A stretch of 64,000 nucleotides of DNA from a virus (lineage: Duplodnaviria; Caudoviricetes): the IMG/VR virus record IMGVR_UViG_3300042935_001404. The stretch is one strand, 5' to 3'. The notes under the pieces were generated by a model that saw nothing but the letters and a program-made list of their open reading frames with translations, had not been told where the DNA came from and searched no databases. How positions within the stretch are numbered: position 1 is the first letter of the stretch; the number at the start of each line of letters is the position of its first letter. The position numbers and the translations under genes are program-made. Positions 1 through 64,000 of this stretch are shown here, piece by piece.

Positions 1-1125
<1,125 letters not shown>

Positions 1126-1422
1126 TTATTCTCCTTTATTTACAATTGCCATTACATCGGTTTCGTACACGATGTTAAATTCTTCGTTGTCGACTTTGAC
1201 TTTTTGCACAGCAGTCTTGCTGAACAAAACACGATCGCCAACTTTAACTACCATTGGTACCAGTTTGCCATCTTCGGCAATACGGCCAAGGCCAACAGCA
1301 AGCACATCACCCTGGCTGGGTTTTTCTGCTGCCGCATCTGGAATAATTAGACCACTGGCAGTTTTAGTTTCTGCCTCGATCAAACGCACAACAATGCGAT
1401 CACGGATAGGGATTAATTTCAT
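1126..1422 (-). CDS. groES: Co-chaperonin GroES
   Basis: PIRDRIVV...[15 protein letters not shown]...[11 protein letters not shown]; immediately upstream of groEL. Confidence 0.96.
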
Positions 1423-1455
1423 AGTTTTTCCTTATAATAAATGAATCAATAGAAT

Positions 1456-1484
1456 AGTATAACATAGGCCGATGGCTATGTCAA
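1456..1484 (-). promoter_or_regulatory. sigma70 promoter for groES-groEL
   Basis: Minus strand TTGACA-17 bp-TATACT. Confidence 0.8.
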
Positions 1485-1503
1485 CTGAACTGGGTTAAAA
1501 AGG

Positions 1504-1548
1504 TTATGTGCTGATGCTGTGATCAGGTGGTGACAGGTTTTTGATCAT
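1504..1548 (-). CDS. 14-codon ORF MIKNLSPPDHSIST with strong RBS (possible gene remnant or peptide)
   Basis: AAAGGAGAAAAAA directly before ATG; late-promoter TATAAATA and hairpin upstream. Confidence 0.35.
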   Translation of the reverse strand: MIKNLSPPDHSIST

Positions 1549-1604
1549 TTTTTCTCCTTTAATAAGCAAGTTAATGTGATGTAGCCCCGAAGGCACTACA
1601 AAGA

Positions 1605-1612
1605 TATTTATA
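1605..1612 (-). promoter_or_regulatory. T4-type late promoter TATAAATA
   Basis: Exact T4 gp55 consensus on minus strand, followed by a stem-loop (1579-1600). Confidence 0.75.
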
Positions 1613-1630
1613 CCAAGAAATCAGAAACCG

Positions 1631-2830
1631 TTAAGAATTTTGTTGTTCTAGGTTAATGGGTGTAGCGACTTGTGTTTTATCAATGGCAATTTTTAAAATA
1701 TTTCGTGATTGATAATCTTTTAAGTTGTACATATGGGGTAGTAGTACTCGTTCAAGTTCTGTGTGCAATCCGCGAGCACCTGTTTTTGTGGTAATTGTAC
1801 GTTCTGCAATCAAGTCTATACTGTCGGCATCAAAGTCCAGGGCCACACCATCCTGGTTAAACAACCATCTGTACTGACTGACCAAGTTGTTTTTTACTTC
1901 TGTTAAAATAGTAATAAGTTGAGATTTGGTCAGTTCTTCCAACTGTATAATAGATGGGAACCGTCCCACAAACTCTGGAATCATTCCGTAACGTACCAGA
2001 TCGTCGGGTGTGATTGCTTCGGATACAGTTTCTTTGACAGTGCTGGCGCCAAACCCAATCGACGTGCCTTGTGTACGTGCTTTAATCACTTTGTCTAGTC
2101 CAACAAATGCACCACCTACAATAAACAGTATGTTGGCAGTGTCAATGTCAATTGTTTCACTGCTGGATGTTTTGCGCACTCCTTGATTTGGCACTTTACA
2201 ACGTGTGCCTTCGATCAGTTTAAGCAGTGCTTGTTGAACACCTTCGCCACTCACATCACGTGATACAGTACTGCTTTCACCTTTGCGAGCAATCTTATCT
2301 ACTTCGTCAAGAAAGACGATTCCACGTTGTGTGCGTTCAACATCGTTGCCGCTGGCGTGATACAATCTAGCAATCAAACTGTCAACATCGTCACCTACAT
2401 AGCCTGCTTCTGTCAGCGTTGTGGCATCTGCAATGACAAAAGGCACATCCAGGTATTTGGCCACTGTGCGAGCCATCAATGTTTTACCTGTGCCGGTTGG
2501 GCCGGTCATCAAGATGTTGGCTTTTTGTATTTCGTTTTCAGGATCTGCATTGCCAATACGTTTGTAGTGATTGGCAATTGCTACACTTAACACAATCTTG
2601 GCAGTGGTCTGGCCAATCACATATTGGTCCAGATACCGGTGTATTTCACGTGGATCTAACACTGACTCTGTTGTGGGTTTCTTGTCATGTTCTTTTGACA
2701 ACAGCAGTCCGTGACAGAATTCCACGCACTCGTTGCATATGCCAACATTGTGTCCTACAATTAGTTTGCCCACTTGATCTTTGTGCTTGTTACAAAAATT
2801 ACAATGCGTGGGTGTTGTTTTAGCGATCAT
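1631..2830 (-). CDS. clpX: ATP-dependent Clp protease ATP-binding subunit ClpX
   Basis: N-terminal C4 Zn finger CNFC...CNEC, Walker A GPTGTGKT, Walker B FLDEVDK, RDVSGEGVQQALLK, IGF loop. Confidence 0.96.
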   Translation of the reverse strand: MIAKTTPTHCNFCNKHKDQVGKLIVGHNVGICNECVEFCHGLLLSKEHDKKPTTESVLDPREIHRYLDQYVIGQTTAKIVLSVAIANHYKRIGNADPENEIQKANILMTGPTGTGKTLMARTVAKYLDVPFVIADATTLTEAGYVGDDVDSLIARLYHASGNDVERTQRGIVFLDEVDKIARKGESSTVSRDVSGEGVQQALLKLIEGTRCKVPNQGVRKTSSSETIDIDTANILFIVGGAFVGLDKVIKARTQGTSIGFGASTVKETVSEAITPDDLVRYGMIPEFVGRFPSIIQLEELTKSQLITILTEVKNNLVSQYRWLFNQDGVALDFDADSIDLIAERTITTKTGARGLHTELERVLLPHMYNLKDYQSRNILKIAIDKTQVATPINLEQQNS

Positions 2831-2831
2831 T

Positions 2832-4370
2832 TTATTGTCCGGTCAAACGGCGTTCAATTTGTTCTTGTTCTGCTTCGCTCAACAGATCTGGATCGTATTC
2901 TCCCGAATCAATTTTCACAATCAAGTGATCAATGTAGGCTTCATTGTACGCATAGCGATTGTTTAATTGCTTGTCTACCTCTATCCAATTATTTCCATTG
3001 TACTTGTACAGTACACTTGGCAACCGATCAACACGCAAGAAAGTATCGCCTTTCTTTGGACTCAACGGAAATGACGTCCCGAATCCAGTGGTGTTTTCTT
3101 TTGCAGGTGCGTTGTCAGGAGTTGGTCCTAGGTAGTATTTGGAAGACATCCAAGGTAGCGTATCAATCTTACCAATTTCGTACAAACGTTGCTGAGTTTT
3201 TAATGTTTGTCCAGGATTTTCTTCTTTCCATCGACGTGCGGCTGTTTTGGCTTCAGCATCCATTCCGTCCAGGTGATCATCTTCTGTATCGAGTGCTTGA
3301 ATATCGGTGGCAACGACATTCGTGTTGACTTCTTCTGTTTTAACAATCCTGTCAGTAGGAACTTCTGCCACGGGTAAATCTTCGTTTGCGTCATGTTGCT
3401 CTCCATTTGTGTTACAATCTTTGTTGGGACAAAATAGTCCAATGCCTGGTGCGTCTACTAGTGTGGTGCCACATTTGGCACAGTCAATAGCAGTGTCTTC
3501 TGGAAACAAGGTGCTTTTAACAACCAGGTCTCCAGTTGGTAAATCTTTTACTAGGTCTTGTAGCTGTTCAATTTGTTCATCACTGAGTGGACCGTCATCT
3601 GCTTTGTACTTTTTTTCTCTGTTCCACTTTAGACTCTCAGTGGCAGCCAACAGCATCATGATGGCCAATGGATCAAACACTGTGACCAATATTATAATAA
3701 CCCAACGAACTGCTTTTTCTAATAGATTAGTGTCAGGGTTGTCACCATAGATAAGTGCGGCTATGTATTTGATAGGGCCAACTTCGGCTTCTACTTTGCG
3801 CACTTCAGCCGCGATGGGCGCACGTTGTTCGTTGAGTGCTGTGATTTTTTGTTGTGCTGTTGCAATGTCTGCAAGGAGGCGAGCACGTTCTTTCTGCTGG
3901 GTTCTGCGTATGCTGACAGCTTTGTCTGCCCCTTTTTCGTCCTGACTGCGACCCATAACTTGGTCCACAGCCTCATCCATCTGTTTGAGAGCTTTGCGAT
4001 TAGCATCTATGTTTTCTTTTTCGACCTTGATCTTCTCGTCATACAAAGCAATTTTGGCTTGTACATCACCGGATACCATACCTTGGTCCATGTGTGCCTT
4101 TGAAAGGAATCCAAAGATGCCCATACTAGTGATGACCATAAGCATAAACACTGCTGGCACCAGGTAAACCTTCATTAACCAGCGGCATTGACGCCAGTAT
4201 TCATGCAGCCACAGTGTGACTACAATTTTTGCCAGTTCCAGGATGCCGCCCATGATTATAATAGGCACCACAGCGGCAGCAAATATGGCCGCAAGCCCTG
4301 CAATAGAATACCAAGCCGCAATAACCGACAGGCTCAATGCTACTGCTAACGTAATCAAACTTAGAAACAT
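2832..4370 (-). CDS. Membrane protein with N-terminal TM helices, coiled coil, Zn ribbon and conserved C-terminal domain
   Basis: Likely start MFLSLITLAV at 4370 behind GATAAATA (4378-4385); TM segments, coiled coil, CAKC...CPNKDC. Confidence 0.75.
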   Translation of the reverse strand: MFLSLITLAVALSLSVIAAWYSIAGLAAIFAAAVVPIIIMGGILELAKIVVTLWLHEYWRQCRWLMKVYLVPAVFMLMVITSMGIFGFLSKAHMDQGMVSGDVQAKIALYDEKIKVEKENIDANRKALKQMDEAVDQVMGRSQDEKGADKAVSIRRTQQKERARLLADIATAQQKITALNEQRAPIAAEVRKVEAEVGPIKYIAALIYGDNPDTNLLEKAVRWVIIILVTVFDPLAIMMLLAATESLKWNREKKYKADDGPLSDEQIEQLQDLVKDLPTGDLVVKSTLFPEDTAIDCAKCGTTLVDAPGIGLFCPNKDCNTNGEQHDANEDLPVAEVPTDRIVKTEEVNTNVVATDIQALDTEDDHLDGMDAEAKTAARRWKEENPGQTLKTQQRLYEIGKIDTLPWMSSKYYLGPTPDNAPAKENTTGFGTSFPLSPKKGDTFLRVDRLPSVLYKYNGNNWIEVDKQLNNRYAYNEAYIDHLIVKIDSGEYDPDLLSEAEQEQIERRLTGQ

Positions 4371-4389
4371 AATGTAATATTTATCTATG

Positions 4390-4788
4390 TTAGTTCCATG
4401 TCCGGTGTACTTCGGCAATCCACTCACGGCCGTCGTATTCGTCTATTTGCCAGTCTACAGAGGCAGGAATCTCTACAATTTTTAATTCAGCAAAATTACC
4501 ATTGGCTCGGGCTCCCAATTCACGCACCACAGACACCAGCACCGGATCATCACGTGGAATATCACTGCTGTACCAGATTTTTCCATTGACCAGAATTAGC
4601 GGACCATATCGTTCAGTGTCAAATCGACTTTCACGATCTTGTGTTGTATAGTCAGTCAGTGATCGTTTTAGATACAACAACTCGGCTTCTTGACTTAGTC
4701 CATACCCACCGTGGCATGAGTTAATGACCACATACCGAACGCCTTTGAGATAGCGTATGAGTCGTTCTTGTTCGGTTTCTTGTATCAT
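4390..4788 (-). CDS. Conserved phage hypothetical protein
   Basis: VVINSCHGGYGLS...RDDPVLVSVVRELG...LKIVEIP...EYDGREW; pattern recurrent in large phages. Confidence 0.75.
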   Translation of the reverse strand: MIQETEQERLIRYLKGVRYVVINSCHGGYGLSQEAELLYLKRSLTDYTTQDRESRFDTERYGPLILVNGKIWYSSDIPRDDPVLVSVVRELGARANGNFAELKIVEIPASVDWQIDEYDGREWIAEVHRTWN

Positions 4789-5249
4789 TCATCGAATAGA
4801 TATTCGTAATTGACCGATGTTGTGTTAACTTGTAATACCACTGCACCATTACGCAAATGAAAACGTCGAGCCATTTCTGTTTGCGGGCTCAATGTTATAA
4901 ATCGTTTAACTGGCATTGTATCTTTGATCAGTTTGGCAGCACCCAACACAAGTTCACGACCAGCACCAGGCCGGTAACTCCATACTGTATAAAATACTGC
5001 AATGTCGCCAATGGGTTCGTTGGGTGTGGCAGGAGTAGAAAACTTTTCCAGTTCACCTTCGTCAGTTGGCACTTGATTACAAAATGCCGCACAGATTACG
5101 GCCAGTACTTCATTTGTGCTGTCATCTTCTAATACAAATACTTCTCTATTGGGATCCACACGCCAAAAGGTCGGCAGATGTGGACGAACAGGGTCGTCCT
5201 TGATAAAATTTAAATAATAATCTGTTCGTACACTTTTTATTACGGCCAT
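4785..5249 (-). CDS. Putative GNAT-fold protein (acetyltransferase-like)
   Basis: AVFYTVWSYRPGAGRELV...FITLSP...ARRFHLRNGA resembles the GNAT acyl-CoA binding region. Confidence 0.5.
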   Translation of the reverse strand: MAVIKSVRTDYYLNFIKDDPVRPHLPTFWRVDPNREVFVLEDDSTNEVLAVICAAFCNQVPTDEGELEKFSTPATPNEPIGDIAVFYTVWSYRPGAGRELVLGAAKLIKDTMPVKRFITLSPQTEMARRFHLRNGAVVLQVNTTSVNYEYLFDE

Positions 5250-5250
5250 A

Positions 5251-5802
5251 TTATCCTAAATCTTGTGCGTAGTCATCTGCAAACTTATCTAACTTGTGTT
5301 GCTCGATTGCGGCTCTCAGTGCTTGTTCAACAAATTCATTAAATGTCATGTCCTGGTCATGAGCCATTTTCATGTATGTCAACAGTTCTTCGTCGCTAAA
5401 GTCCACTTGCATTTGTACACGAGTGTCGTAGACCTCGCCGGCCACAATGGCTTCTAGCTTTTCTAAAAAGTCTTGTTCGACGTCCAAATCAATGTAATCA
5501 ACATCGTCCCAGGCTTGATTGGCCGACTCGCCGCGTCGAATCGCCTCGGCCGCATTCTTGTCTTGGTACTTGAGGTTGATCAAGCGATATGCACGTTCGT
5601 GTGTATAGTCACACACTGTTACTTCATATACCTTTTGACTTTTGGTACTAAACACAATATTGGCACTCCAGCCGCCCGAACCGTGAACACCGTTCCACGC
5701 ACTCAGTTGATGCGAATTAGAACCGTAACAATTCCATCCGTAATCGCCGCCTTCGGTAACACGGTAATTAATAGCTTCCATATATTGTTGCATTGTGATC
5801 AT
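5251..5802 (-). CDS. Conserved phage hypothetical protein
   Basis: 183-aa ORF in coupled operon, GGAG RBS. Confidence 0.75.
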   Translation of the reverse strand: MITMQQYMEAINYRVTEGGDYGWNCYGSNSHQLSAWNGVHGSGGWSANIVFSTKSQKVYEVTVCDYTHERAYRLINLKYQDKNAAEAIRRGESANQAWDDVDYIDLDVEQDFLEKLEAIVAGEVYDTRVQMQVDFSDEELLTYMKMAHDQDMTFNEFVEQALRAAIEQHKLDKFADDYAQDLG

Positions 5803-5979
5803 TTAAACTCCCTTGTAGGCATCAAAAATAAGAGCTCCGCCGATTGTAAATCCCACTATAGCAAGTGCATAGTTACCTGTGACCAATGAACTTATTCCAG
5901 ATAGTACATTTACTCCGCCAATTGTAAGACTGATTTCTCTTCTATTGCGGCCAACCCATATAAAAAATTTATCTAACAT
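5803..5979 (-). CDS. Small membrane protein (58 aa)
   Basis: Manual translation MLDKFFIWVGRNRREISLTIGGVNVLSGISSLVTGNYALAIVGFTIGGALIFDAYKGV; TAATG overlap with the upstream gene, stop abuts the downstream start. Confidence 0.7.
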   Translation of the reverse strand: MLDKFFIWVGRNRREISLTIGGVNVLSGISSLVTGNYALAIVGFTIGGALIFDAYKGV

Positions 5980-6209
5980 TATTCTTCCTTTACAAAGTCG
6001 TATGATCGTTCAAATATAGGACCATCACAAATATATAACTCACCATCGATTCCACGCATTAGGTAATCACCAGGCTTGCCCTGTTTGTAGTTGCCTTCTA
6101 ACGTGTTCACTCGAAATTCTTCGTTGATTTGTTTGGCATGCACCACAATAGGCCGCTTGACACACGCACCCATAGATTCTACTTGCTCAAATGTGTCAAA
6201 AGTTTTCAT
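5979..6209 (-). CDS. PGDYG-like small protein (TLEG...PGDY...GELY family)
   Basis: KRPIVVHAKQ...TLEG...KPGDYLMRGIDGELYICDGPIFERSY. Confidence 0.7.
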   Translation of the reverse strand: MKTFDTFEQVESMGACVKRPIVVHAKQINEEFRVNTLEGNYKQGKPGDYLMRGIDGELYICDGPIFERSYDFVKEE

Positions 6210-6619
6210 TCTTCTTCTCCAGAATATACTACATTGCCTTCTTCGTCAGTTAGTTCCAGCGGACCTTGCAAGATATAATCTGTGTCATCATTGCGCCAAC
6301 CTAGTTCTTCCATACCGTCAAAGTAATCTTCGTTCCAGGCTGCTTCAATCTCTGCTTGTTCTTGTTCTGTCATGCCCTCAGGAAATGTCCAATCAGCCCA
6401 GCATCCATCGTCAAGGCTTGACAGTTCCCAATCGTAGTCGCTTTCGCTTAGATTGTATTCACCATCTTCTGGTTCAATTACAGGTTGGTCGTCACTTTCG
6501 CAATAGAATTCGCCCCAGCGCCAACCTTCTTCGCGAATGATTGTTTTGCCGTCTTTGCACCAGAACTGCTTTTCAACAGCACTTTTTTTGTGTAGGGTTT
6601 TGAGTGTCCAGGTTGCCAT
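6206..6619 (-). CDS. Acidic hypothetical protein
   Basis: 137-aa ORF with overlapping start/stop coupling. Confidence 0.7.
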   Translation of the reverse strand: MATWTLKTLHKKSAVEKQFWCKDGKTIIREEGWRWGEFYCESDDQPVIEPEDGEYNLSESDYDWELSSLDDGCWADWTFPEGMTEQEQAEIEAAWNEDYFDGMEELGWRNDDTDYILQGPLELTDEEGNVVYSGEEE

Positions 6620-6621
6620 GA

Positions 6622-6834
6622 TTAGTCATCCCGATCCATCTCTGTAGTTTCTTTGATCAGGGCCTGCAATTGATCCAATGCAGGAACCATGAGCTTGACT
6701 GTTTTGTAGTCGCCCTCACTGTCACGCCCGCCCACTTCAATCATGTATGCATTGTCATACATGTATACTTGAAACGATTCGCTGACCTTGACCAACTTGT
6801 CACTGATTTTGTTTACTGTTTTAGTTTTTGCCAT
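6622..6834 (-). CDS. Hypothetical protein
   Basis: 70-aa ORF, AAGGA RBS, first gene behind the 6857-6885 promoter. Confidence 0.7.
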   Translation of the reverse strand: MAKTKTVNKISDKLVKVSESFQVYMYDNAYMIEVGGRDSEGDYKTVKLMVPALDQLQALIKETTEMDRDD

Positions 6835-6856
6835 GATGTTTTCCTTAATAACATGT

Positions 6857-6885
6857 AGTATATAACAATCTGTTTAATGTGTCAA
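6857..6885 (-). promoter_or_regulatory. sigma70 early promoter
   Basis: TTGACA-17 bp-TATACT. Confidence 0.8.
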
Positions 6886-6901
6886 TACGTTAGGTGTATC
6901 A

Positions 6902-8275
6902 TCACAATTTCTCTCCTGGTTCAAATCCACGGAATCGCACAAAGCGAGGGAATCTCAAACTGTATGATCCGTCTTGGTTTTGAGTAACTGCGTCCGCTTC
7001 AACCTCAACCACCCGATCAAGAAGCTCATTGCGAGCGGTCCAATACTCATCGCGATTGCTATCAGACAAACCGCTACCAACATTAACACGAATATTTCTG
7101 TCATTATCGACTCCTTCACATATTATAGCACCCAACCGGCCTAGATTGCGACCAGTTCCTTCTTCAAAACCCACAATATTGAGATCAACTGTGATTGTGG
7201 GTTTCCATTTCATCCACGAGTCCGAACGTTTGCACTCATATGGCGCATCCATGCTCTTGATCATAATGCCTTCATAGCCTTCTTCTACTGACGCTTCGGC
7301 AAACCTACGCATGACGTCATGACCTTCGGCTGTGTCCAAGTCCACATCCATACCTGGCATCACACGCACACAACCATTTTCTGGCAGGTGTGCTTGTGTA
7401 CGTTTCAACAAGTCAATGCGTTTGTGTTGCTGTAGATTACAGAAGCCTTCGCGGAACTCACTCAGCGGCATGATATCAAACACATGGTACACCATGTTTT
7501 CTGTTCGAGCATTGCTCTTACGCTGTGCCTGCTTCATCAAGTCCTGAAAGTTCTTACCCACAATCTCGCCATCCAACACAAACTGTCCACCAAAAGCAGA
7601 ATCACGCTGAAATGCTTTGCGATGTTCTTCAATAAAGTCTGCAATCTGTGGAAAGTTCTCAAACTCTTTGCCATTGCGGCTGTACAATGTACAAGCAGAT
7701 CCATTTACAACTGCCAACACACGTACACCATCCAGTTTGACTTCCAGTCGTTTGATACCTTTCAACTTCTTGGGGTGGTCTGTAGAATCCTGTGCCAGTT
7801 GGCAACTGAATACAGGAATCTTCCATTCAGTTCGGCCCAACACCTTGTTTAGTGTTTTTTCTGATATACCACAACGCAGGTCTTTGATCAACACACGCCG
7901 GGCCACGTTGTTCCATTCATCTGAATCAAACTGTTGGCTACATTCATCAATGGCCTCACGTGCTCGATTACCTGTGACGCTACGGGTACGCAGACTTTCC
8001 AACAACGCCCAAAACTTAGGCCACGGATTTGATTGACTGGTTAAGCCCTCAGTCTCGGGCACTTGCCGGATGCCAAACACATAAAAAGGATTGTAGGCTT
8101 GATAACAATTGAACAAGAAGGCCTGCGCATCAGAACTGCCCAACTGGGAAGCTACCAATGCCTTTTCAATAGTTTTTTCTTTATGTATTCGACTGTCCGA
8201 GCTTTCCAGGTCAAGAATCCAACCTGCTACCATTGTGCCCGCAAACCTTGGGTCTGAGAAGTTTGTTTCATTCAT
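6902..8275 (-). CDS. ATP-dependent DNA ligase (T4 gp30-like)
   Basis: Motif I EVKLDGVR, motif III LDGEI, motif IV YEGIMIK, motif V WMKWK, OB-fold SLRFPRF. Confidence 0.95.
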   Translation of the reverse strand: MNETNFSDPRFAGTMVAGWILDLESSDSRIHKEKTIEKALVASQLGSSDAQAFLFNCYQAYNPFYVFGIRQVPETEGLTSQSNPWPKFWALLESLRTRSVTGNRAREAIDECSQQFDSDEWNNVARRVLIKDLRCGISEKTLNKVLGRTEWKIPVFSCQLAQDSTDHPKKLKGIKRLEVKLDGVRVLAVVNGSACTLYSRNGKEFENFPQIADFIEEHRKAFQRDSAFGGQFVLDGEIVGKNFQDLMKQAQRKSNARTENMVYHVFDIMPLSEFREGFCNLQQHKRIDLLKRTQAHLPENGCVRVMPGMDVDLDTAEGHDVMRRFAEASVEEGYEGIMIKSMDAPYECKRSDSWMKWKPTITVDLNIVGFEEGTGRNLGRLGAIICEGVDNDRNIRVNVGSGLSDSNRDEYWTARNELLDRVVEVEADAVTQNQDGSYSLRFPRFVRFRGFEPGEKL

Positions 8276-8287
8276 ATATTTACTCCG

Positions 8288-8710
8288 TTACCACGAACTG
8301 TTATAGAACACTTTTAATCCACAAAACAATTCTGCACGAGCGTCGCGAACAAACTTGAGATCTTGTTCTTTATAGTGCGCATCTGCTTCATTACCAAAAA
8401 AGAAACCTGACGTACTGGGCAGTGTACCACTCATAATATCCAGTTCAAGGATTTCAAGATCCTCCCATGTAATTTCTAACTCAATGCCATTGAAGTTGGC
8501 GCTGTCACCTTTGCCGCCGTTGCGACTTTTCCAAAGCTGTTCCATCCAGCCATGCAGATTAGGATGCTTGCGCCAGTAGGCAATCTCACGCGGCTGTTCT
8601 ACTGTCTTGTTAACAAAATCTTTGGCATCATCGTCAAATTCGGCACTCTCATAAAACTCACGTTGTTGGCCTTCCTTTGCGGCCACGTATGCATACATGT
8701 CAAGTCCCAT
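8288..8710 (-). CDS. Conserved phage protein (MGLDMY family)
   Basis: MGLDMYAY...YWRKHPNLHGWM...GFFFG; GGAG RBS before 8710. Confidence 0.75.
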   Translation of the reverse strand: MGLDMYAYVAAKEGQQREFYESAEFDDDAKDFVNKTVEQPREIAYWRKHPNLHGWMEQLWKSRNGGKGDSANFNGIELEITWEDLEILELDIMSGTLPSTSGFFFGNEADAHYKEQDLKFVRDARAELFCGLKVFYNSSW

Positions 8711-8752
8711 TATCTTTCTCCTGGTTTGTTGACGGAAACTAGGTGCAGGCAC

Positions 8753-8905
8753 TTACCTGTTCCGAACACGATTGATCACTTCATTGGCAGCTTGGAAGCC
8801 ATTGTGCTGTTCTGTTTCTAAGAATATTTCTGTTACTTCATTTTGTAACTCGGCAAAAGCGGCACGGAACTGGGCCAGCTCTTGTTCGGTCAAATGCATC
8901 TGCAT
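8753..8905 (-). CDS. Small hypothetical protein (50 aa)
   Basis: Manual translation MQMHLTEQELAQFRAAFAELQNEV...; fills the gap, but no clear RBS. Confidence 0.45.
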   Translation of the reverse strand: MQMHLTEQELAQFRAAFAELQNEVTEIFLETEQHNGFQAANEVINRVRNR

Positions 8906-8928
8906 TTTGTAGTTAAAGGAGTTGTTGT

Positions 8929-9201
8929 TCATGCCACTTCCAACATGTTGGCAGGTACATTGAATAGGCCGCCTGGAGTCTTGACCAGCACAAATTTGAT
9001 TTTGACTTTTTGAACATCGCCAACGTAGGTCAAGCCATTGCGGTTGCTGGTAAACTTTACCCGGTCACCAATGCCGAACGCACGGGTCTTTTGTTTGGTC
9101 AATTGCATACGAGCAAACTTCACTGCATCGATCACACTAGACAACTGATCATTGGTTAAGTTACCAAACATAATTGCAGAGTTAATTTCTTTGACGTTCA
9201 T
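8929..9201 (-). CDS. Small protein with KOW/SH3-like C-terminal half
   Basis: FGIGDRVKF...YVGDVQKVKIKFVLVK; GGAG RBS. Confidence 0.65.
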   Translation of the reverse strand: MNVKEINSAIMFGNLTNDQLSSVIDAVKFARMQLTKQKTRAFGIGDRVKFTSNRNGLTYVGDVQKVKIKFVLVKTPGGLFNVPANMLEVA

Positions 9202-9232
9202 TACAGGCTCCTGTTTTGTTTACTGTATCTAT

Positions 9233-9261
9233 ATTATACTACCAAAATCAATTTGTGTCAA
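9233..9261 (-). promoter_or_regulatory. sigma70 early promoter (perfect consensus)
   Basis: TTGACA-17 bp-TATAAT. Confidence 0.88.
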
Positions 9262-9590
9262 TTAAACATACACGGAGTAGGATCACAAATTTCGCCGTGT
9301 CGTCGTAATTGTATCTGCTCATAATCTGTAAGAAAGTCGTTGTCAACTAATTCATGCCACGAGATTATTTCTCCATACCGGTTGGGATTCTCTTGTATTT
9401 TTTTATTATTCAATCGTATTCGGGGACCCAACTCGGTCATAACAAATTCCATTAATTTCCAATCTTTCCGAAAATGTTTTTTATATGTTTTCTCATCGGG
9501 AATATAAAAGTAGTTGTTATTACGTTTACCAAAAGCAAGGTGTCCGTCAAGATGAGTGACAAAAAAATATGTGTGAATATGTAGTTTCAT
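9258..9590 (-). CDS. Hypothetical protein
   Basis: 110-aa ORF with GGAG RBS behind own promoter. Confidence 0.65.
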   Translation of the reverse strand: MKLHIHTYFFVTHLDGHLAFGKRNNNYFYIPDEKTYKKHFRKDWKLMEFVMTELGPRIRLNNKKIQENPNRYGEIISWHELVDNDFLTDYEQIQLRRHGEICDPTPCMFN

Positions 9591-9617
9591 TCCCGCTCCG
9601 TTGTTGTGTATGTGTGT

Positions 9618-9646
9618 ATTATAGCAGTTTGGGAATTACAGGTCAA
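9618..9646 (-). promoter_or_regulatory. sigma70 early promoter, conserved-spacer family
   Basis: TTGACC-tgtaattcccaaactgc-TATAAT. Confidence 0.88.
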
Positions 9647-10112
9647 CTGTGTCCCAGGTCTTGCTCACTTCCATTTCGTCAACTAGCGCCTTCAATAACA
9701 ATACCAACTTGCGGTAATACTTGGCATCATTTTCGTGTGTGTTACCCACGTACCAGACACCGTCACGCATGATGTAGTACCATTCTGCGCCGCAGTCGTT
9801 GGCACGATCAAAGAACGTTTCAAAGGTATGATCTGTTGCAAACTCTGCACCTGTCTCGTCACGGTCACGACCGTAAAACACAGTTACATTTTCCATGGGT
9901 GAACCAAAAGTATGGAACTCGCCATCTGGAAAATCAACATCGCGTTTCAAAGAAGACACATCGCCCAGTGACACCAGGTGGTTGGCCTTGGCACTGTCAT
10001 AATAGTGCTCTTGCAATATCACACCATTGTGTTCCAGATAACCGTCCCAGTGACAGTAGACTGATTTGCAAACGTCACCATGCATGACACCAATTCTTGA
10101 ACGTGTACCCAT
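9636..10112 (-). CDS. Conserved phage protein (MGTRS...YCHWDGY family)
   Basis: MGTRSRIG...SVYCHWDGY...G..LQEHY. Confidence 0.75.
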   Translation of the reverse strand: MGTRSRIGVMHGDVCKSVYCHWDGYLEHNGVILQEHYYDSAKANHLVSLGDVSSLKRDVDFPDGEFHTFGSPMENVTVFYGRDRDETGAEFATDHTFETFFDRANDCGAEWYYIMRDGVWYVGNTHENDAKYYRKLVLLLKALVDEMEVSKTWDTVDL

Positions 10113-10113
10113 T

Positions 10114-10314
10114 TTATGCTACCTCTTTCTGTTGTTGCAACCAAAAATATTCATTAATCAAATCTGAGGGGAAATCCTCATGGTACCAAAAATAGTACCG
10201 AGCAGATTTCAATCCCAGTGCTTTTTTTACAACATCAAATCCCACGTCAAGAACATCATTCTCTGCTGTGATATTGGGATTGATTGCAAATACATCTTCG
10301 GCAAAACTTGACAT
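10114..10314 (-). CDS. Hypothetical protein
   Basis: 66-aa ORF with AGGA RBS behind promoter. Confidence 0.65.
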   Translation of the reverse strand: MSSFAEDVFAINPNITAENDVLDVGFDVVKKALGLKSARYYFWYHEDFPSDLINEYFWLQQQKEVA

Positions 10315-10344
10315 CTTTTTTCCTTTTTTTCTTACTATGTTTAT

Positions 10345-10373
10345 ATTATAGCAGTTTGGGAATTATCAGTCAA
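10345..10373 (-). promoter_or_regulatory. sigma70 early promoter, conserved-spacer family
   Basis: TTGACT-gataattcccaaactgc-TATAAT. Confidence 0.88.
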
Positions 10374-10727
10374 TCAATCTAATCTGCTTCCAGCGTAGAC
10401 CTGTGTTAGGCCCAACTTGGTCTTCAGTACCTCAGCGTAGGCCTCGGCACCTGCTTCTAAAATGCTGATTGATTGGGTTGGGAAACCGCTGGGGTTCCAC
10501 AGTTGAAGACTGCCAGTGTAGTCCTTACGGAAGCCCGCGGCCTGTAGCCACTTGCCCAACTTTGAGTTAGACCGTACGCCAAACACGTTGACCCAAGCAA
10601 AGCCACAAGCATCACGATCGCCATGCTTGGCGTGGAATGCTTTGGCCGCTGAGCGGGCTTGGATACCTGCTTCGTTGGTTGCGTCTTGTACCAACTGCTC
10701 TGTGATCTGTGTTGCTATTGCTGTCAT
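10374..10727 (-). CDS. Conserved phage hypothetical protein
   Basis: Start MTAIAT at 10727; ACGFAWV motif. Confidence 0.7.
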   Translation of the reverse strand: MTAIATQITEQLVQDATNEAGIQARSAAKAFHAKHGDRDACGFAWVNVFGVRSNSKLGKWLQAAGFRKDYTGSLQLWNPSGFPTQSISILEAGAEAYAEVLKTKLGLTQVYAGSRLD

Positions 10728-10757
10728 TTCGGAATCCTTTTTAGTTTCTATACAAGT

Positions 10758-10786
10758 ATTATAACAGTTTGGGAATTTCGGGTCAA
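10758..10786 (-). promoter_or_regulatory. sigma70 early promoter, conserved-spacer family
   Basis: TTGACC-cgaaattcccaaactgt-TATAAT. Confidence 0.88.
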
Positions 10787-11073
10787 CCGTTTTGTTTGTC
10801 CATGATGTACTCAAACAAGACAAATTTAGCACGATTCAGCAGTTGACGCTGATCTTCAATGGTGTTAAAGTCCGGTTGCTCGTAGGCCATCAGTTCTTGT
10901 GCATCACTCATCATGCTGGCCACAACCATTGCAGGGCCAGAGAATTTAAAAGTGCTGGACGATTCCACTGCTTCACGCATTTCGGACTCGGTGCAACCAT
11001 ACATGCCAACTTGGCGTTTTTCTTGCTCGTTTAACGTAATCATTTCGCCTAGTATATCGTATCTTAAACCCAT
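10783..11073 (-). CDS. Hypothetical protein
   Basis: 96-aa ORF, GGAG RBS. Confidence 0.7.
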   Translation of the reverse strand: MGLRYDILGEMITLNEQEKRQVGMYGCTESEMREAVESSSTFKFSGPAMVVASMMSDAQELMAYEQPDFNTIEDQRQLLNRAKFVLFEYIMDKQNG

Positions 11074-11104
11074 TTTTGAACTCCTTTTTGTTAAACTATG
11101 CTAT

Positions 11105-11133
11105 ATTATAGCAAATTGGGAATATTCGGTCAA
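11105..11133 (-). promoter_or_regulatory. sigma70 early promoter, conserved-spacer family (33-bp identical copy at 45550-45582)
   Basis: TTGACC-gaatattcccaatttgc-TATAAT. Confidence 0.9.
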
Positions 11134-11363
11134 CCAAAGGCTTTTACCAGCCCGATTAGCCCAATTGCTACACTTACAAGATTCACAAACATCTGTGGTT
11201 TATTTGCAACACGCACAGTCCAAATCAGGAACAAAATAGTCCCAATAAAAAATGTAAGAATGTTGTAAGGATGAGCTGTTGGCCCCACTGCATTGAGGCT
11301 ATGCCCTGCTACTATAAAAATAGCCCCGGTCCACTGCAAAATTTCATTTGTATCTAATTTCAT
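11130..11363 (-). CDS. Small membrane protein (PnuC-like TM hairpins)
   Basis: Three hydrophobic segments, LQWTG..F...G..L pattern. Confidence 0.55.
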   Translation of the reverse strand: MKLDTNEILQWTGAIFIVAGHSLNAVGPTAHPYNILTFFIGTILFLIWTVRVANKPQMFVNLVSVAIGLIGLVKAFG

Positions 11364-11369
11364 ACCTTA

Positions 11370-11398
11370 ATTATAGCAGTTTGGGAATTATTGGTCAA
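11370..11398 (-). promoter_or_regulatory. sigma70 early promoter, conserved-spacer family
   Basis: TTGACC-aataattcccaaactgc-TATAAT. Confidence 0.88.
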
Positions 11399-11404
11399 CC
11401 GAAA

Positions 11405-11806
11405 TCACAACTCAATTGCCCTGCGAAACACAATTTCTTGCCGGGCAAAGGCATCTAATTCCCAGGGCTGTTGCAAATATGCCACATTACGACCGTAGTA
11501 TTTGCCGTTCCATTTTTTGCCTTTGGGCATGATTTTTAGGATGCCTCGTGCCATTTGTCGCACATGCACCAACTCGTGTGCCAGGGTCACGCCCAGTGCA
11601 TACAAATTTCTAGTGGGTTTTAATACCACCAAGTAAGTGTCAAGTCCTGTCAACGGCACAGTGGTGCCCATTTCCTCTAAATCTGAGTCCACTTTGATCA
11701 TAAGCAATTTTTGATTTTTAGCAAGCCCAAGTTGGGTCAACATGCTAGGAACCAGTGCTTCAATGTACCGTTTGGTTTTGGGTCCGGCTTCAACGTGCAA
11801 TTCCAT
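11405..11806 (-). CDS. Putative zinc metallopeptidase (HExxH)
   Basis: TLAHELVHVRQ plus downstream PWELDAF glutamate motif. Confidence 0.7.
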   Translation of the reverse strand: MELHVEAGPKTKRYIEALVPSMLTQLGLAKNQKLLMIKVDSDLEEMGTTVPLTGLDTYLVVLKPTRNLYALGVTLAHELVHVRQMARGILKIMPKGKKWNGKYYGRNVAYLQQPWELDAFARQEIVFRRAIEL

Positions 11807-11833
11807 ATGTGCCTTTTTTTACTATATGCCCAA

Positions 11834-11862
11834 ATTATAACAAAATACCAATTTTGTGTCAA
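11834..11862 (-). promoter_or_regulatory. sigma70 early promoter (perfect consensus)
   Basis: TTGACA-17 bp-TATAAT. Confidence 0.88.
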
Positions 11863-11919
11863 CCGATGCATGTTTTGTTTATTTTATTAGTAGAAACCAT
11901 TGGGTGTATTGCGTTGCAA

Positions 11920-11927
11920 CATAAATA
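11920..11927 (+). promoter_or_regulatory. Late-type promoter CATAAATA for the four-microprotein operon
   Basis: TAAATA core 45 bp before ATG 11972, preceded by TTGCGTTGCAA. Confidence 0.55.
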
Positions 11928-11971
11928 ACTCAGTAGAAACCACGAGTTTCTCGTTACTAAAGGAAAAAGCA

Positions 11972-12136
11972 ATGACAGCAACAATAGCAAAACTAATTGA
12001 GCGTCTAGCCGAAATGTTCCCACGACAGAACTATCAAAGCAAATTAGACGCTTATCTCGCAAGTAAAAACGTACAAGACATCTGTGATGTAGAACACTGG
12101 ACCAAACAGTTTGACCGTAAAGGAAGTTATCTATGA
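11972..12136 (+). CDS. DUF3563-like small protein (54 aa)
   Basis: AAGGA RBS; IAKLIERLAEMF...LDAYLASK..DICDVEHW pattern resembles DUF3563 from recall. Confidence 0.6.
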   Translation: MTATIAKLIERLAEMFPRQNYQSKLDAYLASKNVQDICDVEHWTKQFDRKGSYL

Positions 12137-12237
12137 AAAACTTTATCAACACAGTGTATAACGGTCTAATTGCCTGGGCAGAAATGATTCACGAATATCG
12201 TCAAAGTTCTGCTAACAAATTTCATTATTGGAAGTAA
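12133..12237 (+). CDS. Microprotein (34 aa) MKNFINTVYNGLIAWAEMIHEYRQSSANKFHYWK
   Basis: ATGA overlap with the previous stop. Confidence 0.6.
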   Translation: MKNFINTVYNGLIAWAEMIHEYRQSSANKFHYWK

Positions 12238-12239
12238 TC

Positions 12240-12323
12240 ATGGACATAGGATTAGTCGCGGTTCAAATCATAATATTCGGGGCAATAATTCTCGTATATC
12301 TAGTGCAGGAGTTTAATAAATGA
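12240..12323 (+). CDS. Single-TM microprotein (27 aa) MDIGLVAVQIIIFGAIILVYLVQEFNK
   Basis: Starts 2 nt after previous stop; one hydrophobic helix. Confidence 0.55.
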   Translation: MDIGLVAVQIIIFGAIILVYLVQEFNK

Positions 12324-12421
12324 ACTATCTAAACACATTATTGATGTTACTACGTTGGTCAAAAGACGGATGGGAAGTTCATCCTATTGACTTATCTACC
12401 GACTTTAGCGGATGGGTTTAA
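12320..12421 (+). CDS. Microprotein (33 aa) MNYLNTLLMLLRWSKDGWEVHPIDLSTDFSGWV
   Basis: ATGA overlap; stop overlaps the stop of the convergent 689-aa gene. Confidence 0.55.
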   Translation: MNYLNTLLMLLRWSKDGWEVHPIDLSTDFSGWV

Positions 12422-14487
12422 TAAACCACTTGCAAACGTGCTTCTTGTTCACTGAACTTAGATGAACTTAACACTGCCTGAGGCGGCGGGGTTGATGGTA
12501 TTGGATCCACTGTAGTAGCCGCTGTTCCAACACCTGCAACATTAAGTCCAGTTGTGGTGCGTCCTTCACGCAGTACTGCCACAGTAGATTGCCCTGCACT
12601 TGTTGCGTTACTACTTGCAGTAGTGGATGTGTCAATATTAGCTACCAGTTCTAAATATTGTGCAGACCCTCCAACTTTGGTTTCAAGGCCAAATCCCGGC
12701 AATGCCGACACAAAACTCATAATGGCTGGTTGACTGTTGCCTTGTACATTGCCAATGTCTATACCTGCTTTGACTTGTAATTCAGTTTCTTTTGTTATTT
12801 GTGCGCTGATTGCTGAAAAGTATATGTTAAGATTGGCAGTTTCCGCAGGGTTGGCAGCAATAATATTTCCAATCTCAACTTGTGCAGCCGTAATCAGGTT
12901 TCCAACGTTTCCTTCGTCTGACACAATTGTGTTTGCGTATATGCCATTGTATATGGTAATTAAATTAGCCAGTGCGTTGTTTATGTTGCCATTATCATAT
13001 AATGTATTAATGATAGTAACGCTGTTTTCAAGATTAACAGTGATATTAGTTCCTACGGCAGTTCCAAGAATATCAGTTAACAATATAGTACCATTTACGC
13101 CAGATCCTGTTGCTATACTATTTGCATAATAACTTACATCCGCAGTGGGCAACGGTTGTGTTTGCGATTCAATGGCCGTCAGCCCCTTGTTGGTTTCTGC
13201 TGACAAGAATGCCACAGCCAACTGTGGCAAGGTCATACGACTGACATTTGTAACCTGATCCAATGCGCAGGACAATGCTTTGTTGGCCAGTGCCAGCCCC
13301 GGGGTCGTCATAACGCTTAGTCGTTCATAACTTATTCCAGCCTGGTCAGCGGCCACTATAGGTTCTAACAAACTATTCGGTGTGTATTGATTGCCAGAAC
13401 CTGTGTTGCCAGAAGTATCTCCTGTTATGGGGCTGGCAGTTGATCCAGCAGTGACTGGATTTTCGCTTTGACGTATTTCACACGCTAAAGGTCGATCAAT
13501 GGCTCTTGCGGCAGCTTCTTCATCAAGTATAGCCTGACTTTGTTCCGCAGTTAAGTTATCCTCCAGTGGCAGCGGATCTGGTGTGATGTAAATAGCACGT
13601 GGACCATCTGCAGTTGGCATTGTTAAGGATGGGTAACTGTTAGGCAGCATCACAGCAGGATTCAACAAGTCTGCCAATGTGTTGATGTTTGGTGTCCATA
13701 CATCTAGTATTCTTAATATATTTGCAAGCTCATCGCCTGTGACGCCAAGCAATGCGTTATACATAAGTTTCTGTATGGTGTCAGTCACCACTACAGCAGG
13801 ATCATTGAGATTGAGAATAATGTTATCAGGCACGCCGGCCACGCTGAGTGTTGCTATCAAAGGACTGATTGTTCCAGCACGGCGTGATATCTGTTGTATC
13901 AGTGCCAATGGAGTTCCGTAATTGTCAAGATTCCCTAGATCTATGTAGTGGCCAGCATTGAACAAGTCATCACCCATTGCAGCCGTAGCAAGATTAATTT
14001 CAGTAAGACCACTGGCAATAAGATTGTCCTGGCCAGTGAATGTTGGGCCCAAATAGCTGTTAGCGTTTACTGCACTGTTGATAAAACTATTCACAGTTGA
14101 ACAATAACTATTTGTTTGAACAAAAGTTTGTGTAAATTTACTAAGATCGCCATTGCCCATATATGCATCTGCAGTCAATGTAATCACGCCCGACATGCCT
14201 GGAGAAGTATTGCTGAATGGAACAATGTCAACTGTTCCAAGTACAATTGAATCGGCCAATGCCGGGCAACTATTCCCAACATTTCCTGCAAATGTCTGAA
14301 GAAGCACTTGTGTATTTGCAGTTAAATTTCCAGGAGCTGCCAACATGGCATTTATCAACGGAGTCAACAATGCAGTTGAGGTATATGCAGTGACATTTGC
14401 AGTTAAATTTGCATTAACAATATAGCCTTGATTTTGAAATAAACCGGCAGCTGCCTGTAGTTGTAGCGCAGATAATGATCCAGCCAT
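12418..14487 (-). CDS. Large N/T/A-rich virion protein, probably baseplate hub/tail associated
   Basis: 689 aa, coupled (TAATG) to PAAR gene; composition typical of virion proteins. Confidence 0.6.
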   Translation of the reverse strand: MAGSLSALQLQAAAGLFQNQGYIVNANLTANVTAYTSTALLTPLINAMLAAPGNLTANTQVLLQTFAGNVGNSCPALADSIVLGTVDIVPFSNTSPGMSGVITLTADAYMGNGDLSKFTQTFVQTNSYCSTVNSFINSAVNANSYLGPTFTGQDNLIASGLTEINLATAAMGDDLFNAGHYIDLGNLDNYGTPLALIQQISRRAGTISPLIATLSVAGVPDNIILNLNDPAVVVTDTIQKLMYNALLGVTGDELANILRILDVWTPNINTLADLLNPAVMLPNSYPSLTMPTADGPRAIYITPDPLPLEDNLTAEQSQAILDEEAAARAIDRPLACEIRQSENPVTAGSTASPITGDTSGNTGSGNQYTPNSLLEPIVAADQAGISYERLSVMTTPGLALANKALSCALDQVTNVSRMTLPQLAVAFLSAETNKGLTAIESQTQPLPTADVSYYANSIATGSGVNGTILLTDILGTAVGTNITVNLENSVTIINTLYDNGNINNALANLITIYNGIYANTIVSDEGNVGNLITAAQVEIGNIIAANPAETANLNIYFSAISAQITKETELQVKAGIDIGNVQGNSQPAIMSFVSALPGFGLETKVGGSAQYLELVANIDTSTTASSNATSAGQSTVAVLREGRTTTGLNVAGVGTAATTVDPIPSTPPPQAVLSSSKFSEQEARLQVVY

Positions 14488-14780
14488 TATCCTGCCCTTA
14501 CATCTGGACTGCCGCCTGTTCGTGCATGTCCGCAGGTGTCAACATTGCCAGTTCTAACAACAGGTTTTCCACCAGCACGTACTGTGCCACTACCACCAGC
14601 AGTGCTTGCGGCAGCATGTGGTGGATGCGGGTTATTTCTACGTTGAGGCCACGGTGCGTGTGCTGACACGGTTACACCATCAACTACAACAGGCTTGCCA
14701 TTGACTCGTACTGAGGCCACACCTGATGTGGCTGCACCGCCTTCAGAGTTTGTATCACCTTGTCTTTGTACTGCTGGCAT
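14487..14780 (-). CDS. PAAR-motif spike tip protein (gp5.4-like)
   Basis: MPAVQRQGD, VRVNGKPV..DG..V..H, H..., VRAGGKPVVR.G..DTCGH; late promoter GATAAATA 14801-14808. Confidence 0.88.
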   Translation of the reverse strand: MPAVQRQGDTNSEGGAATSGVASVRVNGKPVVVDGVTVSAHAPWPQRRNNPHPPHAAASTAGGSGTVRAGGKPVVRTGNVDTCGHARTGGSPDVRAG

Positions 14781-14815
14781 GTTGTTCCGTTCTTGTCAAT
14801 TATTTATCCAGCAAT

Positions 14816-15106
14816 TTACACCAGTTTGATGCCAGTGGTGCTTTGTATAAACTGATCAGCAAACATTTTGTCTGTGACCGCAACCACTGTAACTGTGCTT
14901 TTTGACAATTTAATATCTTTGTCTGGGCTCACTGTGAACAAGTAGGGCATTAGACCTGGGCCTTGAGCACCCATGGCAATCACCATTGGGCGTGATAGCT
15001 TGTAGTGTGCATCAGTTTCTTCCACTAATTTTCCAATTAGCTCTTCGCCAGACGTTAGTTTTAGTGTCACCACTTCACCTACTGAGGCACCTTTGTCAAT
15101 TAACAT
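14816..15106 (-). CDS. Sm-like (LSm/Hfq-fold) domain protein
   Basis: GEVVTLKLTSGEELIGKLVEETDAHYKLSRP matches the Sm1 motif pattern. Confidence 0.55.
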   Translation of the reverse strand: MLIDKGASVGEVVTLKLTSGEELIGKLVEETDAHYKLSRPMVIAMGAQGPGLMPYLFTVSPDKDIKLSKSTVTVVAVTDKMFADQFIQSTTGIKLV

Positions 15107-15107
15107 A

Positions 15108-15365
15108 TTATAATACTCCATCGCCGTAGCCAACAGCGTTTTCCTGTTCAAATAACTTTTTAAGTTCTGTAAATCCGCCAACAAGTCTATCATCTAAAAA
15201 TATTTGCGGCACGGTTCTGGCAGTTGGTACTGCTTCTAATAGTTGTTCTCGGGTCCAATCTTTACTTACATTACGTTCTTCAAACTCAATGCCGTTTTTC
15301 TTTAACAATGCTTTTGCTTGGTCGCAATAGGGGCACTGATCTTTACTCCATACAGTTGCTTTCAT
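15108..15365 (-). CDS. grx: Glutaredoxin
   Basis: CPYC active site, TVPQIF, VGGF; follows nrdB. Confidence 0.95.
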   Translation of the reverse strand: MKATVWSKDQCPYCDQAKALLKKNGIEFEERNVSKDWTREQLLEAVPTARTVPQIFLDDRLVGGFTELKKLFEQENAVGYGDGVL

Positions 15366-15380
15366 ATTTTTCCTTTTATT

Positions 15381-16481
15381 TTATAAATTTGGCAGTTCAT
15401 CGTAATCTAACGTGTCACTCATGATGCCAATAACATAGTTAGTCGACTCGTTCTCCTGCAGTGCAGTTTGTTTGTTCGATGTGTTGACGTGTTTGTTAAA
15501 CCAAGGAATCGGTGTGCTCTTGGGAGCAGGTGCTAGATATTTAATACCAATTTCTTTCAATGCGGCAGCGGCAGTGTAGTCCACAAAATCACGCAGGATG
15601 TTGGCATTGAGTCCAATCACCGGACCATGTTTGAACAGGTATTCTGCCCATTCTTTTTCTTCACGAATAACATCCATGTACAGTTGATACACTTCTGCTT
15701 CGCATTCACCTTTGATGGCTGCAAAGCGTGGATCTTCTTTTACCACTTGATTGATCATCCAACCAGTCCACTCTTTGTGTAGTATTTCATCTTGCAGGAT
15801 CAACTGAATGATGTTGCCGTTGCCAATGAAGATCTTGTTCTCTACCATGGCCAAACTTGTGGCAAATGATACCATGAAGCGGAATGCTTCCAATGCGTAT
15901 GACGCATGCAGTGCCATCCAAATTGCTTTGATATGTTCACGCTCGGGAAAGTCTTCTAACAGTTCTTTACGGCAGTTGATCATGTGTAGTCGATCATAGT
16001 ACATGCCTACACTCGAAGCCATATCAACAATTTCTTTGGTGTCGTGGATTGTGTTGAACATTTCCTTGGGCACATTGTAGATGTTGCGAATGATGTGGCT
16101 GTAACTGCGACTATGGATATTGGTTTCAAAAAATGTCCAGTTATAGACCAATGCTTCTAGTTCAGGCAATGATACCACTGGTGTAAAGATTTGACTTGGA
16201 CCACGACCTTGTAAACTATCTAGTGCTGTTTGACGTAACAAGTTTGATGTAAAGATGTGCTTGACAGTATCCGACGCATCTTTAAAGTCTTGTGAGTCTT
16301 TGGTCAGGGAAATTTCTTCTGGTACCCAAAAAAATCCACGTGCTTCTTGCTCGTACTTGGCAATCTTGTTGTACTTGACTTCTTCAAAGCGTTGGATGGT
16401 AACCGGACCTGCTGGGTCCAGGAACATCTTACGATTGAGGTAGTCTGTTTTTGTTTTTAAATTGTATTGTGCTTGGCTCAT
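15381..16481 (-). CDS. nrdB: Ribonucleotide reductase class Ia beta subunit
   Basis: FFWVPEE, ETNIHSRSY, LEAFRF, DEILH, ALQENE. Confidence 0.96.
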   Translation of the reverse strand: MSQAQYNLKTKTDYLNRKMFLDPAGPVTIQRFEEVKYNKIAKYEQEARGFFWVPEEISLTKDSQDFKDASDTVKHIFTSNLLRQTALDSLQGRGPSQIFTPVVSLPELEALVYNWTFFETNIHSRSYSHIIRNIYNVPKEMFNTIHDTKEIVDMASSVGMYYDRLHMINCRKELLEDFPEREHIKAIWMALHASYALEAFRFMVSFATSLAMVENKIFIGNGNIIQLILQDEILHKEWTGWMINQVVKEDPRFAAIKGECEAEVYQLYMDVIREEKEWAEYLFKHGPVIGLNANILRDFVDYTAAAALKEIGIKYLAPAPKSTPIPWFNKHVNTSNKQTALQENESTNYVIGIMSDTLDYDELPNL

Positions 16482-16485
16482 TGTA

Positions 16486-16677
16486 TTACCAGTGTCTAAT
16501 TGTGTTGGCTATAATAAAGCCACAAGTTATAATATGTATTATAACCCAAAACGTTTTGAAGAACAAGGCTATTCGGGCTTCTTGCAGTGTCAAGATAGGC
16601 ACATCAGGGCGATCATGATCTGATTCTCCCATCAAGTGTCCTGTAGCCCGGGCCCAGATTTTTTCAACGCTGTTCAT
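16486..16677 (-). CDS. Small membrane protein
   Basis: KIWARATG...IALF.KTF..IIHIITC.FIIANT; ATGA overlap with the nrdA stop. Confidence 0.65.
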   Translation of the reverse strand: MNSVEKIWARATGHLMGESDHDRPDVPILTLQEARIALFFKTFWVIIHIITCGFIIANTIRHW

Positions 16678-18998
16678 AGTTTGCATGATTCGCAGTCTTC
16701 ATCGAGATCAAAATCAATTTCATCCAATGGTGCAACTGCTTCATCTTCGGCCTTCATCTTACTGCCTGCTTTGTTGATCAGGCTGTAGTAGAATGTCTTC
16801 AGTCCCCAGTAATGTGCCTGCATCAAGTTCCGAGCAATCAGGGTTGTAGGAACTTTGCGATCAGCAAAGTGTGCCGGATTGTAAAATGTGTTTGTGCTGA
16901 TACTTTGGTCAACATAGGCTGCCAACACCGCCGCTGTTTTCAAGTAACCATCGCAGTCTTTTTGTGCCCACATCTGTTGATACTTGTTTTTCAACTTGTG
17001 ATACTCGGGCACAACCTGTGTTAATGATCCTGCTTTGCTTTCCTTAACTGAGATTAAACTCATGGGCATTTCAATCCCATTGGTTGAATTGATCACAACT
17101 GAGCTTGACTCCACAGGAGCAATGGCCATTGATGTTGCATTGCGAACACCATAACTGCGCATTTCTGCACGTAGGCTTTCCCAGTTCAGTTCTGGTGTAA
17201 AGTCTGCAAGTTCGTTCACACCTTTGGCACGTAGTTCCCAAGGAAACACACCTTGGCCGTAGCGTGTTCGGTCTGAGTCTACACAACGACCACGTTCTTT
17301 AGCCAGTTCTACTGACATTTCTGTCAGGTAGTAGGCTTGATGTTCCATCCACGTCTTGACTTCAGCCAAGGAGTCTCGCTCTCCGTAGTTGAATCCACGT
17401 TTGGCGTGCCAGTAGGCAAGGTTGGTGACTCCGATTCCCAGTGGTCTGATTTCGTCGTTGGATAGTTTAGACTGGATGGAAAGAAAGTCTTGATAATCAA
17501 GAATGTTGTTGAGGCTACGATGCAGTATACGGCAAGCACGGCGCATGTCTTCTGGATTGCGGAACGCACCCCAATTGATTGAGCCCAGGGTGCAAAGTGC
17601 GATACGACCGCTATCGTCATCCAGACGTTTAAAGGACTTAGTAGGTAAAAGTATTTCACAGCAAAGATTACTCTGGTAAATGGTATGATATTCAGGATCA
17701 AACGGTCCTTGCTTCATCACGTTGTCAATGAACACAAGATAGATACGTCCTGTGTCTGTACGCTCTTTTAGTATGCCCGACTTGAATACTTCTTCTGCTG
17801 CCATAGTTTTTGTACGCAAGTCCTTGCGTTTTTCGTACTTGACATACAGTTCTTCAAACAGTTCTGTGTTAGAATAAAACGCTTCGTATAAGTCTGGCAC
17901 TTCGTTGGGATCAAAGAATGTTATTTGTTCTTTGTTTTTAAATCGTCTCCAGAAGAAAGCACTAAGCACAACCCCATAATCCATATGACGGACTCGGGTT
18001 TCTTCTGTTCCTTGGTTGTTCTTAAGTACAATAAGATCATCAAACTGATGATGCCAAATAGGATAAAAAACAGTAGCACTTGCATTGCGGATACCTCCTT
18101 GACTGCATGAACGTAGGTCACCAAACCATTTTTTCAGGAATGGTATCATACCTGTGTGCATGATCTCACCACCTCGGATGGGACTACCTAACGGACGTAG
18201 TCGTCCAATCTCTAAACCAATGCCAGCACGTTTGCTGGCATACTTAGCCATCATTTCACCTGAAGCAAATATACTGTCCAGATCATCGTCACTGCGGATA
18301 AGTACGCAACTACTAAACTGTTTAGTAGGAGTCCCAAGACCAGCGAGCACAGGAGTAGCAAGAGTGAACAAGCCATCGCTGGCTGCGTTATAATATTCTT
18401 TGATATAACGCATACGGGCACTATTAGGTTCTTCTTTATGAAAGACTGTGGCGGCTGCCACCATGTATCTAACTTGTGGAGTTTCATATATTTCCTTTGT
18501 ACTTCTATTTTTTACCAAGTACTTCTCTATCAGTTGTTCAATGGCAGCATAACTGTACTGTTCGTCTTTGGAATGATCAATAATGTCATTCATTCGATTC
18601 CAGTCATCTTCAGTGTACCACTCCAGCAGTTCCGGAGTATATAACCCTGTGGCCACATTGGTTTTTACTATTTCGTATAGATGTGGCGGAGTGTAACTTC
18701 CGTATACATCTTTACGCAACATGCTTAGTCGTTGCTTGCCGGCCACAAACTGATAGTTGGTATGTCCTACATCAGGATTAGATTCAACATCAATTAAATC
18801 TACTATGGCCCGGAGGGTGATACCATCAATTTCTTTGGTTGTGATGCCGTCATAAAAGTGCAGTTGAGCTTTGATCTCCACCATACTCTGACTGACATCT
18901 GCTATACCTTGACATATTTTTGCTATTTGTGATTGCCACTTTTCGATAGCAATGGGTTCACGGCGCCCACTGCGCTTTACTACTGTTATTGTTGACAT
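16674..18998 (-). CDS. nrdA: Ribonucleotide reductase class Ia alpha subunit
   Basis: ATP cone VVKRSG, QFSSCVL, QSNLCCEI, KTFYY, C-terminal CESC; no intein-size insertion. Confidence 0.97.
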   Translation of the reverse strand: MSTITVVKRSGRREPIAIEKWQSQIAKICQGIADVSQSMVEIKAQLHFYDGITTKEIDGITLRAIVDLIDVESNPDVGHTNYQFVAGKQRLSMLRKDVYGSYTPPHLYEIVKTNVATGLYTPELLEWYTEDDWNRMNDIIDHSKDEQYSYAAIEQLIEKYLVKNRSTKEIYETPQVRYMVAAATVFHKEEPNSARMRYIKEYYNAASDGLFTLATPVLAGLGTPTKQFSSCVLIRSDDDLDSIFASGEMMAKYASKRAGIGLEIGRLRPLGSPIRGGEIMHTGMIPFLKKWFGDLRSCSQGGIRNASATVFYPIWHHQFDDLIVLKNNQGTEETRVRHMDYGVVLSAFFWRRFKNKEQITFFDPNEVPDLYEAFYSNTELFEELYVKYEKRKDLRTKTMAAEEVFKSGILKERTDTGRIYLVFIDNVMKQGPFDPEYHTIYQSNLCCEILLPTKSFKRLDDDSGRIALCTLGSINWGAFRNPEDMRRACRILHRSLNNILDYQDFLSIQSKLSNDEIRPLGIGVTNLAYWHAKRGFNYGERDSLAEVKTWMEHQAYYLTEMSVELAKERGRCVDSDRTRYGQGVFPWELRAKGVNELADFTPELNWESLRAEMRSYGVRNATSMAIAPVESSSVVINSTNGIEMPMSLISVKESKAGSLTQVVPEYHKLKNKYQQMWAQKDCDGYLKTAAVLAAYVDQSISTNTFYNPAHFADRKVPTTLIARNLMQAHYWGLKTFYYSLINKAGSKMKAEDEAVAPLDEIDFDLDEDCESCKL

Positions 18999-19019
18999 CT
19001 GCTTCTCTTGTTATTTTTG

Positions 19020-19448
19020 TTACTGGTACTTCTCACTAACCTGTAATTGGGTTAATTTTTTTACTATTTTTGCTTCTGGATTGATATTTACGACAGTTGA
19101 CTTATCCCAATTCAGTATATATTTTGATTTGTCGACCAGGACTAAATTATGACCCGTTTTTGTTAAAATCAGTTCTGCTGAGTGTATATCTGCACGTTCC
19201 AACAAAGTTATAGTATACAGGATTCCTAGCCCGCGAGCAACCTCGCAGAATATATTGTCATCCAATAGTTGCCAGGGATCGGGCCAATCTGTTTGATCAT
19301 CCCAGTGCAGGTGATATCCAGTCCAGGGAGATGAGAACCACCAGGTGTTGATGTCTTCCAGTGCCGCATCAATGGGCAGAGTTTTGGCTCGAGTGCGTAG
19401 TTGTGTCCAACTATCCAGCCGGGATTCAAATGTTGCAGGCCAGACCAC
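19020..19448 (-). CDS. Conserved protein, possibly transglutaminase-like Cys protease
   Basis: WPDPWQLL...FCEVARGLG...GHNLVLVD...YILNW gives a Cys/His arrangement reminiscent of BTLCP. Confidence 0.45.
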   Translation of the reverse strand: MVWPATFESRLDSWTQLRTRAKTLPIDAALEDINTWWFSSPWTGYHLHWDDQTDWPDPWQLLDDNIFCEVARGLGILYTITLLERADIHSAELILTKTGHNLVLVDKSKYILNWDKSTVVNINPEAKIVKKLTQLQVSEKYQ

Positions 19449-19449
19449 G

Positions 19450-21030
19450 TTAGGCCAAATGTGTTATACTATAAGTTAGTGTAGCGGCCAAGCCGGTGTT
19501 GGTACTAATGTACTTTACAAAAACCGTGCTGCCAGTCTGAGTCACAGTGAGAGTAATGCCAGTACTGGCATTTTCTGTGTAGTCATCTGTGTAGTTTAAA
19601 CTGCCGCTTCCTGTGGTAGTTATGTTAATAATACCAGTTCGGTACGCTGTACCTCTCACAATGGTATAATTGATGCTGAGTGCAACAACACTGCCAAGGC
19701 TGTATGCGATTGCATTGGTGGGAGTAATGACGTTGTTTGTTAATGAAACTGCGAGTCCGGAGTCTCGAACATAGGTGCCCATGGCCAACTGTTGACCGTT
19801 TGTAAATGCAATACTTGCTTCGCCATTTAAATCAATTCTTGGATGCACAACAGCATAGGCATCTGCCCGTTCGAACATGTCACCAACACTTATGTTGTTG
19901 GCAGACAAGAAATCTATGATTGTGGTGTAGGGTTGTGTTATGCCACCAAAGTGGTTGCCAACATCGCCAAATGTGTTTTGTGCTGTGGCATTGCGATCAG
20001 AATAAAATATAATACCTTGTGCATATACAGTATCAAAATCGCAACTGGTAATTCCAAATCCTTGTGGATTGAATTCAGCACCATCAGGATTGACTTCTAA
20101 TAGAACGCCGTTGAACAAGGTTGAAAAATGTGCGCCTGTGATACCTACTCCGCGAACATGTCGATCTGTTCTAACTCCGTATGTTGTTCCAGTGAATCCG
20201 CAGTTGTCAAATTTAATTTGATGTACATCTAACGCATCACTATTGTCAAATCTAACACAAGCAGTGTTGTCGGTATCCACTGTGAGATCTGCTGTGGTCA
20301 ATGGTCCAACAAATTGCACTTGATTGAAAATACAGTCGGATGCTCGATCAATGAATGCAATATCCATTGGATCAACGGATTGGAAACACATGTTTTCAAT
20401 TGTAATACTTGTGGGCGGTGTTGCACTGTTTGTGCCAATGTTGGCACCTGTTTGTTGTAAACTGTCGCTGGTCTGTACCACGTATGATGCTGCCGAGCCG
20501 GCAGCCATTTGAATGATACTGTTCAGAGGACCTTCACCTTGTAATGTAGCATAAGGAGGAACATTAATTGTGCCAGTGACAAGATATACGCCGGCTGGAA
20601 AGAATAAACTTCTGCGAATTGCAGGATTTACTTCTCTGCAATAAAGTTGATAAAGTGCGCGGTTAATGGCCGCAGTGTCATCTGTAATACCATCGCCCAC
20701 TGCACCAAAGTCTTTGACAGTGGCAAACTGATCCATCCAATTTTGGAGAGATAGTTGTACTGGAGTTCCGGGTGATGGGCCAGTTTGTACTGTGTATCCC
20801 GTGGCTTCTTCGCCGCTGTAAGTGTAATCCTGTACCAGCGGAATAATTTCAGAAAATTCTGTTAAGATTTCAGTGTTGCCGATAACTGGAGCGCCGTCTT
20901 GAAGAGTTCCGTTGCCAATGAACAATCTGCGTTCGTCAATGCTCCATCCGAATTCAGCACCGGCCAGTTGCGGTAGATTTTCCTGTAACCCTTTACGCTG
21001 GGTAATTCGCGAAATTTGTACAATAGCCAA
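19450..21030 (-). CDS. Tail fibre/spike with Mtd-like N-terminus and pectate-lyase-3 beta-helix
   Basis: MAIVQISRITQRKG...EFGWSIDERRLFIGNG; ATVKDFGAVGDGITDDTAAINRAL; TTG start, late promoter 21054-21061. Confidence 0.8.
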   Translation of the reverse strand: MAIVQISRITQRKGLQENLPQLAGAEFGWSIDERRLFIGNGTLQDGAPVIGNTEILTEFSEIIPLVQDYTYSGEEATGYTVQTGPSPGTPVQLSLQNWMDQFATVKDFGAVGDGITDDTAAINRALYQLYCREVNPAIRRSLFFPAGVYLVTGTINVPPYATLQGEGPLNSIIQMAAGSAASYVVQTSDSLQQTGANIGTNSATPPTSITIENMCFQSVDPMDIAFIDRASDCIFNQVQFVGPLTTADLTVDTDNTACVRFDNSDALDVHQIKFDNCGFTGTTYGVRTDRHVRGVGITGAHFSTLFNGVLLEVNPDGAEFNPQGFGITSCDFDTVYAQGIIFYSDRNATAQNTFGDVGNHFGGITQPYTTIIDFLSANNISVGDMFERADAYAVVHPRIDLNGEASIAFTNGQQLAMGTYVRDSGLAVSLTNNVITPTNAIAYSLGSVVALSINYTIVRGTAYRTGIINITTTGSGSLNYTDDYTENASTGITLTVTQTGSTVFVKYISTNTGLAATLTYSITHLA

Positions 21031-21048
21031 TTTAGTTGTCCTCTGTGA

Positions 21049-21768
21049 TTAACTATTTAGCATATAATACTGCTCTACTCGTTTCCACCAAAGACCGCAG
21101 TATTTTTCAAACTCGTTGCCCTCTAGTACAAATTCCTGGTATTCAGGTGTGGTAAGCACATTGCCCATGTCATCAGTTGTGGGTTTGACACACATTAAAA
21201 TAACACCTTTTTTAATCTTTGTTCCGTGCAGTTCGTTATGTGCTTCTGCATAGGCGCAAAGTTGTAAAAAGTAATCGTCGATCCATTCACGTTTTTTGGG
21301 CTTGTTGGTTTGTTTGTAGTCTATGATGGCTTCTTCGTTTAAGTGCAGGCCGGCAGCATCTGTTGTGCCTGCATACACCTTGGGAAAATATAGTGGAACT
21401 TCGTAGCCCCAAAACTCATTCACCCGATTGGTAATTCCTTCATTAATCACTGTTTCTGCCATGGCATGACTTGCCCACCCAAACGGGTTTGTACCACGGT
21501 CTTTTAGTTCGCCATTCTTGACATAGTGTTCCAGGTAGGTGTGCATACGTGTGCCGCGGTTAGCAGCCTCAGTGGTAATCTGTTGTGCCTTTTCGTAGCC
21601 AACACGTCGGCGCCATTGTTCAAGAATTAACTTTTTTTCTTCAGGCTTGGTTTTGTCAAGGATAGTCGTGACACTGGGTAACTTGTTGCCGTCAGGAGTG
21701 GCATAAAAACGTTTGCCATTTACTTCTACACGCGGCACCGGTGTGTAATTAAATTTTGGATTGTACAT
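21049..21768 (-). CDS. PD-(D/E)XK exonuclease (T4-like phage, Cas4/RecB-like fold)
   Basis: LPSVTTIL, RGTRMH..LE, YAGTTD, IIDYKQ, QLCAYA. Confidence 0.85.
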   Translation of the reverse strand: MYNPKFNYTPVPRVEVNGKRFYATPDGNKLPSVTTILDKTKPEEKKLILEQWRRRVGYEKAQQITTEAANRGTRMHTYLEHYVKNGELKDRGTNPFGWASHAMAETVINEGITNRVNEFWGYEVPLYFPKVYAGTTDAAGLHLNEEAIIDYKQTNKPKKREWIDDYFLQLCAYAEAHNELHGTKIKKGVILMCVKPTTDDMGNVLTTPEYQEFVLEGNEFEKYCGLWWKRVEQYYMLNS

Positions 21769-23029
21769 GTTGCAAATGAGAGTTGTATATATGTTTATGG
21801 GCGTCTGACAGTTTGTCAAACAGTTTGGAATTTAGGGTGTAGCTATCAGTATCGGTGCGATTGTCGTAATCTGCGGTAAATTTTAAATATTCTGTAAATG
21901 TTGGTTCTGTGTTTCGTTTATTATTCATAACAGTGGACAACATTGACGTGAAATATCCTTTGAGTACATCGGTGCGTTTGTATTTTTTAAACACTGTGTG
22001 GTTTACGCATTGCTCTAACAGTTCAATCAGTTGCGGGTAGTATTGCAATGATAAACTTTCTACCATCAATGGCTCAGGATTATACAAGTGTATGTTTGAC
22101 ATCCATAAATCTGTTTGTGTTTGATCTGCCCAGCGTTCCCACCAATCAAGATAATCTGTTGCATAAAAAATATTGTTCAATGAAAATACAGGACTAACCG
22201 ACAACGAAAATTTTCCTGGATATTGTTGACTCAACGAATTGAATGTTTTTAAGTTGTCTTCAATTTTGTTAAATTTAGCAGGCCATCTCACATAATGATA
22301 ATTTTCCCCAACGCTGTCGATGCTTGAAAGAAATTCTATGCGTTTGAACAATGCAAATTTTTCAGAAAATTTTTCAGATATGCTAGGCACAAGACTGGTA
22401 GTAATACGCAGTGTAGTTGTCCCTGCTAAGTTTTCTGCAATCAACCAATCAACTAATTTTAAAAATCCAGGTTGCACCATTGTTTCGCCACCAATTGGAT
22501 GTACAATGAAGTTATCAGTTTCGTTATGTTTGCAAAGAATCATGTCAACTAGTGCATTCCAATGGTTCTCGTTTGTTGAAATATCAATTTCGTATTCAGT
22601 CTCAGCCGGGCGACCCATCAGCTTGGACCATAAACTGCTGTCAGTTTCGTTGCAACTGCGACAGGCTAAATTACATAAATTGCTGAATTTCATTCCAACT
22701 TGGAATTCAGTTGTTTTTCTGGACTGCTTAAACTGTTCTAGTTCGTCGGCCGAGTAACCCAGCATGTATTTTACACGTTCTGACTGTGCTTGATTTTGTT
22801 CATCGTGTGTGCATCGCCAGCAATGCTCTGACACAATGTTCTTTGACATGTCTTGCTTGACATTTTCTATAAAACTAAAATCCAGATCTTTATTTGTTTT
22901 AGATATGTCTAAATTACAACAAGTTGTAACTTTAAATTTGTCAAATTGAAATCTGAAATCGTATGCAGAATAAGGTGCTGTGCAAAATTCAGGATTATTT
23001 TTAATCCATTGAATTGTTTGTGAGGTCAT
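21749..23029 (-). CDS. Radical SAM protein with N-terminal SPASM/twitch-like Cys cluster
   Basis: FCTAPY, TCC, CWRC at the N-terminus; CNLACRSC (CxxxCxxC); GGET motif; ATGA overlap with iscA. Confidence 0.88.
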   Translation of the reverse strand: MTSQTIQWIKNNPEFCTAPYSAYDFRFQFDKFKVTTCCNLDISKTNKDLDFSFIENVKQDMSKNIVSEHCWRCTHDEQNQAQSERVKYMLGYSADELEQFKQSRKTTEFQVGMKFSNLCNLACRSCNETDSSLWSKLMGRPAETEYEIDISTNENHWNALVDMILCKHNETDNFIVHPIGGETMVQPGFLKLVDWLIAENLAGTTTLRITTSLVPSISEKFSEKFALFKRIEFLSSIDSVGENYHYVRWPAKFNKIEDNLKTFNSLSQQYPGKFSLSVSPVFSLNNIFYATDYLDWWERWADQTQTDLWMSNIHLYNPEPLMVESLSLQYYPQLIELLEQCVNHTVFKKYKRTDVLKGYFTSMLSTVMNNKRNTEPTFTEYLKFTADYDNRTDTDSYTLNSKLFDKLSDAHKHIYNSHLQHVQSKI

Positions 23030-23346
23030 ATTCTGAATGATTCTCCACAGCCACAACGATCACGCTCATTTGGATTGCGAAATTCAAACCCTTCATTGAG
23101 TCCTTGTCGAACATAGTCAACTGTGATGCCTTGCAAATACGCACCAGATTTAGGATCTACAAATACTCGACAGTTGGCACAGTCAAAACACTGATCCTCG
23201 GGTTGTGGATTGTCTACATATTCTAACACATAGGCAAGTCCAGAGCAACCAGTGGTTCTGACTCCAAGTCTGATTCCTTCACCGTGTCCACGGCGAGTTA
23301 ATGTTTGTTGAATTTTTCGAGCGGCAGCATCAGTTAACGAGATCAT
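23026..23346 (-). CDS. iscA: Fe-S cluster assembly A-type carrier IscA
   Basis: GVRTTGCSGLAY, FEFRNPN, CGCGESF. Confidence 0.95.
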   Translation of the reverse strand: MISLTDAAARKIQQTLTRRGHGEGIRLGVRTTGCSGLAYVLEYVDNPQPEDQCFDCANCRVFVDPKSGAYLQGITVDYVRQGLNEGFEFRNPNERDRCGCGESFRI

Positions 23347-23722
23347 GCTTCTTACGATAGTCGTCTACAGCCGCTTTGATTGCGTCTTCGGCTAGAATGC
23401 TACAATGGATCTTCACGGGGGGTAAGGCCAATTCTTCAGCGATGTCGGAGTTTTTGATTGCTCCTGCTTGGTCGATGTGCATGCCTTTGACCCACTCGGT
23501 AATAAGGCTCGAGCTCGCAATAGCCGATCCGCAGCCATACGTTTTAAAACGTGCATCTGTAATAATACCTGTATCATTATCGACCTTTATTTGTAATTTC
23601 ATGACATCCCCGCAAGCAGGTGCGCCAACCATACCAGTGCCAATATCAGTATCAGTCTTGTCAAAAGATCCGACATTCCTGGGATTTTCATAGTGATCAA
23701 CTACCTTTTTGGAGTATGCCAT
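23330..23722 (-). CDS. iscU: Fe-S cluster scaffold IscU
   Basis: MAYSKKVVDHYENPRNVG, GAPACGDVM, YGCGSAIA, LPPVKIHCS. Confidence 0.97.
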   Translation of the reverse strand: MAYSKKVVDHYENPRNVGSFDKTDTDIGTGMVGAPACGDVMKLQIKVDNDTGIITDARFKTYGCGSAIASSSLITEWVKGMHIDQAGAIKNSDIAEELALPPVKIHCSILAEDAIKAAVDDYRKKHDLVN

Positions 23723-23728
23723 GTGTGT

Positions 23729-23932
23729 TTACTCTGGTTTAATGTTGGATGCCTGCAGGCCTTTTTGTCCTTGAACCACATCGTATGTCACACGTTGATT
23801 TTCCTTGAGGACTTTAAAGCCTTGCGTCTGAATTGCTGAATAGTGTGCAAACAATTCTTCGCCACCTTCGTCTGGAGTAATAAACCCAAAACCTTTGGTT
23901 TCATTAAACCACTTTACTTTACCTAATGCCAT
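23729..23932 (-). CDS. csp: Cold-shock domain protein
   Basis: [15 protein letters not shown] (RNP1), LFAHYSAI (RNP2). Confidence 0.95.
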
Positions 23933-24041
23933 ATACTGCTACTACTTTCTGTTTTAATTTACTAATTTACAATTACTTTGTACACGTTCTTGTGTCTACC
24001 TACCTCAAATGTATTATACTACATTCTGTGTGTATTTACTA

Positions 24042-24935
24042 TCATTTTGGTTCTTTTATCCAGGACTTTTTACGATCACTGAAAGTAATTGGTTTGTATT
24101 CGTATGATTCTGGGCAGAACTTACATTGATCAATTTGATTGTCAATCGTGTCAATAAATTCTTTGCCCCGGATGTCAAATTCATCAATGGTCAACGGCTT
24201 ATAGCCGTGTAGCATAGCACGATCCTCATCGCTTATTTCAAAATGGTATTGATCATCAAATTCGGGCATTAATGCAGCCGGTCCGCATTTATAAATCTTA
24301 CCATTGATCATGTGATAATTTTTAAATCTGCGAAAAGTGCAGTTTTCGTGTGCCCGTGCAGGATCACTTTGATACAGTGTGTACTTGTTATCTGGCAGTT
24401 CAATGATATTGCTTTGAACAAACTTGTTGCTCATCCAGGCGTGAATTTTTAATTTTTTATCATTAATAAATTGATAATCGCTACCAATTGGATCATCCTT
24501 GTGTTGTGTTTCTATTACAGTGGGTCCCAAGAAGTTTCGTACACGAGCAAATATTTCTTCTCGGTCATTGGGATTGTGTATGCTAATGCCTAGCCAATTG
24601 CCTACCTTAGGATCAAGTGCTTCTTCAAGTCCTTTGACACAATCAATTCTAGTGCCGTTGCTTTGGACTTGGGTTCCTGAATGATTGGGCCATAGTTTAT
24701 TAACGCCAGTGATCCACTTGACAATGTCAGGATTAAGCAGTGGTTCGCCGCCAAGGATTACAGGATGTCGTATATCTATTTTTTCTGCCCAGCGTGTGAG
24801 AACAGGTTCGGCTTCTGCCCAACTTTGCCAACCGCTGAATTTATAATTGTTATATCGGTTACAACCATTGCAGGTTAGGTTACACACGTTGGTGATGTAG
24901 AATTCTAACTTGTCAATCAAGATTTTTTGTGTCAT
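24042..24935 (-). CDS. Radical SAM protein with C-terminal twitch/SPASM-like motif
   Basis: ITNVCNLTCNGC, LGGEPLLNP, C...GKIYKC...CKFCP; late-type ATTAAATA 24943-24950. Confidence 0.88.
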   Translation of the reverse strand: MTQKILIDKLEFYITNVCNLTCNGCNRYNNYKFSGWQSWAEAEPVLTRWAEKIDIRHPVILGGEPLLNPDIVKWITGVNKLWPNHSGTQVQSNGTRIDCVKGLEEALDPKVGNWLGISIHNPNDREEIFARVRNFLGPTVIETQHKDDPIGSDYQFINDKKLKIHAWMSNKFVQSNIIELPDNKYTLYQSDPARAHENCTFRRFKNYHMINGKIYKCGPAALMPEFDDQYHFEISDEDRAMLHGYKPLTIDEFDIRGKEFIDTIDNQIDQCKFCPESYEYKPITFSDRKKSWIKEPK

Positions 24936-24972
24936 GTAACGATATTTAATGCCATTAACTGGCAAGAGTGTT

Positions 24973-25314
24973 TTATTGGCGACGCTTCAAGGCTGCTTTG
25001 GCATTGCTGTCAACAACTTCACGTGCTTGGTCAACACTCATGCCTGTGGTGGCTTCGGTGTTGCCTTTGAATCTAACTATGCCTGAATTTGGTTCAAGTG
25101 GTTCAAGCAAGTTGCTCAATGGTTCACGGCTGATCATGTCACCAAGATTTTGTTCAGTTACGTTAACGCCCATTGACTGAGCTAAATCAATAAATGCTGC
25201 TTGACTAATTTGTTTTGAGGCTGCTTCGTCATCGGCTCTGTCGCTGAGAAACTGAGTCAGCGCCGCTAGTTTAAGAGCGCTGTTGGCAGTTTCATTAAAC
25301 TCACGTAGACGCAT
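24973..25314 (-). CDS. Late/virion protein
   Basis: MRLREF N-terminus (L-x-E), coupled to upstream gene. Confidence 0.65.
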   Translation of the reverse strand: MRLREFNETANSALKLAALTQFLSDRADDEAASKQISQAAFIDLAQSMGVNVTEQNLGDMISREPLSNLLEPLEPNSGIVRFKGNTEATTGMSVDQAREVVDSNAKAALKRRQ

Positions 25315-26204
25315 TATCTGCGCTCGCGACCTAGTCCAGTTTTAACGGGCTCTTCAAGGTCTGCTTCTGCATCGGCAGCAAGTGCATCTAGTTCTGCACC
25401 AGGTTCGGCAGGCATTTCGGCACCAGCATCCATGGCTGGCATTTCTGCGCCAACATCAGGAGCTGTTTCGCCTGGCACTATAGGTGCTTGACCTGTCACT
25501 GTGCCCATGGCAGTTTCTAATTGAATCTTGGATTGCTGTAGGTTCTGTACCATTCCGCCCAGTGCGGCAGTGGCATCTGCATTGAATTTTGTAGCTTGGT
25601 CATAGCCAATTTCGTTACGGATCTGGTCAACCAATGCTGGCAAATCTTTGAACTGTATAGAAGTAACCTGTTCAATCATGCGCTGAACTTGATCAACCAT
25701 GTCTTGGCTGGCCAAGATAACCTGTGCTTGTTGTACTTCGCTCTCGGCTAATCGACGTCCTGTTTTACGACGACTTTCAGCGGCCATTGCGGCAGACAAG
25801 GCAGCGCCTTGTACCATCTTTTGTTCGTCTGGTGACAGTGTTTGACCGGCAGCACTTTTGGTCATTGCTGACTTGAGTTTAGGATCAGAAATTTTACTGA
25901 GAGCCTGTTTTGTTTTGTTAGGGTCTGGCATTCCCATTGTTGTGTCTGCCGGAATCTCTTCTTTGATTTTTTTAGCCAACACCTGCTCTAGCATTACTAG
26001 TTTTAGGTATGCCGAATCCTGTTCGCTCTTATGGAATGCAGGTGTGCGGCGATGCTCACCCAGTAAACCACGCACCCGGCCTAACATAGCATGTGCTTGA
26101 CGCTTTGAAATTGATTCAAAGGTAATGCTTTTACCAAAGTAACTTTCGAATACTTTAGCGACTTGTTTTGTTTGCGGCAGCACGGCCAATTCTTGCAGTT
26201 TCAT
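25314..26204 (-). CDS. Late/virion protein with acidic P/A-rich C-terminus
   Basis: MKLQEL N-terminus, internal RLAESE, late promoter 26228-26235. Confidence 0.7.
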   Translation of the reverse strand: MKLQELAVLPQTKQVAKVFESYFGKSITFESISKRQAHAMLGRVRGLLGEHRRTPAFHKSEQDSAYLKLVMLEQVLAKKIKEEIPADTTMGMPDPNKTKQALSKISDPKLKSAMTKSAAGQTLSPDEQKMVQGAALSAAMAAESRRKTGRRLAESEVQQAQVILASQDMVDQVQRMIEQVTSIQFKDLPALVDQIRNEIGYDQATKFNADATAALGGMVQNLQQSKIQLETAMGTVTGQAPIVPGETAPDVGAEMPAMDAGAEMPAEPGAELDALAADAEADLEEPVKTGLGRERR

Positions 26205-26652
26205 TATCGAATCCTCGTTGTTGATAATATTTAGCCCAATTCACACATTTGGCTAATCTATTTTCTATTTCTTTTTTCTTTAAAATCTTGTTTTCTAACT
26301 TAGTCAGAATGATTTCACGTTGATCGGCATTTTTAGTACGATCGCCAATGGCAGCTCTGGTACTGATATCTACAGTCAAATGGTGTAAATTGTTGTCTAA
26401 CTGTATTAAATCTCGGGCTACATTGTACTGCTTAAACTTGTCAGCAATGCACCAACTCAATGCTGATTTAGTAGTGTGAAAAACGCCAACATCAGTTAAG
26501 GCACAGTGTACTCTGTAGCCTAAACTTTCTTTAACAATGCTGTATTTTCCAAATACTGTATAGTCTCCATCAGAATTTTTCCAGATGCTGTTGTGTTCTA
26601 GAGTGGGGAATTCTTTAAGTATTTCTCGGGAAATTTCTTTATCTATTTTCAT
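26155..26652 (-). CDS. Conserved hypothetical protein
   Basis: 165-aa ORF coupled by ATGA. Confidence 0.65.
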   Translation of the reverse strand: MKIDKEISREILKEFPTLEHNSIWKNSDGDYTVFGKYSIVKESLGYRVHCALTDVGVFHTTKSALSWCIADKFKQYNVARDLIQLDNNLHHLTVDISTRAAIGDRTKNADQREIILTKLENKILKKKEIENRLAKCVNWAKYYQQRGFDNETARIGRAAANKTSR

Positions 26653-26912
26653 TTAAAAACATAAGTTACAAGCAGCCAACCAATGACCGCGGCCATAGAG
26701 CCCATTGCACCCAGACCCCATGAAATCAGTTGGTCGTTGCGTTTGGCGGCCATGTCTCTGACCATATCACGTATCTGAGCCACCATCTGCTCTAGACTGG
26801 CAATTTTAGCATCTACGTTATCTAAACGCAGTTCTAATTGACTATAGCGTTCTGCACACAGTTCTACGTGTGCTTCTAGACTTTTTTTCTCAATAGCAGT
26901 GGTATCAACCAT
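26649..26912 (-). CDS. Coiled-coil plus C-terminal TM protein (XhlA/holin-like architecture)
   Basis: LEAHVELCAERY coiled coil followed by WGLGAMGSMAAVIGWLL; late promoter 26931-26938. Confidence 0.55.
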   Translation of the reverse strand: MVDTTAIEKKSLEAHVELCAERYSQLELRLDNVDAKIASLEQMVAQIRDMVRDMAAKRNDQLISWGLGAMGSMAAVIGWLLVTYVFK

Positions 26913-26913
26913 G

Positions 26914-27354
26914 TTAGGTCTCCAATGCATTATTTATGGCTATCGGAGCGAACCATATGTTCTGTTGGTGGCCGTGAGTAACCAACACAGAAGACATTTC
27001 AGGTCTATTGTCCAGGCCTAACAACATGGGCACACCTTCTGCATCTGCACGTAGCACAGCGGTTAAATCATCATCAGTTCCGTAAATGTTATCAGTTTCT
27101 GTTTCAAATTCAAACATCCAGGCACGATTTAATTGGTCCACAGTGGGTTCTTGTATACGGAACAACTGTGTGCGGAGTCCTAGTATTTGTGTGAGTGTTT
27201 CCCAGTTGCGCTGTTGATTTCTAGCACGACCCCAGTCGGCCTCGTCGGTTATGACATTGCCTGCGTGATCACGGAACGGCACACGGGCAGGTTTGTAGTG
27301 CCCAGTAACTCCTGTGGCAGTGATGTCAAAGAAAGTTTGTACTACAAATCTCAT
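26914..27354 (-). CDS. Conserved late protein
   Basis: FDITATGVTG...RNQQRNWETL.Q..GLRTQ. Confidence 0.65.
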   Translation of the reverse strand: MRFVVQTFFDITATGVTGHYKPARVPFRDHAGNVITDEADWGRARNQQRNWETLTQILGLRTQLFRIQEPTVDQLNRAWMFEFETETDNIYGTDDDLTAVLRADAEGVPMLLGLDNRPEMSSVLVTHGHQQNIWFAPIAINNALET

Positions 27355-27605
27355 GAGGTCTTTTTGCTTAGTTCGTACAAGACTTCAACCTTGTTGCACA
27401 ATTCATCCAGTGCTACATTGTTGTGGCGTGATTCAAATATTTCTGCCCAGCGACGTTTGTTTTCAAGTTCTTCAAGTTCTTGTTTTAATTTAGGGTCTTG
27501 GTAGTGCAAGGATTTTGAACTGTTTCCGGGTTGGCGAGCATACACTGTGCGCCCGCCGTCGGGACTTTCAAATATTGTTACTTCAGTTATTTTGCTTACC
27601 ATCAT
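27351..27605 (-). CDS. Conserved hypothetical protein
   Basis: IFESPDGGRTVYAR; late promoter 27613-27620. Confidence 0.65.
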   Translation of the reverse strand: MMVSKITEVTIFESPDGGRTVYARQPGNSSKSLHYQDPKLKQELEELENKRRWAEIFESRHNNVALDELCNKVEVLYELSKKTS

Positions 27606-27628
27606 GATGAAGTATTTAATGTCAAAAG

Positions 27629-27657
27629 AAAACCCTGGGTTTTATTCCAGGGTTTTT
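27629..27657. terminator. Intrinsic terminator hairpin (possibly bidirectional)
   Basis: AAAACCCTGG-loop-CCAGGGTTTT with A/T runs on both sides. Confidence 0.75.
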
Positions 27658-27676
27658 GCGTCAAAAACTATTTAGA

Positions 27677-28087
27677 TTAGTTTGTGAATGTTGCTGTAGC
27701 GGCTGTGGTAACAGCGTAGCCTAGTGAAGCAGTCAATGCCACATCTAGATCTTCACCGTTGGCATAGTTCCATGCACCAGTTGGGTATGTGGCCAAGGCC
27801 AATGTAGCTTGGTTAGAACCCACTGTGGTGAATTCATACATAGCGATTGTGCATTTAGTTTGAATAGTCAAGAATGCAATGCCCAATGAAGTAGCACTTA
27901 CAGTAGCGTTACCAGTGAAAGTAACTGTACCGAAGTCTAACTTAGGACCTGCAACGTTAACTGTTGCGCCACTGGTTACTGTGTTAGCACCACTGTTCCA
28001 GCCTGCGCCAGGTGACGAAGGAACTGTACCAGCATCCATGTTGACAACTGGTTCAAAGTTGCCGTTTACTTGTGTAATATAAGCCAT
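27677..28087 (-). CDS. Highly expressed virion protein (decoration/tail-like, T/A/G-rich)
   Basis: TAAGGAG RBS, late promoter CATAAATA 28128-28135, own terminator. Confidence 0.6.
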   Translation of the reverse strand: MAYITQVNGNFEPVVNMDAGTVPSSPGAGWNSGANTVTSGATVNVAGPKLDFGTVTFTGNATVSATSLGIAFLTIQTKCTIAMYEFTTVGSNQATLALATYPTGAWNYANGEDLDVALTASLGYAVTTAATATFTN

Positions 28088-28156
28088 TTAAAATCTCCTT
28101 AGTGTATGGTCGCTTTGGACCTGCATTTATTTATGCCGTAAGGAAAAAAACTCCGG

Positions 28157-30025
28157 TTAGGCTGTTTGATCTGGGTTGTTTAGAGCACGATTTCCGGCAC
28201 TAAACCCGAATCGATTTACCAGTTTAGCACGGCCTGCAGGGGTGGCCAACACCCAGCCTTCTTGTCCGGGCTGTTGACGATCTAGCTGTGCCAACATGTC
28301 TGTTTTGATATCATGCAACAACAAGAATGCAGTGAATGCCGCAGTGATACCTGCCATGTTTGTGCGTGGGCTTTGCAGGTATTCCACAATGTTATTGAAC
28401 TTGCGTGGTGTTACATTGGTTTTTAGCCAGTCTCCAAATCCGTGCAACAAGTTGTCGTAGTTGCTGGTGATTCTAGAATTGATGTAGCGTTTGCACAACT
28501 GTGGCAAATCAGTAATGCCGGCAGCACGTAGATCAGCAGGATTAAACAAACTGTCAATGGCAGCACCTTGTGTAGACACAATCTGACTCAACTGTTTAAC
28601 TAGGCCACTGTTTAACTCAACGTTGCGAATGTCTTTGACACTGGGCTCAATCAGCAACAGTCCAGGAACTTCATTCAGTGTGACCTGCTTGATTGCTTCA
28701 GGAGCGGCATCAACATCACGATAACGTGTGTGTACAGCAACACCTACTTCGCTGTTGCCAATGCGCTGTCCTAGCTTACTGCTGGCTGGAATCTTGTATT
28801 CAACAAAGTTTGGACGGAACACATAAGCGCCGGCCTGTTCAGGAGGTGTGTTGGTATACAGTAAATCGCCCTGTACAAATCCACGCATGCTGTCAGGCAC
28901 GGCAGCACGTAGCAAGGGAAACAACTTTTGATAAAGCCCAATCAACTCTGTACGATCTCCAGAACGCATGGCCATCATTCTAGCAATATGCTCCGGCGAT
29001 GTTGCCAAGCCGTCATAGCCTTTGGCACCAAATCCGCTTTTGTCTGTGAGCACAAACGTGCCATCTGGCTTGCGGCCAAATATGATAGCAGGCTTGCCAT
29101 CCCATTTGACTGTGGTTGTGCCACGTGTGTCTTCTGCGGCGTGGCGCATGATTTCAACTGCATCGCGAATGCCACGTGTGCCTTTTTCAAACACTAGATC
29201 TTCTAGGTGTTCGATACGTGCATCCTTAGCACCTTCCACAATCACTGCCATACCTTGATTCACAATGCGATCACGCAGTCTGCCCAAGAAGTTTACTTCG
29301 TTGTATTCTTTGTATACGGGCTCTTCGCTTTCCATAAATGGTACACCAATTTTGGCAAAGTGTTCACGTGCATCTGCCAGCTTGGCATCACGCTTGGGAT
29401 CACCTTCCAGTGCGGCCACAATGGTTTCTACACTGTGTAGATCTTTGCTGGTTGCTTGTTTATTCAACAACAGTCGGGCAATTTTATCTGGATCATCGCT
29501 GATAACCTTGTTGGTAGCGCGGTCAGCAATGCCTGCATTTTGATTCAACTTGTAACCCATGCTCTTGGCAATGCTGTTCATCAGCACGTTACGTGCCGAT
29601 CCACTGTAGTTGCTGTCAGGTGCCGCACTTAGCACAAACTTTGAAAATGGCACATTGGTCAAGAACATAAAGTCAGACTGCACATAACCTGAATTGGGAT
29701 TGCCTTTGATAGGTGTTTTAAAGTGTACACTGATGCCAGACTTTTTGATGTAGTCTTCCGGTTTGAAACCATGGCTTTGACACCATTGTGTTAGTCGTGC
29801 AACCAATTGTTCTTTGCTGACTTGATTGGCATCCACTGCCAGATCCAAATCGCCTGACGTGGGTTTTCTACCTGTGGAGCCCAGTGTGTTGTTTTGCAAA
29901 TCCAGTCCCGGTAACATTAGATCAAGCCAGGCCAAGGTGGGAGCAACGTCTGCTTGGTTAATGCGCTGTGTTAGTATGCGGCCACTTGCGTCTTTAAAAA
30001 CATTGCCGCCTTCTTTTAATATCAT
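28157..30025 (-). CDS. Fusion of Pol-beta-type nucleotidyltransferase and ATP-dependent ligase-fold domain
   Basis: N-term LGSTGRKPTSGDLDLAVD and VQSDFMF; C-term VKWDG (motif I), VQGDLLY (III), QEGWV (IV), AKLVNR (V). Confidence 0.75.
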   Translation of the reverse strand: MILKEGGNVFKDASGRILTQRINQADVAPTLAWLDLMLPGLDLQNNTLGSTGRKPTSGDLDLAVDANQVSKEQLVARLTQWCQSHGFKPEDYIKKSGISVHFKTPIKGNPNSGYVQSDFMFLTNVPFSKFVLSAAPDSNYSGSARNVLMNSIAKSMGYKLNQNAGIADRATNKVISDDPDKIARLLLNKQATSKDLHSVETIVAALEGDPKRDAKLADAREHFAKIGVPFMESEEPVYKEYNEVNFLGRLRDRIVNQGMAVIVEGAKDARIEHLEDLVFEKGTRGIRDAVEIMRHAAEDTRGTTTVKWDGKPAIIFGRKPDGTFVLTDKSGFGAKGYDGLATSPEHIARMMAMRSGDRTELIGLYQKLFPLLRAAVPDSMRGFVQGDLLYTNTPPEQAGAYVFRPNFVEYKIPASSKLGQRIGNSEVGVAVHTRYRDVDAAPEAIKQVTLNEVPGLLLIEPSVKDIRNVELNSGLVKQLSQIVSTQGAAIDSLFNPADLRAAGITDLPQLCKRYINSRITSNYDNLLHGFGDWLKTNVTPRKFNNIVEYLQSPRTNMAGITAAFTAFLLLHDIKTDMLAQLDRQQPGQEGWVLATPAGRAKLVNRFGFSAGNRALNNPDQTA

Positions 30026-31470
30026 GGTATTGTGTACCCCATACCTTCTAGCATGGTGTCAATTACTGAATCACCTGTGGTAGATAGTTGTTTGTTGCCA
30101 GTTGCAGTCTGAATTGCTTGTCCTGCACTACCCAATACCTGGGCAGTTAGCCCGGACTTGTTTAGCAATGCCACTGCATTGGATCCCATCAATTGACCCG
30201 TGGCCGGTGCAGTACCAGCGGCGGTGCCAGCGGCTCCAGGTTGCCCTGTTTTTCCAGTTTGTCCGGCCGGTGCTGGTTGCTGTCCATATGCAGGCGCTTC
30301 CGGTGATGCGGCTTTCACAGTATTTTGTGATGCCACCAGTTGCAGTGCGGCCATGGCAGTTAAAATATAACTTTTAACTGCTTCTTTAGTTTTTGCAGGA
30401 TCGCCCTGGGCACCGATAACTTCTTGTTTGGCTGCGTCCAACTCTGCCTTTAAATCAGAGTTTTCGGCGGCTGTTAATCCCAGCATTTTGTATGTGGCCG
30501 AATCGCGCATGGCAATTTTTTCATTTGCCCACTTTAAAAAGTCTGTGGCATACGCAGATGAGGGCGCTGCCGCTGCTTTATACCCTATAGGATTTGTTGG
30601 AGTTGGGTTGGTTCCTGCTCCAGGTACCTGGAATGGTTTCAATGGCATTGCTGTGCCTGTTGATTTTGCAGGTGCCGTTGTAGTTGTTGCAGTTTGACCG
30701 GGTTTTGTTACGGCTGGGTTAGGATTGGTTCCTGCTCCAGGTACCTGGTACGGCGCAGTTGGCATTGCTGTGCCTGTTGATTTTGCAGGTGCTGCCGGCT
30801 GTTGTGCAGCCACGCCACCTCTTACCATGTCGTTTATACCTTGCCCAGCATTGGCCACAGCAGATGTTGCTGGATCATATTTTGCAAACTTGGTTGCATC
30901 ACCGCCTGTGCCACTGCCTGCACGACCTTGAACGTACCGGGTTTGATCTTTGATGTTGGGATTGTTAGGGTCGGCCTTGTTTACCTGACTGCCTGTGACA
31001 GGAGGCGTTTGTGCGGCCGCAGTGGTATTGGCCACACCGGGCATTTTTGCCACGTTGTTGTAATTAAATCTTTGTGCGTTAACAGTTGCAGGCGCTTTGG
31101 GCTGTTGTGCGGCCAGTGACATGTACGGATTAGGCCGACCGGTTTGTTTTTCTAATTCCTGTTGCGTAGATACCGCTGTGTCTTCTGGAACTGGTTGTGC
31201 TTGTTTTTTTACCCATTCATCAGCATACGTTGTTGCCAGTTTGACCATTTGTGAATTTGCCTTCACAGCGGCTAATTTTTTTACAGGATCAAGGATACCT
31301 GAACTTGATGCCCTGAAGTTTTGTGTTGTTCCTGTCCCAGGAGATACAGATTGTGCAACCGCAGTTTTGGTTGCGTCGTAAGCACCTTTAGCCACATTAC
31401 CAACGCCTTTTACCACGTCCATAATGCCTTCGTCAGTGCGACGTGAACGATTTAACTCATGAATTTGCAT
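30022..31470 (-). CDS. Low-complexity A/P/T/G-rich late protein with internal duplication
   Basis: MQIHELN N-terminus; repeat PAKSTGTAMP...QVPGAGTNP twice. Confidence 0.7.
   Translation of the reverse strand: MQIHELNRSRRTDEGIMDVVKGVGNVAKGAYDATKTAVAQSVSPGTGTTQNFRASSSGILDPVKKLAAVKANSQMVKLATTYADEWVKKQAQPVPEDTAVSTQQELEKQTGRPNPYMSLAAQQPKAPATVNAQRFNYNNVAKMPGVANTTAAAQTPPVTGSQVNKADPNNPNIKDQTRYVQGRAGSGTGGDATKFAKYDPATSAVANAGQGINDMVRGGVAAQQPAAPAKSTGTAMPTAPYQVPGAGTNPNPAVTKPGQTATTTTAPAKSTGTAMPLKPFQVPGAGTNPTPTNPIGYKAAAAPSSAYATDFLKWANEKIAMRDSATYKMLGLTAAENSDLKAELDAAKQEVIGAQGDPAKTKEAVKSYILTAMAALQLVASQNTVKAASPEAPAYGQQPAPAGQTGKTGQPGAAGTAAGTAPATGQLMGSNAVALLNKSGLTAQVLGSAGQAIQTATGNKQLSTTGDSVIDTMLEGMGYTIP
30608..30792. 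repeat. 68-bp imperfect direct repeat, period 117 bp (39 codons)
   Basis: 30608-30675 and 30725-30792 share ttggttcctgctccaggtacctgg and ggcattgctgtgcctgttgattttgcaggtgc. Confidence 0.9.
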
Positions 31471-31705
31471 CAGTTTTTCTCACGGTTCTTGTAAATTTGC
31501 CGGGGTCGCGCAGGTTGATGGCATTGATCAACTTGCGTTGCAAATTTTTAGCTGCCTCGGGCTCATAACTGGAGTCAATCTGCTCTAGTAGGCGTATAGC
31601 ACTGGCAATGATGTTACCAGCACGATTTTCGATAACATAGCGGGAGTCACGCTCCACATACATGCTGTCTAATTCTTCTAATAAACTACGAGTTTTCTTC
31701 TGCAT
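31457..31705 (-). CDS. Conserved late protein
   Basis: MQKKTRSLLEEL...KFTR; late promoter 31728-31735. Confidence 0.7.
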   Translation of the reverse strand: MQKKTRSLLEELDSMYVERDSRYVIENRAGNIIASAIRLLEQIDSSYEPEAAKNLQRKLINAINLRDPGKFTRTVRKTDANS

Positions 31706-31744
31706 TTTGGTCCCAAACCCTTTGTGTTATTTATTGTTTTTTAG

Positions 31745-32524
31745 TTACAATGTAGATAACAAAGATTCCCAGAGTGCATCACGATCCCAATAAAAAGGAG
31801 TCCACTCGGTATCAGATATTAATTTTTTTAATTTAGATACTCGTTGAGCGTCCCAGGTAAGTGGTAATTTATGTAATAGACATTCAATTATCCAATCGAG
31901 TTGAACATTAGGCGAAGGTTGCACTTCATTTTGCCGGATGTTTTTATATTTTGATTGGAAACTATATTCGTTCATTCCTTGCCAAGTATTGTGCCAGCTC
32001 CAGTTTGCACTCAATAGCGAATTTTTTTGTGACTCTGTCAAATAGTTAACGGCGTATGTGGACATGTAATGGTACTGAATTTTATTATTTGTAAAGTAAT
32101 TTTTTAATAACAGCATGTAATTATAAGTTCTTAGATTAGCTTGACTATTTTCTATATAAAAATTGTGATAACGCAAAACTTCATCTTGCTGACTAGCACT
32201 GCTTAACCACCAGTTGTTGTTGTCTACCTTGACAATATTTTTTGAATAAACAGGATCTGTGTTAATAACACTGTCCCATTTGTGTGTGTTAATTAGTTTG
32301 TCGTATCGAGCGGGTTGTGCCCACTGAACAATGTAAATTCCGCCTGCGTCCACTGTTGCATTAGATAAAACTGCATTAACTAAAAACTCATTGCCGGCAC
32401 CAATGCCCGAGATATTGACTACTTCAACCTCGGGGTATATGGCCTGTAACAGTTGAGGCCATTCAGGCCATATGTGCCCTACTGCAAATCCATCACCAGC
32501 AGTGTAAATTCTTTTTATATCCAT
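31745..32524 (-). CDS. SGNH/GDSL-like protein
   Basis: YTAGDGFAVG block-I-like motif, NISGIGAGN, QWAQPARYD, terminal QPSPNVQ. Confidence 0.5.
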   Translation of the reverse strand: MDIKRIYTAGDGFAVGHIWPEWPQLLQAIYPEVEVVNISGIGAGNEFLVNAVLSNATVDAGGIYIVQWAQPARYDKLINTHKWDSVINTDPVYSKNIVKVDNNNWWLSSASQQDEVLRYHNFYIENSQANLRTYNYMLLLKNYFTNNKIQYHYMSTYAVNYLTESQKNSLLSANWSWHNTWQGMNEYSFQSKYKNIRQNEVQPSPNVQLDWIIECLLHKLPLTWDAQRVSKLKKLISDTEWTPFYWDRDALWESLLSTL

Positions 32525-33267
32525 AGATCATTGTCTAGATTCAGCAGGTCTATACCATACTGATGTTGTATCATTCCACACATAATTCCAAAATCTATAT
32601 TGTCAAAATATTCTGGTATAGTTGTGGTTGTTTTGTTTACCACAGCGTCGCATATTTTTTGATACTGGGCCACACGATCAATTATTGGACGTTGTGCGGT
32701 AATAAAATGTTTCCAAATCGACTCTGAATTTTTACCATCAATTCCGGGCATGGTGGCCATCAACTTGATAAAAGAATCAAGTTGATAAAAATCAGGAAAA
32801 TTAACATTTAATCCCGACATGTCAGATGGCAAATGTTCAATAGTTCTAAGAATAGCATGTTGATAGATATAAAAAAATTCTTCTCGCAGACTATTATTAC
32901 TTGTGGGAAATTTTTCCTTTGCACTAGTAATAAATTTTTGTTCTGTAGTTTTATCGGACTGTATGGCCTTGCGATAAAAATTGTTTAGATAAATTTCCCA
33001 ATGCCCATTAACTAAGATATTTACAACCAGGCGATCTTGAAATTTTTTTGTTAAATCCCGGTTATCAAAATTATGTAAGCATATTACTGGACTGTCAGTA
33101 TCGTCGGCTCCGGTATACAGATCTATGTTGTTGGTTTGCGAAGAATAATTTTTTGTTAATCCATGATAACTGCCAGTGGTGTGAACAGAAAAATCATATT
33201 CGTCGGCCAGTATTCTTGCCAAGAAATGTCCCAATGCTCCGGGCGGCGCAGTTATAATGTATTTCAT
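32515..33267 (-). CDS. P-loop sulfotransferase-like protein
   Basis: MKYIITAPPGALGHFLARIL N-terminus resembles a PAPS-binding loop; paralogous start to 42619-43455. Confidence 0.4.
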   Translation of the reverse strand: MKYIITAPPGALGHFLARILADEYDFSVHTTGSYHGLTKNYSSQTNNIDLYTGADDTDSPVICLHNFDNRDLTKKFQDRLVVNILVNGHWEIYLNNFYRKAIQSDKTTEQKFITSAKEKFPTSNNSLREEFFYIYQHAILRTIEHLPSDMSGLNVNFPDFYQLDSFIKLMATMPGIDGKNSESIWKHFITAQRPIIDRVAQYQKICDAVVNKTTTTIPEYFDNIDFGIMCGMIQHQYGIDLLNLDNDLWI

Positions 33268-34355
33268 TATTCTACCTCTAAATCTGGAAATGCTGTTTTC
33301 CAACTATTATTACGGCGGCTATCCCAGGTATTAATAAAATCTTTCCATGGCTCTGATTCTGACAGAGTTGGTGCCAACGGCAGGTTGGCCACTAGTTTAT
33401 ATATTGCATGATCGGTTGAATATTTTTTCAGCACTGCTGATCTAATATACATTGGCATGTTGTTTAAATCCCAAGGCCCCCAACACGGATGAATGTTAAT
33501 TTCTGTTGGGTCTCCAAATGCATTGGTGTTTAAGTTGCTTTTTACCCAAGTCTCAAGTCGATCATAATAGTAGGTGTTAAGAACATTGGCTGTGAATTCC
33601 ACTCTGAACATTAAATTCCATATGTCTTTATTTTCTTTAAGACGTATCAAATTTTTACTGACCTTGCTCCAAGGCAGTGGCCATCGAACATAATCAAATT
33701 GTTCTTCTATTCCATCTAAACTCGCAGCAAAAATTATTGTTTTAAATTTTTTCCATTCCAGTAATGTTTGCTCTGAAGGATATATAGATCCATTGGTGGT
33801 GTAGTGTAGTGTTACGTTTTCTGGATGAGGAATATGTTTTATAAAAGCCAAATGAGTATCTGTAAACAGTGGTTCGCCGCCGAAAAACTTAACGTATTTT
33901 AGTTTTTTTAAAGACACAGTGTCAACCAGTTGATTGATTGAGTTGATAATGAAATCATTGTCCCTGTTGATTGTTATTTTTTTGTTGCGTAACTTTGCCT
34001 GTTCTTTTTCCCATAAAGAGCTACTATGAGAATTGCAAATTATACAGGCTGCATTGCATTCATTGTCAAAATTAATGTCTACGGCCACTGGATCTGTAGA
34101 TGTTTCGTCGTCTGGCACCCAGTCGGAACCGGTTTGTCGTAAACTTTGCTGACCGAAATCTTCCAGTGTTTTGCACTTTGCACAATTACTAGTCCAGTGA
34201 TCAATTGACTCAAAGTTAAGTTTACGATTTTGTGACAGTTGAGAATTCAAAGGTATTGCTGTGGCAAACAAGCAACAAGGTCTTACACTGATACCCGAGT
34301 TTTTATCTAATTTAAATGAATACCCATTGGACAGATATCTACAAAAGCTATTCAT
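33267..34355 (-). CDS. Radical SAM protein with N-terminal SPASM/twitch-like Cys cluster
   Basis: FCRYL, RPCC, CAKC; CNAACIIC (CxxxCxxC); FFGGEP, YTTNGS; same architecture as 21749-23029. Confidence 0.88.
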   Translation of the reverse strand: MNSFCRYLSNGYSFKLDKNSGISVRPCCLFATAIPLNSQLSQNRKLNFESIDHWTSNCAKCKTLEDFGQQSLRQTGSDWVPDDETSTDPVAVDINFDNECNAACIICNSHSSSLWEKEQAKLRNKKITINRDNDFIINSINQLVDTVSLKKLKYVKFFGGEPLFTDTHLAFIKHIPHPENVTLHYTTNGSIYPSEQTLLEWKKFKTIIFAASLDGIEEQFDYVRWPLPWSKVSKNLIRLKENKDIWNLMFRVEFTANVLNTYYYDRLETWVKSNLNTNAFGDPTEINIHPCWGPWDLNNMPMYIRSAVLKKYSTDHAIYKLVANLPLAPTLSESEPWKDFINTWDSRRNNSWKTAFPDLEVE

Positions 34356-35797
34356 GAATGTTTAATTTGCCCAAGCAACTGCTTTAGTTTGACACTTTGT
34401 ACATCGCCAGTCACTTTGGCTGGCTGTTCCCACGCCGGAGTTCCTGTTGGTTTTTCCCACTTTGTAGATGTACTGCCCGTTGGTTCGGTGTCAGCAGCCT
34501 TGAGTTGACTTTTTGCTTTGATTGAGTCCATAAGTGAACTTTGGGGTCGGTTGTACCCGGTTCCTTCGTCCCCGCCTTCATCAGTAATGCGCATAGTTTC
34601 AATGTTATACTCCAAATCAATTTTTTGACCAACGCCGGTCGAGCTTCGAGATTTCATACACTGGATCTGATACTTGCCACGCTCTTTCATAGCACGTGAA
34701 GTAAAGATACCAAACACATTGTCTGCTGTGTTAATTTTACTGATACCACCTGAAATATGACTGTGGTCAAATTCAATTTCTTCCACAGCCGATCGATTCA
34801 ACTGCGAAGCTGTGACCATTAGCACACCTAGCTCTTTGGCCAAGTTGCGTAGTTCTTCTGAAACATACTTGTCTTTGACAAACAAGTCATTGGGGCTGAC
34901 CTTAGCACTCACAGGCATCAGCAAGTCCAAGTAGTCAATCATCATAAAGTCCACACGAATTCCGGTTTGGATCTGTACTTCTTTGATGTAACTGCGGATG
35001 TCATTAATGTTGCTTTGTGCTGGTAATGCCTTTACACGATACTGCCCAGACTTTTTGGCCACAAGTTTTACCTTAAGTTCTGTTGTGTCTATATCCTTAC
35101 GAATGTCCTTTGTTGACATGTTGGTCAACATGGCATCTGTACGCAAACTAGTAAGTTCTTCACTGAGTTCTAGTGTAACGTACACACCACTAAGTCCTTG
35201 TTGTAGCCAGTTCAACGCAATGTTCATCATGACCAGACTCTTGCCCGAACCAGATCCACCGGCAAAGATGTTCAGTTCACCACGACTGAATCCACCATAC
35301 AACAACTTGTCTAGTTGTGGCCAACCAGTGCTCACTTGGCCGCCTGAGTTGAAGTACCGGTTAATACGACTCGCAGGATCAGCAAAGTAATCTGTGCCCA
35401 TGTCTTTTGTAAGAGAAATTTGAACTGCATCTTTGATCAGTTTCTCAACCGGCTCAAACTCGCCTTTTTCTAATAGATCTGCTGACTTTAAAATAGCACG
35501 TTCAAGTTCTTGACGCTTGGTAAAACTCTCAAACTCAGTCATGAACCAGTCAAAGTGTCCTTCATTTAAGTCCGGCACCGGTTGTAGTTTTATTCCGGTA
35601 GTTGCACTAATCTGCATCTTGTCCGGCATAGTTTTATGCTTGTCCGTGTGCTCTTTAATGAACTCAGCCGCTGGACGCAGACTTTTGTCAAAGTTCTGTG
35701 GATTATAAATGTTCTGAACACGCACATAACTGCTGGCGTCTTCCAACATCATTTCTAAAAATAATCGTTGGACTTCAAGTCCGTAATCTTTTAACAA
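34352..35797 (-). CDS. Replicative DnaB-like helicase (T4 gp41)
   Basis: AGGSGSGKS, VTLELSE, IDYLDL, TASQLNR, MKSRSS. Confidence 0.95.
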   Translation of the reverse strand: MLKDYGLEVQRLFLEMMLEDASSYVRVQNIYNPQNFDKSLRPAAEFIKEHTDKHKTMPDKMQISATTGIKLQPVPDLNEGHFDWFMTEFESFTKRQELERAILKSADLLEKGEFEPVEKLIKDAVQISLTKDMGTDYFADPASRINRYFNSGGQVSTGWPQLDKLLYGGFSRGELNIFAGGSGSGKSLVMMNIALNWLQQGLSGVYVTLELSEELTSLRTDAMLTNMSTKDIRKDIDTTELKVKLVAKKSGQYRVKALPAQSNINDIRSYIKEVQIQTGIRVDFMMIDYLDLLMPVSAKVSPNDLFVKDKYVSEELRNLAKELGVLMVTASQLNRSAVEEIEFDHSHISGGISKINTADNVFGIFTSRAMKERGKYQIQCMKSRSSTGVGQKIDLEYNIETMRITDEGGDEGTGYNRPQSSLMDSIKAKSQLKAADTEPTGSTSTKWEKPTGTPAWEQPAKVTGDVQSVKLKQLLGQIKHS

Positions 35798-36743
35798 GTT
35801 GCTTCTTCCTTAGTTCTATTTTAATTCGACTGCTCTCACTCGATTGCATTATAGTTAGCAGTGTTGTTAACTTGCCCCAGAGTTTCACAGCATCGTTGAT
35901 ATCTTTAACGCCTGCTGGCCAGTCTGGAATACTCACACTCCATCCTAGTTCCACAGCACGGTCAATTAATTCTACGCCTGCAGTATCTTGGTCCGGCACC
36001 ACAACAACATTGCGTCCTAGACTGCGTATTAGTCTTGCTTGATCATCACTTACTTCGTTGTGCATCACAGCCATGCCACTGATACAGAGTGCATCAAAGA
36101 TACCTTCTGTCACAATCACATGTTGCCATCCTGCTTGTTGTAGATCTACACCAAACACATAGCCTTTCTGCATGTCATTAATGTAACGTGGATTACGATC
36201 GTCTAAGAAACGTACGGTGCTGCCTACCACTTGATTGTTGTATGTAAATGGAACAACTACTCCTGCTCGTGTTGTGGCAGCTACCATTATGGGATAGTCG
36301 TTGGGTACATGCCGGCTGCGCAGATATGCCCATTGATCAGGCGTCGCTGGTGTTACAAAATCTACAAATTCTGGCAACTCTGTTTCCGTAAATTCAATAG
36401 GCGCTGTGTTGTTCCACACACGCTGACGATCTTCTATCATGCCTTCCATACTGCGATGGCGCATACTTTCAAGATTGATCTGATTGATATCGTTTTCAGG
36501 AACGCCTATCCATTCTAGCAAACGTCGTGCTTTGAATCCGATATTGCGTCCAAGAATAAAACTTGCAGTATAGCCACAGTTAAAACAATGATAACTCCAG
36601 CCCTGTTCAGACAGTTTGATACCACCACGTCCACGACGATCAGGTGTGTTGCCAGTGTGTACGCAACAAGGTGCGTTGAAGGAAATCCACCCAGAACTAG
36701 ACTGTTTTCTTTTGCCTGGTAAAAATGCCAACACGTCAATCAT
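35775..36743 (-). CDS. DNA primase (T4 gp61-like)
   Basis: Zn-binding NAPCC...YHCFNC, TOPRIM VTEGIFDA, VVPDQD, KDIND. Confidence 0.92.
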   Translation of the reverse strand: MIDVLAFLPGKRKQSSSGWISFNAPCCVHTGNTPDRRGRGGIKLSEQGWSYHCFNCGYTASFILGRNIGFKARRLLEWIGVPENDINQINLESMRHRSMEGMIEDRQRVWNNTAPIEFTETELPEFVDFVTPATPDQWAYLRSRHVPNDYPIMVAATTRAGVVVPFTYNNQVVGSTVRFLDDRNPRYINDMQKGYVFGVDLQQAGWQHVIVTEGIFDALCISGMAVMHNEVSDDQARLIRSLGRNVVVVPDQDTAGVELIDRAVELGWSVSIPDWPAGVKDINDAVKLWGKLTTLLTIMQSSESSRIKIELRKKQLVKRLRT

Positions 36744-36749
36744 GCTACT

Positions 36750-36778
36750 ATTGTAACACTTTTTTTAAGACAATGCAA
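36750..36778 (-). promoter_or_regulatory. sigma70-type promoter for primase-helicase operon
   Basis: TTGCAT-17 bp-TACAAT. Confidence 0.65.
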
Positions 36779-36789
36779 CTTGTTTTGGC

Positions 36790-37899
36790 TTACCGGTACT
36801 TCAAGTTTACCACACGTCCTGTGGAAACAAGCACCTGCACTGACTGCATGGTAGGAGGAACAGGACGGTATCCAGAACCACCAGTGACCAGTGTAATGCC
36901 ACTGATTGAACTGCCTGATATACTAGCAGTGGCAACGGCACCGGCGCCTTCGCCTACAAACTCAATCAGGGGTGGAGCCAAATAACCAAAACCTGGGTTA
37001 GAAACAGTGACTCCTGTGACAATGCCATTGGCCACTGTGGCAGTGGCCTGACCTGGGTTGCCCATTGCTTGACCATTTGTGCCTGTTGTGTATATACTGT
37101 TGTTAAAACACAAACGCAGTATTGGATGCCATCCAATCACGTTCATGTAAATGGTTTCAGTTCTGTTTAGATACTGCGTGGATTCTGTCACATTGTACCA
37201 GATGCTTTGATAGTTCTCTGCGGCCTGGGCCTTGATTGTACCTGTGTAGCCAAGCAAGTCCATTTGTATTGTGGTTACCGCGCCAACTGGTTCAATGAAA
37301 CTGCTGTAGAATTCAGTTGGTTGGTAAGGGCTGTAGTTGTTGATTGAGCTGCCAGCATTTAGTGCCCAATCCGGGTATACACTACTGCTGGACCCACCAT
37401 AACTGACCTGAGCTGTGATTTCTGTTGTGGGAATTGTCAAATTGGCACTGGGCACGTACTGAGGATACACACTGTCTACCACATCAAGCGGAGCACGAGC
37501 ACCCGATTGTGCATCTGTGTACACTGCTTCTATTAGATTACCGCTGGCTCTCATGATGCTGTAGGCAGCGGGCTGTGCCAACACTGTGTCAAGTTCTGCT
37601 GTGGTTAGTGTTACTTTGGCGCGGCCATACTGTGCATTGATAACAACCATTTCTTTTTGAACCAATAACGCATCGCCATTCTGGCTAACCATTCTAAATG
37701 TCAGTGTGCTGCCTGTGATATTCACGGGTTTTTCGTCTTGATTGATGAACTCAAACAAGATCACATTGTCAACACCTTTGTTAATTGTTAGTTTTTTAGC
37801 ATACACAGGATTGTACCTCAAATTGAAATAAGCACCACTGGTGTCGACTACAATAACTCGAGTTACTTGTTGGTAAAGGTAAGCAGTGGTTGAATACAT
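36790..37899 (-). CDS. Virion structural protein (baseplate/BppU-like N-terminus, G-rich beta repeats)
   Basis: KGVDNVILFEFINQDEKPVNITG; repeats VTGVTVSNPGFGY / ISGITLVTGGSGY; late promoter 37907-37914. Confidence 0.7.
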   Translation of the reverse strand: MYSTTAYLYQQVTRVIVVDTSGAYFNLRYNPVYAKKLTINKGVDNVILFEFINQDEKPVNITGSTLTFRMVSQNGDALLVQKEMVVINAQYGRAKVTLTTAELDTVLAQPAAYSIMRASGNLIEAVYTDAQSGARAPLDVVDSVYPQYVPSANLTIPTTEITAQVSYGGSSSSVYPDWALNAGSSINNYSPYQPTEFYSSFIEPVGAVTTIQMDLLGYTGTIKAQAAENYQSIWYNVTESTQYLNRTETIYMNVIGWHPILRLCFNNSIYTTGTNGQAMGNPGQATATVANGIVTGVTVSNPGFGYLAPPLIEFVGEGAGAVATASISGSSISGITLVTGGSGYRPVPPTMQSVQVLVSTGRVVNLKYR

Positions 37900-37953
37900 A
37901 TGACAGTATTTAGCGACAAAAGATAACCTTTAAATTTAGCCAAAAACTCAAGG

Positions 37954-37961
37954 TATAAATA
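37954..37961 (+). promoter_or_regulatory. T4-type late promoter TATAAATA (divergent from GCTAAATA at 37907-37914)
   Basis: Exact consensus 6 bp before ATG 37968. Confidence 0.75.
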
Positions 37962-37967
37962 CCACCG

Positions 37968-38345
37968 ATGGCCAATGATATCTTTACTAAACTCAGCGAA
38001 CAATACCCCTTTATTACACTGTGTGTATATGCTTCCACGGAGTATGTGGGTATTGTGCAGAATCAAGACGTGTCAGTTACCACCATATACGACTTTGGCA
38101 GCATACACGACCCTGCACTAAAGCAACGGTTCCTGGAGTTGGCCAATGCTTGGTGGTGGGAAAGTAATAGAAGTATTCCCATCAACATCTTCCTCAAGAA
38201 AGACTGGGATGTATTCCGTCCTTGTCTCCGCACATTTGCCAACAAAGACTTGGAAATACTTCACGGGCCTATTTGTAGCCTTGCTGATATTGCACTGAAA
38301 AAAGGCAAACGCAAAAGTATCACACTTGTGCGACGGATGGACTGA
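37968..38345 (+). CDS. Conserved hypothetical protein
   Basis: YPFIT...EYVGIVQN...WWWESNRSIPINIFLK; late promoter. Confidence 0.75.
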   Translation: MANDIFTKLSEQYPFITLCVYASTEYVGIVQNQDVSVTTIYDFGSIHDPALKQRFLELANAWWWESNRSIPINIFLKKDWDVFRPCLRTFANKDLEILHGPICSLADIALKKGKRKSITLVRRMD

Positions 38346-38898
38346 GCAGGTTCATGTGTAATGCTACCAAGGCTGCGTAAGAGATTGCGTGGCTTTTCTT
38401 AAATGTGTAGCCGCGACTTTCATCACCGTCCCACACAGAGTCGAATACCACGTCCCAAGGCTGTCGTTGCAAATGTGCTTTGCCCGGACGAATGATACTG
38501 ATAAACGCTGCCATTCTTGGAATACTATCCGGGCGCATTGCGCTCAGCAGGTCTGTATAGTTGCCAACGTGTGCTAGTTGTTTTGCCCATTCTGGTTCTT
38601 GCCACAGTCGACTCCAAGTAGGCTCTGTGGCCACTGCTGTGGCATAGTGTTCTGGACTGGTAATCAACTGATAAACACTCATGTTTAACAGGTCAATTTT
38701 AAAATAACCCAGTTGTTCGGCAGCTTCGTAGTCGATGGCCGCACAACGATTCACAGGATCCTGCGGAATGTCTGTTACATACACACCAGAGTTATGACGA
38801 CGAACTTGTTCTTGCACAGTTTGACGTGCAGGCGTATGCTGGATTAACTCCAGCAGTTGATTGCGATCTGCAAAATCAATGTCGATATCTGCACTCAT
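38320..38898 (-). CDS. Miniature DnaE (C-family DNA polymerase alpha)-like protein, 192 aa
   Basis: ADIDIDF, RHNSGVYV, GYFKIDLLN, PDSIPRMAAFISIIRPG, GYTFKKSHAISYA in DnaE order; TAATG coupling. Confidence 0.8.
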   Translation of the reverse strand: MSADIDIDFADRNQLLELIQHTPARQTVQEQVRRHNSGVYVTDIPQDPVNRCAAIDYEAAEQLGYFKIDLLNMSVYQLITSPEHYATAVATEPTWSRLWQEPEWAKQLAHVGNYTDLLSAMRPDSIPRMAAFISIIRPGKAHLQRQPWDVVFDSVWDGDESRGYTFKKSHAISYAALVALHMNLLSPSVAQV

Positions 38899-39572
38899 TA
38901 CCAACCTGCCTGCGTTAATATTTCTTTGGCGTACTCTTGATCTGCCGTGTAGTCACTGAACTTTTTTTGCCATACATCCGAGTCAATGTATGGCCATACC
39001 ATGGCAATTTGACCAGTATCTAATGTGCTTAAAAACCGTTGCCCAGATTCACTGTTGTAAATTACCCAAGGACTGATACGTCCTGTTGTCACTGCATACA
39101 CAGTGGCATTGGTACCACCATAGCGTAAACAATCCTGAGCAGGATTGCCTGTTTTCTCTGCCCAGTCAATTCCGTATTCCATTGCACGAGCCAAGGCATC
39201 GTTGATGTTTTCTACTTGCAAATAATATATCAAGTATTCTGTGTACACAGCATCACGGCACCAGTGATCAATCTTTTTGTTTTGTTTCAGTACCCATTCC
39301 ATAAAACGTGCAGGGTTAATGGCACGTGTGGCCACACAGTAGCGACCAAACTTGACAAATGCTCGGTAGTAAGGTGAGTCAGCAAAGTCATCAAATGTCT
39401 TTAGTTTAGCACTGCCTTGTGTCATTTCGTAGAACTTAATGTACGCTTGAAAGCCCAGTTCCACACCACGCTCTGCTCGTTCCATGCGTCGACGTCGCGG
39501 CTCACAACTATGCACAGTCAGGCTTGTTTCTTTGACAAAGTCTTTCCGACAATACTGACAGGTGTAACTCAT
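38898..39572 (-). CDS. Protein with N-terminal C2H2-type (C2HC) zinc finger
   Basis: YTCQYCRKDFVKETSLTVHSC = C-x2-C-x3-F-x5-L-x2-H-x-C. Confidence 0.7.
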   Translation of the reverse strand: MSYTCQYCRKDFVKETSLTVHSCEPRRRRMERAERGVELGFQAYIKFYEMTQGSAKLKTFDDFADSPYYRAFVKFGRYCVATRAINPARFMEWVLKQNKKIDHWCRDAVYTEYLIYYLQVENINDALARAMEYGIDWAEKTGNPAQDCLRYGGTNATVYAVTTGRISPWVIYNSESGQRFLSTLDTGQIAMVWPYIDSDVWQKKFSDYTADQEYAKEILTQAGW

Positions 39573-40021
39573 TTTTTAGTTTCTTGCCCCGATAACTTCA
39601 AGTGCTCGTCGATTTCTTTTTTAGTAGTAATCGACGCCAGCACCGCAATGTCATCATCTTTTAAATGTGGGTACAGTTCTGCCAACTGTTTGCGTATACT
39701 ACTAGCACCGGGTTCTTTTTTCTTAGGAGCAATCCAGGTGTGTCTGGGTGTGCCCATGTCAGGACTGACAGTGGTGGCACACAGCCATTGCAGTTCCGGA
39801 TGCCGGCTCAGTGCAAAGAAATGTTTGTTGAAGCGTTCATTAGTAGCAATAAGATAAAACTCTTGCAGTTCTCTTGATCCTTCAACTGAACTGCCCCACC
39901 GTATCATAAGATAGTTTGAGAATTTTTTACGTTCTTCGTCTGTTAAATCTTTATAAAAATTACGATCCTTGCGATCAAACTGTCGCATCTCGTTGGCAAT
40001 GTTTAGTTTATCACTCATCAC
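39569..40021 (-). CDS. Clamp-loader small subunit-like protein (T4 gp62-like)
   Basis: KKFSNYLMIRWGS...N..FF...HPELQW...HTWI pattern and size; replication context. Confidence 0.6.
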   Translation of the reverse strand: MMSDKLNIANEMRQFDRKDRNFYKDLTDEERKKFSNYLMIRWGSSVEGSRELQEFYLIATNERFNKHFFALSRHPELQWLCATTVSPDMGTPRHTWIAPKKKEPGASSIRKQLAELYPHLKDDDIAVLASITTKKEIDEHLKLSGQETKK

Positions 40022-40518
40022 CAGGCCTTTTGATAGTCTACAATCTCACAGTTACGACTGATATCTTTGACAAAATACACACAGTCCGGCTTGGGGTCAT
40101 CACTCAGCGGAATACACAACATCTGTCCATTTTTTAACTTAGGAGCATACCAGGCCACTTCATGATACACGTCTATAATTTCAACAGTTGGAAAACTCGG
40201 TCGAAAACTGCTTAATGGATTAAACTGAAATACCTTAAAGCCACGGTCGTTGATACTGGTCAATGGAAGCACTTCAAGGTCGCCTACTTCAGGTTCGCCA
40301 ATTAGTATCTGCCAGTCCATGGGCATGCGTATTTTGTGTTCACCAATTTGTAACACCAGCGCAGGAGCATTAAAACTTTCTAAAAAGATAAGCGGAATGT
40401 AATGATAGTCTGGATCCTTGGGATCACTGTTGTCAAATATAGCAAATCTCATGTCTTCAACTTCTTCTGGAAGATGGTCAAGGTCGAATGCTGTGTTATC
40501 TAGTGTTAGTATTCTCAT
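40018..40518 (-). CDS. Conserved phage protein
   Basis: MRILTL.N..F.LD.LPEE..DMRF.I.DNS..YIPLIFLESF; first gene of operon. Confidence 0.7.
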   Translation of the reverse strand: MRILTLDNTAFDLDHLPEEVEDMRFAIFDNSDPKDPDYHYIPLIFLESFNAPALVLQIGEHKIRMPMDWQILIGEPEVGDLEVLPLTSINDRGFKVFQFNPLSSFRPSFPTVEIIDVYHEVAWYAPKLKNGQMLCIPLSDDPKPDCVYFVKDISRNCEIVDYQKAW

Positions 40519-40524
40519 GTAAGT

Positions 40525-40553
40525 ATAATATAGTATATGCGGTCAAATGTCAA
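40525..40553 (-). promoter_or_regulatory. sigma70 promoter for the gp62-like/ZnF/mini-DnaE operon
   Basis: TTGACA-17 bp-TATTAT; overlapped by the last codons of the 40543-41193 gene. Confidence 0.7.
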
Positions 40554-41193
40554 GTGTTTTTAGTTTTTCTTTTACTTCGGCTGCAAATTGACTTTGCCAG
40601 GCACCGTCGGGAACATGAAACAGCGGCGATTTTGTTTGTAGCTCTAGCGGGTATGTTGCTAAATTCAAATTTAATGCATGCGATTCAAATCTAGAGAATT
40701 GGGTGTTTACTATGTCACTGTTCCGTGTCAACAGTTCAGTGACTGCTATTAACTGTTGATATATACCCATCGAGTACACAAAAGGAATATTCCGATTCTT
40801 TAATACAGACAAAGCGCCAACAATTTGCCAAAATGCACCAAAGTTTTCCCAAACTGGGTTTGTTAACGACTGACGCAAGGTCATTAACAATTTCTGGTCC
40901 TGATTTAGCAGATGCTGGTGTTGATTGGTTATCCACTGTCGATTAACCGCGACATGTGTGTTTTCAAATTCAATCCTGCCTGGGCCAGTGAACCCAATGA
41001 CCACAGCGTCGGGACTGTGCTTTAGGCCGTTAATTAGATCATGTAGTATTATGCCAATGGAATTTCCCGGGTATGCATAATTTATTACTTCATAGTCAGG
41101 CAGCATTTCTGACCAATGTTGGCCTGGAAACTTAGCATCTATAGAAAAAAAGCTGTCTCCGACTATTAACAATTTGGGCCTAGTCACTTCCAC
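40543..41193 (-). CDS. SGNH/GDSL-like protein
   Basis: LLIVGDSF, NYAYPGNS, FTGPGRIE, terminal PLFHV. Confidence 0.6.
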   Translation of the reverse strand: MEVTRPKLLIVGDSFFSIDAKFPGQHWSEMLPDYEVINYAYPGNSIGIILHDLINGLKHSPDAVVIGFTGPGRIEFENTHVAVNRQWITNQHQHLLNQDQKLLMTLRQSLTNPVWENFGAFWQIVGALSVLKNRNIPFVYSMGIYQQLIAVTELLTRNSDIVNTQFSRFESHALNLNLATYPLELQTKSPLFHVPDGAWQSQFAAEVKEKLKTLDI

Positions 41194-42644
41194 TCTAGTT
41201 TTTCCTGAGAGAACGGATAGTTTGCATCTCGATAAAATACTTTACGTTTAGTTAGATGTCGTTTGGCAAACTTACAGGTACTGGTTATATCCCAGATCTC
41301 TACATGGTCTTTGTCTTCCGCTTTTCTAATGCCGCGCCCAATTGACTGTATAACACGGACAAAGCTCTTTCCGGGTTCAAGAAGAACCAGATTAAAAATC
41401 CTTGGAATATTAATACCCACAGCGGCCACACCGTAAGTCGCCACAATAATCTTGCCAGTACTGGTGGCCACTTCGTCATATTCATCTTGTCTTGCTCCTG
41501 CTTTAGTTGCACCTGATACAAACACTGCTCGATCGCCCAGGCGTTCAATCAAAGCATGACCGGCTGCTACACGGTCCACCAATACAAGTGTATTGCCTGT
41601 GTCGTTAACATGTGACACCAAGTTGGCAATGGCAGTGAGTCTGTCTGGCTCTTCCAACAAGAACTTCAACTCACTTTGATAATTTGAGAACTCTGCGTGG
41701 TCCACCAACTGTACAATGTTCACATGACACTGTGCCAGCACACCACGATCCTGTAGTTCGCTTGCGCTGAGTTGGCTAATAACAGGGCCAAGGCTGCATT
41801 TTAATGCTTGGAATTCAAACGGCTCTTTGGGCACAGTTCCGGTCAATCCCCATCGAATCGGCACTCTAGCCATGATGCCTGTCAACAAGGATTTGAGTGC
41901 ATCTGCCTTGGCCATGTGTACTTCGTCTACCATCACACATACCACGTCCTCGATAAAGTCCTGTATGGTAACATCTGCTACACCGTTCTTTGTGTTCTTC
42001 ATCAGCACATTTAAACTTTGCCAGGTACAAATTGTATGTGTCCGACCATGCTCTTTACGGTCACCAAAGTACACCCCAACATCTAGCCCTAGGTTCTTGT
42101 AGTCTGCTTCTGTTTGTGTTACCAAACTCTTGTTAGGTACAATAACAATGCTACGTCCATATGTTTCTATGCTTAAGCTCAGTGCGGCAGTGATCAAGGT
42201 CTTGCCTGCGCCAGTGGCCACTTCTTGTATGCATTGCGGATTGCCCAAGAAGTTGTTGATGATCTCAACCTGATAGTCACGCAACACCACAGGTTCACCT
42301 GCCATTGGATGTGTCTGGGGCCATGTCTTGTGTGCAAACGAATCCTCTCGGATCTGTGTAAAGTCAAACACGGTAGAGTATTCGCGTTGGTCATCTAGTT
42401 CAATGTCGTAGTTGAACTTTTCTAATATAGGAATAATCTCAGGTAGTAAGTTTACATAAGTGCTGCCACCAAGTTGAAAGTAACTGACCTTGCCATCCCA
42501 CCGCCCTAGTCTAACTGCTGGCAAATAACGTGCACCAGGCACATCATACTTAAATGCATTTACTAGCGCACGACGAGCATCAAGTTCGAGCCCTTCAATC
42601 TTGATGTTTACTTCGTCTTTAATTTGTATTGTGCATCTTTTCAT
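41184..42644 (-). CDS. uvsW: SF2 DNA helicase UvsW
   Basis: LRDYQ, ATGAGKT, VDEVH, GLTGT, QSIGRGIR; T4 repair context. Confidence 0.92.
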   Translation of the reverse strand: MKRCTIQIKDEVNIKIEGLELDARRALVNAFKYDVPGARYLPAVRLGRWDGKVSYFQLGGSTYVNLLPEIIPILEKFNYDIELDDQREYSTVFDFTQIREDSFAHKTWPQTHPMAGEPVVLRDYQVEIINNFLGNPQCIQEVATGAGKTLITAALSLSIETYGRSIVIVPNKSLVTQTEADYKNLGLDVGVYFGDRKEHGRTHTICTWQSLNVLMKNTKNGVADVTIQDFIEDVVCVMVDEVHMAKADALKSLLTGIMARVPIRWGLTGTVPKEPFEFQALKCSLGPVISQLSASELQDRGVLAQCHVNIVQLVDHAEFSNYQSELKFLLEEPDRLTAIANLVSHVNDTGNTLVLVDRVAAGHALIERLGDRAVFVSGATKAGARQDEYDEVATSTGKIIVATYGVAAVGINIPRIFNLVLLEPGKSFVRVIQSIGRGIRKAEDKDHVEIWDITSTCKFAKRHLTKRKVFYRDANYPFSQEKLEWK

Positions 42645-43455
42645 ATGTTAAATTTCTAAGCTGTTGTGTTGTGGTAGGAAAAAGATCCAACCCATTGCAT
42701 TGTAGTTCAAGGTTGTTCAATCTCAATAGGTGTTGTATGTATGCTTCGTCAAAAATGCTGTACACTGTAATTTCATTATTGTTACCGTCTAAAAGATTAT
42801 GCACATATTGTTCACAACGTAATTGGCTATTGTGAAGTTTTTGTAGTGACAAAAACTTCACATGCTGTTGATGTATTATACTTAAATCAATTGTAAAAGT
42901 CAATTCCAGTTTTGATACAATTTCAGTTAATCGTTCTATGTAATTTTCAAATATGTCTTGGGTAGTTAATTGAGCCACTGAATTTAATTCTTGATATCTT
43001 ATTGGATTGTATGAGGCTTCTAGTAGATCATTGATCCAAAATGAGCACCACTCACGCATGATCCATCTGGGCACAGTTTCATCAAATTTACCATGGTAGT
43101 TCCAATGGGTTGCAAGTTTATACTCAATGTCAGCAGGCTCTAACAGTAACGAGATATACTTAATTAATTTTCTGTGTTGTTGTTTAACAAATTGGTTGTT
43201 AACATAATCTAATCTATGAGAGGTGCAAGGAAGAATAGAAACAATAATATCATCATCCTTGGCGCTTTTAAATGTTTCGATATGTACTTGTGTTATAGTT
43301 GATTTAGCTAATAGATTATCCCAATGCTGATGGCTATTACCGTCGTTGTTAAAAGTAAATTCACCATACGGCTCCTTTCTCAAATTAGTATAATTGTATA
43401 TGCATCTAGCAACATATGTACCGTAGCATCCAGGCGGAAAAATAACATTAATCAT
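42619..43455 (-). CDS. P-loop sulfotransferase-like protein
   Basis: MINVIFPPGCYGTYVARCI N-terminus; AT-rich insert upstream of uvsW. Confidence 0.4.
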   Translation of the reverse strand: MINVIFPPGCYGTYVARCIYNYTNLRKEPYGEFTFNNDGNSHQHWDNLLAKSTITQVHIETFKSAKDDDIIVSILPCTSHRLDYVNNQFVKQQHRKLIKYISLLLEPADIEYKLATHWNYHGKFDETVPRWIMREWCSFWINDLLEASYNPIRYQELNSVAQLTTQDIFENYIERLTEIVSKLELTFTIDLSIIHQQHVKFLSLQKLHNSQLRCEQYVHNLLDGNNNEITVYSIFDEAYIQHLLRLNNLELQCNGLDLFPTTTQQLRNLTYEKMHNTN

Positions 43456-43461
43456 AATAAT

Positions 43462-43490
43462 AGTGTATACTTATTATCTCAAGAAGTCAA
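43462..43490 (-). promoter_or_regulatory. sigma70 promoter for uvsW operon
   Basis: TTGACT-17 bp-TACACT. Confidence 0.7.
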
Positions 43491-43519
43491 AAAGACAGAC
43501 ACCTTTTTAAGGGTGTCTG
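43491..43519 (-). terminator. Intrinsic terminator
   Basis: CAGACACC-loop-GGTGTCTG followed by TCTTTTT on the minus strand. Confidence 0.7.
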
Positions 43520-43574
43520 CCATAAAGCCCGGGCCGGAGCCAACCTACTCCCGAGAAAAAGGAGATGAAATGAA

Positions 43575-43676
43575 CTAACCAACTACCACTCGAAAACCCT
43601 GCTCACGCTGTTCGTCTGCTTCATAATCAGTATCCACGGCAAACAAAAACAACTCACCATCATAAATCTTGTACAT
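43575..43676 (-). CDS. Microprotein (33 aa) MYKIYDGELFLFAVDTDYEADEQREQGFRVVVG
   Basis: GGAG RBS 6 nt before ATG; manual translation. Confidence 0.6.
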   Translation of the reverse strand: MYKIYDGELFLFAVDTDYEADEQREQGFRVVVG

Positions 43677-43688
43677 TTGGCACTCCTG

Positions 43689-43874
43689 TTAATAAGTTTC
43701 TTTTATAAAATCGTATTGTTCCGCAGGCCATTTTGCCCGGAACTCTTCTGATTTGACATAGTCGTTGTAGGCCTTAGCATCAAAAAATACTTTGCGGAAC
43801 ACTGACGTAAACTCACCCTTGGGTGTTACTGTTAAGTAAACAGACTTGGCTTTTCCTGACATATCAATCTCCAA
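43689..43874 (-). CDS. Small hypothetical protein
   Basis: 61-aa ORF, GGAG RBS near the second Met. Confidence 0.65.
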   Translation of the reverse strand: MEIDMSGKAKSVYLTVTPKGEFTSVFRKVFFDAKAYNDYVKSEEFRAKWPAEQYDFIKETY

Positions 43875-43957
43875 ACGCTAAAATAATAAATGCATAAAGT
43901 AAAGACCACCCAAGGTGTCCTAGCATTAGCAACATTAGGACACCTATCCAAGCCATA

Positions 43958-44989
43958 TTAGGCACTCTTCATACATGTGGTCTCTGACATGCGTTTCCAG
44001 TTTCCGGGAAAGCTCTTACGCAGGTCTGCAATCTTAAGAGCCATGCGCAAACTTACCTCACGCAGGCGTTCTTTGTTGACATGCATGAACTCAATAATGT
44101 CATCTTGTGCATACTCGTCAAAATCGTATTCTGCAAACAACACACCATCTTTGGCAATCTGTTTGATACGCAACAACTTGTCACGCATGGTGTCCAAGGT
44201 CAAGTCCAGATAGTGACAGCGCGATTGCAATGCGTCCAAGTGGTCCCGCAATTTTTGCGACTTCATCTTGTCAAACTTTAAATTAGTAATAAAAATTACA
44301 CTGCCTTTGAACTCAAAACGTTCTGGAATGCCTTCTCTGCGCAAGGCACTGGATTCTGACAACCAGCTAATCACACGCTTCTTGCCGGAGTCCAAGGCAC
44401 CCTTGAGCAAGTTAAGCGCAACATCATCCAACAGGATGCTGTCACAGTCGTCAAACACAATGACACTGTTGGCGTCACTGTATTTGTACAGGGTCTGGTA
44501 CAGGCCAATTGGAGTGGCACTGCCTTTAACTACTTCTGCACGGAGTCGCTTGCCTGCAAGTTTATCAAACAAGCAGGCCTTGTCAATTTCTTGTTCTACA
44601 CCAAAACTCTTGCCCACGCCTGGGGGGCCACTCACAATCATAGCACGGATGTCACCGGTCACAGTGGCCTTTGTCATCTCGTGCAGGATGTCAAAACGCT
44701 CGCGGATACGATCCATAGCTTCGTCATCGGTTTCGTTAACTACTGGGACGGGGTTTTCAATCTCGGCTGTAGGTGTGGTACTCACGGAATCTCCATTTAC
44801 ATATTCAAAGTCTCGGATGGAATTTACCCGGATACGGATTGTATCGGGGCAATCGGGAAAGGCACCGTTGTTTTTTACGGTTACATAATTGCCCTTGGCG
44901 CCAGATGTAAAACCTGACACAAGAGTAAAGGCAGTGTTACGGACAGGGTTCTTGCGATACTCGCCGTTGACAATACGAATGGCACTCAT
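43958..44989 (-). CDS. AAA+/P-loop ATPase with N-terminal accessory domain
   Basis: SGPPGVGKS (Walker A), VFDDCD (Walker B), FKGSVIFITN, SRC. Confidence 0.85.
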   Translation of the reverse strand: MSAIRIVNGEYRKNPVRNTAFTLVSGFTSGAKGNYVTVKNNGAFPDCPDTIRIRVNSIRDFEYVNGDSVSTTPTAEIENPVPVVNETDDEAMDRIRERFDILHEMTKATVTGDIRAMIVSGPPGVGKSFGVEQEIDKACLFDKLAGKRLRAEVVKGSATPIGLYQTLYKYSDANSVIVFDDCDSILLDDVALNLLKGALDSGKKRVISWLSESSALRREGIPERFEFKGSVIFITNLKFDKMKSQKLRDHLDALQSRCHYLDLTLDTMRDKLLRIKQIAKDGVLFAEYDFDEYAQDDIIEFMHVNKERLREVSLRMALKIADLRKSFPGNWKRMSETTCMKSA

Positions 44990-45019
44990 AGTTGGCTCCT
45001 TTTTGTGCGTTAAAATTGT

Positions 45020-45048
45020 ATTATAGCAGATGTAGAATTAAGCGTCAA
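45020..45048 (-). promoter_or_regulatory. sigma70 early promoter
   Basis: TTGACG-17 bp-TATAAT. Confidence 0.85.
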
Positions 45049-45217
45049 CCGGGGCAAACATCTTGCTACCCGATTCCATGACTGCACGATATGCTTCCAT
45101 GGTTTTTTGTGTCTGTGCAAGTGGGCTTTTTTGGATAAACTGCATCATTTCTAAAAATCCCATACCCAAAAATTCTGCATCTTTTTGTATAGTTTTGATT
45201 GCTGTGGCTGTCTGCAT
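45038..45217 (-). CDS. Small hypothetical protein (59 aa)
   Basis: Manual translation MQTATAIKTIQKDAEFLGMGFLEMMQF...APVDA; GGAG RBS. Confidence 0.65.
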   Translation of the reverse strand: MQTATAIKTIQKDAEFLGMGFLEMMQFIQKSPLAQTQKTMEAYRAVMESGSKMFAPVDA

Positions 45218-45246
45218 TTTAGCTCCTTTTTGTTACTGTATGCTAT

Positions 45247-45275
45247 ATTATAGCAAAAGGGGGTTTATTGGTCAA
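45247..45275 (-). promoter_or_regulatory. sigma70 early promoter
   Basis: TTGACC-17 bp-TATAAT. Confidence 0.85.
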
Positions 45276-45310
45276 CCACTTGAATTGTGGCTTTTTACAA
45301 CAAAATCTGC

Positions 45311-45520
45311 TTATTTTTTAAGCAATTCGTACAGTCTGTTGTTGATTACATCCATCTCTGCCTGTTCTACATAAAAATCTGTAGTGGGATCGTAGTAGGC
45401 GCCTTCTTTGTTGTCATAATACAACACCTGTCCGGAGAAATTAAAAGGTCCTTCCAGGCCCGCACGGGTTCCGTATTTCTCACGCATCTGGTTCACGGTA
45501 TCTATAACTTTATAGCCCAT
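45311..45520 (-). CDS. Conserved small phage protein
   Basis: GLEGPF...LYYDNKEGAYYDPTTDFY; GGAG RBS. Confidence 0.7.
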   Translation of the reverse strand: MGYKVIDTVNQMREKYGTRAGLEGPFNFSGQVLYYDNKEGAYYDPTTDFYVEQAEMDVINNRLYELLKK

Positions 45521-45550
45521 CTAGAACTCCTTTTTACTTACTATGCCACT

Positions 45551-45579
45551 ATTATAGCAAATTGGGAATATTCGGTCAA
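45551..45579 (-). promoter_or_regulatory. sigma70 early promoter, conserved-spacer family
   Basis: TTGACC-gaatattcccaatttgc-TATAAT, identical to 11105-11133. Confidence 0.9.
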
Positions 45580-45583
45580 CCAT

Positions 45584-45613
45584 AAAAAAACCCCACATAC
45601 TGCAGGGTTTATT
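45584..45613 (-). terminator. Intrinsic terminator
   Basis: AAACCC-loop-GGGTTTTTTT on the minus strand after the 45632-46186 gene. Confidence 0.65.
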
Positions 45614-45631
45614 GTGAAAATACGTTATAAA

Positions 45632-46186
45632 TTACACAGGTGTCGGCGGGGCAACACTTGAAAACACAATTGTTGTGAATGCAAGCACTGATCCAGCACT
45701 CATATAGAGATATAAGTGTCCCTCTTCTTCTGGAAGCAGAACCCCATTTAGTACTTCTGTTGTTCGGTTATCGTAGGCCAGCTCTACTGTATTTCCGTAT
45801 CCAAACGTAGTTGAATTACGGATACGCCAACCACCTTTGGATTGTACATCTGCTTGTATTTCAGCAGGAGCAGTTTGCCAGGTACCTGCAGTAATGTACG
45901 CAAGTTCTTCCGGCGTTAATGCAGGATTAGAATTCCATGCATAATTGTATTTGAACATGCCAACATGTGCCACTCCAGAAGCACATGTTACCACCACTGG
46001 AAATTGAACATCTGTGCCGGCTGAATCATCAAATGTATATGAAAATTCGCACAAAAACCCATCAGGTTCGTCGATGCTGCCCTGGCTAAATGTTCCATTG
46101 AACACTTCAGTGCCATTCACTGTCACTGTGCCCGTTGACGGTAGAACACTAAGGTTTCCTTTTAATTTAAATAATCTTTGAGTCAT
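45632..46186 (-). CDS. Late beta-rich protein, possibly virion surface
   Basis: GATAAATA 46209-46216 plus GGAG RBS; own terminator. Confidence 0.55.
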   Translation of the reverse strand: MTQRLFKLKGNLSVLPSTGTVTVNGTEVFNGTFSQGSIDEPDGFLCEFSYTFDDSAGTDVQFPVVVTCASGVAHVGMFKYNYAWNSNPALTPEELAYITAGTWQTAPAEIQADVQSKGGWRIRNSTTFGYGNTVELAYDNRTTEVLNGVLLPEEEGHLYLYMSAGSVLAFTTIVFSSVAPPTPV

Positions 46187-46214
46187 TTGATGTATCTCCG
46201 GTTAGTTTTATTTA

Positions 46215-46937
46215 TCATTGCCAATGAGTTTGCACTGCCGGGTCTGAGATCTCGTGTGGTTTTGGACTGCCGTGAAATACCAAAATACTGGTGTTGTCAT
46301 CTACCACAGTTCCGGTGTTGGGAGCCCGATACTTGCGTTTTGAAAAATTAAAACCGCCATCCAAGCACTGCCAACGCCAACTTTTAACCCAGTCAGTGTT
46401 AAAAAATCTACGATTCCCAACAGGTATCAATGCCGAAATCAAGTCTTGATCACCTCGATATTTGCTGGTAAATTGGCCAATGTCTTGGCCAATTACTTCT
46501 TTCCACACATGCTGGTAATGTTCAGTATTCCACCACATCACACTGGTGTTTGACACTGTGCAAGTATTTTTCCATAGATACTTGAAATCTCTCACTGCCC
46601 AGAAATGTCGCTGTGGCAGTTGCCAAATCCAATCAATATTTTTTGTAATTACCATGTCCAAATCAAAGTACAATAGCGGACCCGAATGATGTTCTGTATT
46701 GAACAATTGCAGTTTATACCACCAGGATTTTTTAGGTCCTGCCAGCCCCCAATCAATCAAAGCATGTTTGATCATATGGTCTGGAACTGTTCTGTCTGTT
46801 TCTGTGTAAACGTGTAATCTTACTGGACGACTTAGATTCCTACACAACATACTATACAGTCGTTCAACATAGTCCCATGTGTATCCATCGCCGTGTATTA
46901 CGCAAGCACAGTCTAAGGGTTCAGTAGTAGGCATCAT
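46215..46937 (-). CDS. GT-A glycosyltransferase
   Basis: WWYKLQLF, LYFDLD (DxD), GDQD, VFHGSPKP; late-type GGTAAATA 46942-46949. Confidence 0.8.
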   Translation of the reverse strand: MMPTTEPLDCACVIHGDGYTWDYVERLYSMLCRNLSRPVRLHVYTETDRTVPDHMIKHALIDWGLAGPKKSWWYKLQLFNTEHHSGPLLYFDLDMVITKNIDWIWQLPQRHFWAVRDFKYLWKNTCTVSNTSVMWWNTEHYQHVWKEVIGQDIGQFTSKYRGDQDLISALIPVGNRRFFNTDWVKSWRWQCLDGGFNFSKRKYRAPNTGTVVDDNTSILVFHGSPKPHEISDPAVQTHWQ

Positions 46938-46974
46938 TTGATATTTACCGTTATATACACACATAAATATCTTT

Positions 46975-47730
46975 ATGAAAATTGTACTTGTAACCGGTGG
47001 GTTTGATCCCTGCCATTCTGGGCACCTTGCTTACTTCCAATCAGCAAAAAAACTAGGCGATCGACTGGTCGTTGGTCTTAACTCAGACCAGTGGCTCACT
47101 CGTAAAAAGGGACGACCGTTTATGCCCATGAGTGAGAGATTTGCATTGATCAGTGCCTTGAGCATAGTAGACGAAGTTGTAGTTTACAATGATGATGACA
47201 ACAGTAGTTGTGATGCAATTCAACTGGTCAAGCAACGCTATCCTGCTGCCAACATTGTGTTTGCCAATGGCGGTGACCGTACACAAGACAACATTCCAGA
47301 AATGATCTTCGATGACGTGGAGTTTGTGTTTGGTGTGGGTGGCGAAAACAAAATAAACTCCAGTTCGTGGATATTGGAAGAGTGGAAGAAGCCCAAGACG
47401 ACCCGTGCATGGGGCTATTATCGTGTACTACATGAAGTAGGATCTAACACCAAACTCAAAGAACTCACAGTGTCTGCCAAAACTTGTCTTAGCATGCAAC
47501 GACATGATCGGCGTGCGGAGTTTTGGTTTGTGGCCGAAGGCGAAGCCGCAGTGTATACCCTGGACAATTCTAGCGATCACGACCTAGTAGGACATTACGG
47601 AGTGCATGACTATATTTGGATCAAGAAAAATCAATGGCACATGTTGTGTAATGAAACTGATCAACCACTGAAATTAATTGAAATTCAGTTTGGCGACGAT
47701 TGTGTGGAAGAGGACATAGAACGTCGATGA
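46975..47730 (+). CDS. Cytidylyl/nucleotidyltransferase (RfaE/TagD-like) fused to a sugar-isomerase cupin
   Basis: TGGFDPCHSGH (HxGH), FANGGDR, NSSS; RAWGYY...LSMQRH..RAEFW cupin; CATAAATA 46962-46969. Confidence 0.85.
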   Translation: MKIVLVTGGFDPCHSGHLAYFQSAKKLGDRLVVGLNSDQWLTRKKGRPFMPMSERFALISALSIVDEVVVYNDDDNSSCDAIQLVKQRYPAANIVFANGGDRTQDNIPEMIFDDVEFVFGVGGENKINSSSWILEEWKKPKTTRAWGYYRVLHEVGSNTKLKELTVSAKTCLSMQRHDRRAEFWFVAEGEAAVYTLDNSSDHDLVGHYGVHDYIWIKKNQWHMLCNETDQPLKLIEIQFGDDCVEEDIERR

Positions 47731-48413
47731 AAGCCATACCAGTTTATGTTGGATACGATCCAAGAGAAGCCATTGCTTTTCACACCTGTGCCAATTCAAT
47801 CATACGGCATGCATCAAAGCCCGTGGCTATTATTCCTGTGGCCTTGAACTTGTTTCGAGACTACGAAGAAACGCACACAGATGGCAGCAATCACTTTATC
47901 TACACACGATTTCTTGTGCCGCACTTACAGGAATACACAGGATGGGCAATATTCATTGATGGCGACATGATTGTGCGAGATGACATTGTGAAACTATGGG
48001 AATTGCAAAACCCTTATAACGACGTTATGGTAGTCAAACATGACTACAAAACTCGGATGCCTGTAAAATATCTAGGAGCACGAAATGAAGACTATCCTCG
48101 AAAAAATTGGAGTAGTGTTATTCTGTGGAATTGTAATAGCTTTCCTAACAGGCGACTTACTCCTGAGTTCATTCAAAAATCCACAGGTAGTGAACTCCAC
48201 CGCTTCTCGTGGTTAGAAGACGAACGAATTGGCGAGTTGCCAAAAGAGTGGAACTGGTTGCCTGATGAATACGGCATTAATAAGGATGCCAAGCTGTTAC
48301 ACTACACGCTAGGCACACCTTGCTTTCAAGAGTTCGCTGACACGCCACAAGGTGATGAGTGGCATAGAGAACGTATTCTAACTGAATACTGCTTACAAAG
48401 GAACATACTATGA
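47727..48413 (+). CDS. GT8-like glycosyltransferase
   Basis: VGYDPRE, FIYTRFLVP, FIDGD (DxD), YPRKNWSS, LHYTLGTP. Confidence 0.82.
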   Translation: MKAIPVYVGYDPREAIAFHTCANSIIRHASKPVAIIPVALNLFRDYEETHTDGSNHFIYTRFLVPHLQEYTGWAIFIDGDMIVRDDIVKLWELQNPYNDVMVVKHDYKTRMPVKYLGARNEDYPRKNWSSVILWNCNSFPNRRLTPEFIQKSTGSELHRFSWLEDERIGELPKEWNWLPDEYGINKDAKLLHYTLGTPCFQEFADTPQGDEWHRERILTEYCLQRNIL

Positions 48414-49513
48414 TTTTACCAGTGGCCCTGGTGGACCGTTGGCCCAGTGACGAGTATAAAATACAACACGCAACAATTGAATCTGCACTCAAACACAGTG
48501 TTGCAGATCTATTGAAACTTCGTGCTGAAGTTGAACTGTTAAAACAACTTGAACACGAATGGGGGCTAAGTCCTATCCCTGAAGAATTGCTAACTAAAGA
48601 TATTAGAGGATTTATCAAGAGGAACGGTGGCGACTCAATGGGTCAAAGATTTATTGATTATGTTGTAAATCAAGATGCCCAATTTGATCGTTGTTTAAAA
48701 TTTACAGACTACCCGGCAATGGTTATGGCTGCATATCCCAGCAGTAAATTTATTGATAAAAATAGATTCCGCACCGAAATGGAAGAGATTGTCAAAGATC
48801 CTGTGCTGATACGCGGCATCAGTTCTGGTAAAATAGCCAAGATTGTGAGAGAACATGATCAAGACTATTACTTTATCGAAACAGGATATCTTGGCAATTA
48901 TCGATGTGACAACAATCAAACCGGCAGAAAAGTGTATCATCGCATTGTAAAAAATTCCATGCAACATTCAACTATCATGGATGTGCCCGATGACCGATGG
49001 CAACAACTGGTAAAATTCAATCCAAACTTGGAATACAAAGGCTGGAAGCGCACTGGATCAAAAATTCTAGTGGTGTTGCCCACTAATAAACCATTTCAAT
49101 ATTATGGACACAATCGTGAGAAATGGATTGAAAAAGTTGAACGCACTATTAAAAAACACAGTGACAGAGAGATTGTCTGGCGTGAAAAGGCCAGTCGTGG
49201 GGAACGTACAAATGCCACTATATACGATGCCTTAGATGATGACATTTATGCTCTGGTCACTTACAACAGTATTGCAACTGTGGAAGCAATACAGCACGGA
49301 ATTCCAGCCTTTGGACTGGCACCCACTGCGGCAGATCCGGTATGCAGTAATGATCTTTCACAAATTGAAAATCCCGTAATGCCCAATGAAGAAATTGTTT
49401 ACAGATGGTTATGCTCGATTGCTTACAGTCAATTTAGTCTAGATGAAATTTTAACAGGCCAAGCCTGGCAAATGGTATTAGAAAATGCACAACGCCCAAC
49501 CCTTGATTGTTAA
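48410..49513 (+). CDS. Capsule-synthesis (KpsS/KpsC-like) GT-B protein, paralog 1
   Basis: IETGYLG, YHRIVKN, LVTYNSIATVEAIQHGIPAF, WL..IAYSQFS..E. Confidence 0.6.
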   Translation: MILPVALVDRWPSDEYKIQHATIESALKHSVADLLKLRAEVELLKQLEHEWGLSPIPEELLTKDIRGFIKRNGGDSMGQRFIDYVVNQDAQFDRCLKFTDYPAMVMAAYPSSKFIDKNRFRTEMEEIVKDPVLIRGISSGKIAKIVREHDQDYYFIETGYLGNYRCDNNQTGRKVYHRIVKNSMQHSTIMDVPDDRWQQLVKFNPNLEYKGWKRTGSKILVVLPTNKPFQYYGHNREKWIEKVERTIKKHSDREIVWREKASRGERTNATIYDALDDDIYALVTYNSIATVEAIQHGIPAFGLAPTAADPVCSNDLSQIENPVMPNEEIVYRWLCSIAYSQFSLDEILTGQAWQMVLENAQRPTLDC

Positions 49514-50441
49514 AAGTTATCTAAGAAGTTTGCCCAGGCATATCAACGGCAACGAAAAAATCAATGCATTGACTTATTTTGCAGAGGGTGCAGCCAAGTG
49601 TGGCGATTCAGCATCAGTAACTGAGTCACAAACATACGAAACATGTGATGTTGGTGCCATTATTGGCAATGCGTTTGATGCAAATCCCAGCAAGGTCAGA
49701 CTGCCGCATTATCAAGTTCGCAAAATGGTAATGGATACACAACACAGTCTTCATCGTTACTGGTTAAGCATAGACAGCAACGTATTCATTTACAAAGATG
49801 CTGCCAATCCACACAAGTATCTACGCTACAGTTTTAATGGTGTGTTTCCTGCCACAGGCATATACTGTAACGAAACACCCGGTGAAGAAAACTGGAACAA
49901 CATGCGACGTGACTACAATATGGATCTAAAACCCTGGAGGTCCAGTGGCAATCACATATTGATCTGCTTGCAACGACCGCTGGGGTGGAGTATGCGTGGC
50001 GCGGATTTAATGAAGTGGCTTAAGAGAACATTAGGCAAGATTAGAGAACACAGTGATCGTCCAATCTTAATAAGATGGCATCCAGGTGACTGGAAGGCAT
50101 TTCCCAATTATAAATCCACGCTAGTTAAGTTTGGCGTTACAGTGAGCCCACAAAACCGGCACATAACCGAAGACTTGGTCAATTGCTGGGCACTGGTATG
50201 CCATAATTCAACTCCCAGTGCAGTGGCACCAATTGAAGGAATTCCAGCATTTATCACAGATGAGCCTGCATACAGCCAGGGCGGTGATATTGCTAACACT
50301 GACCTGAGTCAGATAGAAAATCCTCACATGCCTAACCGTGAGCAATGGATTAGGAAACTAGCACAATGTCACTGGAGTTTTGAAGATGTCAGATCAGGCC
50401 GTTGCTGGAGTCACATGCGCAACTGGGTCAAAGTCCCGTAA
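49485..50441 (+). CDS. Capsule-synthesis (KpsS/KpsC-like) GT-B protein, paralog 2
   Basis: IRWHPGD, LVCHNSTPSAVAPIEGIPAF, W...LAQCHWS.E. Confidence 0.6.
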   Translation: MHNAQPLIVKSYLRSLPRHINGNEKINALTYFAEGAAKCGDSASVTESQTYETCDVGAIIGNAFDANPSKVRLPHYQVRKMVMDTQHSLHRYWLSIDSNVFIYKDAANPHKYLRYSFNGVFPATGIYCNETPGEENWNNMRRDYNMDLKPWRSSGNHILICLQRPLGWSMRGADLMKWLKRTLGKIREHSDRPILIRWHPGDWKAFPNYKSTLVKFGVTVSPQNRHITEDLVNCWALVCHNSTPSAVAPIEGIPAFITDEPAYSQGGDIANTDLSQIENPHMPNREQWIRKLAQCHWSFEDVRSGRCWSHMRNWVKVP

Positions 50442-51224
50442 TTCATTTAACTGTGTGAGATAATCAGGAATGGCAAAATCAAATTCATTTCTAGTGTCTA
50501 CCAAGATCTTGTTTACATCTTTGGGGCCGCTGGTCCTGACCACATTCTTTCCTAGATTGTAAACTTCGTTGATCAAGCACAATAACTCATATTTGTTAAT
50601 GTTTACTGAGTTGTTGACCACATGATATATGCCAGCAACACTGGGGTTGCGTACATATCGATCAATACATTTGGCCAACTGCAATGTGGTGATCCCATTC
50701 CACCAGGCATTGTCCCAACCAGGTATTGCAGTTTCAGGATTTCTTCTAACCCAATCAAGTAATCCAGTACCAGATTTGAGTTCGGGACCGATAATGCTCA
50801 TACGAAATGTAACGTCTTTGCTGTTGTCAACTTCGCCTAGGCTTTTACTGCGACCATACACATTTGTTTCGGTGTGCGTGTGTTTTTCTTTGTAGTGACC
50901 CACAGCACCATCAAACACACAATCAGTGCTTAGATGAATCAGTCGAGTGTGAGTGTCTTTTAATCGGTATTCGATGTAGTGTGGCAACCAGGAATTGATT
51001 ATGCTGGCACGGTCGGGACGTTGCAGGCACGGCTGTACCAATAGACCAATACAGTTTACAACAAAATCAGTGTTGAGTTGATCAAAAAATTCTGCAACCA
51101 TAGCGGGATTTTCAACATCTAATCGGGTACGGTACACTGCATCAACTTCGTGCCCTTGCTGACGAAGATAACTGACCACAACATGTCCAGCCATGCCGTT
51201 GGAACCTAGTACTGTGATTTTCAT
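50394..51224 (-). CDS. RmlD-like NAD(P)H-dependent 4-keto sugar reductase (WbvR/QnlA-type)
   Basis: GSNGMAG, VNCIG, HLSTDCVFDG, YGRSK (YxxxK). Confidence 0.88.
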   Translation of the reverse strand: MKITVLGSNGMAGHVVVSYLRQQGHEVDAVYRTRLDVENPAMVAEFFDQLNTDFVVNCIGLLVQPCLQRPDRASIINSWLPHYIEYRLKDTHTRLIHLSTDCVFDGAVGHYKEKHTHTETNVYGRSKSLGEVDNSKDVTFRMSIIGPELKSGTGLLDWVRRNPETAIPGWDNAWWNGITTLQLAKCIDRYVRNPSVAGIYHVVNNSVNINKYELLCLINEVYNLGKNVVRTSGPKDVNKILVDTRNEFDFAIPDYLTQLNELRDFDPVAHVTPATA

Positions 51225-52201
51225 AAGAATCCTCCCTTGACCAACATGTCTTTGATTTGATCATCGTTCATTAATACTGTTTGAGAACTGAACTCAGAGT
51301 GGGGAAATGCTGGTAACTGTTTGTATTTGTTCTTAAGTTCTGCAGAACACTTGGTAGGAAGTATCACATAGTAATTTTCATCAAAGCAACGACTCAGCAC
51401 AGCTTCGTGTTTGCTGATCAACATTTCGTCTAGTTTCTCCCCGGGCTTGCTGCCAATTTCTTTTATGTTCACAGTGCCATACTTGTGCATGAGCACACGG
51501 GCCACATCTCGAATGTAACAAGCCGGCATGTTCATAACAAATGTTTCACCACCGATGCTGGTTTCTGCGGCTTTGAACAACAACATGATGGCTTCCTCTA
51601 GCGTCAAGAAGAACCGAGTCATTTGCAAATCAGTAATGGTAATAGGACCACCTGCTTTGATCTGTTCAATAAAGTACGGAATCACGCTGCCGTTGGAACC
51701 CATGACATTGCCGCCACGAATGCAAACAAACTTTGTGTGTGTGCTTAGATCATTACCTTGTATGATTAACTTTTCACCTACACTTTTGGTCATGCCATAC
51801 AGGTTCAACGGCTCAACGGCTTTGTCGGTACTGACATCAATTACTTTGCTGACATGATTTTCTACAGCGGCGTTGACAATGTTGGTGGTTCCTGTGATGT
51901 TTGTTTTGATAGCTTCCTGTGGGTGATCTTCGCAGATGGGCACATGTTTAAGTGCGGCCAGATGAAATATAACGTCAACGCCCTTGGTTGCAAAACGAAC
52001 AGCATCATAATCTCGAACGTCTCCTACTACAAACTTCAATCTAGAGTCATGAAACTGTCGTTGCATCAACACTTGTTGAAGTTCGCCACGGCTAAAACAT
52101 ATAATTTCTGTGGGATTATAATTTGCCAACAACATACGTATTAACGTTTGTCCCCAACTGCCGGTGGCACCCGATACAAATATTCTTTTTCCGTTAAACA
52201 T
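51221..52201 (-). CDS. UDP-GlcNAc 4,6-dehydratase/epimerase (CapE/WbjB/FnlA/PseB family)
   Basis: GATGSWG, GDVRD, HLAALKHVP, STDKAVEP.NLYGMTK, RGGNVMGSNGSV, MTRF, PGEKLDE. Confidence 0.92.
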   Translation of the reverse strand: MFNGKRIFVSGATGSWGQTLIRMLLANYNPTEIICFSRGELQQVLMQRQFHDSRLKFVVGDVRDYDAVRFATKGVDVIFHLAALKHVPICEDHPQEAIKTNITGTTNIVNAAVENHVSKVIDVSTDKAVEPLNLYGMTKSVGEKLIIQGNDLSTHTKFVCIRGGNVMGSNGSVIPYFIEQIKAGGPITITDLQMTRFFLTLEEAIMLLFKAAETSIGGETFVMNMPACYIRDVARVLMHKYGTVNIKEIGSKPGEKLDEMLISKHEAVLSRCFDENYYVILPTKCSAELKNKYKQLPAFPHSEFSSQTVLMNDDQIKDMLVKGGFL

Positions 52202-53270
52202 GATTTCCTAATAAAATGTTTACCACTGTGTCACTAACGTTGGTTCTAGCATATTCAGCAGGTACTGTCCATGCACGATCAACCTGTTTCATAGATTGGT
52301 AACCAGCAACAATATTATCAACTGCTAGACCAGTTACAATGTTTGATCCACACCAAACAGTTTCTGGGCGTTCAGTAGTGGCACGTATAGTTATAGTGGG
52401 TTTATAGAACAAACACATTTCTTCTTGTACAGTTCCTGAATCACTGATGGCCATGTAACTATTCTTTTCTAACTTTACAAAATCAAAAAACCCCATTGGT
52501 TCAGTTATTTTTATACAGTCGCTTACTGATATATCTAATTCGCGCAAACGCTGACGTGTTCGTGGATGACAACTAAACACAATTGGGCGATCTTGTGCTA
52601 TGATTTCCATGGCACTAAAAATACTAGCCAATCTCTCCGGACTATCTACGTTCTCTGCTCTGTGTGAGGTGGCGATAATGTACTGGTTAGATTTTAATTT
52701 TAATTTTTCTAAAATATTGCTCTCATCAATTTGATCACAGTAGTAATCTAATACTTCTCTAATGGGATTGCCAGTTACAAACACACGATTGTTTTGTGCA
52801 CCTTCTCGTAACAAATTTTGTCTACTGAGTTCAGTATAAGGCAAATTGATAGTGCTAATACTGTCTATTAATCTACGATTCTTTTCTTCTGGTACTGACA
52901 TATCGTAACAACGATTGCCGGCTTCCATGTGATACACAGGAACTCCCATGCGTTCACAAACTATAGCACTCAATCCTGAATTGGTATCACCCAACACTAA
53001 CACCGCATCAGGTTGAAATTCTGTAATGTACTGCTCTACACCAATCATAGTGGCAGCCAACTGCTGTCCAATTGTACCACGACTGTTTAGTACACAATCG
53101 GGTTGTCGCAATCCCAACTGATCAAAGAATATATCATTGAGTGTGGCATCGTAATTTTGCCCAGTATGTAATACTCTATGTTCACTGACTTGATCTAGCT
53201 TGGGTATAATTCTAGCCAAGCGAATTATTTCCGGGCGTGTTCCTAAGATGGTTAATATCTTACGCTTCAT
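52194..53270 (-). CDS. Non-hydrolysing UDP-HexNAc 2-epimerase (CapG/WbjD/WbvD subtype)
   Basis: GTRPEIIRL, HTGQNYD, GDTNS, HMEAGNRC, VPEE.NR, LPYTE.SR, SDSGTVQEE. Confidence 0.92.
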   Translation of the reverse strand: MKRKILTILGTRPEIIRLARIIPKLDQVSEHRVLHTGQNYDATLNDIFFDQLGLRQPDCVLNSRGTIGQQLAATMIGVEQYITEFQPDAVLVLGDTNSGLSAIVCERMGVPVYHMEAGNRCYDMSVPEEKNRRLIDSISTINLPYTELSRQNLLREGAQNNRVFVTGNPIREVLDYYCDQIDESNILEKLKLKSNQYIIATSHRAENVDSPERLASIFSAMEIIAQDRPIVFSCHPRTRQRLRELDISVSDCIKITEPMGFFDFVKLEKNSYMAISDSGTVQEEMCLFYKPTITIRATTERPETVWCGSNIVTGLAVDNIVAGYQSMKQVDRAWTVPAEYARTNVSDTVVNILLGNHV

Positions 53271-53787
53271 AATACCCTACATAATATTTCTCTAGGCTGG
53301 GCAGTTTAACCTCGACCCAGCCTGCAAAGTCATCATGTGTCCATGAACTTTTGTGTATATCAAATTGATTACCATGACTCCAAATTCGTTCGTTTTCGAT
53401 ATTGTGTGTATTGTCTGTCCAAATTTCAGGTAGTGGGGTAAGTAAAAATATTTTTTTATTGACTATTTTCTTGCAATCTTCCAATAGTCGAACGCCTGCA
53501 TCTTTGTTTAAGTGTTCGATAAAATCTATCATTAAAATATAATCCCAACGCTCGGTGGTAATTTCAAAGATAGGAGTAGTCTCAACATTGGCCACAATGT
53601 CTGGTTCAACCCAATCCCATGCATCAATTGTTAACACACGACACTGTTGTTCTAGCAACGGCGATGAGTAGGCTTTGGGGCCGCACCCTATATCTAATAC
53701 TGTGCTGCCAGTGGCTACACTTTCATTAATAAACTGTGACAATAAATCATTGCGACTGGCTCTTTTTCCTTTGATTTTAAATTTCAT
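53260..53787 (-). CDS. Class I SAM-dependent methyltransferase
   Basis: VLDIGCG, IDA, DFIEHL. Confidence 0.82.
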   Translation of the reverse strand: MKFKIKGKRASRNDLLSQFINESVATGSTVLDIGCGPKAYSSPLLEQQCRVLTIDAWDWVEPDIVANVETTPIFEITTERWDYILMIDFIEHLNKDAGVRLLEDCKKIVNKKIFLLTPLPEIWTDNTHNIENERIWSHGNQFDIHKSSWTHDDFAGWVEVKLPSLEKYYVGYYEA

Positions 53788-54545
53788 TGTATACTTTCTT
53801 TATTTGGTGCATGTATTGTTCCATCAACAGTGATGTTAAAATACAAATCTTTATTATTTTGATCAGGCTCAATGTTGTCAGGATGCCCGTAACTCTTATG
53901 GTGATATTGATGTATAACCATTGGTGTTGCTACAAATTCAAGATTGCACACTTGTTTGATTCTATATAGTATTTCTGCATCGTCCCAGTTATGTCCTGTT
54001 GCATATCTTTCATCAAATCCGTTGACTTTGATTAGATTATTTCTGGTAATGGCATTGCAAAAGTGAAATGCCACTGGACGCTCAATTTCGTGATTATACC
54101 AACGTGCTTTTTTTGATGTTGACACTGTGGGAATTGATCCTTGCTGATGCAATACTGTAACATCTTGTTTAGTACATGCCCAGCAATGAAAACTAAGATA
54201 TGTTTCATCAGTAAGATTCTTAGCAACATAATTCAACACATCTCCCATATGGCAACATTCAGGGTTTTGTATCACAATCATATCTCCGCGACTGGCACGC
54301 AGTCCTACATTATATGGAATACATGGATTACAATAGTCTTTTTTTGTTACTTTCTCTTTCATACGAATAATATTAAACTGTAATTGTGGAAACTCATTGG
54401 GTATACCATCTAAACTATTATCAGCATCACTGAAGTCATCTACAATGACCACTTCTACATTTTTGTACGCACTATTTGCAATAGTCTGCAATGTGAATTT
54501 TAGTTGAGGTAACCTATTATAATAGGCCATCACTATTGATATCAT
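53784..54545 (-). CDS. GT2 glycosyltransferase
   Basis: ISIVMAYYNR, VIVDDFS, YNVGL, GFDERY, DAE. Confidence 0.88.
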   Translation of the reverse strand: MISIVMAYYNRLPQLKFTLQTIANSAYKNVEVVIVDDFSDADNSLDGIPNEFPQLQFNIIRMKEKVTKKDYCNPCIPYNVGLRASRGDMIVIQNPECCHMGDVLNYVAKNLTDETYLSFHCWACTKQDVTVLHQQGSIPTVSTSKKARWYNHEIERPVAFHFCNAITRNNLIKVNGFDERYATGHNWDDAEILYRIKQVCNLEFVATPMVIHQYHHKSYGHPDNIEPDQNNKDLYFNITVDGTIHAPNKESIQ

Positions 54546-55141
54546 ATAAACCTTATGTGCGACGTGGCGTATTTTGCCCGTTGATTGATTATTTCCACAA
54601 TTTCAAAATTAGACTCTACCAATGGTGTTCTTTCCTTGGCAAAGATTCGTAGATCCATTACAACAACAGTATTGGCGTGACTGTGCTTGAGTATCAACTC
54701 ACGATATGTGCTTGCTGGATAATGAAACCCGCAACTGACCCAACTAGTAATGACATCAAACTTAATATCCTCAGAGATATTGATATTATTACAGTCTACC
54801 AGATGATAATTTTGTGTGTTTAATTCATCTAGTTTGTTTTGTAAAAAATCCAACTTGTAATAAAATGCAAAATTTTTAGAATCAGTGGTGTAACGTGCCT
54901 GTTGTTGTGTTCGGGCATCTTGAGCATTATCGTCGAAATCGCCATCTAGTAGATACAATTCAGTGCCGTACTTTTTATTAAACAAACGACTTTCCCAAGC
55001 AAGTCCGCATCCAATGTCTAATATTTTTTTAGGAGGCGTTCCTAGATAGGTATCTAATAGATCAAAGTTTTCTTGTTTATGTTGCTGATACACATCAGTG
55101 AACCATTCGTCATTGATCCAATCTTTTTGATACAATATCAT
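54542..55141 (-). CDS. Class I SAM-dependent methyltransferase
   Basis: ILDIGCGLAW, LLDGD, FDVITSWVSCGFHYP. Confidence 0.78.
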   Translation of the reverse strand: MILYQKDWINDEWFTDVYQQHKQENFDLLDTYLGTPPKKILDIGCGLAWESRLFNKKYGTELYLLDGDFDDNAQDARTQQQARYTTDSKNFAFYYKLDFLQNKLDELNTQNYHLVDCNNINISEDIKFDVITSWVSCGFHYPASTYRELILKHSHANTVVVMDLRIFAKERTPLVESNFEIVEIINQRAKYATSHIRFI

Positions 55142-55926
55142 TGGTACTTTCTCTGTTCTTGTTTGAATACATCAAGTTCTTTGCGTTTGCCTTTGGCAGA
55201 CCATATGGCGCTTTCAGTCCGCATGGCCCAGTCAATATAACTCATGGGTAACAGACCTTTTTGATATTTTGGCACCAGTTGATCTAGTAGAACTTGATCT
55301 AAAAACCAATATAGATCGTGTTTACCGATACTGGCACGTAAACTGTTTGCGTACTCTTGTAAAAATTCATGTGCACCAGCAGTACCATTGAACAACACAG
55401 CACCGGCCAAGTGGGTGCCATCTTTGGGTTTTTCGTACAGATAAAAATCCTTAGTGCCCAATTGATCATTGAATTGTCCGCGCACTAGCCCGTCAACATC
55501 AATACTCAAGCATCGTTGTCCTGGTTGTAGTAATTCAGCCAGTCTGACAAATCTAGTACAGGCATAGTAAGTTTGATGAATCAGTATTGATAGGTCTTGG
55601 CGGCCACGTGTTTGTCCTTTTTTAAACATTTGTCTCTGTCGATCGTTTTCAAATTGGGTTCTGGTCATCCAGTAGTCAGTTGTATGTTGAAACTCATTCT
55701 CACTGGGCTGTTCATAAGTGCAAGTTACACCTGTGCGGCTTTGACAAAAATCAATCTGATCGGGCCTAGGGTTGTATATGTGTATGTGTACTCCGTATTC
55801 TGGAGTATTGGCCAGTATACTGTTGATCAACGGCCGGGCATGCAGGTCAAAATACACTGAGTCTGCGGCAGCATAGATAAAGAATTTATTTTGATTTAAC
55901 GTTCCGTTAAGTTGGGGCAATATCAT
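55138..55926 (-). CDS. Nucleotide-diphospho-sugar transferase (GT-A)
   Basis: YACTRF, SIDVDG (DxD), WFLDQ, IWSAKG; late-type ACTAAATA 55934-55941. Confidence 0.7.
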   Translation of the reverse strand: MILPQLNGTLNQNKFFIYAAADSVYFDLHARPLINSILANTPEYGVHIHIYNPRPDQIDFCQSRTGVTCTYEQPSENEFQHTTDYWMTRTQFENDRQRQMFKKGQTRGRQDLSILIHQTYYACTRFVRLAELLQPGQRCLSIDVDGLVRGQFNDQLGTKDFYLYEKPKDGTHLAGAVLFNGTAGAHEFLQEYANSLRASIGKHDLYWFLDQVLLDQLVPKYQKGLLPMSYIDWAMRTESAIWSAKGKRKELDVFKQEQRKYQ

Positions 55927-55970
55927 AGTCAGATATTTAGTGAGGGAAAACACAGCCTATAACTAATACT

Positions 55971-56804
55971 ATGAGAGTAAGTATTTTTGATCAGTATGGT
56001 GCGCTTAATAGTCCGCCGGTATTTGCGGCTGTACGTGCAGGGCTTGACAGTCTTGGCATCAAGCACAACAACATGGACAGTTCAGCAGATGTTGCTGTTA
56101 TCTGGAGCCAACTATGGCACGGACGAATGAAGCACAATCAAGGCGTATGGGGCGCATTCCGTAATAGCAATCGTCCTGTCGTTGTAGTTGAAGTGGGCAT
56201 GCTACGTCGTGGCGGCACTTGGAAATTGGGTGTTAACGGAACTGGTAACAATGCATACTATGGTGACGAGTTGATTCCAGGCCGGGCGGCGCAGTTGAGA
56301 CTAGAAACCCAACCCTGGTCCAATGCTGGTTACAACATTGTGATTGCCGCACAACGATCAGACAGTGAACAGTGGGCAGGACAGCCGCCCACTGTAGCTT
56401 GGTTAACCGAAACTGCTAACACCATTAAAAAATACACAGACAGACCTATTGTTATACGTCCGCATCCTAGACAGCGTATCAGTAATATTCCTGGTTGTGT
56501 TATTGAGATGCCGCGGCCCATCCAAGGAACATATGATAGTTTTGATTATGATCGATGTTTGTCAACAGCATGGGCTGTGGTCAATCACAACAGTGGTCCG
56601 GGCTCACTGGCTGTATTAAACGGAGTTCCAGCATTTGTACACGCTAGTAGTTTGGCAGCACCTGTTGGCAATACAGATTTATCCGCAATCAACAATCCGT
56701 CAAGGCCAGACCGAACTGCATGGCTAGAGCGACTGGCACACACAGAATGGTACACAGAGGAAATTGCCTCGGGCCTGCCGCTCAAACGTTTATTGTTGAC
56801 CTAA
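55971..56804 (+). CDS. Capsule-synthesis (KpsS/KpsC-like) GT-B protein, paralog 3
   Basis: VEVGML, IRPHPR, VVNHNSGPGSLAVLNGVPAF, WLERLAHTEW..EE. Confidence 0.62.
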   Translation: MRVSIFDQYGALNSPPVFAAVRAGLDSLGIKHNNMDSSADVAVIWSQLWHGRMKHNQGVWGAFRNSNRPVVVVEVGMLRRGGTWKLGVNGTGNNAYYGDELIPGRAAQLRLETQPWSNAGYNIVIAAQRSDSEQWAGQPPTVAWLTETANTIKKYTDRPIVIRPHPRQRISNIPGCVIEMPRPIQGTYDSFDYDRCLSTAWAVVNHNSGPGSLAVLNGVPAFVHASSLAAPVGNTDLSAINNPSRPDRTAWLERLAHTEWYTEEIASGLPLKRLLLT

Positions 56805-57548
56805 CCAAGACAAACTCTTGTCAATCCAGGCCAGTATAAGATCTTGTTGTCTTACATGCCCGTAGCGATTTATACTTCCTACCGCAGTTTCCGGCAGTAA
56901 GTTTTTATCTGCCAACTCATACCATGTAGTGGTTCTTGGATCCATTGGAGCATGTTCACTCTTATAAGCAATCACATGTATAAATTCGTCGTCTGGGTGT
57001 TTTAAAAAGAACCCTGAATTACAATCCCAGCCATTGACGGCCAGCATGTGCATTAAACTCACCACAGTGTGATGATAATAACATCCATTTGGTTGCACAA
57101 ATGCCAGTTGACGTATATCCATGTTGGTAGTTTGCGGAACTGCCATGATCAACATGCCGCCATCCTCGGCAATGGTGTTCCATTTTGCCAATGTCGACAA
57201 TGGATTGATACAGTATTGAAATGCATCGTGGCACCATAGCACATCAAATTTTGACTTGCCAGGCAGATTATCTGTATTTTCAAAATCTATTTTTTGATAC
57301 ACAATGTTTGAATATTTTTTAACCACAGCAGGTGTAGCACCTGTGTCTATGCCTGTGCAACGAATATTCAGAGGTATTGGGGCGTCATCTCGAGTTGTTC
57401 TAGTCGCCCACCATTCTAGGTCTTGTCCTGTGCCACATCCCAAATCAACCAGTGTGCCAATGCTTTCCATAAAGTCATCATACTCAAACAGTGTGTTGAG
57501 TGTTTGTAAACTGTGTGCATGACTTTCGTCATCGTTTCTAAATGTCAT
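56790..57548 (-). CDS. Class I SAM-dependent methyltransferase
   Basis: LVDLGCGTG, FDVLWCHDAFQY, GGML; coupled to uvsY. Confidence 0.82.
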   Translation of the reverse strand: MTFRNDDESHAHSLQTLNTLFEYDDFMESIGTLVDLGCGTGQDLEWWATRTTRDDAPIPLNIRCTGIDTGATPAVVKKYSNIVYQKIDFENTDNLPGKSKFDVLWCHDAFQYCINPLSTLAKWNTIAEDGGMLIMAVPQTTNMDIRQLAFVQPNGCYYHHTVVSLMHMLAVNGWDCNSGFFLKHPDDEFIHVIAYKSEHAPMDPRTTTWYELADKNLLPETAVGSINRYGHVRQQDLILAWIDKSLSWLGQQ

Positions 57549-57997
57549 AACTGTATATCTTCCATGCCGGCTGCTCGCAGTCTAACCACATGTCCCAACA
57601 TGAAGTTTTTACTTTCCATTGCTTTCATAATGCCCAAAAATCGATTGCGTAACAGTGCAACTTCGTTGATAATGGTTTCAAAATCAATAACTTCATCTTC
57701 ACCATCCACATACTTTTCAGCATCTCGACTGGTCAGCGCACGAGCATAGCCTTCTAAATACTTTTGAAAATGCCGTCGTCGAATCTTACGCAGTTGTATG
57801 TTAAGGAAGTTCAGCACTGCTTCAATCTCTTGTAGTTGATTAAAGCGATGCTCGGTCATTCCCGGAAGTGCTGTGATATTTCGTTCAACCAGGCCACCAA
57901 TGGCACAGTCACGCCGTGCAGATACAAGTTCATTTTCGTAATGAGCAATAAAGTCTGGAATGGCGCTGAGATCAGCAACAACGCGGTTATACCACAT
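57545..57997 (-). CDS. uvsY: Recombination mediator UvsY
   Basis: FNQLQEIEA, KYLEGY.RALTSRDAEKYVDGE, LRAAGMED. Confidence 0.88.
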   Translation of the reverse strand: MWYNRVVADLSAIPDFIAHYENELVSARRDCAIGGLVERNITALPGMTEHRFNQLQEIEAVLNFLNIQLRKIRRRHFQKYLEGYARALTSRDAEKYVDGEDEVIDFETIINEVALLRNRFLGIMKAMESKNFMLGHVVRLRAAGMEDIQL

Positions 57998-58263
57998 TAG
58001 TTTTCCCAGTCATCGTCTTGGTCGTGGTCTTCTTCCTCGGGTTCTTCGTCTTCGACGTAATCTTTATCATTGTCAAGATACGCAGTTAAAGCTGCCTTAA
58101 CATCGCGATCTCCTGTAAAGGCATCTCGAATATCCTCTGCATCACTGTCATTGTCCATTAAAATTTGTACTAGAGTTTCTGCCGCTTCGGCACGATCTAC
58201 TGTGTTTATGTAGCGTTTAAGTTCTCCCCAAATTTCTTTGGTTAATTTTACATCAATGGTCAT
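57997..58263 (-). CDS. Conserved acidic protein upstream of uvsY
   Basis: 88 aa with acidic tail, TAATG coupling. Confidence 0.7.
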   Translation of the reverse strand: MTIDVKLTKEIWGELKRYINTVDRAEAAETLVQILMDNDSDAEDIRDAFTGDRDVKAALTAYLDNDKDYVEDEEPEEEDHDQDDDWEN

Positions 58264-58585
58264 TTTGTTTCCTTTTATCTAATTTTTCCGTATAAAGATC
58301 AGATGCACATGCAGTACAGCTTTCTTTCCTGCATATTGTATACTCGGTTAAAAACTTAAAATTTTCATCAAACAGATTTCCTAAATTGTCGTTCTTACAG
58401 GTACCTGCGTAGACTGAAAAATCAACATCTATATAGATACTTGTAACTCCAGCGTTACAAAGCCAACCTTTCCAATGGTGCAAATCTTTATCATACAATT
58501 GATTGGCAGATATTTTAACCTCGCTGCCGTCTTTCAATTCTACTATAGCACTGCAATGAATATCCTCAGTTAGTGTAGTATTCAT
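58253..58585 (-). CDS. Stand-alone SPASM/twitch-like Fe-S domain
   Basis: CNAG..IYID....YAGTC...LGN...C...C..C; ATGA overlap with the radical SAM core gene. Confidence 0.7.
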   Translation of the reverse strand: MNTTLTEDIHCSAIVELKDGSEVKISANQLYDKDLHHWKGWLCNAGVTSIYIDVDFSVYAGTCKNDNLGNLFDENFKFLTEYTICRKESCTACASDLYTEKLDKRKQNDH

Positions 58586-59232
58586 GAAAAGTTCATTTGG
58601 TTAGTAATCTTTATCGGGAATTGATTCTTTCCTTGTCTATAATCCTTGATTGGATGTGTATAGCTAACAATTCCGTGTTTTTCTAAAAATGTTTTGTATT
58701 GCTCATTACGAGCTCGATGCCATGATTCATCCATGATATTGACTGATACTAGACATTTATGACTTTGTGCAAACTGGTGTAGATTTAATACTAGATTAAA
58801 AAACTTTTTTTCTTTCATAAATTCACTATGTGTAGAAAATGTAATCCAATCACAATAATCCATCATTTCCTTATAGTATGCTAGACTAGCTGTGCCATTG
58901 GTAGTGACTCCAACATTCCCTAGGTCGTGCGCAAAGCACTCATGCAACCATTTTAAAAAAGGAAGAAAATTTTTATTTAAAGTAAGTTCACCCCCTACAA
59001 ATGCCAAATTATATTTGATATTTTTCCTAGGGCTAGCTGATATAATTCGATTCCACGCCGCTTGCAATTTCTCTAATGAATAATCTTTAGATGTTTTATC
59101 ATGCCATTGATCTGGACAATAACTACAATCAAAATTACACCTTGTTCCAACTAGCCAATGGATTGTAATACCCGGTGCATACTCACGTATCCGAACAATG
59201 GGATTACTGTCAGTTACTACAATCGATTGCAT
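58582..59232 (-). CDS. Radical SAM core domain (no C-terminal SPASM)
   Basis: GTRCNFDCSYC, FVGGELT, TTNGT, FSTHSE. Confidence 0.88.
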   Translation of the reverse strand: MQSIVVTDSNPIVRIREYAPGITIHWLVGTRCNFDCSYCPDQWHDKTSKDYSLEKLQAAWNRIISASPRKNIKYNLAFVGGELTLNKNFLPFLKWLHECFAHDLGNVGVTTNGTASLAYYKEMMDYCDWITFSTHSEFMKEKKFFNLVLNLHQFAQSHKCLVSVNIMDESWHRARNEQYKTFLEKHGIVSYTHPIKDYRQGKNQFPIKITNQMNFS

Positions 59233-60299
59233 TATTCGTTGATGCTTTCGTCGATAATTTCGTCTACTACTCTGATATCTTTCTGGTTGGCAAAATCTGC
59301 CATAAGTTTGTCTAAACAGCCGTTTTCATTTGCTTCCCATTTTTTACGGAACTGTTTGATCACTTCACCATCACTTGTGACAAATACCAAACTGTTGCCT
59401 TCTTTCTTGAGAATGTTTTTCTTCTCTGCCAGGTCAACCAATCCCGAATGTGGACTCATGCCAGTTGAGTAAGGAATCTTAACTTGCATACCTTCAAACG
59501 GTTTAGCATAGCGTGTTTTCATTACTTTACAGCCGGCACGAATACCGTTGACTTCTGATACTTTGTTGCCATCTTCGTCTTCTTTCAATTTCATTTTCTT
59601 CATGGCAACAACAATACTCGATGCATAGATAAATCCTTGACCACCGGAGATCTTGTCATCGGGATCGAACATGTCTTGGCTTGCGTATGTATGATTAGTA
59701 GCAACCAATCCAACATTGTGACTACCAAACATATTAACACAGTTACGAACCAGTGCTGTCAGTGCCTTGGGCTTGCGGCCCATGTCACCTTTCATGTCAC
59801 CTGCTTCAAACTGGTTAACGTCTGTGGGAGTCAACAACATGCCCAACGAATCAATCACCCACAGAACCTTCATGCGTTCTTCATCAGGAAGTGCTTTGTA
59901 ATCAATCATGAATGTGGAAATTGCTTTGGCCACGTCGTCGATCATGCTCATATTAAGTTTAAGCAACTTTGCCGGATCAGTGTCAACACCCAGTGCGTGT
60001 AGCCACGATTCGTCTAGTGCATTTTCTGTGTCAACAAGAATAACAAAGATGCCTTGTTCTTGTGCGTTTTTTACAATGTTACCAGAGCAGATGTAACTTT
60101 TACCTGCGCCAGATTCACCGGCAAACACAGTTACCTTGCCTAGCGGAATACCTTTGTTGAAGTCTCCACTAATAAGATAGTTTAAGGCATAGTTGCCTGT
60201 GCCAATCCAGTCAGTTGGATCGTTAAATCCAATACTCAGGCCTTGGATGCTTTTGGTAATGTCCTTGCGGAACTTTGATATGTCAAATGGTTTTGCCAT
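59232..60299 (-). CDS. uvsX: RecA-like recombinase UvsX
   Basis: AGESGAGKS, VDTENA, IDSLGML, TNHTY, SGGQG..YASS. Confidence 0.95.
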   Translation of the reverse strand: MAKPFDISKFRKDITKSIQGLSIGFNDPTDWIGTGNYALNYLISGDFNKGIPLGKVTVFAGESGAGKSYICSGNIVKNAQEQGIFVILVDTENALDESWLHALGVDTDPAKLLKLNMSMIDDVAKAISTFMIDYKALPDEERMKVLWVIDSLGMLLTPTDVNQFEAGDMKGDMGRKPKALTALVRNCVNMFGSHNVGLVATNHTYASQDMFDPDDKISGGQGFIYASSIVVAMKKMKLKEDEDGNKVSEVNGIRAGCKVMKTRYAKPFEGMQVKIPYSTGMSPHSGLVDLAEKKNILKKEGNSLVFVTSDGEVIKQFRKKWEANENGCLDKLMADFANQKDIRVVDEIIDESINE

Positions 60300-60310
60300 G
60301 TTGTGCCTTT

Positions 60311-61213
60311 TTAATGTTTAACAATTCTTGCTCGATTATTATCTCGAGAATTACGATATAAAATTTTTCTATAATCAAATAACTTGTTTTCTATGTCAAC
60401 TACGGTTGCAATTGGTATTTGTTCTGCTACTAATTTAACTCCCATTTTCTCTGCCCACTGAGAGGATTCGGTACTAAAAGGAATAGTTTCAGGCATTGAC
60501 AAATTTAATTGAAATGCAAATTCTAAGTTTTCGTAATTATAGTGATCGGGATATTTTAGTTCTGTGTCAAAAAATCTAAACTTATTATAATACTGACGAC
60601 CCACGTATGTATAGCCAAAAGAAAAATTTACTATGTCATTGTTAGTGACCATAGTGTCTTGGTAAGGATTTTTAAATACTTCCCATTTTTCATCGGCTTT
60701 AAATTCTAAACGATTAAAACTATACTCCAATCGGTGTATGCCCATGTTCACTTCTCTATAAGGGTACAAATATCCTAATTTTTCTAGTGCTGGCGCAGTC
60801 TTAACAATTCTAATTTCGTCAGGATATAATTCGTGTAGCTTGCTACCAATTTTAGATTGGCGCATGTCACTGCTGAATCGCAGTTTGTCAATGTCAATGT
60901 CATGATAATGAGAAAACACCCAATCTGAATGCTCTTTGTTAAGAAATTCCTGATCTAGATAATTTTCCAAATTAGTATGTTGTTTAAATGATTGTCCTAT
61001 TAGATCATACAACATCTCATTTGTCTTTGATATTGCCCAATGCAAGTGTGTTAACTTTTGATCTAGATCTTTGTAAAGTTCTTGATCGTTGGAAAACGCA
61101 TTTTGTGATTTTTTATTTGTTTGATCTATAAAAAATTCAAACAATTCATGATTATACTTGACCTCAAAGGGCAGAGTATCTCCAGAGTTATCAAATACTA
61201 AAGAAAATTTCAT
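60311..61213 (-). CDS. AT-rich hypothetical protein between gp32 and uvsX
   Basis: Probable start MKFSLVFDNSGD; about 300 aa; no motif recognised. Confidence 0.7.
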   Translation of the reverse strand: MKFSLVFDNSGDTLPFEVKYNHELFEFFIDQTNKKSQNAFSNDQELYKDLDQKLTHLHWAISKTNEMLYDLIGQSFKQHTNLENYLDQEFLNKEHSDWVFSHYHDIDIDKLRFSSDMRQSKIGSKLHELYPDEIRIVKTAPALEKLGYLYPYREVNMGIHRLEYSFNRLEFKADEKWEVFKNPYQDTMVTNNDIVNFSFGYTYVGRQYYNKFRFFDTELKYPDHYNYENLEFAFQLNLSMPETIPFSTESSQWAEKMGVKLVAEQIPIATVVDIENKLFDYRKILYRNSRDNNRARIVKH

Positions 61214-61224
61214 ATGTGTATTGT

Positions 61225-61252
61225 TTAGCCCAGGTGTTACCACCCAGGCTAA
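61225..61252 (-). other. Stem-loop directly after the gp32 stop
   Basis: TTAGCCTGGGTG-GTAA-CACCTGGGCTAA with G-U pairs; no long U tail. Confidence 0.6.
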
Positions 61253-61261
61253 TTTTTTCAA

Positions 61262-62242
61262 TTACTTCTGTTGACGGGCCCGGATCATGGCCAAAATATC
61301 TTCGGCTTTCTGAGTAGGTGCTGCCGCGGCAGGAGCTGTGACTGGTGCTGTTGCCACAGGTGGCTCGTCCTCATCAAAGTCCGACACCGGAGCAGACACT
61401 GCCTTTGGAACAGCAATACTGGCTGGTGCAGACTCTACAGTGCCTGCGGGTGCAGACACACCTGCGGGTCGGAAGTAAGAACTCCACCGCTCTGTGTCAT
61501 ATGCTTGACCATCTACTGATGCTTCAAACATTTCTTTCATGACTTTCACAGCCGCTTCGTCTGGCTTCTTGGGCAAGAATGTGCTCAAGTCAAACAAGCC
61601 GTGTGCATCCACTGCTGCCTGTTCCACTTCTGACAGTGCAGACTCTTTACGTGCCCACTTTGAGGTGTTGTAGTCAGCAAAGCCGCCTTTTTGCGTTTTT
61701 GTGATGCGGAAGTCCAGACCACGCAAGGTGTCTGTTGGAGTTTCTTCCAGTTCTGGATCCATCAGCGCACCTTTAATGATGGTGAACAACTGAGGACCAA
61801 TGATGAATCTACGGATGGGATTGTCAGGAGTCTTGTCATCTGCCAAGGGGTTCTCGCGAACAAAGCCTTGGAAAATGTAACTGCGTTTTTTCCAGTACTT
61901 GCGACCCATGTCTTCCAGACTTTTGTCTTTGAACCATGTGCGTACTTCTGTCAGGATTGGGCAAGTTTCTTGCCACATTTCCATACAAGGAACCTGTACG
62001 TAAACCTGTTTTGATTCCATCTCTCCTTTGATGCCATTGAATGGCAAACGAATCATTGCTCGTTCTTGCCAAAAGAATGTGTTTTTTGTGTTGCCGTCTG
62101 GGAGGAATCGTAGTGTAGTGGATGCGCCTTCTTCCATGTTCCAGTGTGCGTAAATTGCGTTATCGCCACCAGTGGATGCTCCACCTTTGTTGTTGCCTTC
62201 TGAGGCTGCGAGACGTGCTCGGATGTCTGCTAATGATGCCAT
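61262..62242 (-). CDS. Single-stranded DNA-binding protein (T4 gp32)
   Basis: LRFLPD, VPCMEM...CPI, YWKKRSY, GFADY..S.W, acidic P/A-rich tail. Confidence 0.93.
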   Translation of the reverse strand: MASLADIRARLAASEGNNKGGASTGGDNAIYAHWNMEEGASTTLRFLPDGNTKNTFFWQERAMIRLPFNGIKGEMESKQVYVQVPCMEMWQETCPILTEVRTWFKDKSLEDMGRKYWKKRSYIFQGFVRENPLADDKTPDNPIRRFIIGPQLFTIIKGALMDPELEETPTDTLRGLDFRITKTQKGGFADYNTSKWARKESALSEVEQAAVDAHGLFDLSTFLPKKPDEAAVKVMKEMFEASVDGQAYDTERWSSYFRPAGVSAPAGTVESAPASIAVPKAVSAPVSDFDEDEPPVATAPVTAPAAAAPTQKAEDILAMIRARQQK

Positions 62243-62244
62243 TT

Positions 62245-62360
62245 TAAGTTGCCTTTCTAGTGTTATAAAATGTTTTCTAAGTTGCCTGTGATGCTAATGA
62301 AAAAAGCGTGTCACTGTTGTAGTGTACACGCTTTTGTTGTCAGCGTCAATGATATTTATG
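62245..62360 (-). promoter_or_regulatory. gp32 leader: late promoter, hairpin and 10-nt direct repeat
   Basis: CATAAATA 62353-62360; AAAAGCGTGT/ACACGCTTTT hairpin 62302-62335; AGGCAACTTA at 62278-62287 and 62245-62254. Confidence 0.7.
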
Positions 62361-62383
62361 ACGCATTTGTTCTAATGACTATT

Positions 62384-64000
62384 TTATGATCTAATCATCC
62401 CGGACAGTTCTCGCAACCGGTGTAGCACATCTTCTTCTACGTCATCGAACTTTTGAAGTTTACCAGAGTGTCCGTATTGGCCTTGTAACGTTGTGGTTTC
62501 TCCCAGAGGTGGGTTGCCGGTTGTCACTGCAACTTCTTCTGCCATATTGCCTAACATTTGTTCGATCTGCTTGATCCATCCACTTACGTCACTAGATCCA
62601 ATTTCTTCTACATCACCTACAAAGTCTGCAACTTCGTCAATGGCGGCTGTTACTTTTTCTGGACCGTACTTGCTCAACAAATCCGAACGTTGCATTAAAA
62701 TTCTACGTGTGATAGCACTGGCCACTGGACTGTCTTCCATGCCTTCTGCCATGTCAGGCTTGGAATTATTCATTCCTGATAGTTCTTGCAAACGAGATAT
62801 TGTATCCTGCTCGCCTTCGTACATGCTGCCGCATTCCATTAGGCCGTGTTCTGGGCAGTGTTCGCCTTCGGCAGTGTAGTTGCATGATCCATCTGTTTCT
62901 TCTTCGCCAAATGCATCTTGTGCGGCGCTGCCTAGTTTGGCACCAGTCATTGCACCACCTGGACTCTTTGTCAGTGCGGCACCACCAATGCCACCTACTA
63001 TTGAGCCAAGCATGCCATCTTGTAACAACTCGTTGTTCATTCCGCCATCAACTGAATATTCTTCATCATCTTGTTCAGCTACAGGAGGGGGCGGAACTTC
63101 GGCTGGTGCTTCTGCCGGCACAGCAGGTGCTTCGGGCGCAACTGTTGGCGGGGCTAACTGTTCTGATTTGAGTGCGTCTAGCACCGGCTCAAAATCTTCA
63201 AATCCTTTGTTGGACATGTCTTTGATACGTGCAATAACCAGGTTGCGGCAATCAGCATCGGGATCTTGTTCAGCTAAATCTTGCAGTTGATCGAACAGAA
63301 TATCATCACCAACTAAACTGTACAACTGTTCTGTTGCATTGGTTGCATCTGCACCAACTGGCAACTCTTGTGACAGCAATGCAATAAGTTCTTGCTGTTG
63401 TTCTGGGGTGTTGGGTGTTGCCCAGGTGCCTTCTAATAGGTTTTCGGCCCAGGCTTCAAATATGTTTGCTTCTTTCATTGCAGTTCCTTGTTGTTGTATA
63501 CGGGCCAAGATAGGCAAGGCCTGTTCAATTCGCGAATCAATTGTTTCTTGAACAAATAGTGTTTTAATGTCTTCGATGATTACATCTTGCTCGGTTATGT
63601 CGGCAGGATTCCAACTTTCAAAGTAGCTGTTGTATCCACGACTTGAAGCCAGGCCTTTAAGAGTCCGGCTCATTGTGGCATGGTACACATTGGTTTCATT
63701 CACCAGGTTGGCAGTGTCGCCTTCAAACACACGGCCATGACTGGCTCTGCGGAAACGGCTCAGCACATTGAGTTCTTCCACTATGTTGGCAATGTGCTGT
63801 CCCCGCATGTCATAGGGTCTGCCACCTTGACGCACATGCTCTACCATGGCGCGGCCACCTGCTAGGTTGCGGAATGGTAACTTGTAACGCTCGCCTTCGG
63901 CTGTTTCTAAAAATAAACTTTCAACTTGACGGAACCGTGCTTCATTCACGCCCATTGGACGCTTGTGACGTATCATTAAGCGCACAGAATCCGGACCACC
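62384..64000 (-). CDS. Large acidic late/virion protein (5' end lies beyond the window)
   Basis: Frame open to 64000; glycine-zipper GSIVGGIGGAAL...GAMTGAKLG, CPEHG..EC motif, repeated RL(Q/R)ELSGM. Confidence 0.75.
   Translation of the reverse strand, partial: GGPDSVRLMIRHKRPMGVNEARFRQVESLFLETAEGERYKLPFRNLAGGRAMVEHVRQGGRPYDMRGQHIANIVEELNVLSRFRRASHGRVFEGDTANLVNETNVYHATMSRTLKGLASSRGYNSYFESWNPADITEQDVIIEDIKTLFVQETIDSRIEQALPILARIQQQGTAMKEANIFEAWAENLLEGTWATPNTPEQQQELIALLSQELPVGADATNATEQLYSLVGDDILFDQLQDLAEQDPDADCRNLVIARIKDMSNKGFEDFEPVLDALKSEQLAPPTVAPEAPAVPAEAPAEVPPPPVAEQDDEEYSVDGGMNNELLQDGMLGSIVGGIGGAALTKSPGGAMTGAKLGSAAQDAFGEEETDGSCNYTAEGEHCPEHGLMECGSMYEGEQDTISRLQELSGMNNSKPDMAEGMEDSPVASAITRRILMQRSDLLSKYGPEKVTAAIDEVADFVGDVEEIGSSDVSGWIKQIEQMLGNMAEEVAVTTGNPPLGETTTLQGQYGHSGKLQKFDDVEEDVLHRLRELSGMIRS

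Follow-up and report, generated by a model that had tools for sequence, protein, structure and literature searches.

Phage iscU and iscA genes interleaved with radical SAM genes in freshwater jumbo phages: a probable Fe–S supply to phage enzymes

Genes of the iscU–iscA locus

The window, the whole stretch of 64,000 nt that was analysed, comes from a member of an uncultured family of freshwater T4-type jumbo phages with genomes of about 350 kb. The locus comprises five genes, all on the minus strand, at coordinates that agree with those of the initial annotation. rSAM_A (24042–24935) encodes a radical SAM protein of 297 aa, counted from an ATG start, with a C-terminal four-Cys auxiliary-cluster (twitch-like) domain; it is the radical SAM gene that had been placed just upstream of csp (PF04055, 42.8 bits against a cut-off of 29.5). 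The csp gene (23729–23932) encodes a 67-aa CspA-family cold-shock protein (PF00313, E 3e-28). It is followed by iscU (23330–23722), encoding the Fe–S cluster assembly scaffold (PF01592, E 2e-54), by iscA (23026–23346), encoding an A-type Fe–S carrier (PF01521, E 7e-19) with an extra Cys triad, C53-x2-C56-x2-C59, and by rSAM_B (21749–23029), encoding a 426-aa N_Twi radical SAM enzyme (NF033640). From the coordinates, iscU runs 17 nt into iscA, whose stop codon in turn overlaps the start of rSAM_B in the ATGA noted earlier.

rSAM_A and csp are 109 nt apart, and the gap contains a TAAATA-N14-TATAAT element (24013–24038, minus strand) that is probably promoter-like. It is the sole match in the window, where 0.02 would be expected by chance, and it is kept in loci L001, L003, L007, L010 and L012. 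As csp occurs only in the closest subclade (L001–L018), it lies outside the conserved unit. The variable slot that holds these genes is bordered upstream by a conserved 113-aa gene (24973–25314, minus strand), which has no family match in profile searches, and downstream by a PD-(D/E)XK exonuclease gene (21049–21819, minus strand; phrog_298, E 9e-54); both borders are syntenic in most loci.

Two more radical SAM genes lie elsewhere in the window, both on the minus strand. The first (33267–34355), a second N_Twi gene, adjoins a gp41-type helicase gene and scores 179.6 bits against NF033640 (cut-off 170). The second (58582–59232), encoding 216 aa, adjoins a RecA/UvsX-type recombinase gene (PF00154); its product passes PF04055 (31.5 bits against 29.5) and matches phrog_13987 (E 4e-13), and it reaches no NCBIfam cut-off. 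With rSAM_A and rSAM_B, these make up the four CxxxCxxC ORFs previously counted in the window. The free SPASM-like protein also claimed there was not recovered: the best candidate is a Cys-rich 110-aa ORF (58253–58585), which overlaps the gene for the 216-aa radical SAM protein at its stop and has no Pfam match.

Conserved residues of the encoded proteins

rSAM_A carries the cluster motif CNLTCNGC and has homologues of 291–303 aa, matching its length from the ATG. Seven cysteines (C18, C22, C25, C199, C217, C271 and C274) are invariant over 56 sequences, as is the GGE motif G62-G63-E64. The best PDB match of its AF2 model (pLDDT 93.8) is the twitch radical SAM dehydrogenase SpeY (7wzv, E 1e-11), on which the model superposes with TM 0.62 at only 17–18% identity; rSAM_A has four invariant C-terminal Cys. 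In enzymes of the BtrN/SpeY type, four Cys in the C-terminal twitch domain bind a single auxiliary [4Fe-4S] cluster, and a sugar or cyclitol hydroxyl is oxidised. The auxiliary Cys spacing of rSAM_A, C-x17-C...C-x2-C, is presumably like that of BtrN. Judged by the predicted fold, rSAM_A appears to resemble sugar/aminocyclitol dehydrogenases of this type.

rSAM_B, with the motif CNLACRSC, scores 171.7 bits against NF033640 (N_Twi_rSAM; cut-off 170) over profile positions 2–390. It has no Pfam match, and its model (pLDDT 94) has no full-length match in the PDB. Eight cysteines (C16, C37, C38, C70, C73, C119, C123 and C126) are invariant over 53 sequences, together with G180-G181-E182. Both rSAM_B and the protein encoded at 33267–34355 thus exceed the cut-off of NF033640, a family in which we know of no member with a known reaction. 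The invariant auxiliary cysteines of rSAM_A and rSAM_B would make both two-cluster clients. None of the window's four radical SAM proteins qualifies as QueE, NrdG or MoaA, their best scores being 19–30 bits against equivalog cut-offs of 131–325; these enzymes do not fall in the housekeeping clusters, and the reading of the locus as an Fe–S supply stands in this respect.

The IscU protein is intact, as first described, with Cys37, Cys64 and Cys107, and passes both TIGR01999 (219.3 bits against 192.4) and PF01592 (183.9 bits against 22). It also has Asp39, LPPVK at 100–104 and His106. C37, D39, LPPV100–103 and H106 are invariant over 45 phage and 78 bacterial sequences, and C64, C107 and K104 were read off the window sequence; the comparison reveals no phage-specific change. 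Phage IscU is 81–87% identical to Comamonadaceae IscU.

The description of IscA as intact also holds. Cys34, Cys98 and Cys100 are present, and the protein passes TIGR00049 (113.7 bits against 58.8) and PF01521 (68.5 bits against 26.3), falls slightly below the cut-off of the IscA equivalog TIGR02011 (147.1 bits against 150.6) and matches Escherichia coli IscA (1S98) with E 8e-38. The C34, C98 and C100 ligands (C-x63-C-x-C) occur in 74/74 viral and 78/78 bacterial IscA sequences. By contrast, three to four extra cysteines (C53, C56, C59 and C68) are found in 64 of 74 distinct viral IscA sequences and in none of the 78 closest bacterial ones, so that 42 of 45 phage proteins have six to seven cysteines in total and all 78 bacterial proteins exactly three. 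The extra residues stand in place of V, D/G, V and L of bacterial IscA (V, D and V in E. coli IscA at the positions aligned to C53, C56 and C59). We found no description of them in the literature. These cysteines, seen at the level of sequence, argue for some specialisation of the phage carrier.

Radical SAM genes around iscU–iscA and across genomes

Together, phage IscU and IscA form a single clade (SH-aLRT 100) whose nearest relatives are from Comamonadaceae. Over 80 loci the pair is 73–99% identical, whereas flanking genes drop to 30–60%; its dN/dS is about 0.04–0.16 in comparisons with L013, L010 and L007, with dN two to three times lower than in the flanks. At least three radical SAM families, mutually unrelated, enter the slot on either side of the iscU–iscA pair or between its two genes, in combinations that vary: F2 (N_Twi), F3 (radical SAM–SPASM) and F5 (rSAM_A). 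Over 74 distinct viral loci, 60 radical-SAM-like ORFs lie no more than 2 kb from iscU/iscA (344,920 bp in all), compared with 9 farther out (642,192 bp), a local enrichment of about 12-fold. At least one radical SAM neighbour is found within 2 kb in 34 of the 74 loci and none in the other 40; in 13 loci a radical SAM gene sits between iscU and iscA, with both genes unbroken. Two of the near-complete relatives, G003 and G005, have no radical SAM gene near the pair.

Repertoires were also compared between genomes. Seven long contigs with iscU/iscA have 19, 21, 12, 17, 11, 12 and 14 PF04055 matches, compared with 0–4 in ten cultured jumbo relatives without the pair (gp41 helicase 32–49% identical), a contrast that counts as one evolutionary event because the seven positive genomes form one clade. 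Atu_ph07 and Phosso have four radical SAM genes without iscU/iscA. In G001, the closest complete relative, adding NF033640 to PF04055 gives at least 21 radical SAM genes, and 16 N_Twi genes exceed the curated cut-off. This genome additionally encodes MetK and ErpA (NF010147, 140.8 bits against 117); its erpA lies about 270 kb from iscA, and erpA is absent from the window.

As reported earlier, the window has no iscS, and PF00266 gives no match above its cut-off in the five near-complete relatives G001–G005. The same five genomes have no HscA-type Hsp70 (PF00012) and no Fer2 ferredoxin (PF00111), and no flavodoxin gene was found in the phage. With these partners absent, sulfur and chaperones must come from the host. 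Compared with the Comamonadaceae-type isc operon (iscR-iscS-iscU-iscA-hscB-hscA-fdx), the phage kept two genes only, retaining their order and adjacency as well as the ligand residues and the HscA-binding LPPVK. Its IscA is 50–68% identical to the Comamonadaceae protein. The phage version further differs in the overlap that replaces the bacterial spacer between iscU and iscA, in its interleaving with radical SAM genes and in the extra IscA cysteines.

A proposed role in Fe–S supply

We consider it probable that phage iscU and iscA were captured from a Comamonadaceae-type isc operon and supply [4Fe-4S] clusters to phage radical SAM enzymes. The proposal in the initial annotation, that the phage raises Fe–S supply for an expanded radical SAM repertoire, gains support from the repertoire contrast and from the local enrichment, and the idea is already published (PMC5332604).

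Another explanation is that the pair are general auxiliary metabolic genes that sustain host Fe–S metabolism (respiration, nucleotide and cofactor synthesis) or repair oxidised clusters, with phage radical SAM enzymes not particular clients. Small HMO-2011-type podophages carry iscU/erpA (PMC9038755), which suggests a broader benefit; an A-type carrier without any PF04055 match occurs in the megaphages LR756504 and LR756511; and work on the Pacific Ocean Virome, in which earlier reports of Fe–S assembly genes are summarised, sees such genes as general drivers of phage production (PMC6359870). The 40 loci with no adjacent radical SAM gene and the lack of phage-specific change in IscU point the same way. 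What makes this explanation unlikely in our judgement is the local enrichment together with the insertions between iscU and iscA and the ATGA coupling, the restriction of repertoires of 11–21 radical SAM genes to iscU/iscA-positive genomes among those compared, and the specialisation suggested by the IscA cysteines.

Adjacency could instead be a by-product, if the variable slot, from the 113-aa gene to the exonuclease gene, were a recombination hot spot that takes up mobile cargo of any kind and radical SAM genes were simply the commonest accessory genes of these phages. The slot is a general insertion hot spot, as GNAT, dCMP-type deaminase and SGNH-like genes also enter it, alongside genes for small membrane proteins and unknown genes; its content differs even among close relatives, and radical SAM density is already high genome-wide (about 0.6 per 10 kb in G001). 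Yet radical SAM genes reach 1.74 per 10 kb next to iscU/iscA, about threefold the G001 average and 12-fold the value in the flanks of these loci, three unrelated families arrived independently, and insertion inside the pair left both genes whole, all of which renders a mere by-product improbable. That the phage proteins act against the host, competing for IscS or altering the cluster state of IscR and so diverting or re-programming host Fe–S homeostasis, would fit a phage IscU that must use the host enzyme for want of a phage IscS and, from its identity to the protein of the likely host family, should dock on it, but this leaves the radical SAM linkage, the ErpA copy and the extra IscA cysteines unexplained, and we regard it as very improbable.

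Supply of clusters to phage radical SAM enzymes could operate as follows. An ancestor of the family would have taken adjacent iscU–iscA from a Comamonadaceae-type isc operon, and the pair has since been under purifying selection. During infection, the host cysteine desulfurase IscS would provide phage IscU with sulfur, and host HscA/HscB, for which the phage protein retains the LPPVK docking motif, would act as its chaperones; phage IscU would build clusters and hand them to phage IscA, with ErpA as an additional carrier in G001. These carriers would then load [4Fe-4S] clusters into the large phage radical SAM set, most members of which would need at least two. With radical SAM genes inserted around and within iscU–iscA in the slot, a single compact run of genes would give rise to both clients and helpers. 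That the phage radical SAM enzymes are limited by cluster supply is an inference, as are the cooperation of the phage proteins with host IscS and HscAB and the timing of expression.

Marine T4-like environmental viral genomes offer the closest precedent: they have IscU and/or an A-type carrier with many radical SAM genes (up to 12, along with an A-type carrier, in a 183-kb genome) and no reported cysteine desulfurase, and scaffold and carrier were already proposed to serve phage Fe–S proteins (Nishimura et al. 2017, PMC5332604). The window, with iscU, iscA and four radical SAM genes, holds such an auxiliary set together with its clients. The present family differs in being freshwater, with larger genomes, in its Comamonadaceae- rather than Gammaproteobacteria-derived gene pair and in a larger repertoire, as in G001. 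New relative to the published proposal are the measured physical linkage, with clients beside and inside iscU–iscA, and the conserved extra IscA cysteines, which are not described in PMC5332604. The phage family also has both an IscA-type and an ErpA-type carrier, which by their sequences may match a two-step delivery to [4Fe-4S] clients, although in G001 the two genes are far apart. In E. coli, A-type carriers reportedly form a relay from IscA/SufA to ErpA.

More tentatively, phage IscA may be a two-site carrier, an idea to which we give less credence than to cluster supply itself. A putative second cysteine site, C53-x2-C56-x2-C59 plus C68, gained on the stem of the phage clade, would hold an additional Fe–S cluster (or a metal ion), and two-cluster phage enzymes could then receive their radical SAM cluster and their auxiliary cluster from one and the same carrier. 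If true, this would be an A-type carrier variant that evolved in a virus and that we found described nowhere; the extra site is a testable lead on the kinds of modification open to such carriers.

From the 81–87% identity between phage IscU and its Comamonadaceae counterparts, a host can also be predicted for these uncultured phages. Radical SAM enzymes are difficult to mature, and a repertoire of 11–21 is an extreme case among phages. If phage IscU, IscA and ErpA make such repertoires workable, this would explain how a virus can maintain an extensive tailoring chemistry, sensitive to oxygen, inside an aerobic lake bacterium, and the three would then also be practical helper genes for laboratory expression of the uncharacterised N_Twi radical SAM family.

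The gene cluster and its radical SAM enzymes

The window comes from a freshwater jumbo phage that has not been cultured. It encodes T4-type replication proteins (a gp41-type helicase, gp32 and a RecA/UvsX-type recombinase); among cultured phages, the closest are jumbo phages such as PA5oct and Atu_ph07 (helicase identity 32–49%). Twenty lake-water DNA runs contain the stretch, and three of these may represent the window's own sample; no listed RNA run contains it.

The five genes of the cluster are packed closely together, all on the minus strand. rSAM_A (24042–24935) encodes a radical SAM protein (PF04055, 42.8 bits); homologues of 291–303 residues fix its start at the ATG at 24935. A 109-nt gap separates it from csp (PF00313), which is followed after 6 bases by iscU (PF01592, E = 2e-54; TIGR01999, 219 bits versus a cut-off of 192). 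Next, iscA overlaps iscU by 17 nt, matches PF01521 and passes TIGR00049, and scores 147.1 on TIGR02011 (cut-off 150.6). Finally, the start of rSAM_B (21749–23029) overlaps the iscA stop in an ATGA; it matches NCBIfam NF033640 (N_Twi_rSAM) with 171.7 bits (cut-off 170) and has no match in a Pfam search. Profile matches, coordinates and the ATGA overlap thus establish that the iscU–iscA–csp cluster with two radical SAM genes, proposed in the initial annotation, is real. The count of four CxxxCxxC genes in the window also holds, the other two being located at 33267–34355 (NF033640, 179.6 bits) and 58582–59232 (216 residues). None of the four proteins comes near the cut-offs of the housekeeping enzymes QueE, NrdG or MoaA.

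The same annotation listed a free SPASM-like protein, which could not be confirmed: a cysteine-rich open reading frame (ORF) of 110 residues (58253–58585, minus strand) matched no family in our search. The ORF has six cysteines; its start and the stop of the 216-residue radical SAM gene overlap, and it may encode an auxiliary-cluster partner of that short radical SAM protein. That the two represent a split copy of the radical SAM-SPASM genes found near iscU in relatives was ruled out on comparison. Another ORF with a twitch-like cysteine pattern (53784–54545) is a GT2 glycosyltransferase. The window also encodes a phage ClpX-type unfoldase with an AAA_2 domain and a ClpX C4 zinc finger (1631–2830, minus strand).

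In rSAM_A, the three cluster cysteines are invariant, as are C199, C217, C271 and C274. The closest structural match of its model (pLDDT 93.8) is SpeY, a twitch radical SAM dehydrogenase (E = 1e-11, TM 0.62), with MoaA, EpeE and BtrN far behind. rSAM_B has five invariant N-terminal cysteines ahead of the radical SAM motif, and its confident model has no full-length counterpart among solved structures. Given these extra invariant cysteines, both enzymes probably need at least two clusters. By analogy, a sugar or cyclitol would be our guess for the substrate of rSAM_A.

Linkage between iscU/iscA and radical SAM genes

To measure local linkage, we counted ORFs of at least 200 residues containing CxxxCxxC around 74 distinct viral IscA loci. 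The 344,920 bp lying no more than 2 kb from iscU/iscA contain 60 such ORFs and the 642,192 bp farther away nine, an approximately 12-fold enrichment. At least one is adjacent in 34 of the 74 loci, and 13 loci have one between iscU and iscA; a neighbouring radical SAM gene is absent in the remaining 40.

Hundreds of IMG/VR contigs encode a close IscA, and seven of these contigs are 261–374 kb in length. These relatives, the closest complete one being G001 (346,856 bp, with terminal repeats), stand in for the window's own genome in genome-level counts. The seven contigs, all iscU/iscA-positive, contain 19, 21, 12, 17, 11, 12 and 14 PF04055 matches; in G001, 16 N_Twi genes exceed the cut-off, bringing its radical SAM total to at least 21. 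By contrast, ten cultured jumbo relatives without PF01592 and PF01521 have 0–4 PF04055 matches. Separation is complete (exact rank test, two-sided P ≈ 1e-4, our own arithmetic), although the positives form one clade, making this effectively a single contrast. As a single contrast of this kind, the counts (11–21 versus 0–4) agree with the expected association between radical SAM content and iscU/iscA presence in related phages.

Phage carriers also occur apart from radical SAM genes, since two megaphages of about 600 kb encode an A-type carrier (LR756504.1, 393373–393678, locus L093; LR756511.1, 324465–324779, locus L094) without IscU and with no PF04055 match. Small HMO-2011-type phages carrying iscU/erpA provide a further counter-example (PMC9038755).

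A DNA search of deposited phages with the 4.4-kb stretch returned nothing beyond short matches to iscU or csp, several of which fell in mislabelled bacterial contigs. Protein searches led to two distant phages for rSAM_A and two for rSAM_B; for a distant rSAM_A relative, the only contig obtained is 1.9 kb long and offers no useful gene context.

Origin and conservation of the iscU–iscA pair

Phage IscU shares 81–87% identity with Comamonadaceae IscU (Rhodoferax, Limnohabitans, Hydrogenophaga and Curvibacter), and phage IscA 50–68% with its counterparts there. A tree of concatenated IscU and IscA groups 45 phage sequences into a single clade (SH-aLRT 100), set apart from 78 bacterial sequences by a stem of 0.31 substitutions per site. 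These results fit one old capture of an adjacent iscU–iscA pair and a Comamonadaceae-type host. A 264-kb contig binned as Synechococcus sp. (L118, CALRUK020000005.1) also carries a Comamonadaceae-type iscU–iscA, whose IscU shares 86% identity with that of the phage; the contig is probably betaproteobacterial and was placed in the wrong bin.

In relatives, a conserved gene of 113 residues and a PD-(D/E)XK exonuclease gene always bracket iscU and iscA; a tail-fibre-like gene and then nrdA lie beyond the exonuclease gene. The content of this slot differs among relatives: rSAM_A-type genes occur before iscU, radical SAM-SPASM genes between iscU and iscA, and N_Twi genes after iscA, alongside GNAT, deaminase and SGNH-like genes and small membrane proteins; csp is limited to the closest subclade. 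Identity across relatives is 73–99% for iscU/iscA versus values down to 30–60% for the slot flanks, and dN is two- to threefold lower in the pair than in the flanks (dN/dS about 0.04–0.16, where dS is not saturated). In the contig of locus L043 (G007:C1:145356-145737), the IscU match falls into two adjacent pieces, open frames of 54 and 101 residues; the gene may be interrupted, or the assembly may be in error.

Directly upstream of iscU or csp, 18 loci encode a small protein family (92–132 residues; L013:9057-9374, L020:9344-9634, L022:2606-2884 and 15 others), the stop often overlapping the next gene's start. Members combine a His-rich stretch and a glycine-zipper membrane segment with a signal peptide; many also have a C-terminal Cys pair, and they match no Pfam family. 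The protein may be a metal-binding envelope protein. The window has lost this gene apart from its last ~20 bases (~23973–23993, minus strand). These lie in the gap before csp, beside the element TAAATA-N14-TATAAT; this element occurs nowhere else in the window, is kept in close relatives and is a weak candidate for a regulatory element. A sigma-70 consensus scan found no site upstream of csp, and the T4-type late promoter TATAAATA matches the window twice, the number expected by chance, in neither case near the cluster.

Phage IscU has no phage-specific fixed substitution, and we rejected the idea that it is specialized; an RNR preprint that mentions IscU deals with IscU-like domains of class II RNR and has no bearing on this question. 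The window's IscA has C53-x2-C56-x2-C59, and many relatives also have C68. In the closest bacterial IscA proteins these residues are V, D/G, V and L, and E. coli IscA has V54, D57 and V60; all 78 bacterial sequences have the three canonical cysteines only. Among the 74 viral IscA proteins, 30 have four extra cysteines, 34 three, five two and five none; the motif is absent from phage ErpA copies and from the megaphage carriers. In bacteria, one of these four positions lies at a hairpin turn and the other three are hydrophobic, which makes a buried site for a metal or cluster a plausible prediction. A complex prediction that combined two copies of phage IscA and three 4Fe-4S clusters scored 0.38 (mark 0.42) and is evidence neither way.

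Proposed iron–sulfur supply by phage and host

In five near-complete relatives, no IscS-type desulfurase scored above the cut-off, and neither Hsp70, Fer2 ferredoxin nor flavodoxin was found. Four of the five encode a second A-type carrier, which in G001 is ErpA (NF010147, 140.8 bits versus 117; G001:C1:19519-19815, L176:64-387). G001 alone among the five long relatives encodes MetK, the SAM synthetase (PF02773, 199.6 bits; G001:C1:94565-94969). The phage would thus contribute scaffold and carriers, plus SAM synthesis in this subclade; since the relatives lack the corresponding genes, sulfur mobilization, chaperones and reductant would come from the host.

Local enrichment and the genome-level contrast make the supply of Fe-S clusters by phage IscU/IscA to phage radical SAM enzymes, as first proposed, the best-supported reading, which we favour with some reserve. 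The concept is not new: Nishimura et al. (2017; PMC5332604) came to the same conclusion for marine T4-like genomes in which up to 12 radical SAM genes accompany IscU or an A-type carrier. What is added here is a measured linkage, a whole-genome contrast and a Comamonadaceae origin, along with ErpA and MetK as companions and an extra cysteine site in phage IscA.

Follow-up and report, generated by a model that had tools for sequence, protein, structure and literature searches.

A phage-encoded glycan-synthesis island with an exchangeable central cassette in an uncultured freshwater jumbo myovirus

In a freshwater jumbo myovirus of the Rak2/Atu_ph07 type, as yet uncultured, positions 46215-57548 of the 64,000-nucleotide stretch of DNA analysed here (the window) form an island of genes for 14 enzymes. 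Their translations are all free of hydrophobic segments, i.e. soluble, and comprise a three-gene sugar trio, a nucleotidyltransferase/cupin fusion, one GT8, one GT2 and two further DxD transferases, three methyltransferases and three Kdo-transferase-fold paralogs. Because related phages swap the middle of the island, its product is most likely a variable, methylated rare-sugar chain that coats a protein of the phage's own particle; we give a virion protein as the target about an even chance.

Results

Gene content of the island

The enzyme inventory drawn up in a first-pass annotation proved real, its families being recovered by Pfam, NCBIfam and PHROG searches together with fold matching. The features are as follows.

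46215-46937, minus strand: glycosyltransferase, GT-A-like with DxD, single-gene unit (phrog_1962, E 2.5e-20)
46940-46971, no strand: divergent promoter region with two TAAATATC boxes, 46940-46947 (minus) and 46964-46971 (plus)
46975-47730, plus strand: HIGH (HxGH) nucleotidyltransferase fused to a PMI-type cupin, heading a four-gene operon (PF01467 7.8e-15, PF01050 6.5e-18)
47727-48413, plus strand: GT8-family retaining GT-A glycosyltransferase (PF01501 2.7e-7; phrog_28018 4e-37)
48410-49513, plus strand: Kdo-transferase-fold paralog, 367 aa (paralogy, alignment columns)
49485-50441, plus strand: Kdo-transferase-fold paralog, 318 aa (paralogy; Gln and R-x-HP kept)
50394-51224, minus strand: RmlD-type 4-reductase, WbvR/Mg535-like, 276 aa, last in a seven-gene operon (PF04321 2.2e-25)
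51221-52201, minus strand: UDP-GlcNAc inverting 4,6-dehydratase/5-epimerase of the PseB/WbvB/Mg534 type (PF02719 2e-91)
52194-53270, minus strand: non-hydrolysing UDP-HexNAc 2-epimerase of the WecB/WbvD/Mg536 type (PF02350 3e-90)
53260-53787, minus strand: SAM methyltransferase, 175 aa (PF13489, 28.3 bits against a cut-off of 27)
53784-54545, minus strand: GT2-family inverting GT-A glycosyltransferase (PF00535 1.8e-11)
54542-55141, minus strand: probable SAM methyltransferase, 199 aa (PF13489, 24.3 bits, under the cut-off)
55138-55926, minus strand: probable GT-A glycosyltransferase, GT8/Nucleotid_trans-like, heading the seven-gene operon (IDVDG motif and ESM Atlas neighbours)
55932-55939, minus strand: TAAATATC box before the ATG at 55926, gap 5 nt (7 nt for TAAATA) (enriched motif)
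55971-56804, plus strand: Kdo-transferase-fold paralog, 277 aa, modelled (AF2 model, Foldseek)
56790-57548, minus strand: SAM methyltransferase, 252 aa (PF13847, PF08241, PF08242)

Four GT-A enzymes had been proposed, and three have family matches: the GT-A-like phrog_1962 enzyme, with an invariant D92-L-D94 (DLD) in 17 homologs, the GT8 enzyme, whose DGD motif is invariant among homologs, and the GT2 enzyme. The product of 55138-55926 is only a probable fourth with a putative fold, since it has no Pfam or other family match, despite an invariant D143-V-D145 (within IDVDG) across 28 homologs and ESM Atlas neighbours that carry PF01501 or PF03407. The proposed fusion of an HxGH nucleotidyltransferase to a cupin was matched in both halves. 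Its N-terminus, GGFDPCHSGH, contains the HxGH motif of the cytidylyltransferase-like domain PF01467; it also matches RfaE domain II (3.6e-22) and phrog_7878, and its nearest solved structures are ethanolamine-phosphate, glycerol-3-phosphate and RfaE-like cytidylyltransferases. The GT8 start overlaps the fusion gene's stop as ATGA. As for the three methyltransferases listed originally, those of 175 and 252 aa were confirmed and that of 199 aa, found in only four related loci, is probable; the 252-aa gene is translationally coupled to uvsY by a 4-nt overlap.

The dehydratase/reductase/2-epimerase trio was likewise borne out. The dehydratase contains STDKA and YGMTK motifs and matches PseB (1.8e-96) and FnlA (1.3e-73) in NCBIfam, both under the equivalog cut-offs; in the PDB it matches FlaA1 (3e-73) and Mg534 (4TQG, 3e-42). 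The reductase matches TIGR01214 under its cut-off, has RmlD as its PDB relatives and is probably also a 3-epimerase, and the 2-epimerase reaches 259 bits against TIGR00236, above the cut-off of 210. At 326, 276 and 358 aa, the three are close in size to Mg534, Mg535 and Mg536 (323, 270 and 370 aa). By these relationships the trio is predicted to be of the UDP-L-RhaNAc/L-QuiNAc type.

The island is thus largely self-contained and encodes its own rare-sugar pathway, as proposed, while the label 'autonomous' overstated the case: the phage depends on its host for UDP-GlcNAc, for a CMP-ulosonic acid if one is used, and for most other donors. No KdsB/NeuA-type synthetase was found in a complete relative, G001. 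Family and hydrophobicity scans of the 14 proteins detected no initiating phosphoglycosyl transferase, flippase, polymerase or exporter.

A divergent family with the Kdo-transferase fold

The products of 48410-49513, 49485-50441 and 55971-56804 are mutual paralogs (blastp 1e-15 to 1e-25). Their description as KpsS/KpsC-like is good at the level of the fold: an AF2 model of the 277-aa paralog (pLDDT 97.2) was searched with Foldseek, and the best 25 PDB matches were all WbbB, KpsC or KrkA (E 6e-8). These retaining beta-Kdo transferases, WbbB (GT99), KpsC/KpsS (GT107) and KrkA (GT140), have a reduced GT-B architecture like that of the phage proteins. The nucleophilic Asp of their QXXXD motif is absolutely conserved across all three known beta-Kdo transferase families (PMC12887879). 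In contrast, the alignment places no Asp at Q+4 in any of the three phage paralogs, and they do not reach Pfam PF05159. Two of the three retain the R-x-HP motif and the Gln of QXXXD; the 367-aa paralog lacks both that Gln and the His-Pro and may be non-catalytic. An Asp at Q+4 is present in 14 of 72 members of the wider family, which exceeds 4000 clusters at 50% identity, mostly viral. The three are best seen as members of this separate, mostly viral family, distinct from GT99, GT107 and GT140. In Caulobacter phage CcrBL9 a family gene directly follows those for the tail fibres, and another in MW202713 accompanies a TibC-like transferase (protein-heptosylating type) just upstream of the terminase, portal and capsid genes.

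Location and cassette exchange

The island sits with uvsY on one side and the helicase module on the other, in the replication/recombination region rather than the structural module. It is absent from cultured relatives, and in Vibrio phage 2.275.O uvsY adjoins the helicase module. The synteny comparison suggested in the first-pass annotation found it conserved at this one site in at least 50 metagenomic loci from lakes. Every relative keeps a fixed core of the fusion enzyme, the GT8, the three Kdo-transferase-fold proteins and the two further DxD transferases, and the central cassette is exchanged among at least four versions. The version in the source phage consists of the dehydratase, reductase and 2-epimerase with the GT2 and methyltransferases; G001 has no rare-sugar cassette.

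A TAAATA element at the island operons

Three TAAATA boxes lie where they had been placed originally (46942-46947, minus; 46964-46969, plus; 55934-55939, minus). One correction concerns the full T4 octamer TATAAATA, which has only two copies in the window, without enrichment; enrichment is seen instead for TAAATATC (9 copies versus 2.0 expected, 0/100 shuffles) and for TAAATA-N4-7-ATG. The three units proposed to lie behind boxes hold for the two operons, where TAAATA stands 5-7 nt before the first ATG, and for the phrog_1962 gene, where it stands 4-7 nt upstream of the start; translation there probably begins with the ATG at 46937 or 46934 rather than at 46964. A second correction is that the 252-aa methyltransferase gene, coupled to uvsY, is boxless in the source phage, and a box was found in 0 of 18 distinct upstream regions of this gene.

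The spacing is conserved in relatives. TAAATA-N5-ATG precedes the fusion gene in 24 of 26 distinct, otherwise unalignable upstream regions, and TAAATA-N7-ATG precedes the 55138-55926 gene in 22 of 23; internal island genes score 0 for an upstream box. In the source phage no box stands before the gene for the 277-aa paralog, for which relatives mostly have TAAATA-N9-ATG upstream. In G001, 38 of 164 TAAATA sites (23%) precede an ATG-initiated ORF at N3-10, against 3-8% for control hexamers. The boxed genes there include the portal (with the box geometry of the island operons), two virion structural proteins, a baseplate wedge protein and homing endonucleases, and G001 also encodes a T4 gp55 homolog (E 2e-7). 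That tail genes share the element was confirmed in the window for a BppU-like tail gene and a pectate-lyase tailspike gene. The conserved position, the portal-gene geometry and the gp55 homolog together make it well supported that the element behaves as a T4-type late promoter, from which we infer late expression of the island.

The RNA material consists of fragmentary metatranscriptome contigs without direction.

Discussion

We propose that the island encodes a cytoplasmic glycan-assembly line, whose mRNAs would start at gp55-type late promoters and have little or no leader. The fixed core would build a conserved inner oligosaccharide from host donors, to which the fusion enzyme would contribute by activating one sugar or polyol phosphate. 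The swappable cassette would then supply the outer, strain-specific part: the trio would convert UDP-GlcNAc to UDP-L-RhaNAc and UDP-L-QuiNAc, with the GT2 and O-methyltransferases acting alongside. The glycan would most likely be joined to a phage-made structural protein prior to assembly. Against a virion target stand the position of the island in the replication/recombination region and the box itself, which also precedes DNA ligase and radical SAM genes and so is no proof of a structural role.

A further objection comes from the paralogs, all of whose solved relatives (WbbB, KpsC, KrkA) act on lipid-linked glycans rather than on proteins (PMC12887879). The same fact speaks for a rather unlikely alternative, remodelling of the host envelope. 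The enzymes would then act on lipid-linked intermediates of the host (Und-PP-O-antigen, LPS core or lyso-PG capsule primer), and host exporters would bring a changed glycan to the cell surface, so that superinfection is blocked or progeny do not become trapped on debris. GT8, GT25 and GT2 are LPS-type families, serotype-like cassette exchange is typical of surface antigens, and Iyer et al. 2021 (PMC7824862) interpreted similar jumbo-phage clusters as modifying capsule or LPS and thereby preventing superinfection. However, a promoter class common to the portal gene leaves little time for export before lysis, none of the 14 soluble proteins is a membrane-anchored or export component, and the lineage is T4-like and lytic, unlike the temperate seroconverting phages. 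We know of no seroconversion system outside temperate phages.

Nothing in the island specifies the acceptor, which leaves a slim chance that the glycan goes onto a host protein (for example flagellin, pilin or an adhesin), or that it ends in a glycoconjugate, free or lipid-bound, or on a small molecule with a part in host takeover or competition; yet the island encodes no enzymes that would form or tailor the scaffold of a small molecule, and its conservation as a late-class module throughout a large clade of phages agrees better with a structural role.

Least probable, and improbable outright, is an oligosaccharide on a modified phage DNA base as a defence against restriction, as in T4, RB69 and YerA41, whose thymidine carries an oligosaccharide-like substitution of ~1 kDa (PMC9023294): the island does have uvsY and helicase genes as its neighbours, Kdo, heptose and HexNAc are among the sugars that phage DNA transferases can attach, and a cytidylyltransferase occurs with a GT-B enzyme in some modification clusters (bioRxiv 10.1101/2023.12.21.572611), but known pathways cluster their transferases with acceptor-base genes, and T4 beta-glucosyltransferase is only the 49th structural match of the 277-aa model (E 7e-3). 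Late timing, invoked in the first-pass annotation to exclude DNA modification, is a weak argument; a better one is the absence from G001 of every known acceptor-base pathway. G001 encodes ThyX for ordinary dTMP and has no ThyA-family hydroxymethylase, 5hoC synthase or C5 methyltransferase; no TET/JBP match was found in it either, where the TET/JBP control likewise matched nothing anywhere. These absences come from a genome without the rare-sugar cassette, which limits the argument.

Comparison with known systems

Phage DNA glycan systems (T4 glucosyl-hmC, RB69/DLP3 arabinosyl-5hoC, 5mYOX-linked) resemble the island in their several transferases, nucleotide-sugar pathway and replication-region context. 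They differ in always including a ThyA homolog, or a C5-MT plus 5mYOX, along with dCTPase/kinase genes, none of which was found in the island or G001.

The jumbo-phage and cyanophage clusters of Iyer et al. 2021 share with it SDR epimerases/dehydratases, cupin isomerases, HIGH nucleotidyltransferases, several transferase families and polymorphism among related phages. They come mainly from group 2.1 cyanophages, were read as host-surface modification, and were described without mention of a promoter class, a Kdo-fold family or an L-RhaNAc/QuiNAc trio (PMC7824862).

For the preferred virion target, attachment would parallel two systems. As cited in PMC12619734, mycobacteriophages Che8, Corndog and Myrna use phage transferases, some with methyltransferases, to modify their own capsid and tail-tube proteins (Freeman et al. 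2023); as described there, these are actinophage systems of 2-4 genes with a demonstrated glycan and with no nucleotide-sugar pathway or Kdo-fold enzymes. The second parallel is the methylated L-RhaNAc/L-QuiNAc fibril glycans of Megavirus. The clusters of Megavirus chilensis and other Megavirinae likewise place a size-matched trio for UDP-L-RhaNAc/UDP-L-QuiNAc beside glycosyltransferases; the products of the trio in the M. chilensis Mg534-Mg539 cluster end on virion fibrils, with 4-OMe-L-RhaNAc; methylated RhaNAc occurs on virions, and the sugar sets vary by clade (PMC9614988). Megavirus is a nucleocytoviricot of a eukaryotic host and has neither Kdo-transferase-fold enzymes nor a HIGH-nucleotidyltransferase/cupin fusion, whereas in the phage, known from its genes alone, the sugar cassette is swapped among close relatives within a fixed core.

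Genomic context and gene content of the island

Besides UvsX, UvsY, a gp32-like SSB and tail-type proteins, the window encodes among its large ORFs a class Ia ribonucleotide reductase, a DNA ligase, a DnaB-type helicase, a primase and a UvsW-type helicase. Its UvsX is 60–67% identical to the homologs of Sinorhizobium phage Phosso, Vibrio phage 2.275.O and Agrobacterium phage Atu_ph07, and likewise to those of Pectobacterium phage CBB and Cronobacter phage GAP32. These identities, together with the gene content, identify a Rak2/Atu_ph07-type jumbo myovirus, a type that forms group 2.2 of Iyer et al. (PMC7824862); the 'moraphage' paper (PMC12619734) treats a different phage lineage. No near-DNA match for the island was found among 50,697 phage records, and there is no close cultured phage at the DNA level; at least 19 lake-water metagenomes dating from 2017 to 2024 contain near-identical DNA. 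Vibrio phage 2.275.O carries uvsX, uvsY, a hypothetical gene and the helicase next to one another; the window has the island, with a few small genes, between uvsY and the helicase module, which makes the island an insertion. Its 14 ORFs (46215–57548) are tightly packed and arranged as follows.

46937 to 46215, minus strand: transcription unit
46975 to 50441, plus strand: transcription unit of four genes
55926 to 50394, minus strand: transcription unit of seven genes with overlaps of 4–11 nt
55971 to 56804, plus strand: transcription unit without a TAAATA box
56790–57548, minus strand: 252-aa methyltransferase, coupled to uvsY and overlapping the uvsY stop by 4 nt

The 252-aa methyltransferase is probably expressed alongside the recombination genes, not with the boxed island units; it comes after uvsY in relatives also.

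The island as described in the first-pass annotation was confirmed. Family searches recover the proposed enzyme trio as a PF02719 inverting UDP-GlcNAc 4,6-dehydratase, a 276-aa RmlD-type reductase and a WecB-type non-hydrolysing 2-epimerase, agree with the three SAM methyltransferases (one scores below the cut-off), and find the nucleotidyltransferase–cupin protein to be a HIGH (HxGH) nucleotidyltransferase fused to a PMI-type cupin. The HxGH motif of this fusion is the N-terminal GGFDPCHSGH, and its PF01467 match reaches 55.7 bits (cut-off 21). Four GT-A glycosyltransferases had been proposed; GT8, GT2 and phrog_1962 family matches account for three, and the fourth (55138–55926) is a probable member, with an IDVDG motif that is invariant across 28 homologs and Atlas neighbours that bear GT8 or Nucleotid_trans domains. 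A profile search for its distant relatives returned solely close homologs without Pfam labels, and hhalign comparison of its family with GT8 and phrog_1962 aligned the DxD regions at a probability below 7%, which is no support. Five of the 14 island proteins have no match in Pfam or NCBIfam, and no hydrophobic segment was found in any of the 14. In the neighbouring genes 42619–43455 and 40543–41193, sulfotransferase and SGNH families were unsupported by family search.

A predicted L-RhaNAc/L-QuiNAc pathway

The rare-sugar genes are adjacent and overlap by 4–8 nt; the fusion gene lies in the plus-strand unit.

50394–51224, minus strand: reductase
51221–52201, minus strand: dehydratase
52194–53270, minus strand: 2-epimerase
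46975–47730, plus strand: nucleotidyltransferase–cupin fusion

The dehydratase matches PF02719 at 2e-91, and its translation contains STDKA and YGMTK, so the TDK and YxxxK catalytic residues are present. Its nearest solved structures are FlaA1/PseB, an Acinetobacter dehydratase/5-epimerase, CapE and Megavirus Mg534; it falls short of the PseB and FnlA equivalog cut-offs and is therefore an exact ortholog of neither. No real counterpart was found among the 50,697 phage records. The 276-aa reductase is a single-domain protein that matches PF04321 only, with RmlD enzymes as its best solved relatives and no match to the WbcJ/FnlB-type model. The 2-epimerase scores 259 bits with TIGR00236 (cut-off 210) and just 75 bits with the hydrolysing NeuC model.

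Short RmlD-like reductases are about 270–290 aa long, whereas the two-domain CapF/FnlB/WbjC reductases that lead to L-FucNAc have about 370 aa; pseudaminic acid needs five further enzymes beyond the trio. The L-FucNAc pathway (CapEFG/FnlABC), which needs the two-domain CapF/FnlB-type reductase, was rejected because the reductase is of the short RmlD type and the dehydratase retains YxxxK. The pseudaminic acid pathway was rejected because PseC/H/G/I/F-type genes are absent and PF02348 was not found in G001, a complete metagenomic relative. The architecture of the trio is that of Megavirus Mg534 (323 aa), Mg535 (270 aa) and Mg536 (370 aa), which make UDP-L-RhaNAc and UDP-L-QuiNAc; Mg536 and the Vibrio cholerae O37 protein WbvD share about 50% identity (PMC9614988). 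From this shared architecture, UDP-L-RhaNAc and UDP-L-QuiNAc are the predicted products.

The nucleotidyltransferase half of the fusion is nearest to heptose-1-phosphate adenylyltransferase (RfaE domain II) and to the ethanolamine-phosphate and glycerol-3-phosphate cytidylyltransferases. Speculatively, the fusion could both isomerise and activate a manno-configured sugar (heptose, for instance) or, alternatively, could make a CDP-linked donor for the Kdo-fold enzymes.

Three paralogs with a Kdo-transferase fold

Three further island proteins are mutual paralogs (1e-15 to 1e-25).

48410–49513, plus strand: 367-aa paralog
49485–50441, plus strand: 318-aa paralog
55971–56804, plus strand: 277-aa paralog

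None of the three matches PF05159 (Capsule_synth) even at E 10, nor any other Pfam family; PF05159 is reached at E 1e-3 by just 2 of 72 family members and is carried by one Atlas neighbour cluster. A profile built from all three matches 4130 cluster representatives when the limit is E<=0.001 and 2640 when it is E<=1e-10, the family comprising more than 4000 clusters at 50% identity, mostly viral in the Atlas. No homolog was found in cultured Rak2-like phages.

An AlphaFold2 model of the 277-aa paralog, made from a 72-sequence alignment, has a pLDDT of 97.2. Ranks 1–25 of its Foldseek search are all WbbB (GT99), KpsC (GT107) or KrkA (GT140), at E 6e-8 to 9e-5 and TM about 0.5, and the predicted structure thus has the modified GT-B fold of these retaining beta-Kdo transferases. 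In sequence, the family profile finds WbbB and KpsC among PDB entries only weakly (E 0.14–0.39), aligned exactly on an R-x-HP motif, so that the link to Kdo transferases rests on the structural search.

Residues conserved in the family are Asp40, Arg105, Gln128, Trp144, Arg163-x-His165-Pro166, Ser208, Gly218-x-Pro220, Arg248 and Glu264. The R163-x-H165-P166 motif, present in 67 of the 72 members, aligns with RAHPGS of WbbB and KPHP of KpsC; among the window paralogs it is kept in the 318-aa and 277-aa proteins and replaced by REKAS in the 367-aa protein. Ovchinnikova et al. are said to have found in 2016 that the His-Pro motif of the C-terminal domain binds the CMP moiety. The nucleophilic Asp of QXXXD is absolutely conserved in GT99, GT107 and GT140 (PMC12887879). 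In the present family Gln128 is kept in 69 of 72 members, and the position Q+4, in a loop aligned by sequence only, is Ser in 35, Gly in 19 and Asp in 14. The window paralogs read QRSDS, QRPLG and PTNKP at this site, none with Asp at Q+4, and the 367-aa paralog has neither the Gln nor the His-Pro. The earlier label 'KpsS/KpsC-like GT-B' therefore stands for the fold but not for family membership, as the defining Asp is missing and PF05159 is unreached.

We read the paralogs as a family separate from GT99, GT107 and GT140. Because the Gln and His-Pro motifs are retained, it possibly still uses a CMP-linked acidic sugar, and its catalytic mechanism would presumably differ from that of the Kdo transferases. 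There is no KdsB/NeuA-type synthetase (PF02348) in G001, so any CMP-beta-Kdo donor would be host-supplied.

A conserved core and a variable slot

Relatives of the island occur at 49 IMG/VR loci, and metagenomes hold hundreds of homologs at 75–97% identity, some on contigs of 300–341 kb. Mapping all 14 proteins onto the longer loci revealed a fixed core (nucleotidyltransferase–cupin, GT8, 367-aa and 318-aa paralogs) followed by a variable slot; beyond the slot the core continues with the probable GT-A gene divergent from the 277-aa paralog, and also includes the phrog_1962 transferase. At least four versions of the slot exist among the longer loci.

Versions of the variable slot
Version 1 (this phage): reductase, dehydratase, epimerase, methyltransferase, GT2, methyltransferase
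Version 2: version 1 genes joined either by additional GT-D-like and Gly_transf_sug genes or by one more methyltransferase
Version 3: methyltransferase, methyltransferase, GT25, methyltransferase
Version 4: one GT2-like gene alone

The block from the nucleotidyltransferase–cupin gene to the 277-aa paralog has two orientations relative to uvsY among relatives (loci L002, L018 and L030 versus L005, L019 and L026), with break points at promoter boxes, which in the window correspond to 46940–46971 and 55932–55970. The gap between uvsX and uvsY also varies: in the window (57997–59232) it holds a 216-aa radical SAM gene with 110-aa and 88-aa ORFs, a version common to just two compared loci, and in most relatives (for example L002, 4787–6276) an 81–84-aa ORF and one radical SAM gene of 411–414 aa. 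Small clusters in two cultured phages from unrelated lineages, Pelagibacter phage Mosig (L057, 4925–10759) and Caulobacter phage CcrBL9 (L056, 7372–11861), combine a Kdo-fold homolog with methyltransferases and glycosyltransferases; the Mosig cluster has a sulfotransferase as well. The annotations of these genes all read 'hypothetical'.

A promoter box that probably yields leaderless late mRNAs

A sequence scan found the three TAAATA boxes of the island where they had been reported (46942–46949, 46962–46969 and 55934–55941), reading CATAAATA, GGTAAATA and ACTAAATA. A T4-type late promoter is a TATAAATA octamer centred near -10, spanning about -13 to -6, with no -35 element. The full octamer TATAAATA occurs twice in the window and is unenriched, the core TAAATA being what is conserved; TAAATATC is enriched (9 against 2.0 expected). 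An ATG that opens an ORF of at least 60 aa lies within 12 nt downstream of 9 of the 33 TAAATA sites in the window, compared with 0–12% for hexamers of the same composition. A stronger test than window enrichment is the comparison of relatives, which counts their distinct upstream regions.

Boxes upstream of island genes in relatives (gene; spacing; regions with the box)
Nucleotidyltransferase–cupin; TAAATA-N5-ATG; 24/26, flanks otherwise unalignable
Probable GT-A, 55138–55926; TAAATA-N7-ATG; 22/23
277-aa paralog; mostly TAAATA-N9-ATG; 14/17, absent in this window
Reductase, internal gene; no box; 0/19
318-aa paralog, internal gene; no box; 0/33
uvsY-coupled methyltransferase; no box; 0/18

In relatives the divergent gene pair uses one common palindromic box, TAAATATTTA; the window copy of the palindrome is no longer intact, and the 277-aa paralog here has no box.

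The same element was analysed in G001, a 337,119-bp genome with terminal repeats and without the rare-sugar cassette. There 38 of 164 TAAATA sites (23%) stand before an ATG-ORF at N3–10, mostly N4, N5 or N7, against 3–8% in controls. The G001 portal gene has TAAATA-N7-ATG, and the boxed set further includes two virion structural proteins, a baseplate wedge protein, several homing endonucleases, DNA ligase and radical SAM genes; in the window, the BppU-like and tailspike genes bear the box too. Transcripts from gp55-type late promoters begin 5–6 nt downstream of the box, a start that here would fall on or just before the ATG and give leaderless or nearly leaderless late mRNAs. Boxed genes have no Shine-Dalgarno sequence, and other window genes do. 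T4 gp55 matches G001 at 272100–272414 (E 2.2e-7, 31% identity), and group 2 jumbo phages are reported to have sigma factors and gp33 (PMC7824862). Metatranscriptome contigs of 170–385 nt touch the island at 90–100% identity, but they are undirected, possibly DNA, and carry no start sites. The island had been called late-promoter-driven; conserved box geometry, a class that includes the portal gene and the gp55 homolog support this well, by inference, for the island operons.

TAAATA followed by ATG at 4, 5 or 7 nt, with Shine-Dalgarno absent, occurs at 9 window ORFs (ranges noted for this class include 2832–4370, 24042–24935, 27351–27605, 36790–37899 and 37968–38345) and at 38 in G001. The pattern implies, for both, an entire putative class of late mRNAs that are leaderless or nearly so. 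At the DNA ligase gene of the window (8275–8282) the box abuts the ATG (N1), and the ligase gene is boxed in G001 too, which is unexpected for a replication gene. Separately, a perfect 6-bp hairpin (GCGTCA/TGACGC; about 62345–62370, minus strand) holds TAAATATCAT in its loop; it is located upstream of the gp32-like SSB gene, at a distance of about 110 nt.

Target of the glycan

The first-pass interpretation, an autonomous system that most likely glycosylates virion proteins late in infection, is supported in part: a glycan synthesis cluster and, by inference, late promoters stand, and we give a virion protein as the acceptor about an even chance. The late class and the soluble enzymes fit this reading, as does Megavirus, which carries the predicted sugars, O-methylated, on its virions; glycoproteins reported for the related jumbo phage XacN1 also count towards it. 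Gene contexts elsewhere fit as well, with Kdo-fold family members directly after the tail-fibre genes of Caulobacter phage CcrBL9 and, in the 42.7-kb podovirus MW202713, a member beside a TibC-like transferase, a short way upstream of the genes for terminase, portal and capsid. In G001, a 1785-aa protein with tandem Thr/Ser/Gly-rich repeats (GVITGTSTSVTGTQTAAST) is encoded at 299038–304395 on the plus strand (L072–L073), about 6 kb downstream of the major capsid gene, and is a candidate O-glycosylation acceptor.

Remodelling of the host envelope is preferred for jumbo-phage clusters by Iyer et al. (PMC7824862), and the solved relatives of the paralogs as well as the GT8, GT25 and GT2 families act on lipid-linked glycans. 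However, the island encodes neither a membrane nor an export component and shares the promoter class of the portal gene, and we consider this alternative unlikely. Acceptors of other kinds seem quite improbable.

Sugar hypermodification of DNA, for which the large glycan-like DNA adducts of YerA41 provide a precedent and against which late timing is no argument, is very improbable: known systems use a ThyA homolog, or a C5-methyltransferase with a TET/JBP dioxygenase (5mYOX), usually clustered with the transferases, yet such acceptor-base genes (ThyA, C5-MT, 5mYOX/TET) were not found in the window island, nor was PF00303 or PF00145 matched in G001 (controls positive; ThyX is encoded; this genome is without the rare-sugar cassette), nor PF12851 (TET/JBP), whose control was silent too.

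Significance and relation to known systems

Taken together, these features could describe a phage surface glycan organised like an O-antigen or capsule locus, a joint reading that we hold tentatively and consider doubtful as a whole. Its conserved inner part would come from an unrecognised, mostly viral Kdo-fold transferase family that keeps the carboxylate-binding Gln and CMP-binding His-Pro without the Asp nucleophile, implying a differing mechanism. The swappable cassette would set a hypervariable outer part, here methylated L-RhaNAc/L-QuiNAc, such that co-occurring phages would differ in 'serotype', and all genes of the module would be transcribed late, into leaderless mRNAs.

If the glycan is on the particle, virion glycosylation, described for actinophages and giant eukaryotic viruses, would extend to the abundant jumbo phages of Gram-negative type in lakes, and cassette swaps within a fixed core would amount to a glycan variation unusual for phages. 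A particle glycan would also give a function to a mostly viral Kdo-fold family of more than 4000 clusters (50% identity) beyond the reach of Pfam. The trio could serve as a compact source of UDP-L-RhaNAc/L-QuiNAc enzymes, the island promoters offer a clean comparative case for gp55-type promoters yielding leaderless mRNAs, and the variable slot could mark phage micro-diversity.

The island belongs with phage-encoded glycan synthesis clusters, a kind already known. What is new is a predicted L-RhaNAc/L-QuiNAc-type pathway in a bacteriophage, the conserved core with its swappable cassette, three proteins, each without the canonical nucleophile, from a large Kdo-fold family that is uncharacterised, and predicted conserved leaderless late promoters. 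Bacterial surface-polysaccharide loci likewise have conserved flanks and an exchangeable centre, and the core and cassette layout recalls the clade-specific glycogene clusters of the Megavirinae.

Follow-up and report, generated by a model that had tools for sequence, protein, structure and literature searches.

Six minus-strand genes occupy positions 50394–55141 of the window, that is, of the whole 64-kb stretch of phage DNA that was analysed. RED (50394–51224, 276 aa) encodes a short SDR 4-reductase of the STDC family (QnlA/WbvR/Mg535-like), DEH (51221–52201, 326 aa) a Polysacc_synt_2 inverting dehydratase of the Tyr type, and EPI (52194–53270, 358 aa) a non-hydrolysing 2-epimerase of the CapG/FnlC/WbvD clade. 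They are followed by MT175 (53260–53787, 175 aa), a SAM-dependent methyltransferase, GT2 (53784–54545, 253 aa), a soluble family-2 glycosyltransferase, and MT199 (54542–55141, 199 aa), a second, weakly called SAM-dependent methyltransferase. The boundaries of the six ORFs and their chaining by overlapping start and stop codons are as the first-pass annotation had them: the successive overlaps from RED to MT199 are 4, 8, 11, 4 and 4 nt, with the ATGA-type junctions read directly. A seventh gene, u271 (55138–55953, minus strand), belongs to the same chain, overlapping MT199 by 4 nt. At the other end, the 48-nt overlap between RED and the convergent gene u318 (49485–50441, plus strand) is real. 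The island is surrounded by replication and recombination genes (helicase, RecA/UvsX-like, gp32-like, radical SAM), and a search for membrane segments in the island proteins found none.

The DEH protein scores 306.7 bits with Polysacc_synt_2 (Pfam). Its best-scoring model is the PseB equivalog TIGR03589 (322.9 bits, under the cut-off of 407.75), while the FnlA equivalog TIGR04130 yields 247.9 bits against a cut-off of 730. The PDB matches are FlaA1 (250 bits), FnlA (240), CapE (217) and Mg534 (148). In the motif TDKAVEPLNLYGMTK DEH has Tyr at the position where CapE, FnlA and the E. coli O3 and O163 enzymes carry Met, and in the tree it clusters with Tyr-type cellular dehydratases (support 99). 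Hence the initial assignment to the CapE/WbjB type has to be abandoned, as the active-site Tyr is that of PseB and Mg534 and not the Met of CapE, WbjB and FnlA.

The RED protein matches RmlD_sub_bind (Pfam, 89.8 bits) and carries GxxGxxG, T100, Y123 and K127. Its identification as the dTDP-L-rhamnose enzyme RmlD was rejected, since the rmlD equivalog TIGR01214 gives only 85.9 bits against a cut-off of 224; the best match to RmlD structures is only 51 bits. The RED family has STDCVF where RmlD has STDYVF, and Cys102 of this motif is conserved in 48 of 48 phage, 52 of 60 cellular and 120 of 134 representative homologues. The comparators for the reductase and for the trio were E. coli O3 and O163 sequences and published Megavirus data, as proxies for Vibrio WbvB/WbvR/WbvD. 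RED is 33% identical to the O3 reductase (137 bits) and 31% to that of O163 (116 bits), STDC[VI]F and YGxSK being common to all three. Neither CapF nor the WbcJ model NF047837 matched RED, and tblastn of S. aureus CapF across the 64-kb window returned nothing at E ≤ 1. Thus the description of a short RmlD-like reductase lacking the cupin is confirmed. In E. coli O3, whose O antigen is the only one of the species to contain L-RhaNAc (PMC7685785), the homologous reductase gene adjoins an FnlA-like gene; in O163 it lies within a DEH-RED-EPI triad. According to PMC9614988, a conserved Cys of Mg535 corresponds to the one with which GDP-fucose synthase carries out 3-epimerisation; RED, too, probably acts as a 3-epimerase.

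The EPI protein scores 303 bits with Epimerase_2 and 259 bits, over the cut-off, with the wecB model. Its best PDB match is CapG (318.6 bits, compared to about 130 for ordinary WecBs), the WbvD homologue of R. bellii (4hwg) yields 269.8 bits, and the NeuC model only 75. The catalytic residues D95, E116, E128/129 and H203 are invariant. The CapG/WbjD signatures reported earlier (HTGQNYD, HMEAGNRC, LPYTELSR) are all present and common to S. aureus CapG. EPI is 42–43% identical to each of CapG, from the L-FucNAc route, and the O163 epimerase. The phage epimerases form one clade (support 100), sister to the epimerases of Tyr-type EPI-DEH-RED operons, and fall outside the CapG/FnlC clade (support 100). 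A RED-type reductase is encoded at 60, and a CapF-type one at seven, of the 80 cellular loci with the closest epimerases.

Both methyltransferases contain SAM motif I, VLDIGCG in MT175 and ILDIGCG in MT199, with Methyltransf_23 scores of 28.3 bits (just over the cut-off) and 24.3 bits (under it), respectively. MT175 co-occurs with EPI among the relatives and is probably a sugar O-methyltransferase. GT2 matches Glycos_transf_2 (44.7 bits), has no membrane segment and is nearest, among Atlas clusters, to those of viral GT2 proteins. The u271 gene is part of the conserved backbone, being 97% identical in the relative L009. According to its AlphaFold model (pLDDT 89.5), it is a retaining glycosyltransferase of the GT-A/GT8-like fold: the best Foldseek matches are GlyE, glycogenin, UGGT, LgtC and WbbM (E from 7e-8 to 1e-6), and the DxD motif at D152-V-D154 is invariant.

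The convergent neighbour, u318, had been called KpsS-like. This stands at the level of the fold, as the best PDB/Foldseek matches of its GT-B-like model (pLDDT 83.9) are the Kdo transferases KpsC, WbbB and KrkA (E 1e-6, TM about 0.5), but not at the level of the family, as no Pfam family, Capsule_synth included, was found at E ≤ 0.01. H199-P200 is invariant. The beta-Kdo transferases KpsS and KpsC (GT107) follow a QxxxD nucleophile rule; in u318 the residue at +4 from Q163, read by eye from the sequence, is Gly, not Asp. The gene is paralogous to 48410–49513 and 55971–56804 (27–34% identity). Positions 46975–48413 of the plus strand hold a cytidylyltransferase-like/cupin fusion (CTP_transf_like 55.7 bits, MannoseP_isomer 65.4 bits) and a GT8 (Glyco_transf_8 30.9 bits), conserved together with DEH and RED and found in most relatives.

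The cassette consists of two evolutionary units in one operon of this large freshwater phage, a jumbo phage. Every one of the 42 loci from relatives that extend to this point carries DEH and RED in the same place, with 71–93% identity. The blastn alignment with L009 is 93.2% identical over 43452–52201, drops to 67.8% from 52204 and returns to 93.7% from 55135, with the left recombination breakpoint at 52201–52204, the junction of the EPI stop and the DEH start, and the right one at 55135–55141, the junction of the u271 stop and the MT199 start. The GC content of EPI, MT175, GT2 and MT199 is 0.35–0.385, compared to 0.42–0.43 in DEH, RED and u271, and the epimerase is absent from 13 of 30 relatives. 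Given the collapse of identity, the lower GC and the patchy presence of the epimerase, the swappable unit comprises four genes, EPI being the first and MT199 the last. The alternative module of L009 has a different methyltransferase just upstream of DEH. Fusions of methyltransferases with DEH and with GT2 occur in relatives: in L001 the methyltransferase of the alternative module is fused to the N-terminus of DEH (529 aa), and in L003 GT2 is fused to MT199.

These data bear on the original proposal that all six genes arrived recently as one insert. The tight overlaps, the overlap of the last gene with the convergent neighbour and the lower GC across 52–56 kb agree with it. However, the convergent overlap is retained in relatives (48 nt in L009, 42 in L001, 8 in L003 and 11 in L038) and hence is not an insertion scar; RED and DEH still lie within the 93% alignment with L009, the drop being confined to 52204–55135; and the low GC is limited to four genes. 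Moreover, all relatives have DEH and RED at this position, which, by the standard that the first-pass annotation had itself set, refutes insertion for these two genes. A single six-gene insertion is therefore scarcely credible. What survives is the idea that glycan chemistry is swapped as a module: the exchange is real, but it involves EPI-MT175-GT2-MT199 and not the whole cassette.

The closest parallel in viruses is Megavirus chilensis. There, Mg534 (Tyr140-xxx-Lys144) and the 270-aa Mg535 were demonstrated experimentally to make UDP-L-RhaNAc, and the fibrils contain L-RhaNAc, 4-OMe-L-RhaNAc and L-QuiNAc (PMC9614988). As in the phage, the Mg534/Mg535/Mg536 set comprises a virus-encoded Tyr-type inverting dehydratase, an RmlD-type reductase (about 270 aa) in which a Cys is conserved, and a 2-epimerase resembling CapG/WbvD, with glycosyltransferases alongside. 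The Megavirus glycan is partly O-methylated, although its cluster has no identified methyltransferase, whereas the phage has two. On the other hand, Megavirus is a giant virus of eukaryotes, and the phage DEH is distant from Mg534 (148 bits, compared to 250 with PseB).

Among bacteria, the same classes of enzymes are encoded by adjacent genes in V. cholerae O37 (WbvB/WbvR/WbvD, equivalent to FnlA/QnlA/QnlB) and in the E. coli O163 triad, with a pair in E. coli O3. The earlier comparison with the Vibrio trio is thus upheld for the architecture, with its inverting dehydratase, short cupin-less reductase and CapG-clade 2-epimerase, but not for the type of the dehydratase: the O163, O3 and FnlA enzymes are of the Met type (NAMG), the phage one is of the Tyr type (NLYG). 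Most of the bacterial loci identified are arranged as RED-DEH-EPI or DEH-RED-EPI, unlike the phage genes with their order EPI-DEH-RED. In bacteria the clusters adjoin Wzx/Wzy genes of lipid-linked O-antigen synthesis, whereas the island of the phage encodes no membrane protein.

The best supported and most likely reading, though not a proven one, is the UDP-L-RhaNAc/L-QuiNAc route. DEH would dehydrate UDP-GlcNAc at C4/C6 with inversion at C5; RED would epimerise C3 and then reduce C4 to give UDP-L-RhaNAc; and EPI would convert a part of this pool to UDP-L-QuiNAc by 2-epimerisation. GT2 and the neighbouring GT8-like and KpsC-like transferases may then transfer the sugar to a soluble cytoplasmic acceptor, most probably a virion protein, and MT175 and MT199 may O-methylate the glycan after the transfer. 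Since membrane segments are absent from all the island proteins, the acceptor is probably soluble. Judging by the sequences, we consider it moderately probable that the trio makes UDP-L-RhaNAc and then UDP-L-QuiNAc from UDP-GlcNAc, together with the proposed transfer and methylation.

The same enzyme classes could instead produce another sugar, if RED reduces C4 from the opposite face or without C3 epimerisation: UDP-L-PneNAc/L-FucNAc, or 6-deoxy-L-AltNAc/IdoNAc with their 2-epimers. The C4 stereochemistry is not readable from sequence, the Tyr-type triad subfamily is uncharacterised, and the best solved relative of EPI is CapG from the S. aureus CapE/CapF/CapG (FnlA/B/C) route to UDP-L-FucNAc, whose dehydratase is of the same family as DEH. 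However, the known L-FucNAc routes use a two-domain CapF/FnlB/WbjC reductase (SDR plus cupin, about 370 aa) that is absent from the window, and in E. coli O3 and, according to the literature, in Megavirus and Vibrio members of the RED family are tied to L-RhaNAc. This makes another sugar rather unlikely. Very improbable is a role of DEH as PseB in a nonulosonic-acid (pseudaminic-type) pathway, with the cytidylyltransferase-like neighbour activating the sugar and the KpsC/WbbB-like proteins transferring it. PseB/FlaA1 indeed gives DEH its highest model and PDB scores and shares with it the TDK...YGxTK active site with the Tyr, a CTP_transf_like domain is nearby, and adjacent genes encode proteins with the Kdo-transferase-like fold and the HP motif. 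Yet DEH stays below the PseB cut-off, its nearest cellular homologues, from EPI-DEH-RED triads, also score about 300–326 bits with the PseB model, and DEH is accompanied by RED and EPI, for which such a pathway would have no use, while no PseC/H/I partner was detected. A tblastn search of the 64-kb window with three E. coli DegT proteins revealed no DegT-type (PseC) aminotransferase, and neither an acetyltransferase nor a NeuB-type synthase was seen among about 35 window ORFs (most of 40–62 kb plus ten larger ones elsewhere).

The pathway may also be as proposed, with phage DNA as the acceptor, the glycan hypermodifying its bases. Some glycosyltransferases of phages are known to hypermodify DNA (Pyle et al. 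2024, cited by PMC12619734), the island lies amid replication and recombination genes, and all its proteins are soluble. Against this, the relatives' 188-kb and 210-kb contigs (53–60% complete) yielded no thymidylate-synthase-like hydroxymethylase, three of the best fold matches of u271 (GlyE, glycogenin and UGGT) are glycosyltransferases acting on proteins, and the giant-virus precedent is virion glycosylation. We regard DNA as quite an unlikely acceptor, and retain a virion protein bearing L-RhaNAc/L-QuiNAc as the preferred reading.

In the EPI, DEH and RED trees the phage proteins form one clade each, and in the EPI and DEH trees this clade adjoins Tyr-type EPI-DEH-RED operons of Bacillaceae, Paenibacillaceae, a Patescibacteria MAG and a Promethearchaeum MAG. 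Hence the phage trio derives from cellular EPI-DEH-RED operons; the closest counterparts of each of its three genes lie in such operons, which are rare in cells. The window form is present in 20 lake-water or freshwater runs; the trio was found in no cultured phage in GenBank, and the literature searched yielded no report of a phage-encoded L-QuiNAc/L-RhaNAc route.

Tentatively, and with less confidence than in the pathway itself, we suggest that freshwater jumbo phages of a widespread family, with genomes of about 350 kb, may build their own O-methylated L-RhaNAc/L-QuiNAc glycan on virion proteins, in the host cytoplasm and without a lipid carrier, the glycan being diversified between strains by gene-precise exchange of the epimerase-methyltransferase-glycosyltransferase module. 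Such a system would mirror, in bacteriophages, the fibril glycans that differ from clade to clade in the Megavirinae, its genes having been taken up independently from cellular EPI-DEH-RED operons. Should the chemistry hold up, a bacteriophage would be making its own rare bacterial-type 6-deoxy-L-amino sugar, whose synthesis among viruses has so far been documented only for giant viruses of amoebae. The soluble enzymes may be of use for the production of UDP-L-RhaNAc and UDP-L-QuiNAc, and the case draws attention to the Tyr-type EPI-DEH-RED subfamily, uncharacterised in cells too. The fixed DEH-RED core with the shuffled epimerase, methyltransferase and glycosyltransferase genes would provide a natural experiment on the variation of viral surface glycans.

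The six minus-strand ORFs of the sugar cluster lie exactly where the first-pass annotation placed them, with successive overlaps of 4, 8, 11, 4 and 4 nt. These are RED, a short SDR 4-reductase (50394–51224, RmlD_sub_bind), DEH, a C4/C6 dehydratase (51221–52201, Polysacc_synt_2), EPI, a 2-epimerase (52194–53270, Epimerase_2), the methyltransferase MT175 (53260–53787, Methyltransf_23), the family-2 glycosyltransferase GT2 (53784–54545, Glycos_transf_2) and the methyltransferase MT199 (54542–55141), whose match to Methyltransf_23 is sub-threshold and whose motif I is intact. The three signatures reported for the epimerase are indeed present in EPI and are common to CapG, and the 48-nt overlap with the convergent gene is confirmed as well. 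The chain has a seventh gene, u271 (55138–55953), which overlaps MT199 by 4 nt. The u271 model (pLDDT 89.5) has a GT-A fold with the GT8 enzymes GlyE, glycogenin, UGGT and LgtC as the nearest structures, and its DxD motif is invariant.

The reductase is the gene that decides the pathway. RmlD itself is ruled out: RED scores 86 bits where the cut-off is 224, and no RmlD structure matches it at more than 51 bits. The RED family comprises 613 representative clusters at E<1e-30, and STDYVF of RmlD is replaced in it by STDC[VI]F. The cysteine, two residues past the catalytic Ser/Thr, is found in all 48 phage sequences, in 52 of 60 cellular and in 120 of 134 representative ones; its position is that of the epimerisation residue Cys109 of GDP-fucose synthase. 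According to a Chem Rev review, Megavirus Mg535 shows conservation of such a cysteine; this enzyme of 270 aa was demonstrated experimentally to perform both 3-epimerisation and 4-reduction, yielding UDP-L-RhaNAc (PMC9614988).

Among the E. coli O antigens, L-RhaNAc occurs in O3 only (PMC7685785). The O3 cluster contains an FnlA-like dehydratase and a 289-aa "dTDP-4-dehydrorhamnose reductase family protein", with no 2-epimerase, while in the O163 cluster the dehydratase, reductase and 2-epimerase are consecutive. RED is 33% identical to the O3 reductase (137 bits) and 31% identical to the O163 one (116 bits), and STDC and YGxSK are common to all three; it has no match to S. aureus CapF. Hence the initial description of a short RmlD-like reductase without a cupin is upheld. 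No homologues of CapF, WbuC, RmlC or DegT were found in the 64-kb window. We considered the cupin of the same island (46975–47730, plus strand) as a 3-epimerase substituting for CapF/WbuC, but it shows no similarity to E. coli WbuC and this role is unsupported. This protein of 251 aa joins a cytidylyltransferase-like domain (PF01467) to a PMI-type cupin and is conserved beside GT8 in most relatives. A gene annotated as "WbuC family cupin fold metalloprotein" is found near the RED-type reductase in both O3 (NZ_CP147109.1) and O163 (NZ_CP122588.1). Taken as a pathway to L-RhaNAc and then L-QuiNAc, the assignment of the RED-DEH-EPI trio is rather probable; a generic conversion of UDP-GlcNAc to a UDP-2-acetamido-2,6-dideoxy-L-hexose is held with considerably greater confidence.

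In its active site the dehydratase differs from the CapE/WbjB type to which it had been assigned. It has Tyr in NLYGMTK, whereas CapE, A. baumannii FnlA and the E. coli O3 and O163 dehydratases have Met at this position (the Tyr and Met types below). Tyr is also present in FlaA1/PseB and in Megavirus Mg534 (Tyr140-xxx-Lys144). The score of DEH falls short of the equivalog cut-off for PseB and for FnlA alike.

Relatives of RED form more than 100 metagenome clusters at 66–95% identity, on contigs of up to 331 kb. We compared 51 loci from relatives. In every contig long enough to show it, DEH, RED, the convergent u318, u367, GT8 and the cytidylyltransferase–cupin fusion occupy the same site, between the DEAD-box helicase and the RecA-like gene, and the convergent overlap is kept. 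The proposal that all six genes form an insert is thus refuted for DEH and RED, since both are present at this locus in all relatives reaching it. The related idea of a swappable module fares better: the exchange is real, but its boundaries are not those of the six genes. The closest relative, L009, is 93.2% identical to the window in DNA over 43452–52201 and 93.7% over 55135–60301, whereas within 52204–55135 it falls to about 68% or no match is seen. The breakpoints lie where EPI adjoins DEH and where u271 adjoins MT199. The GC content of the four intervening genes is 0.35–0.385 (GC3 0.26–0.34), compared to 0.42–0.43 for DEH, RED and u271.

The nearest copies of the module are in L021, L023 and L003, whose backbone is only 72–77% identical in DNA; there EPI is 84–89%, MT175 85–93% and GT2 90–92% identical to those of the window. 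L009 carries an alternative module of another GT2, a Gly_transf_sug glycosyltransferase, its own versions of MT175 and EPI, and a different methyltransferase. In L027 a window-type EPI is combined with L009-type MT175 and glycosyltransferase, and therefore breakpoints occur within the module as well. The epimerase is missing in 13 of the 30 relatives with enough upstream sequence, which carry GT2, GT25, GT7C-like and methyltransferase genes upstream of DEH; such phages would halt at the RED product. A deep clade (L028–L038, L041–L044, L047, L051), with RED 56–63% identical and no 2-epimerase, carries GT2, GT25 and GT7C-like genes upstream of DEH together with a gene for a Methyltransf_24-like product of 186 aa, and is likewise predicted to stop there.

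For the cellular relatives, the epimerase alignment was run against a single genome of each prokaryote species, and we examined the best 80 of more than 600 matches. A RED-type reductase is present at 60 of these 80 loci, mostly adjoining the dehydratase, and a CapF-type one at seven. Within the same best 80, Met-type dehydratases occur in 42 triads, and a Tyr-type dehydratase combined with the phage gene order EPI-DEH-RED at five to seven loci, from Cytobacillus kochii, Metabacillus mangrovi, two Paenibacillus genomes, a Promethearchaeum MAG and a Patescibacteria MAG. These Tyr-type triads are the nearest relatives for all three genes in this set (EPI 49–55%, DEH 50–58%, RED 33–40% identity). 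In quick IQ-TREE trees, the phage epimerases form one clade (support 100), sister to the Tyr-type group (94) and apart from both the CapG/FnlC clade (100) and the Met-type clade; the phage and Tyr-type dehydratases are split from all Met-type ones (99); and the phage reductases again form a single clade (100). Because of these nearest relatives and trees, the trio was most likely acquired once and jointly from a cellular EPI-DEH-RED operon. In some Pseudomonadota (L130 and L132, e.g. Ancylobacter rudongensis), a single FnlA-like dehydratase and a single CapG-like epimerase are accompanied by both a RED-type and a CapF-type reductase, which suggests that one cluster yields L-FucNAc as well as L-QuiNAc/L-RhaNAc.

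Gene fusions support the methyltransferases, GT2 and the sugar genes acting in one pathway: in L001 DEH carries a methyltransferase as an N-terminal fusion (529 aa, L001:8415–10004), and MT199 and GT2 form one ORF of 452–473 aa in L003 (L003:6020–7441). The island proteins have no membrane-spanning segment, and Wzx, Wzy and polyprenol-phosphate transferase are absent from the island, which argues for a soluble acceptor rather than host envelope polymers. DNA could be the acceptor instead; this seems improbable, and no ThyA-like hydroxymethylase was found in the relatives' contigs, which are 25–60% complete.

Three plus-strand genes (48410–49513, 49485–50441 and 55971–56804) are paralogues with 27–34% identity over the C-terminal ~150 residues and no Pfam match. 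For one of them a KpsC/WbbB Kdo-transferase-like fold is predicted; the HP motif is invariant, and by inspection of the sequence Gly stands at the QxxxD nucleophile position. The label "KpsS-like" thus holds at the level of the fold but not beyond it. When profiles of the u318 (49485–50441) and u271 families were searched against PDB sequences, nothing beyond noise emerged (polyubiquitin; WbbM at E 0.05), and the assignment of both rests on fold prediction. The three paralogues may belong to a phage family of GT-B-like proteins that has yet to be described.

The window is a portion of a jumbo phage genome, of about 350 kb as implied by CheckV completeness of the relatives' contigs. It encodes ribonucleotide reductase, ATP-dependent ligase, RecA/UvsX-like and gp32-like proteins, and a DnaB-like helicase that shares 48% identity with its counterpart in Pseudomonas phage PA5oct. 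A 278-aa minus-strand ORF without a Pfam family (42619–43455, GC 0.329, GC3 0.29) is missing from L009, 93–97% identical, where its flanks abut, and it resembles a recent indel or a mobile gene. A radical-SAM protein (58582–59232, minus strand), encoded with the island on one side and the RecA-like gene on the other, has 216 aa both here and in L009, and 388–435 aa in other relatives. Twenty lake-water or freshwater metagenome runs, drawn from 20 studies, contain at least 0.91 of the words sampled from the cassette; 15 of these runs may be the source of the DNA. The cassette has no megablast match among GenBank phages, and the trio occurs in no cultured phage of GenBank. A 635-kb uncultured huge phage (LR745206.1) has distant homologues of DEH (33%, 430154–431104) and RED (35%, 436014–436805) about 5 kb apart and no match to the CapG-type epimerase, and may have acquired them independently. 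The "moraphage" paper deals with Bacteroidota-associated phages, and does not mention sugar-nucleotide genes (PMC12619734); judged by that description, no link to the present lineage is apparent.

We found no report of biochemical characterisation of any member of the Tyr-type cellular subfamily, and Megavirus is the sole experimental precedent for a Tyr-type dehydratase combined with a short reductase. Its mg534–mg536 cluster is the nearest functional analogue of the phage cluster, and its glycan contains methylated L-RhaNAc (PMC9614988). The phage cluster is a known type of pathway in a new kind of host.
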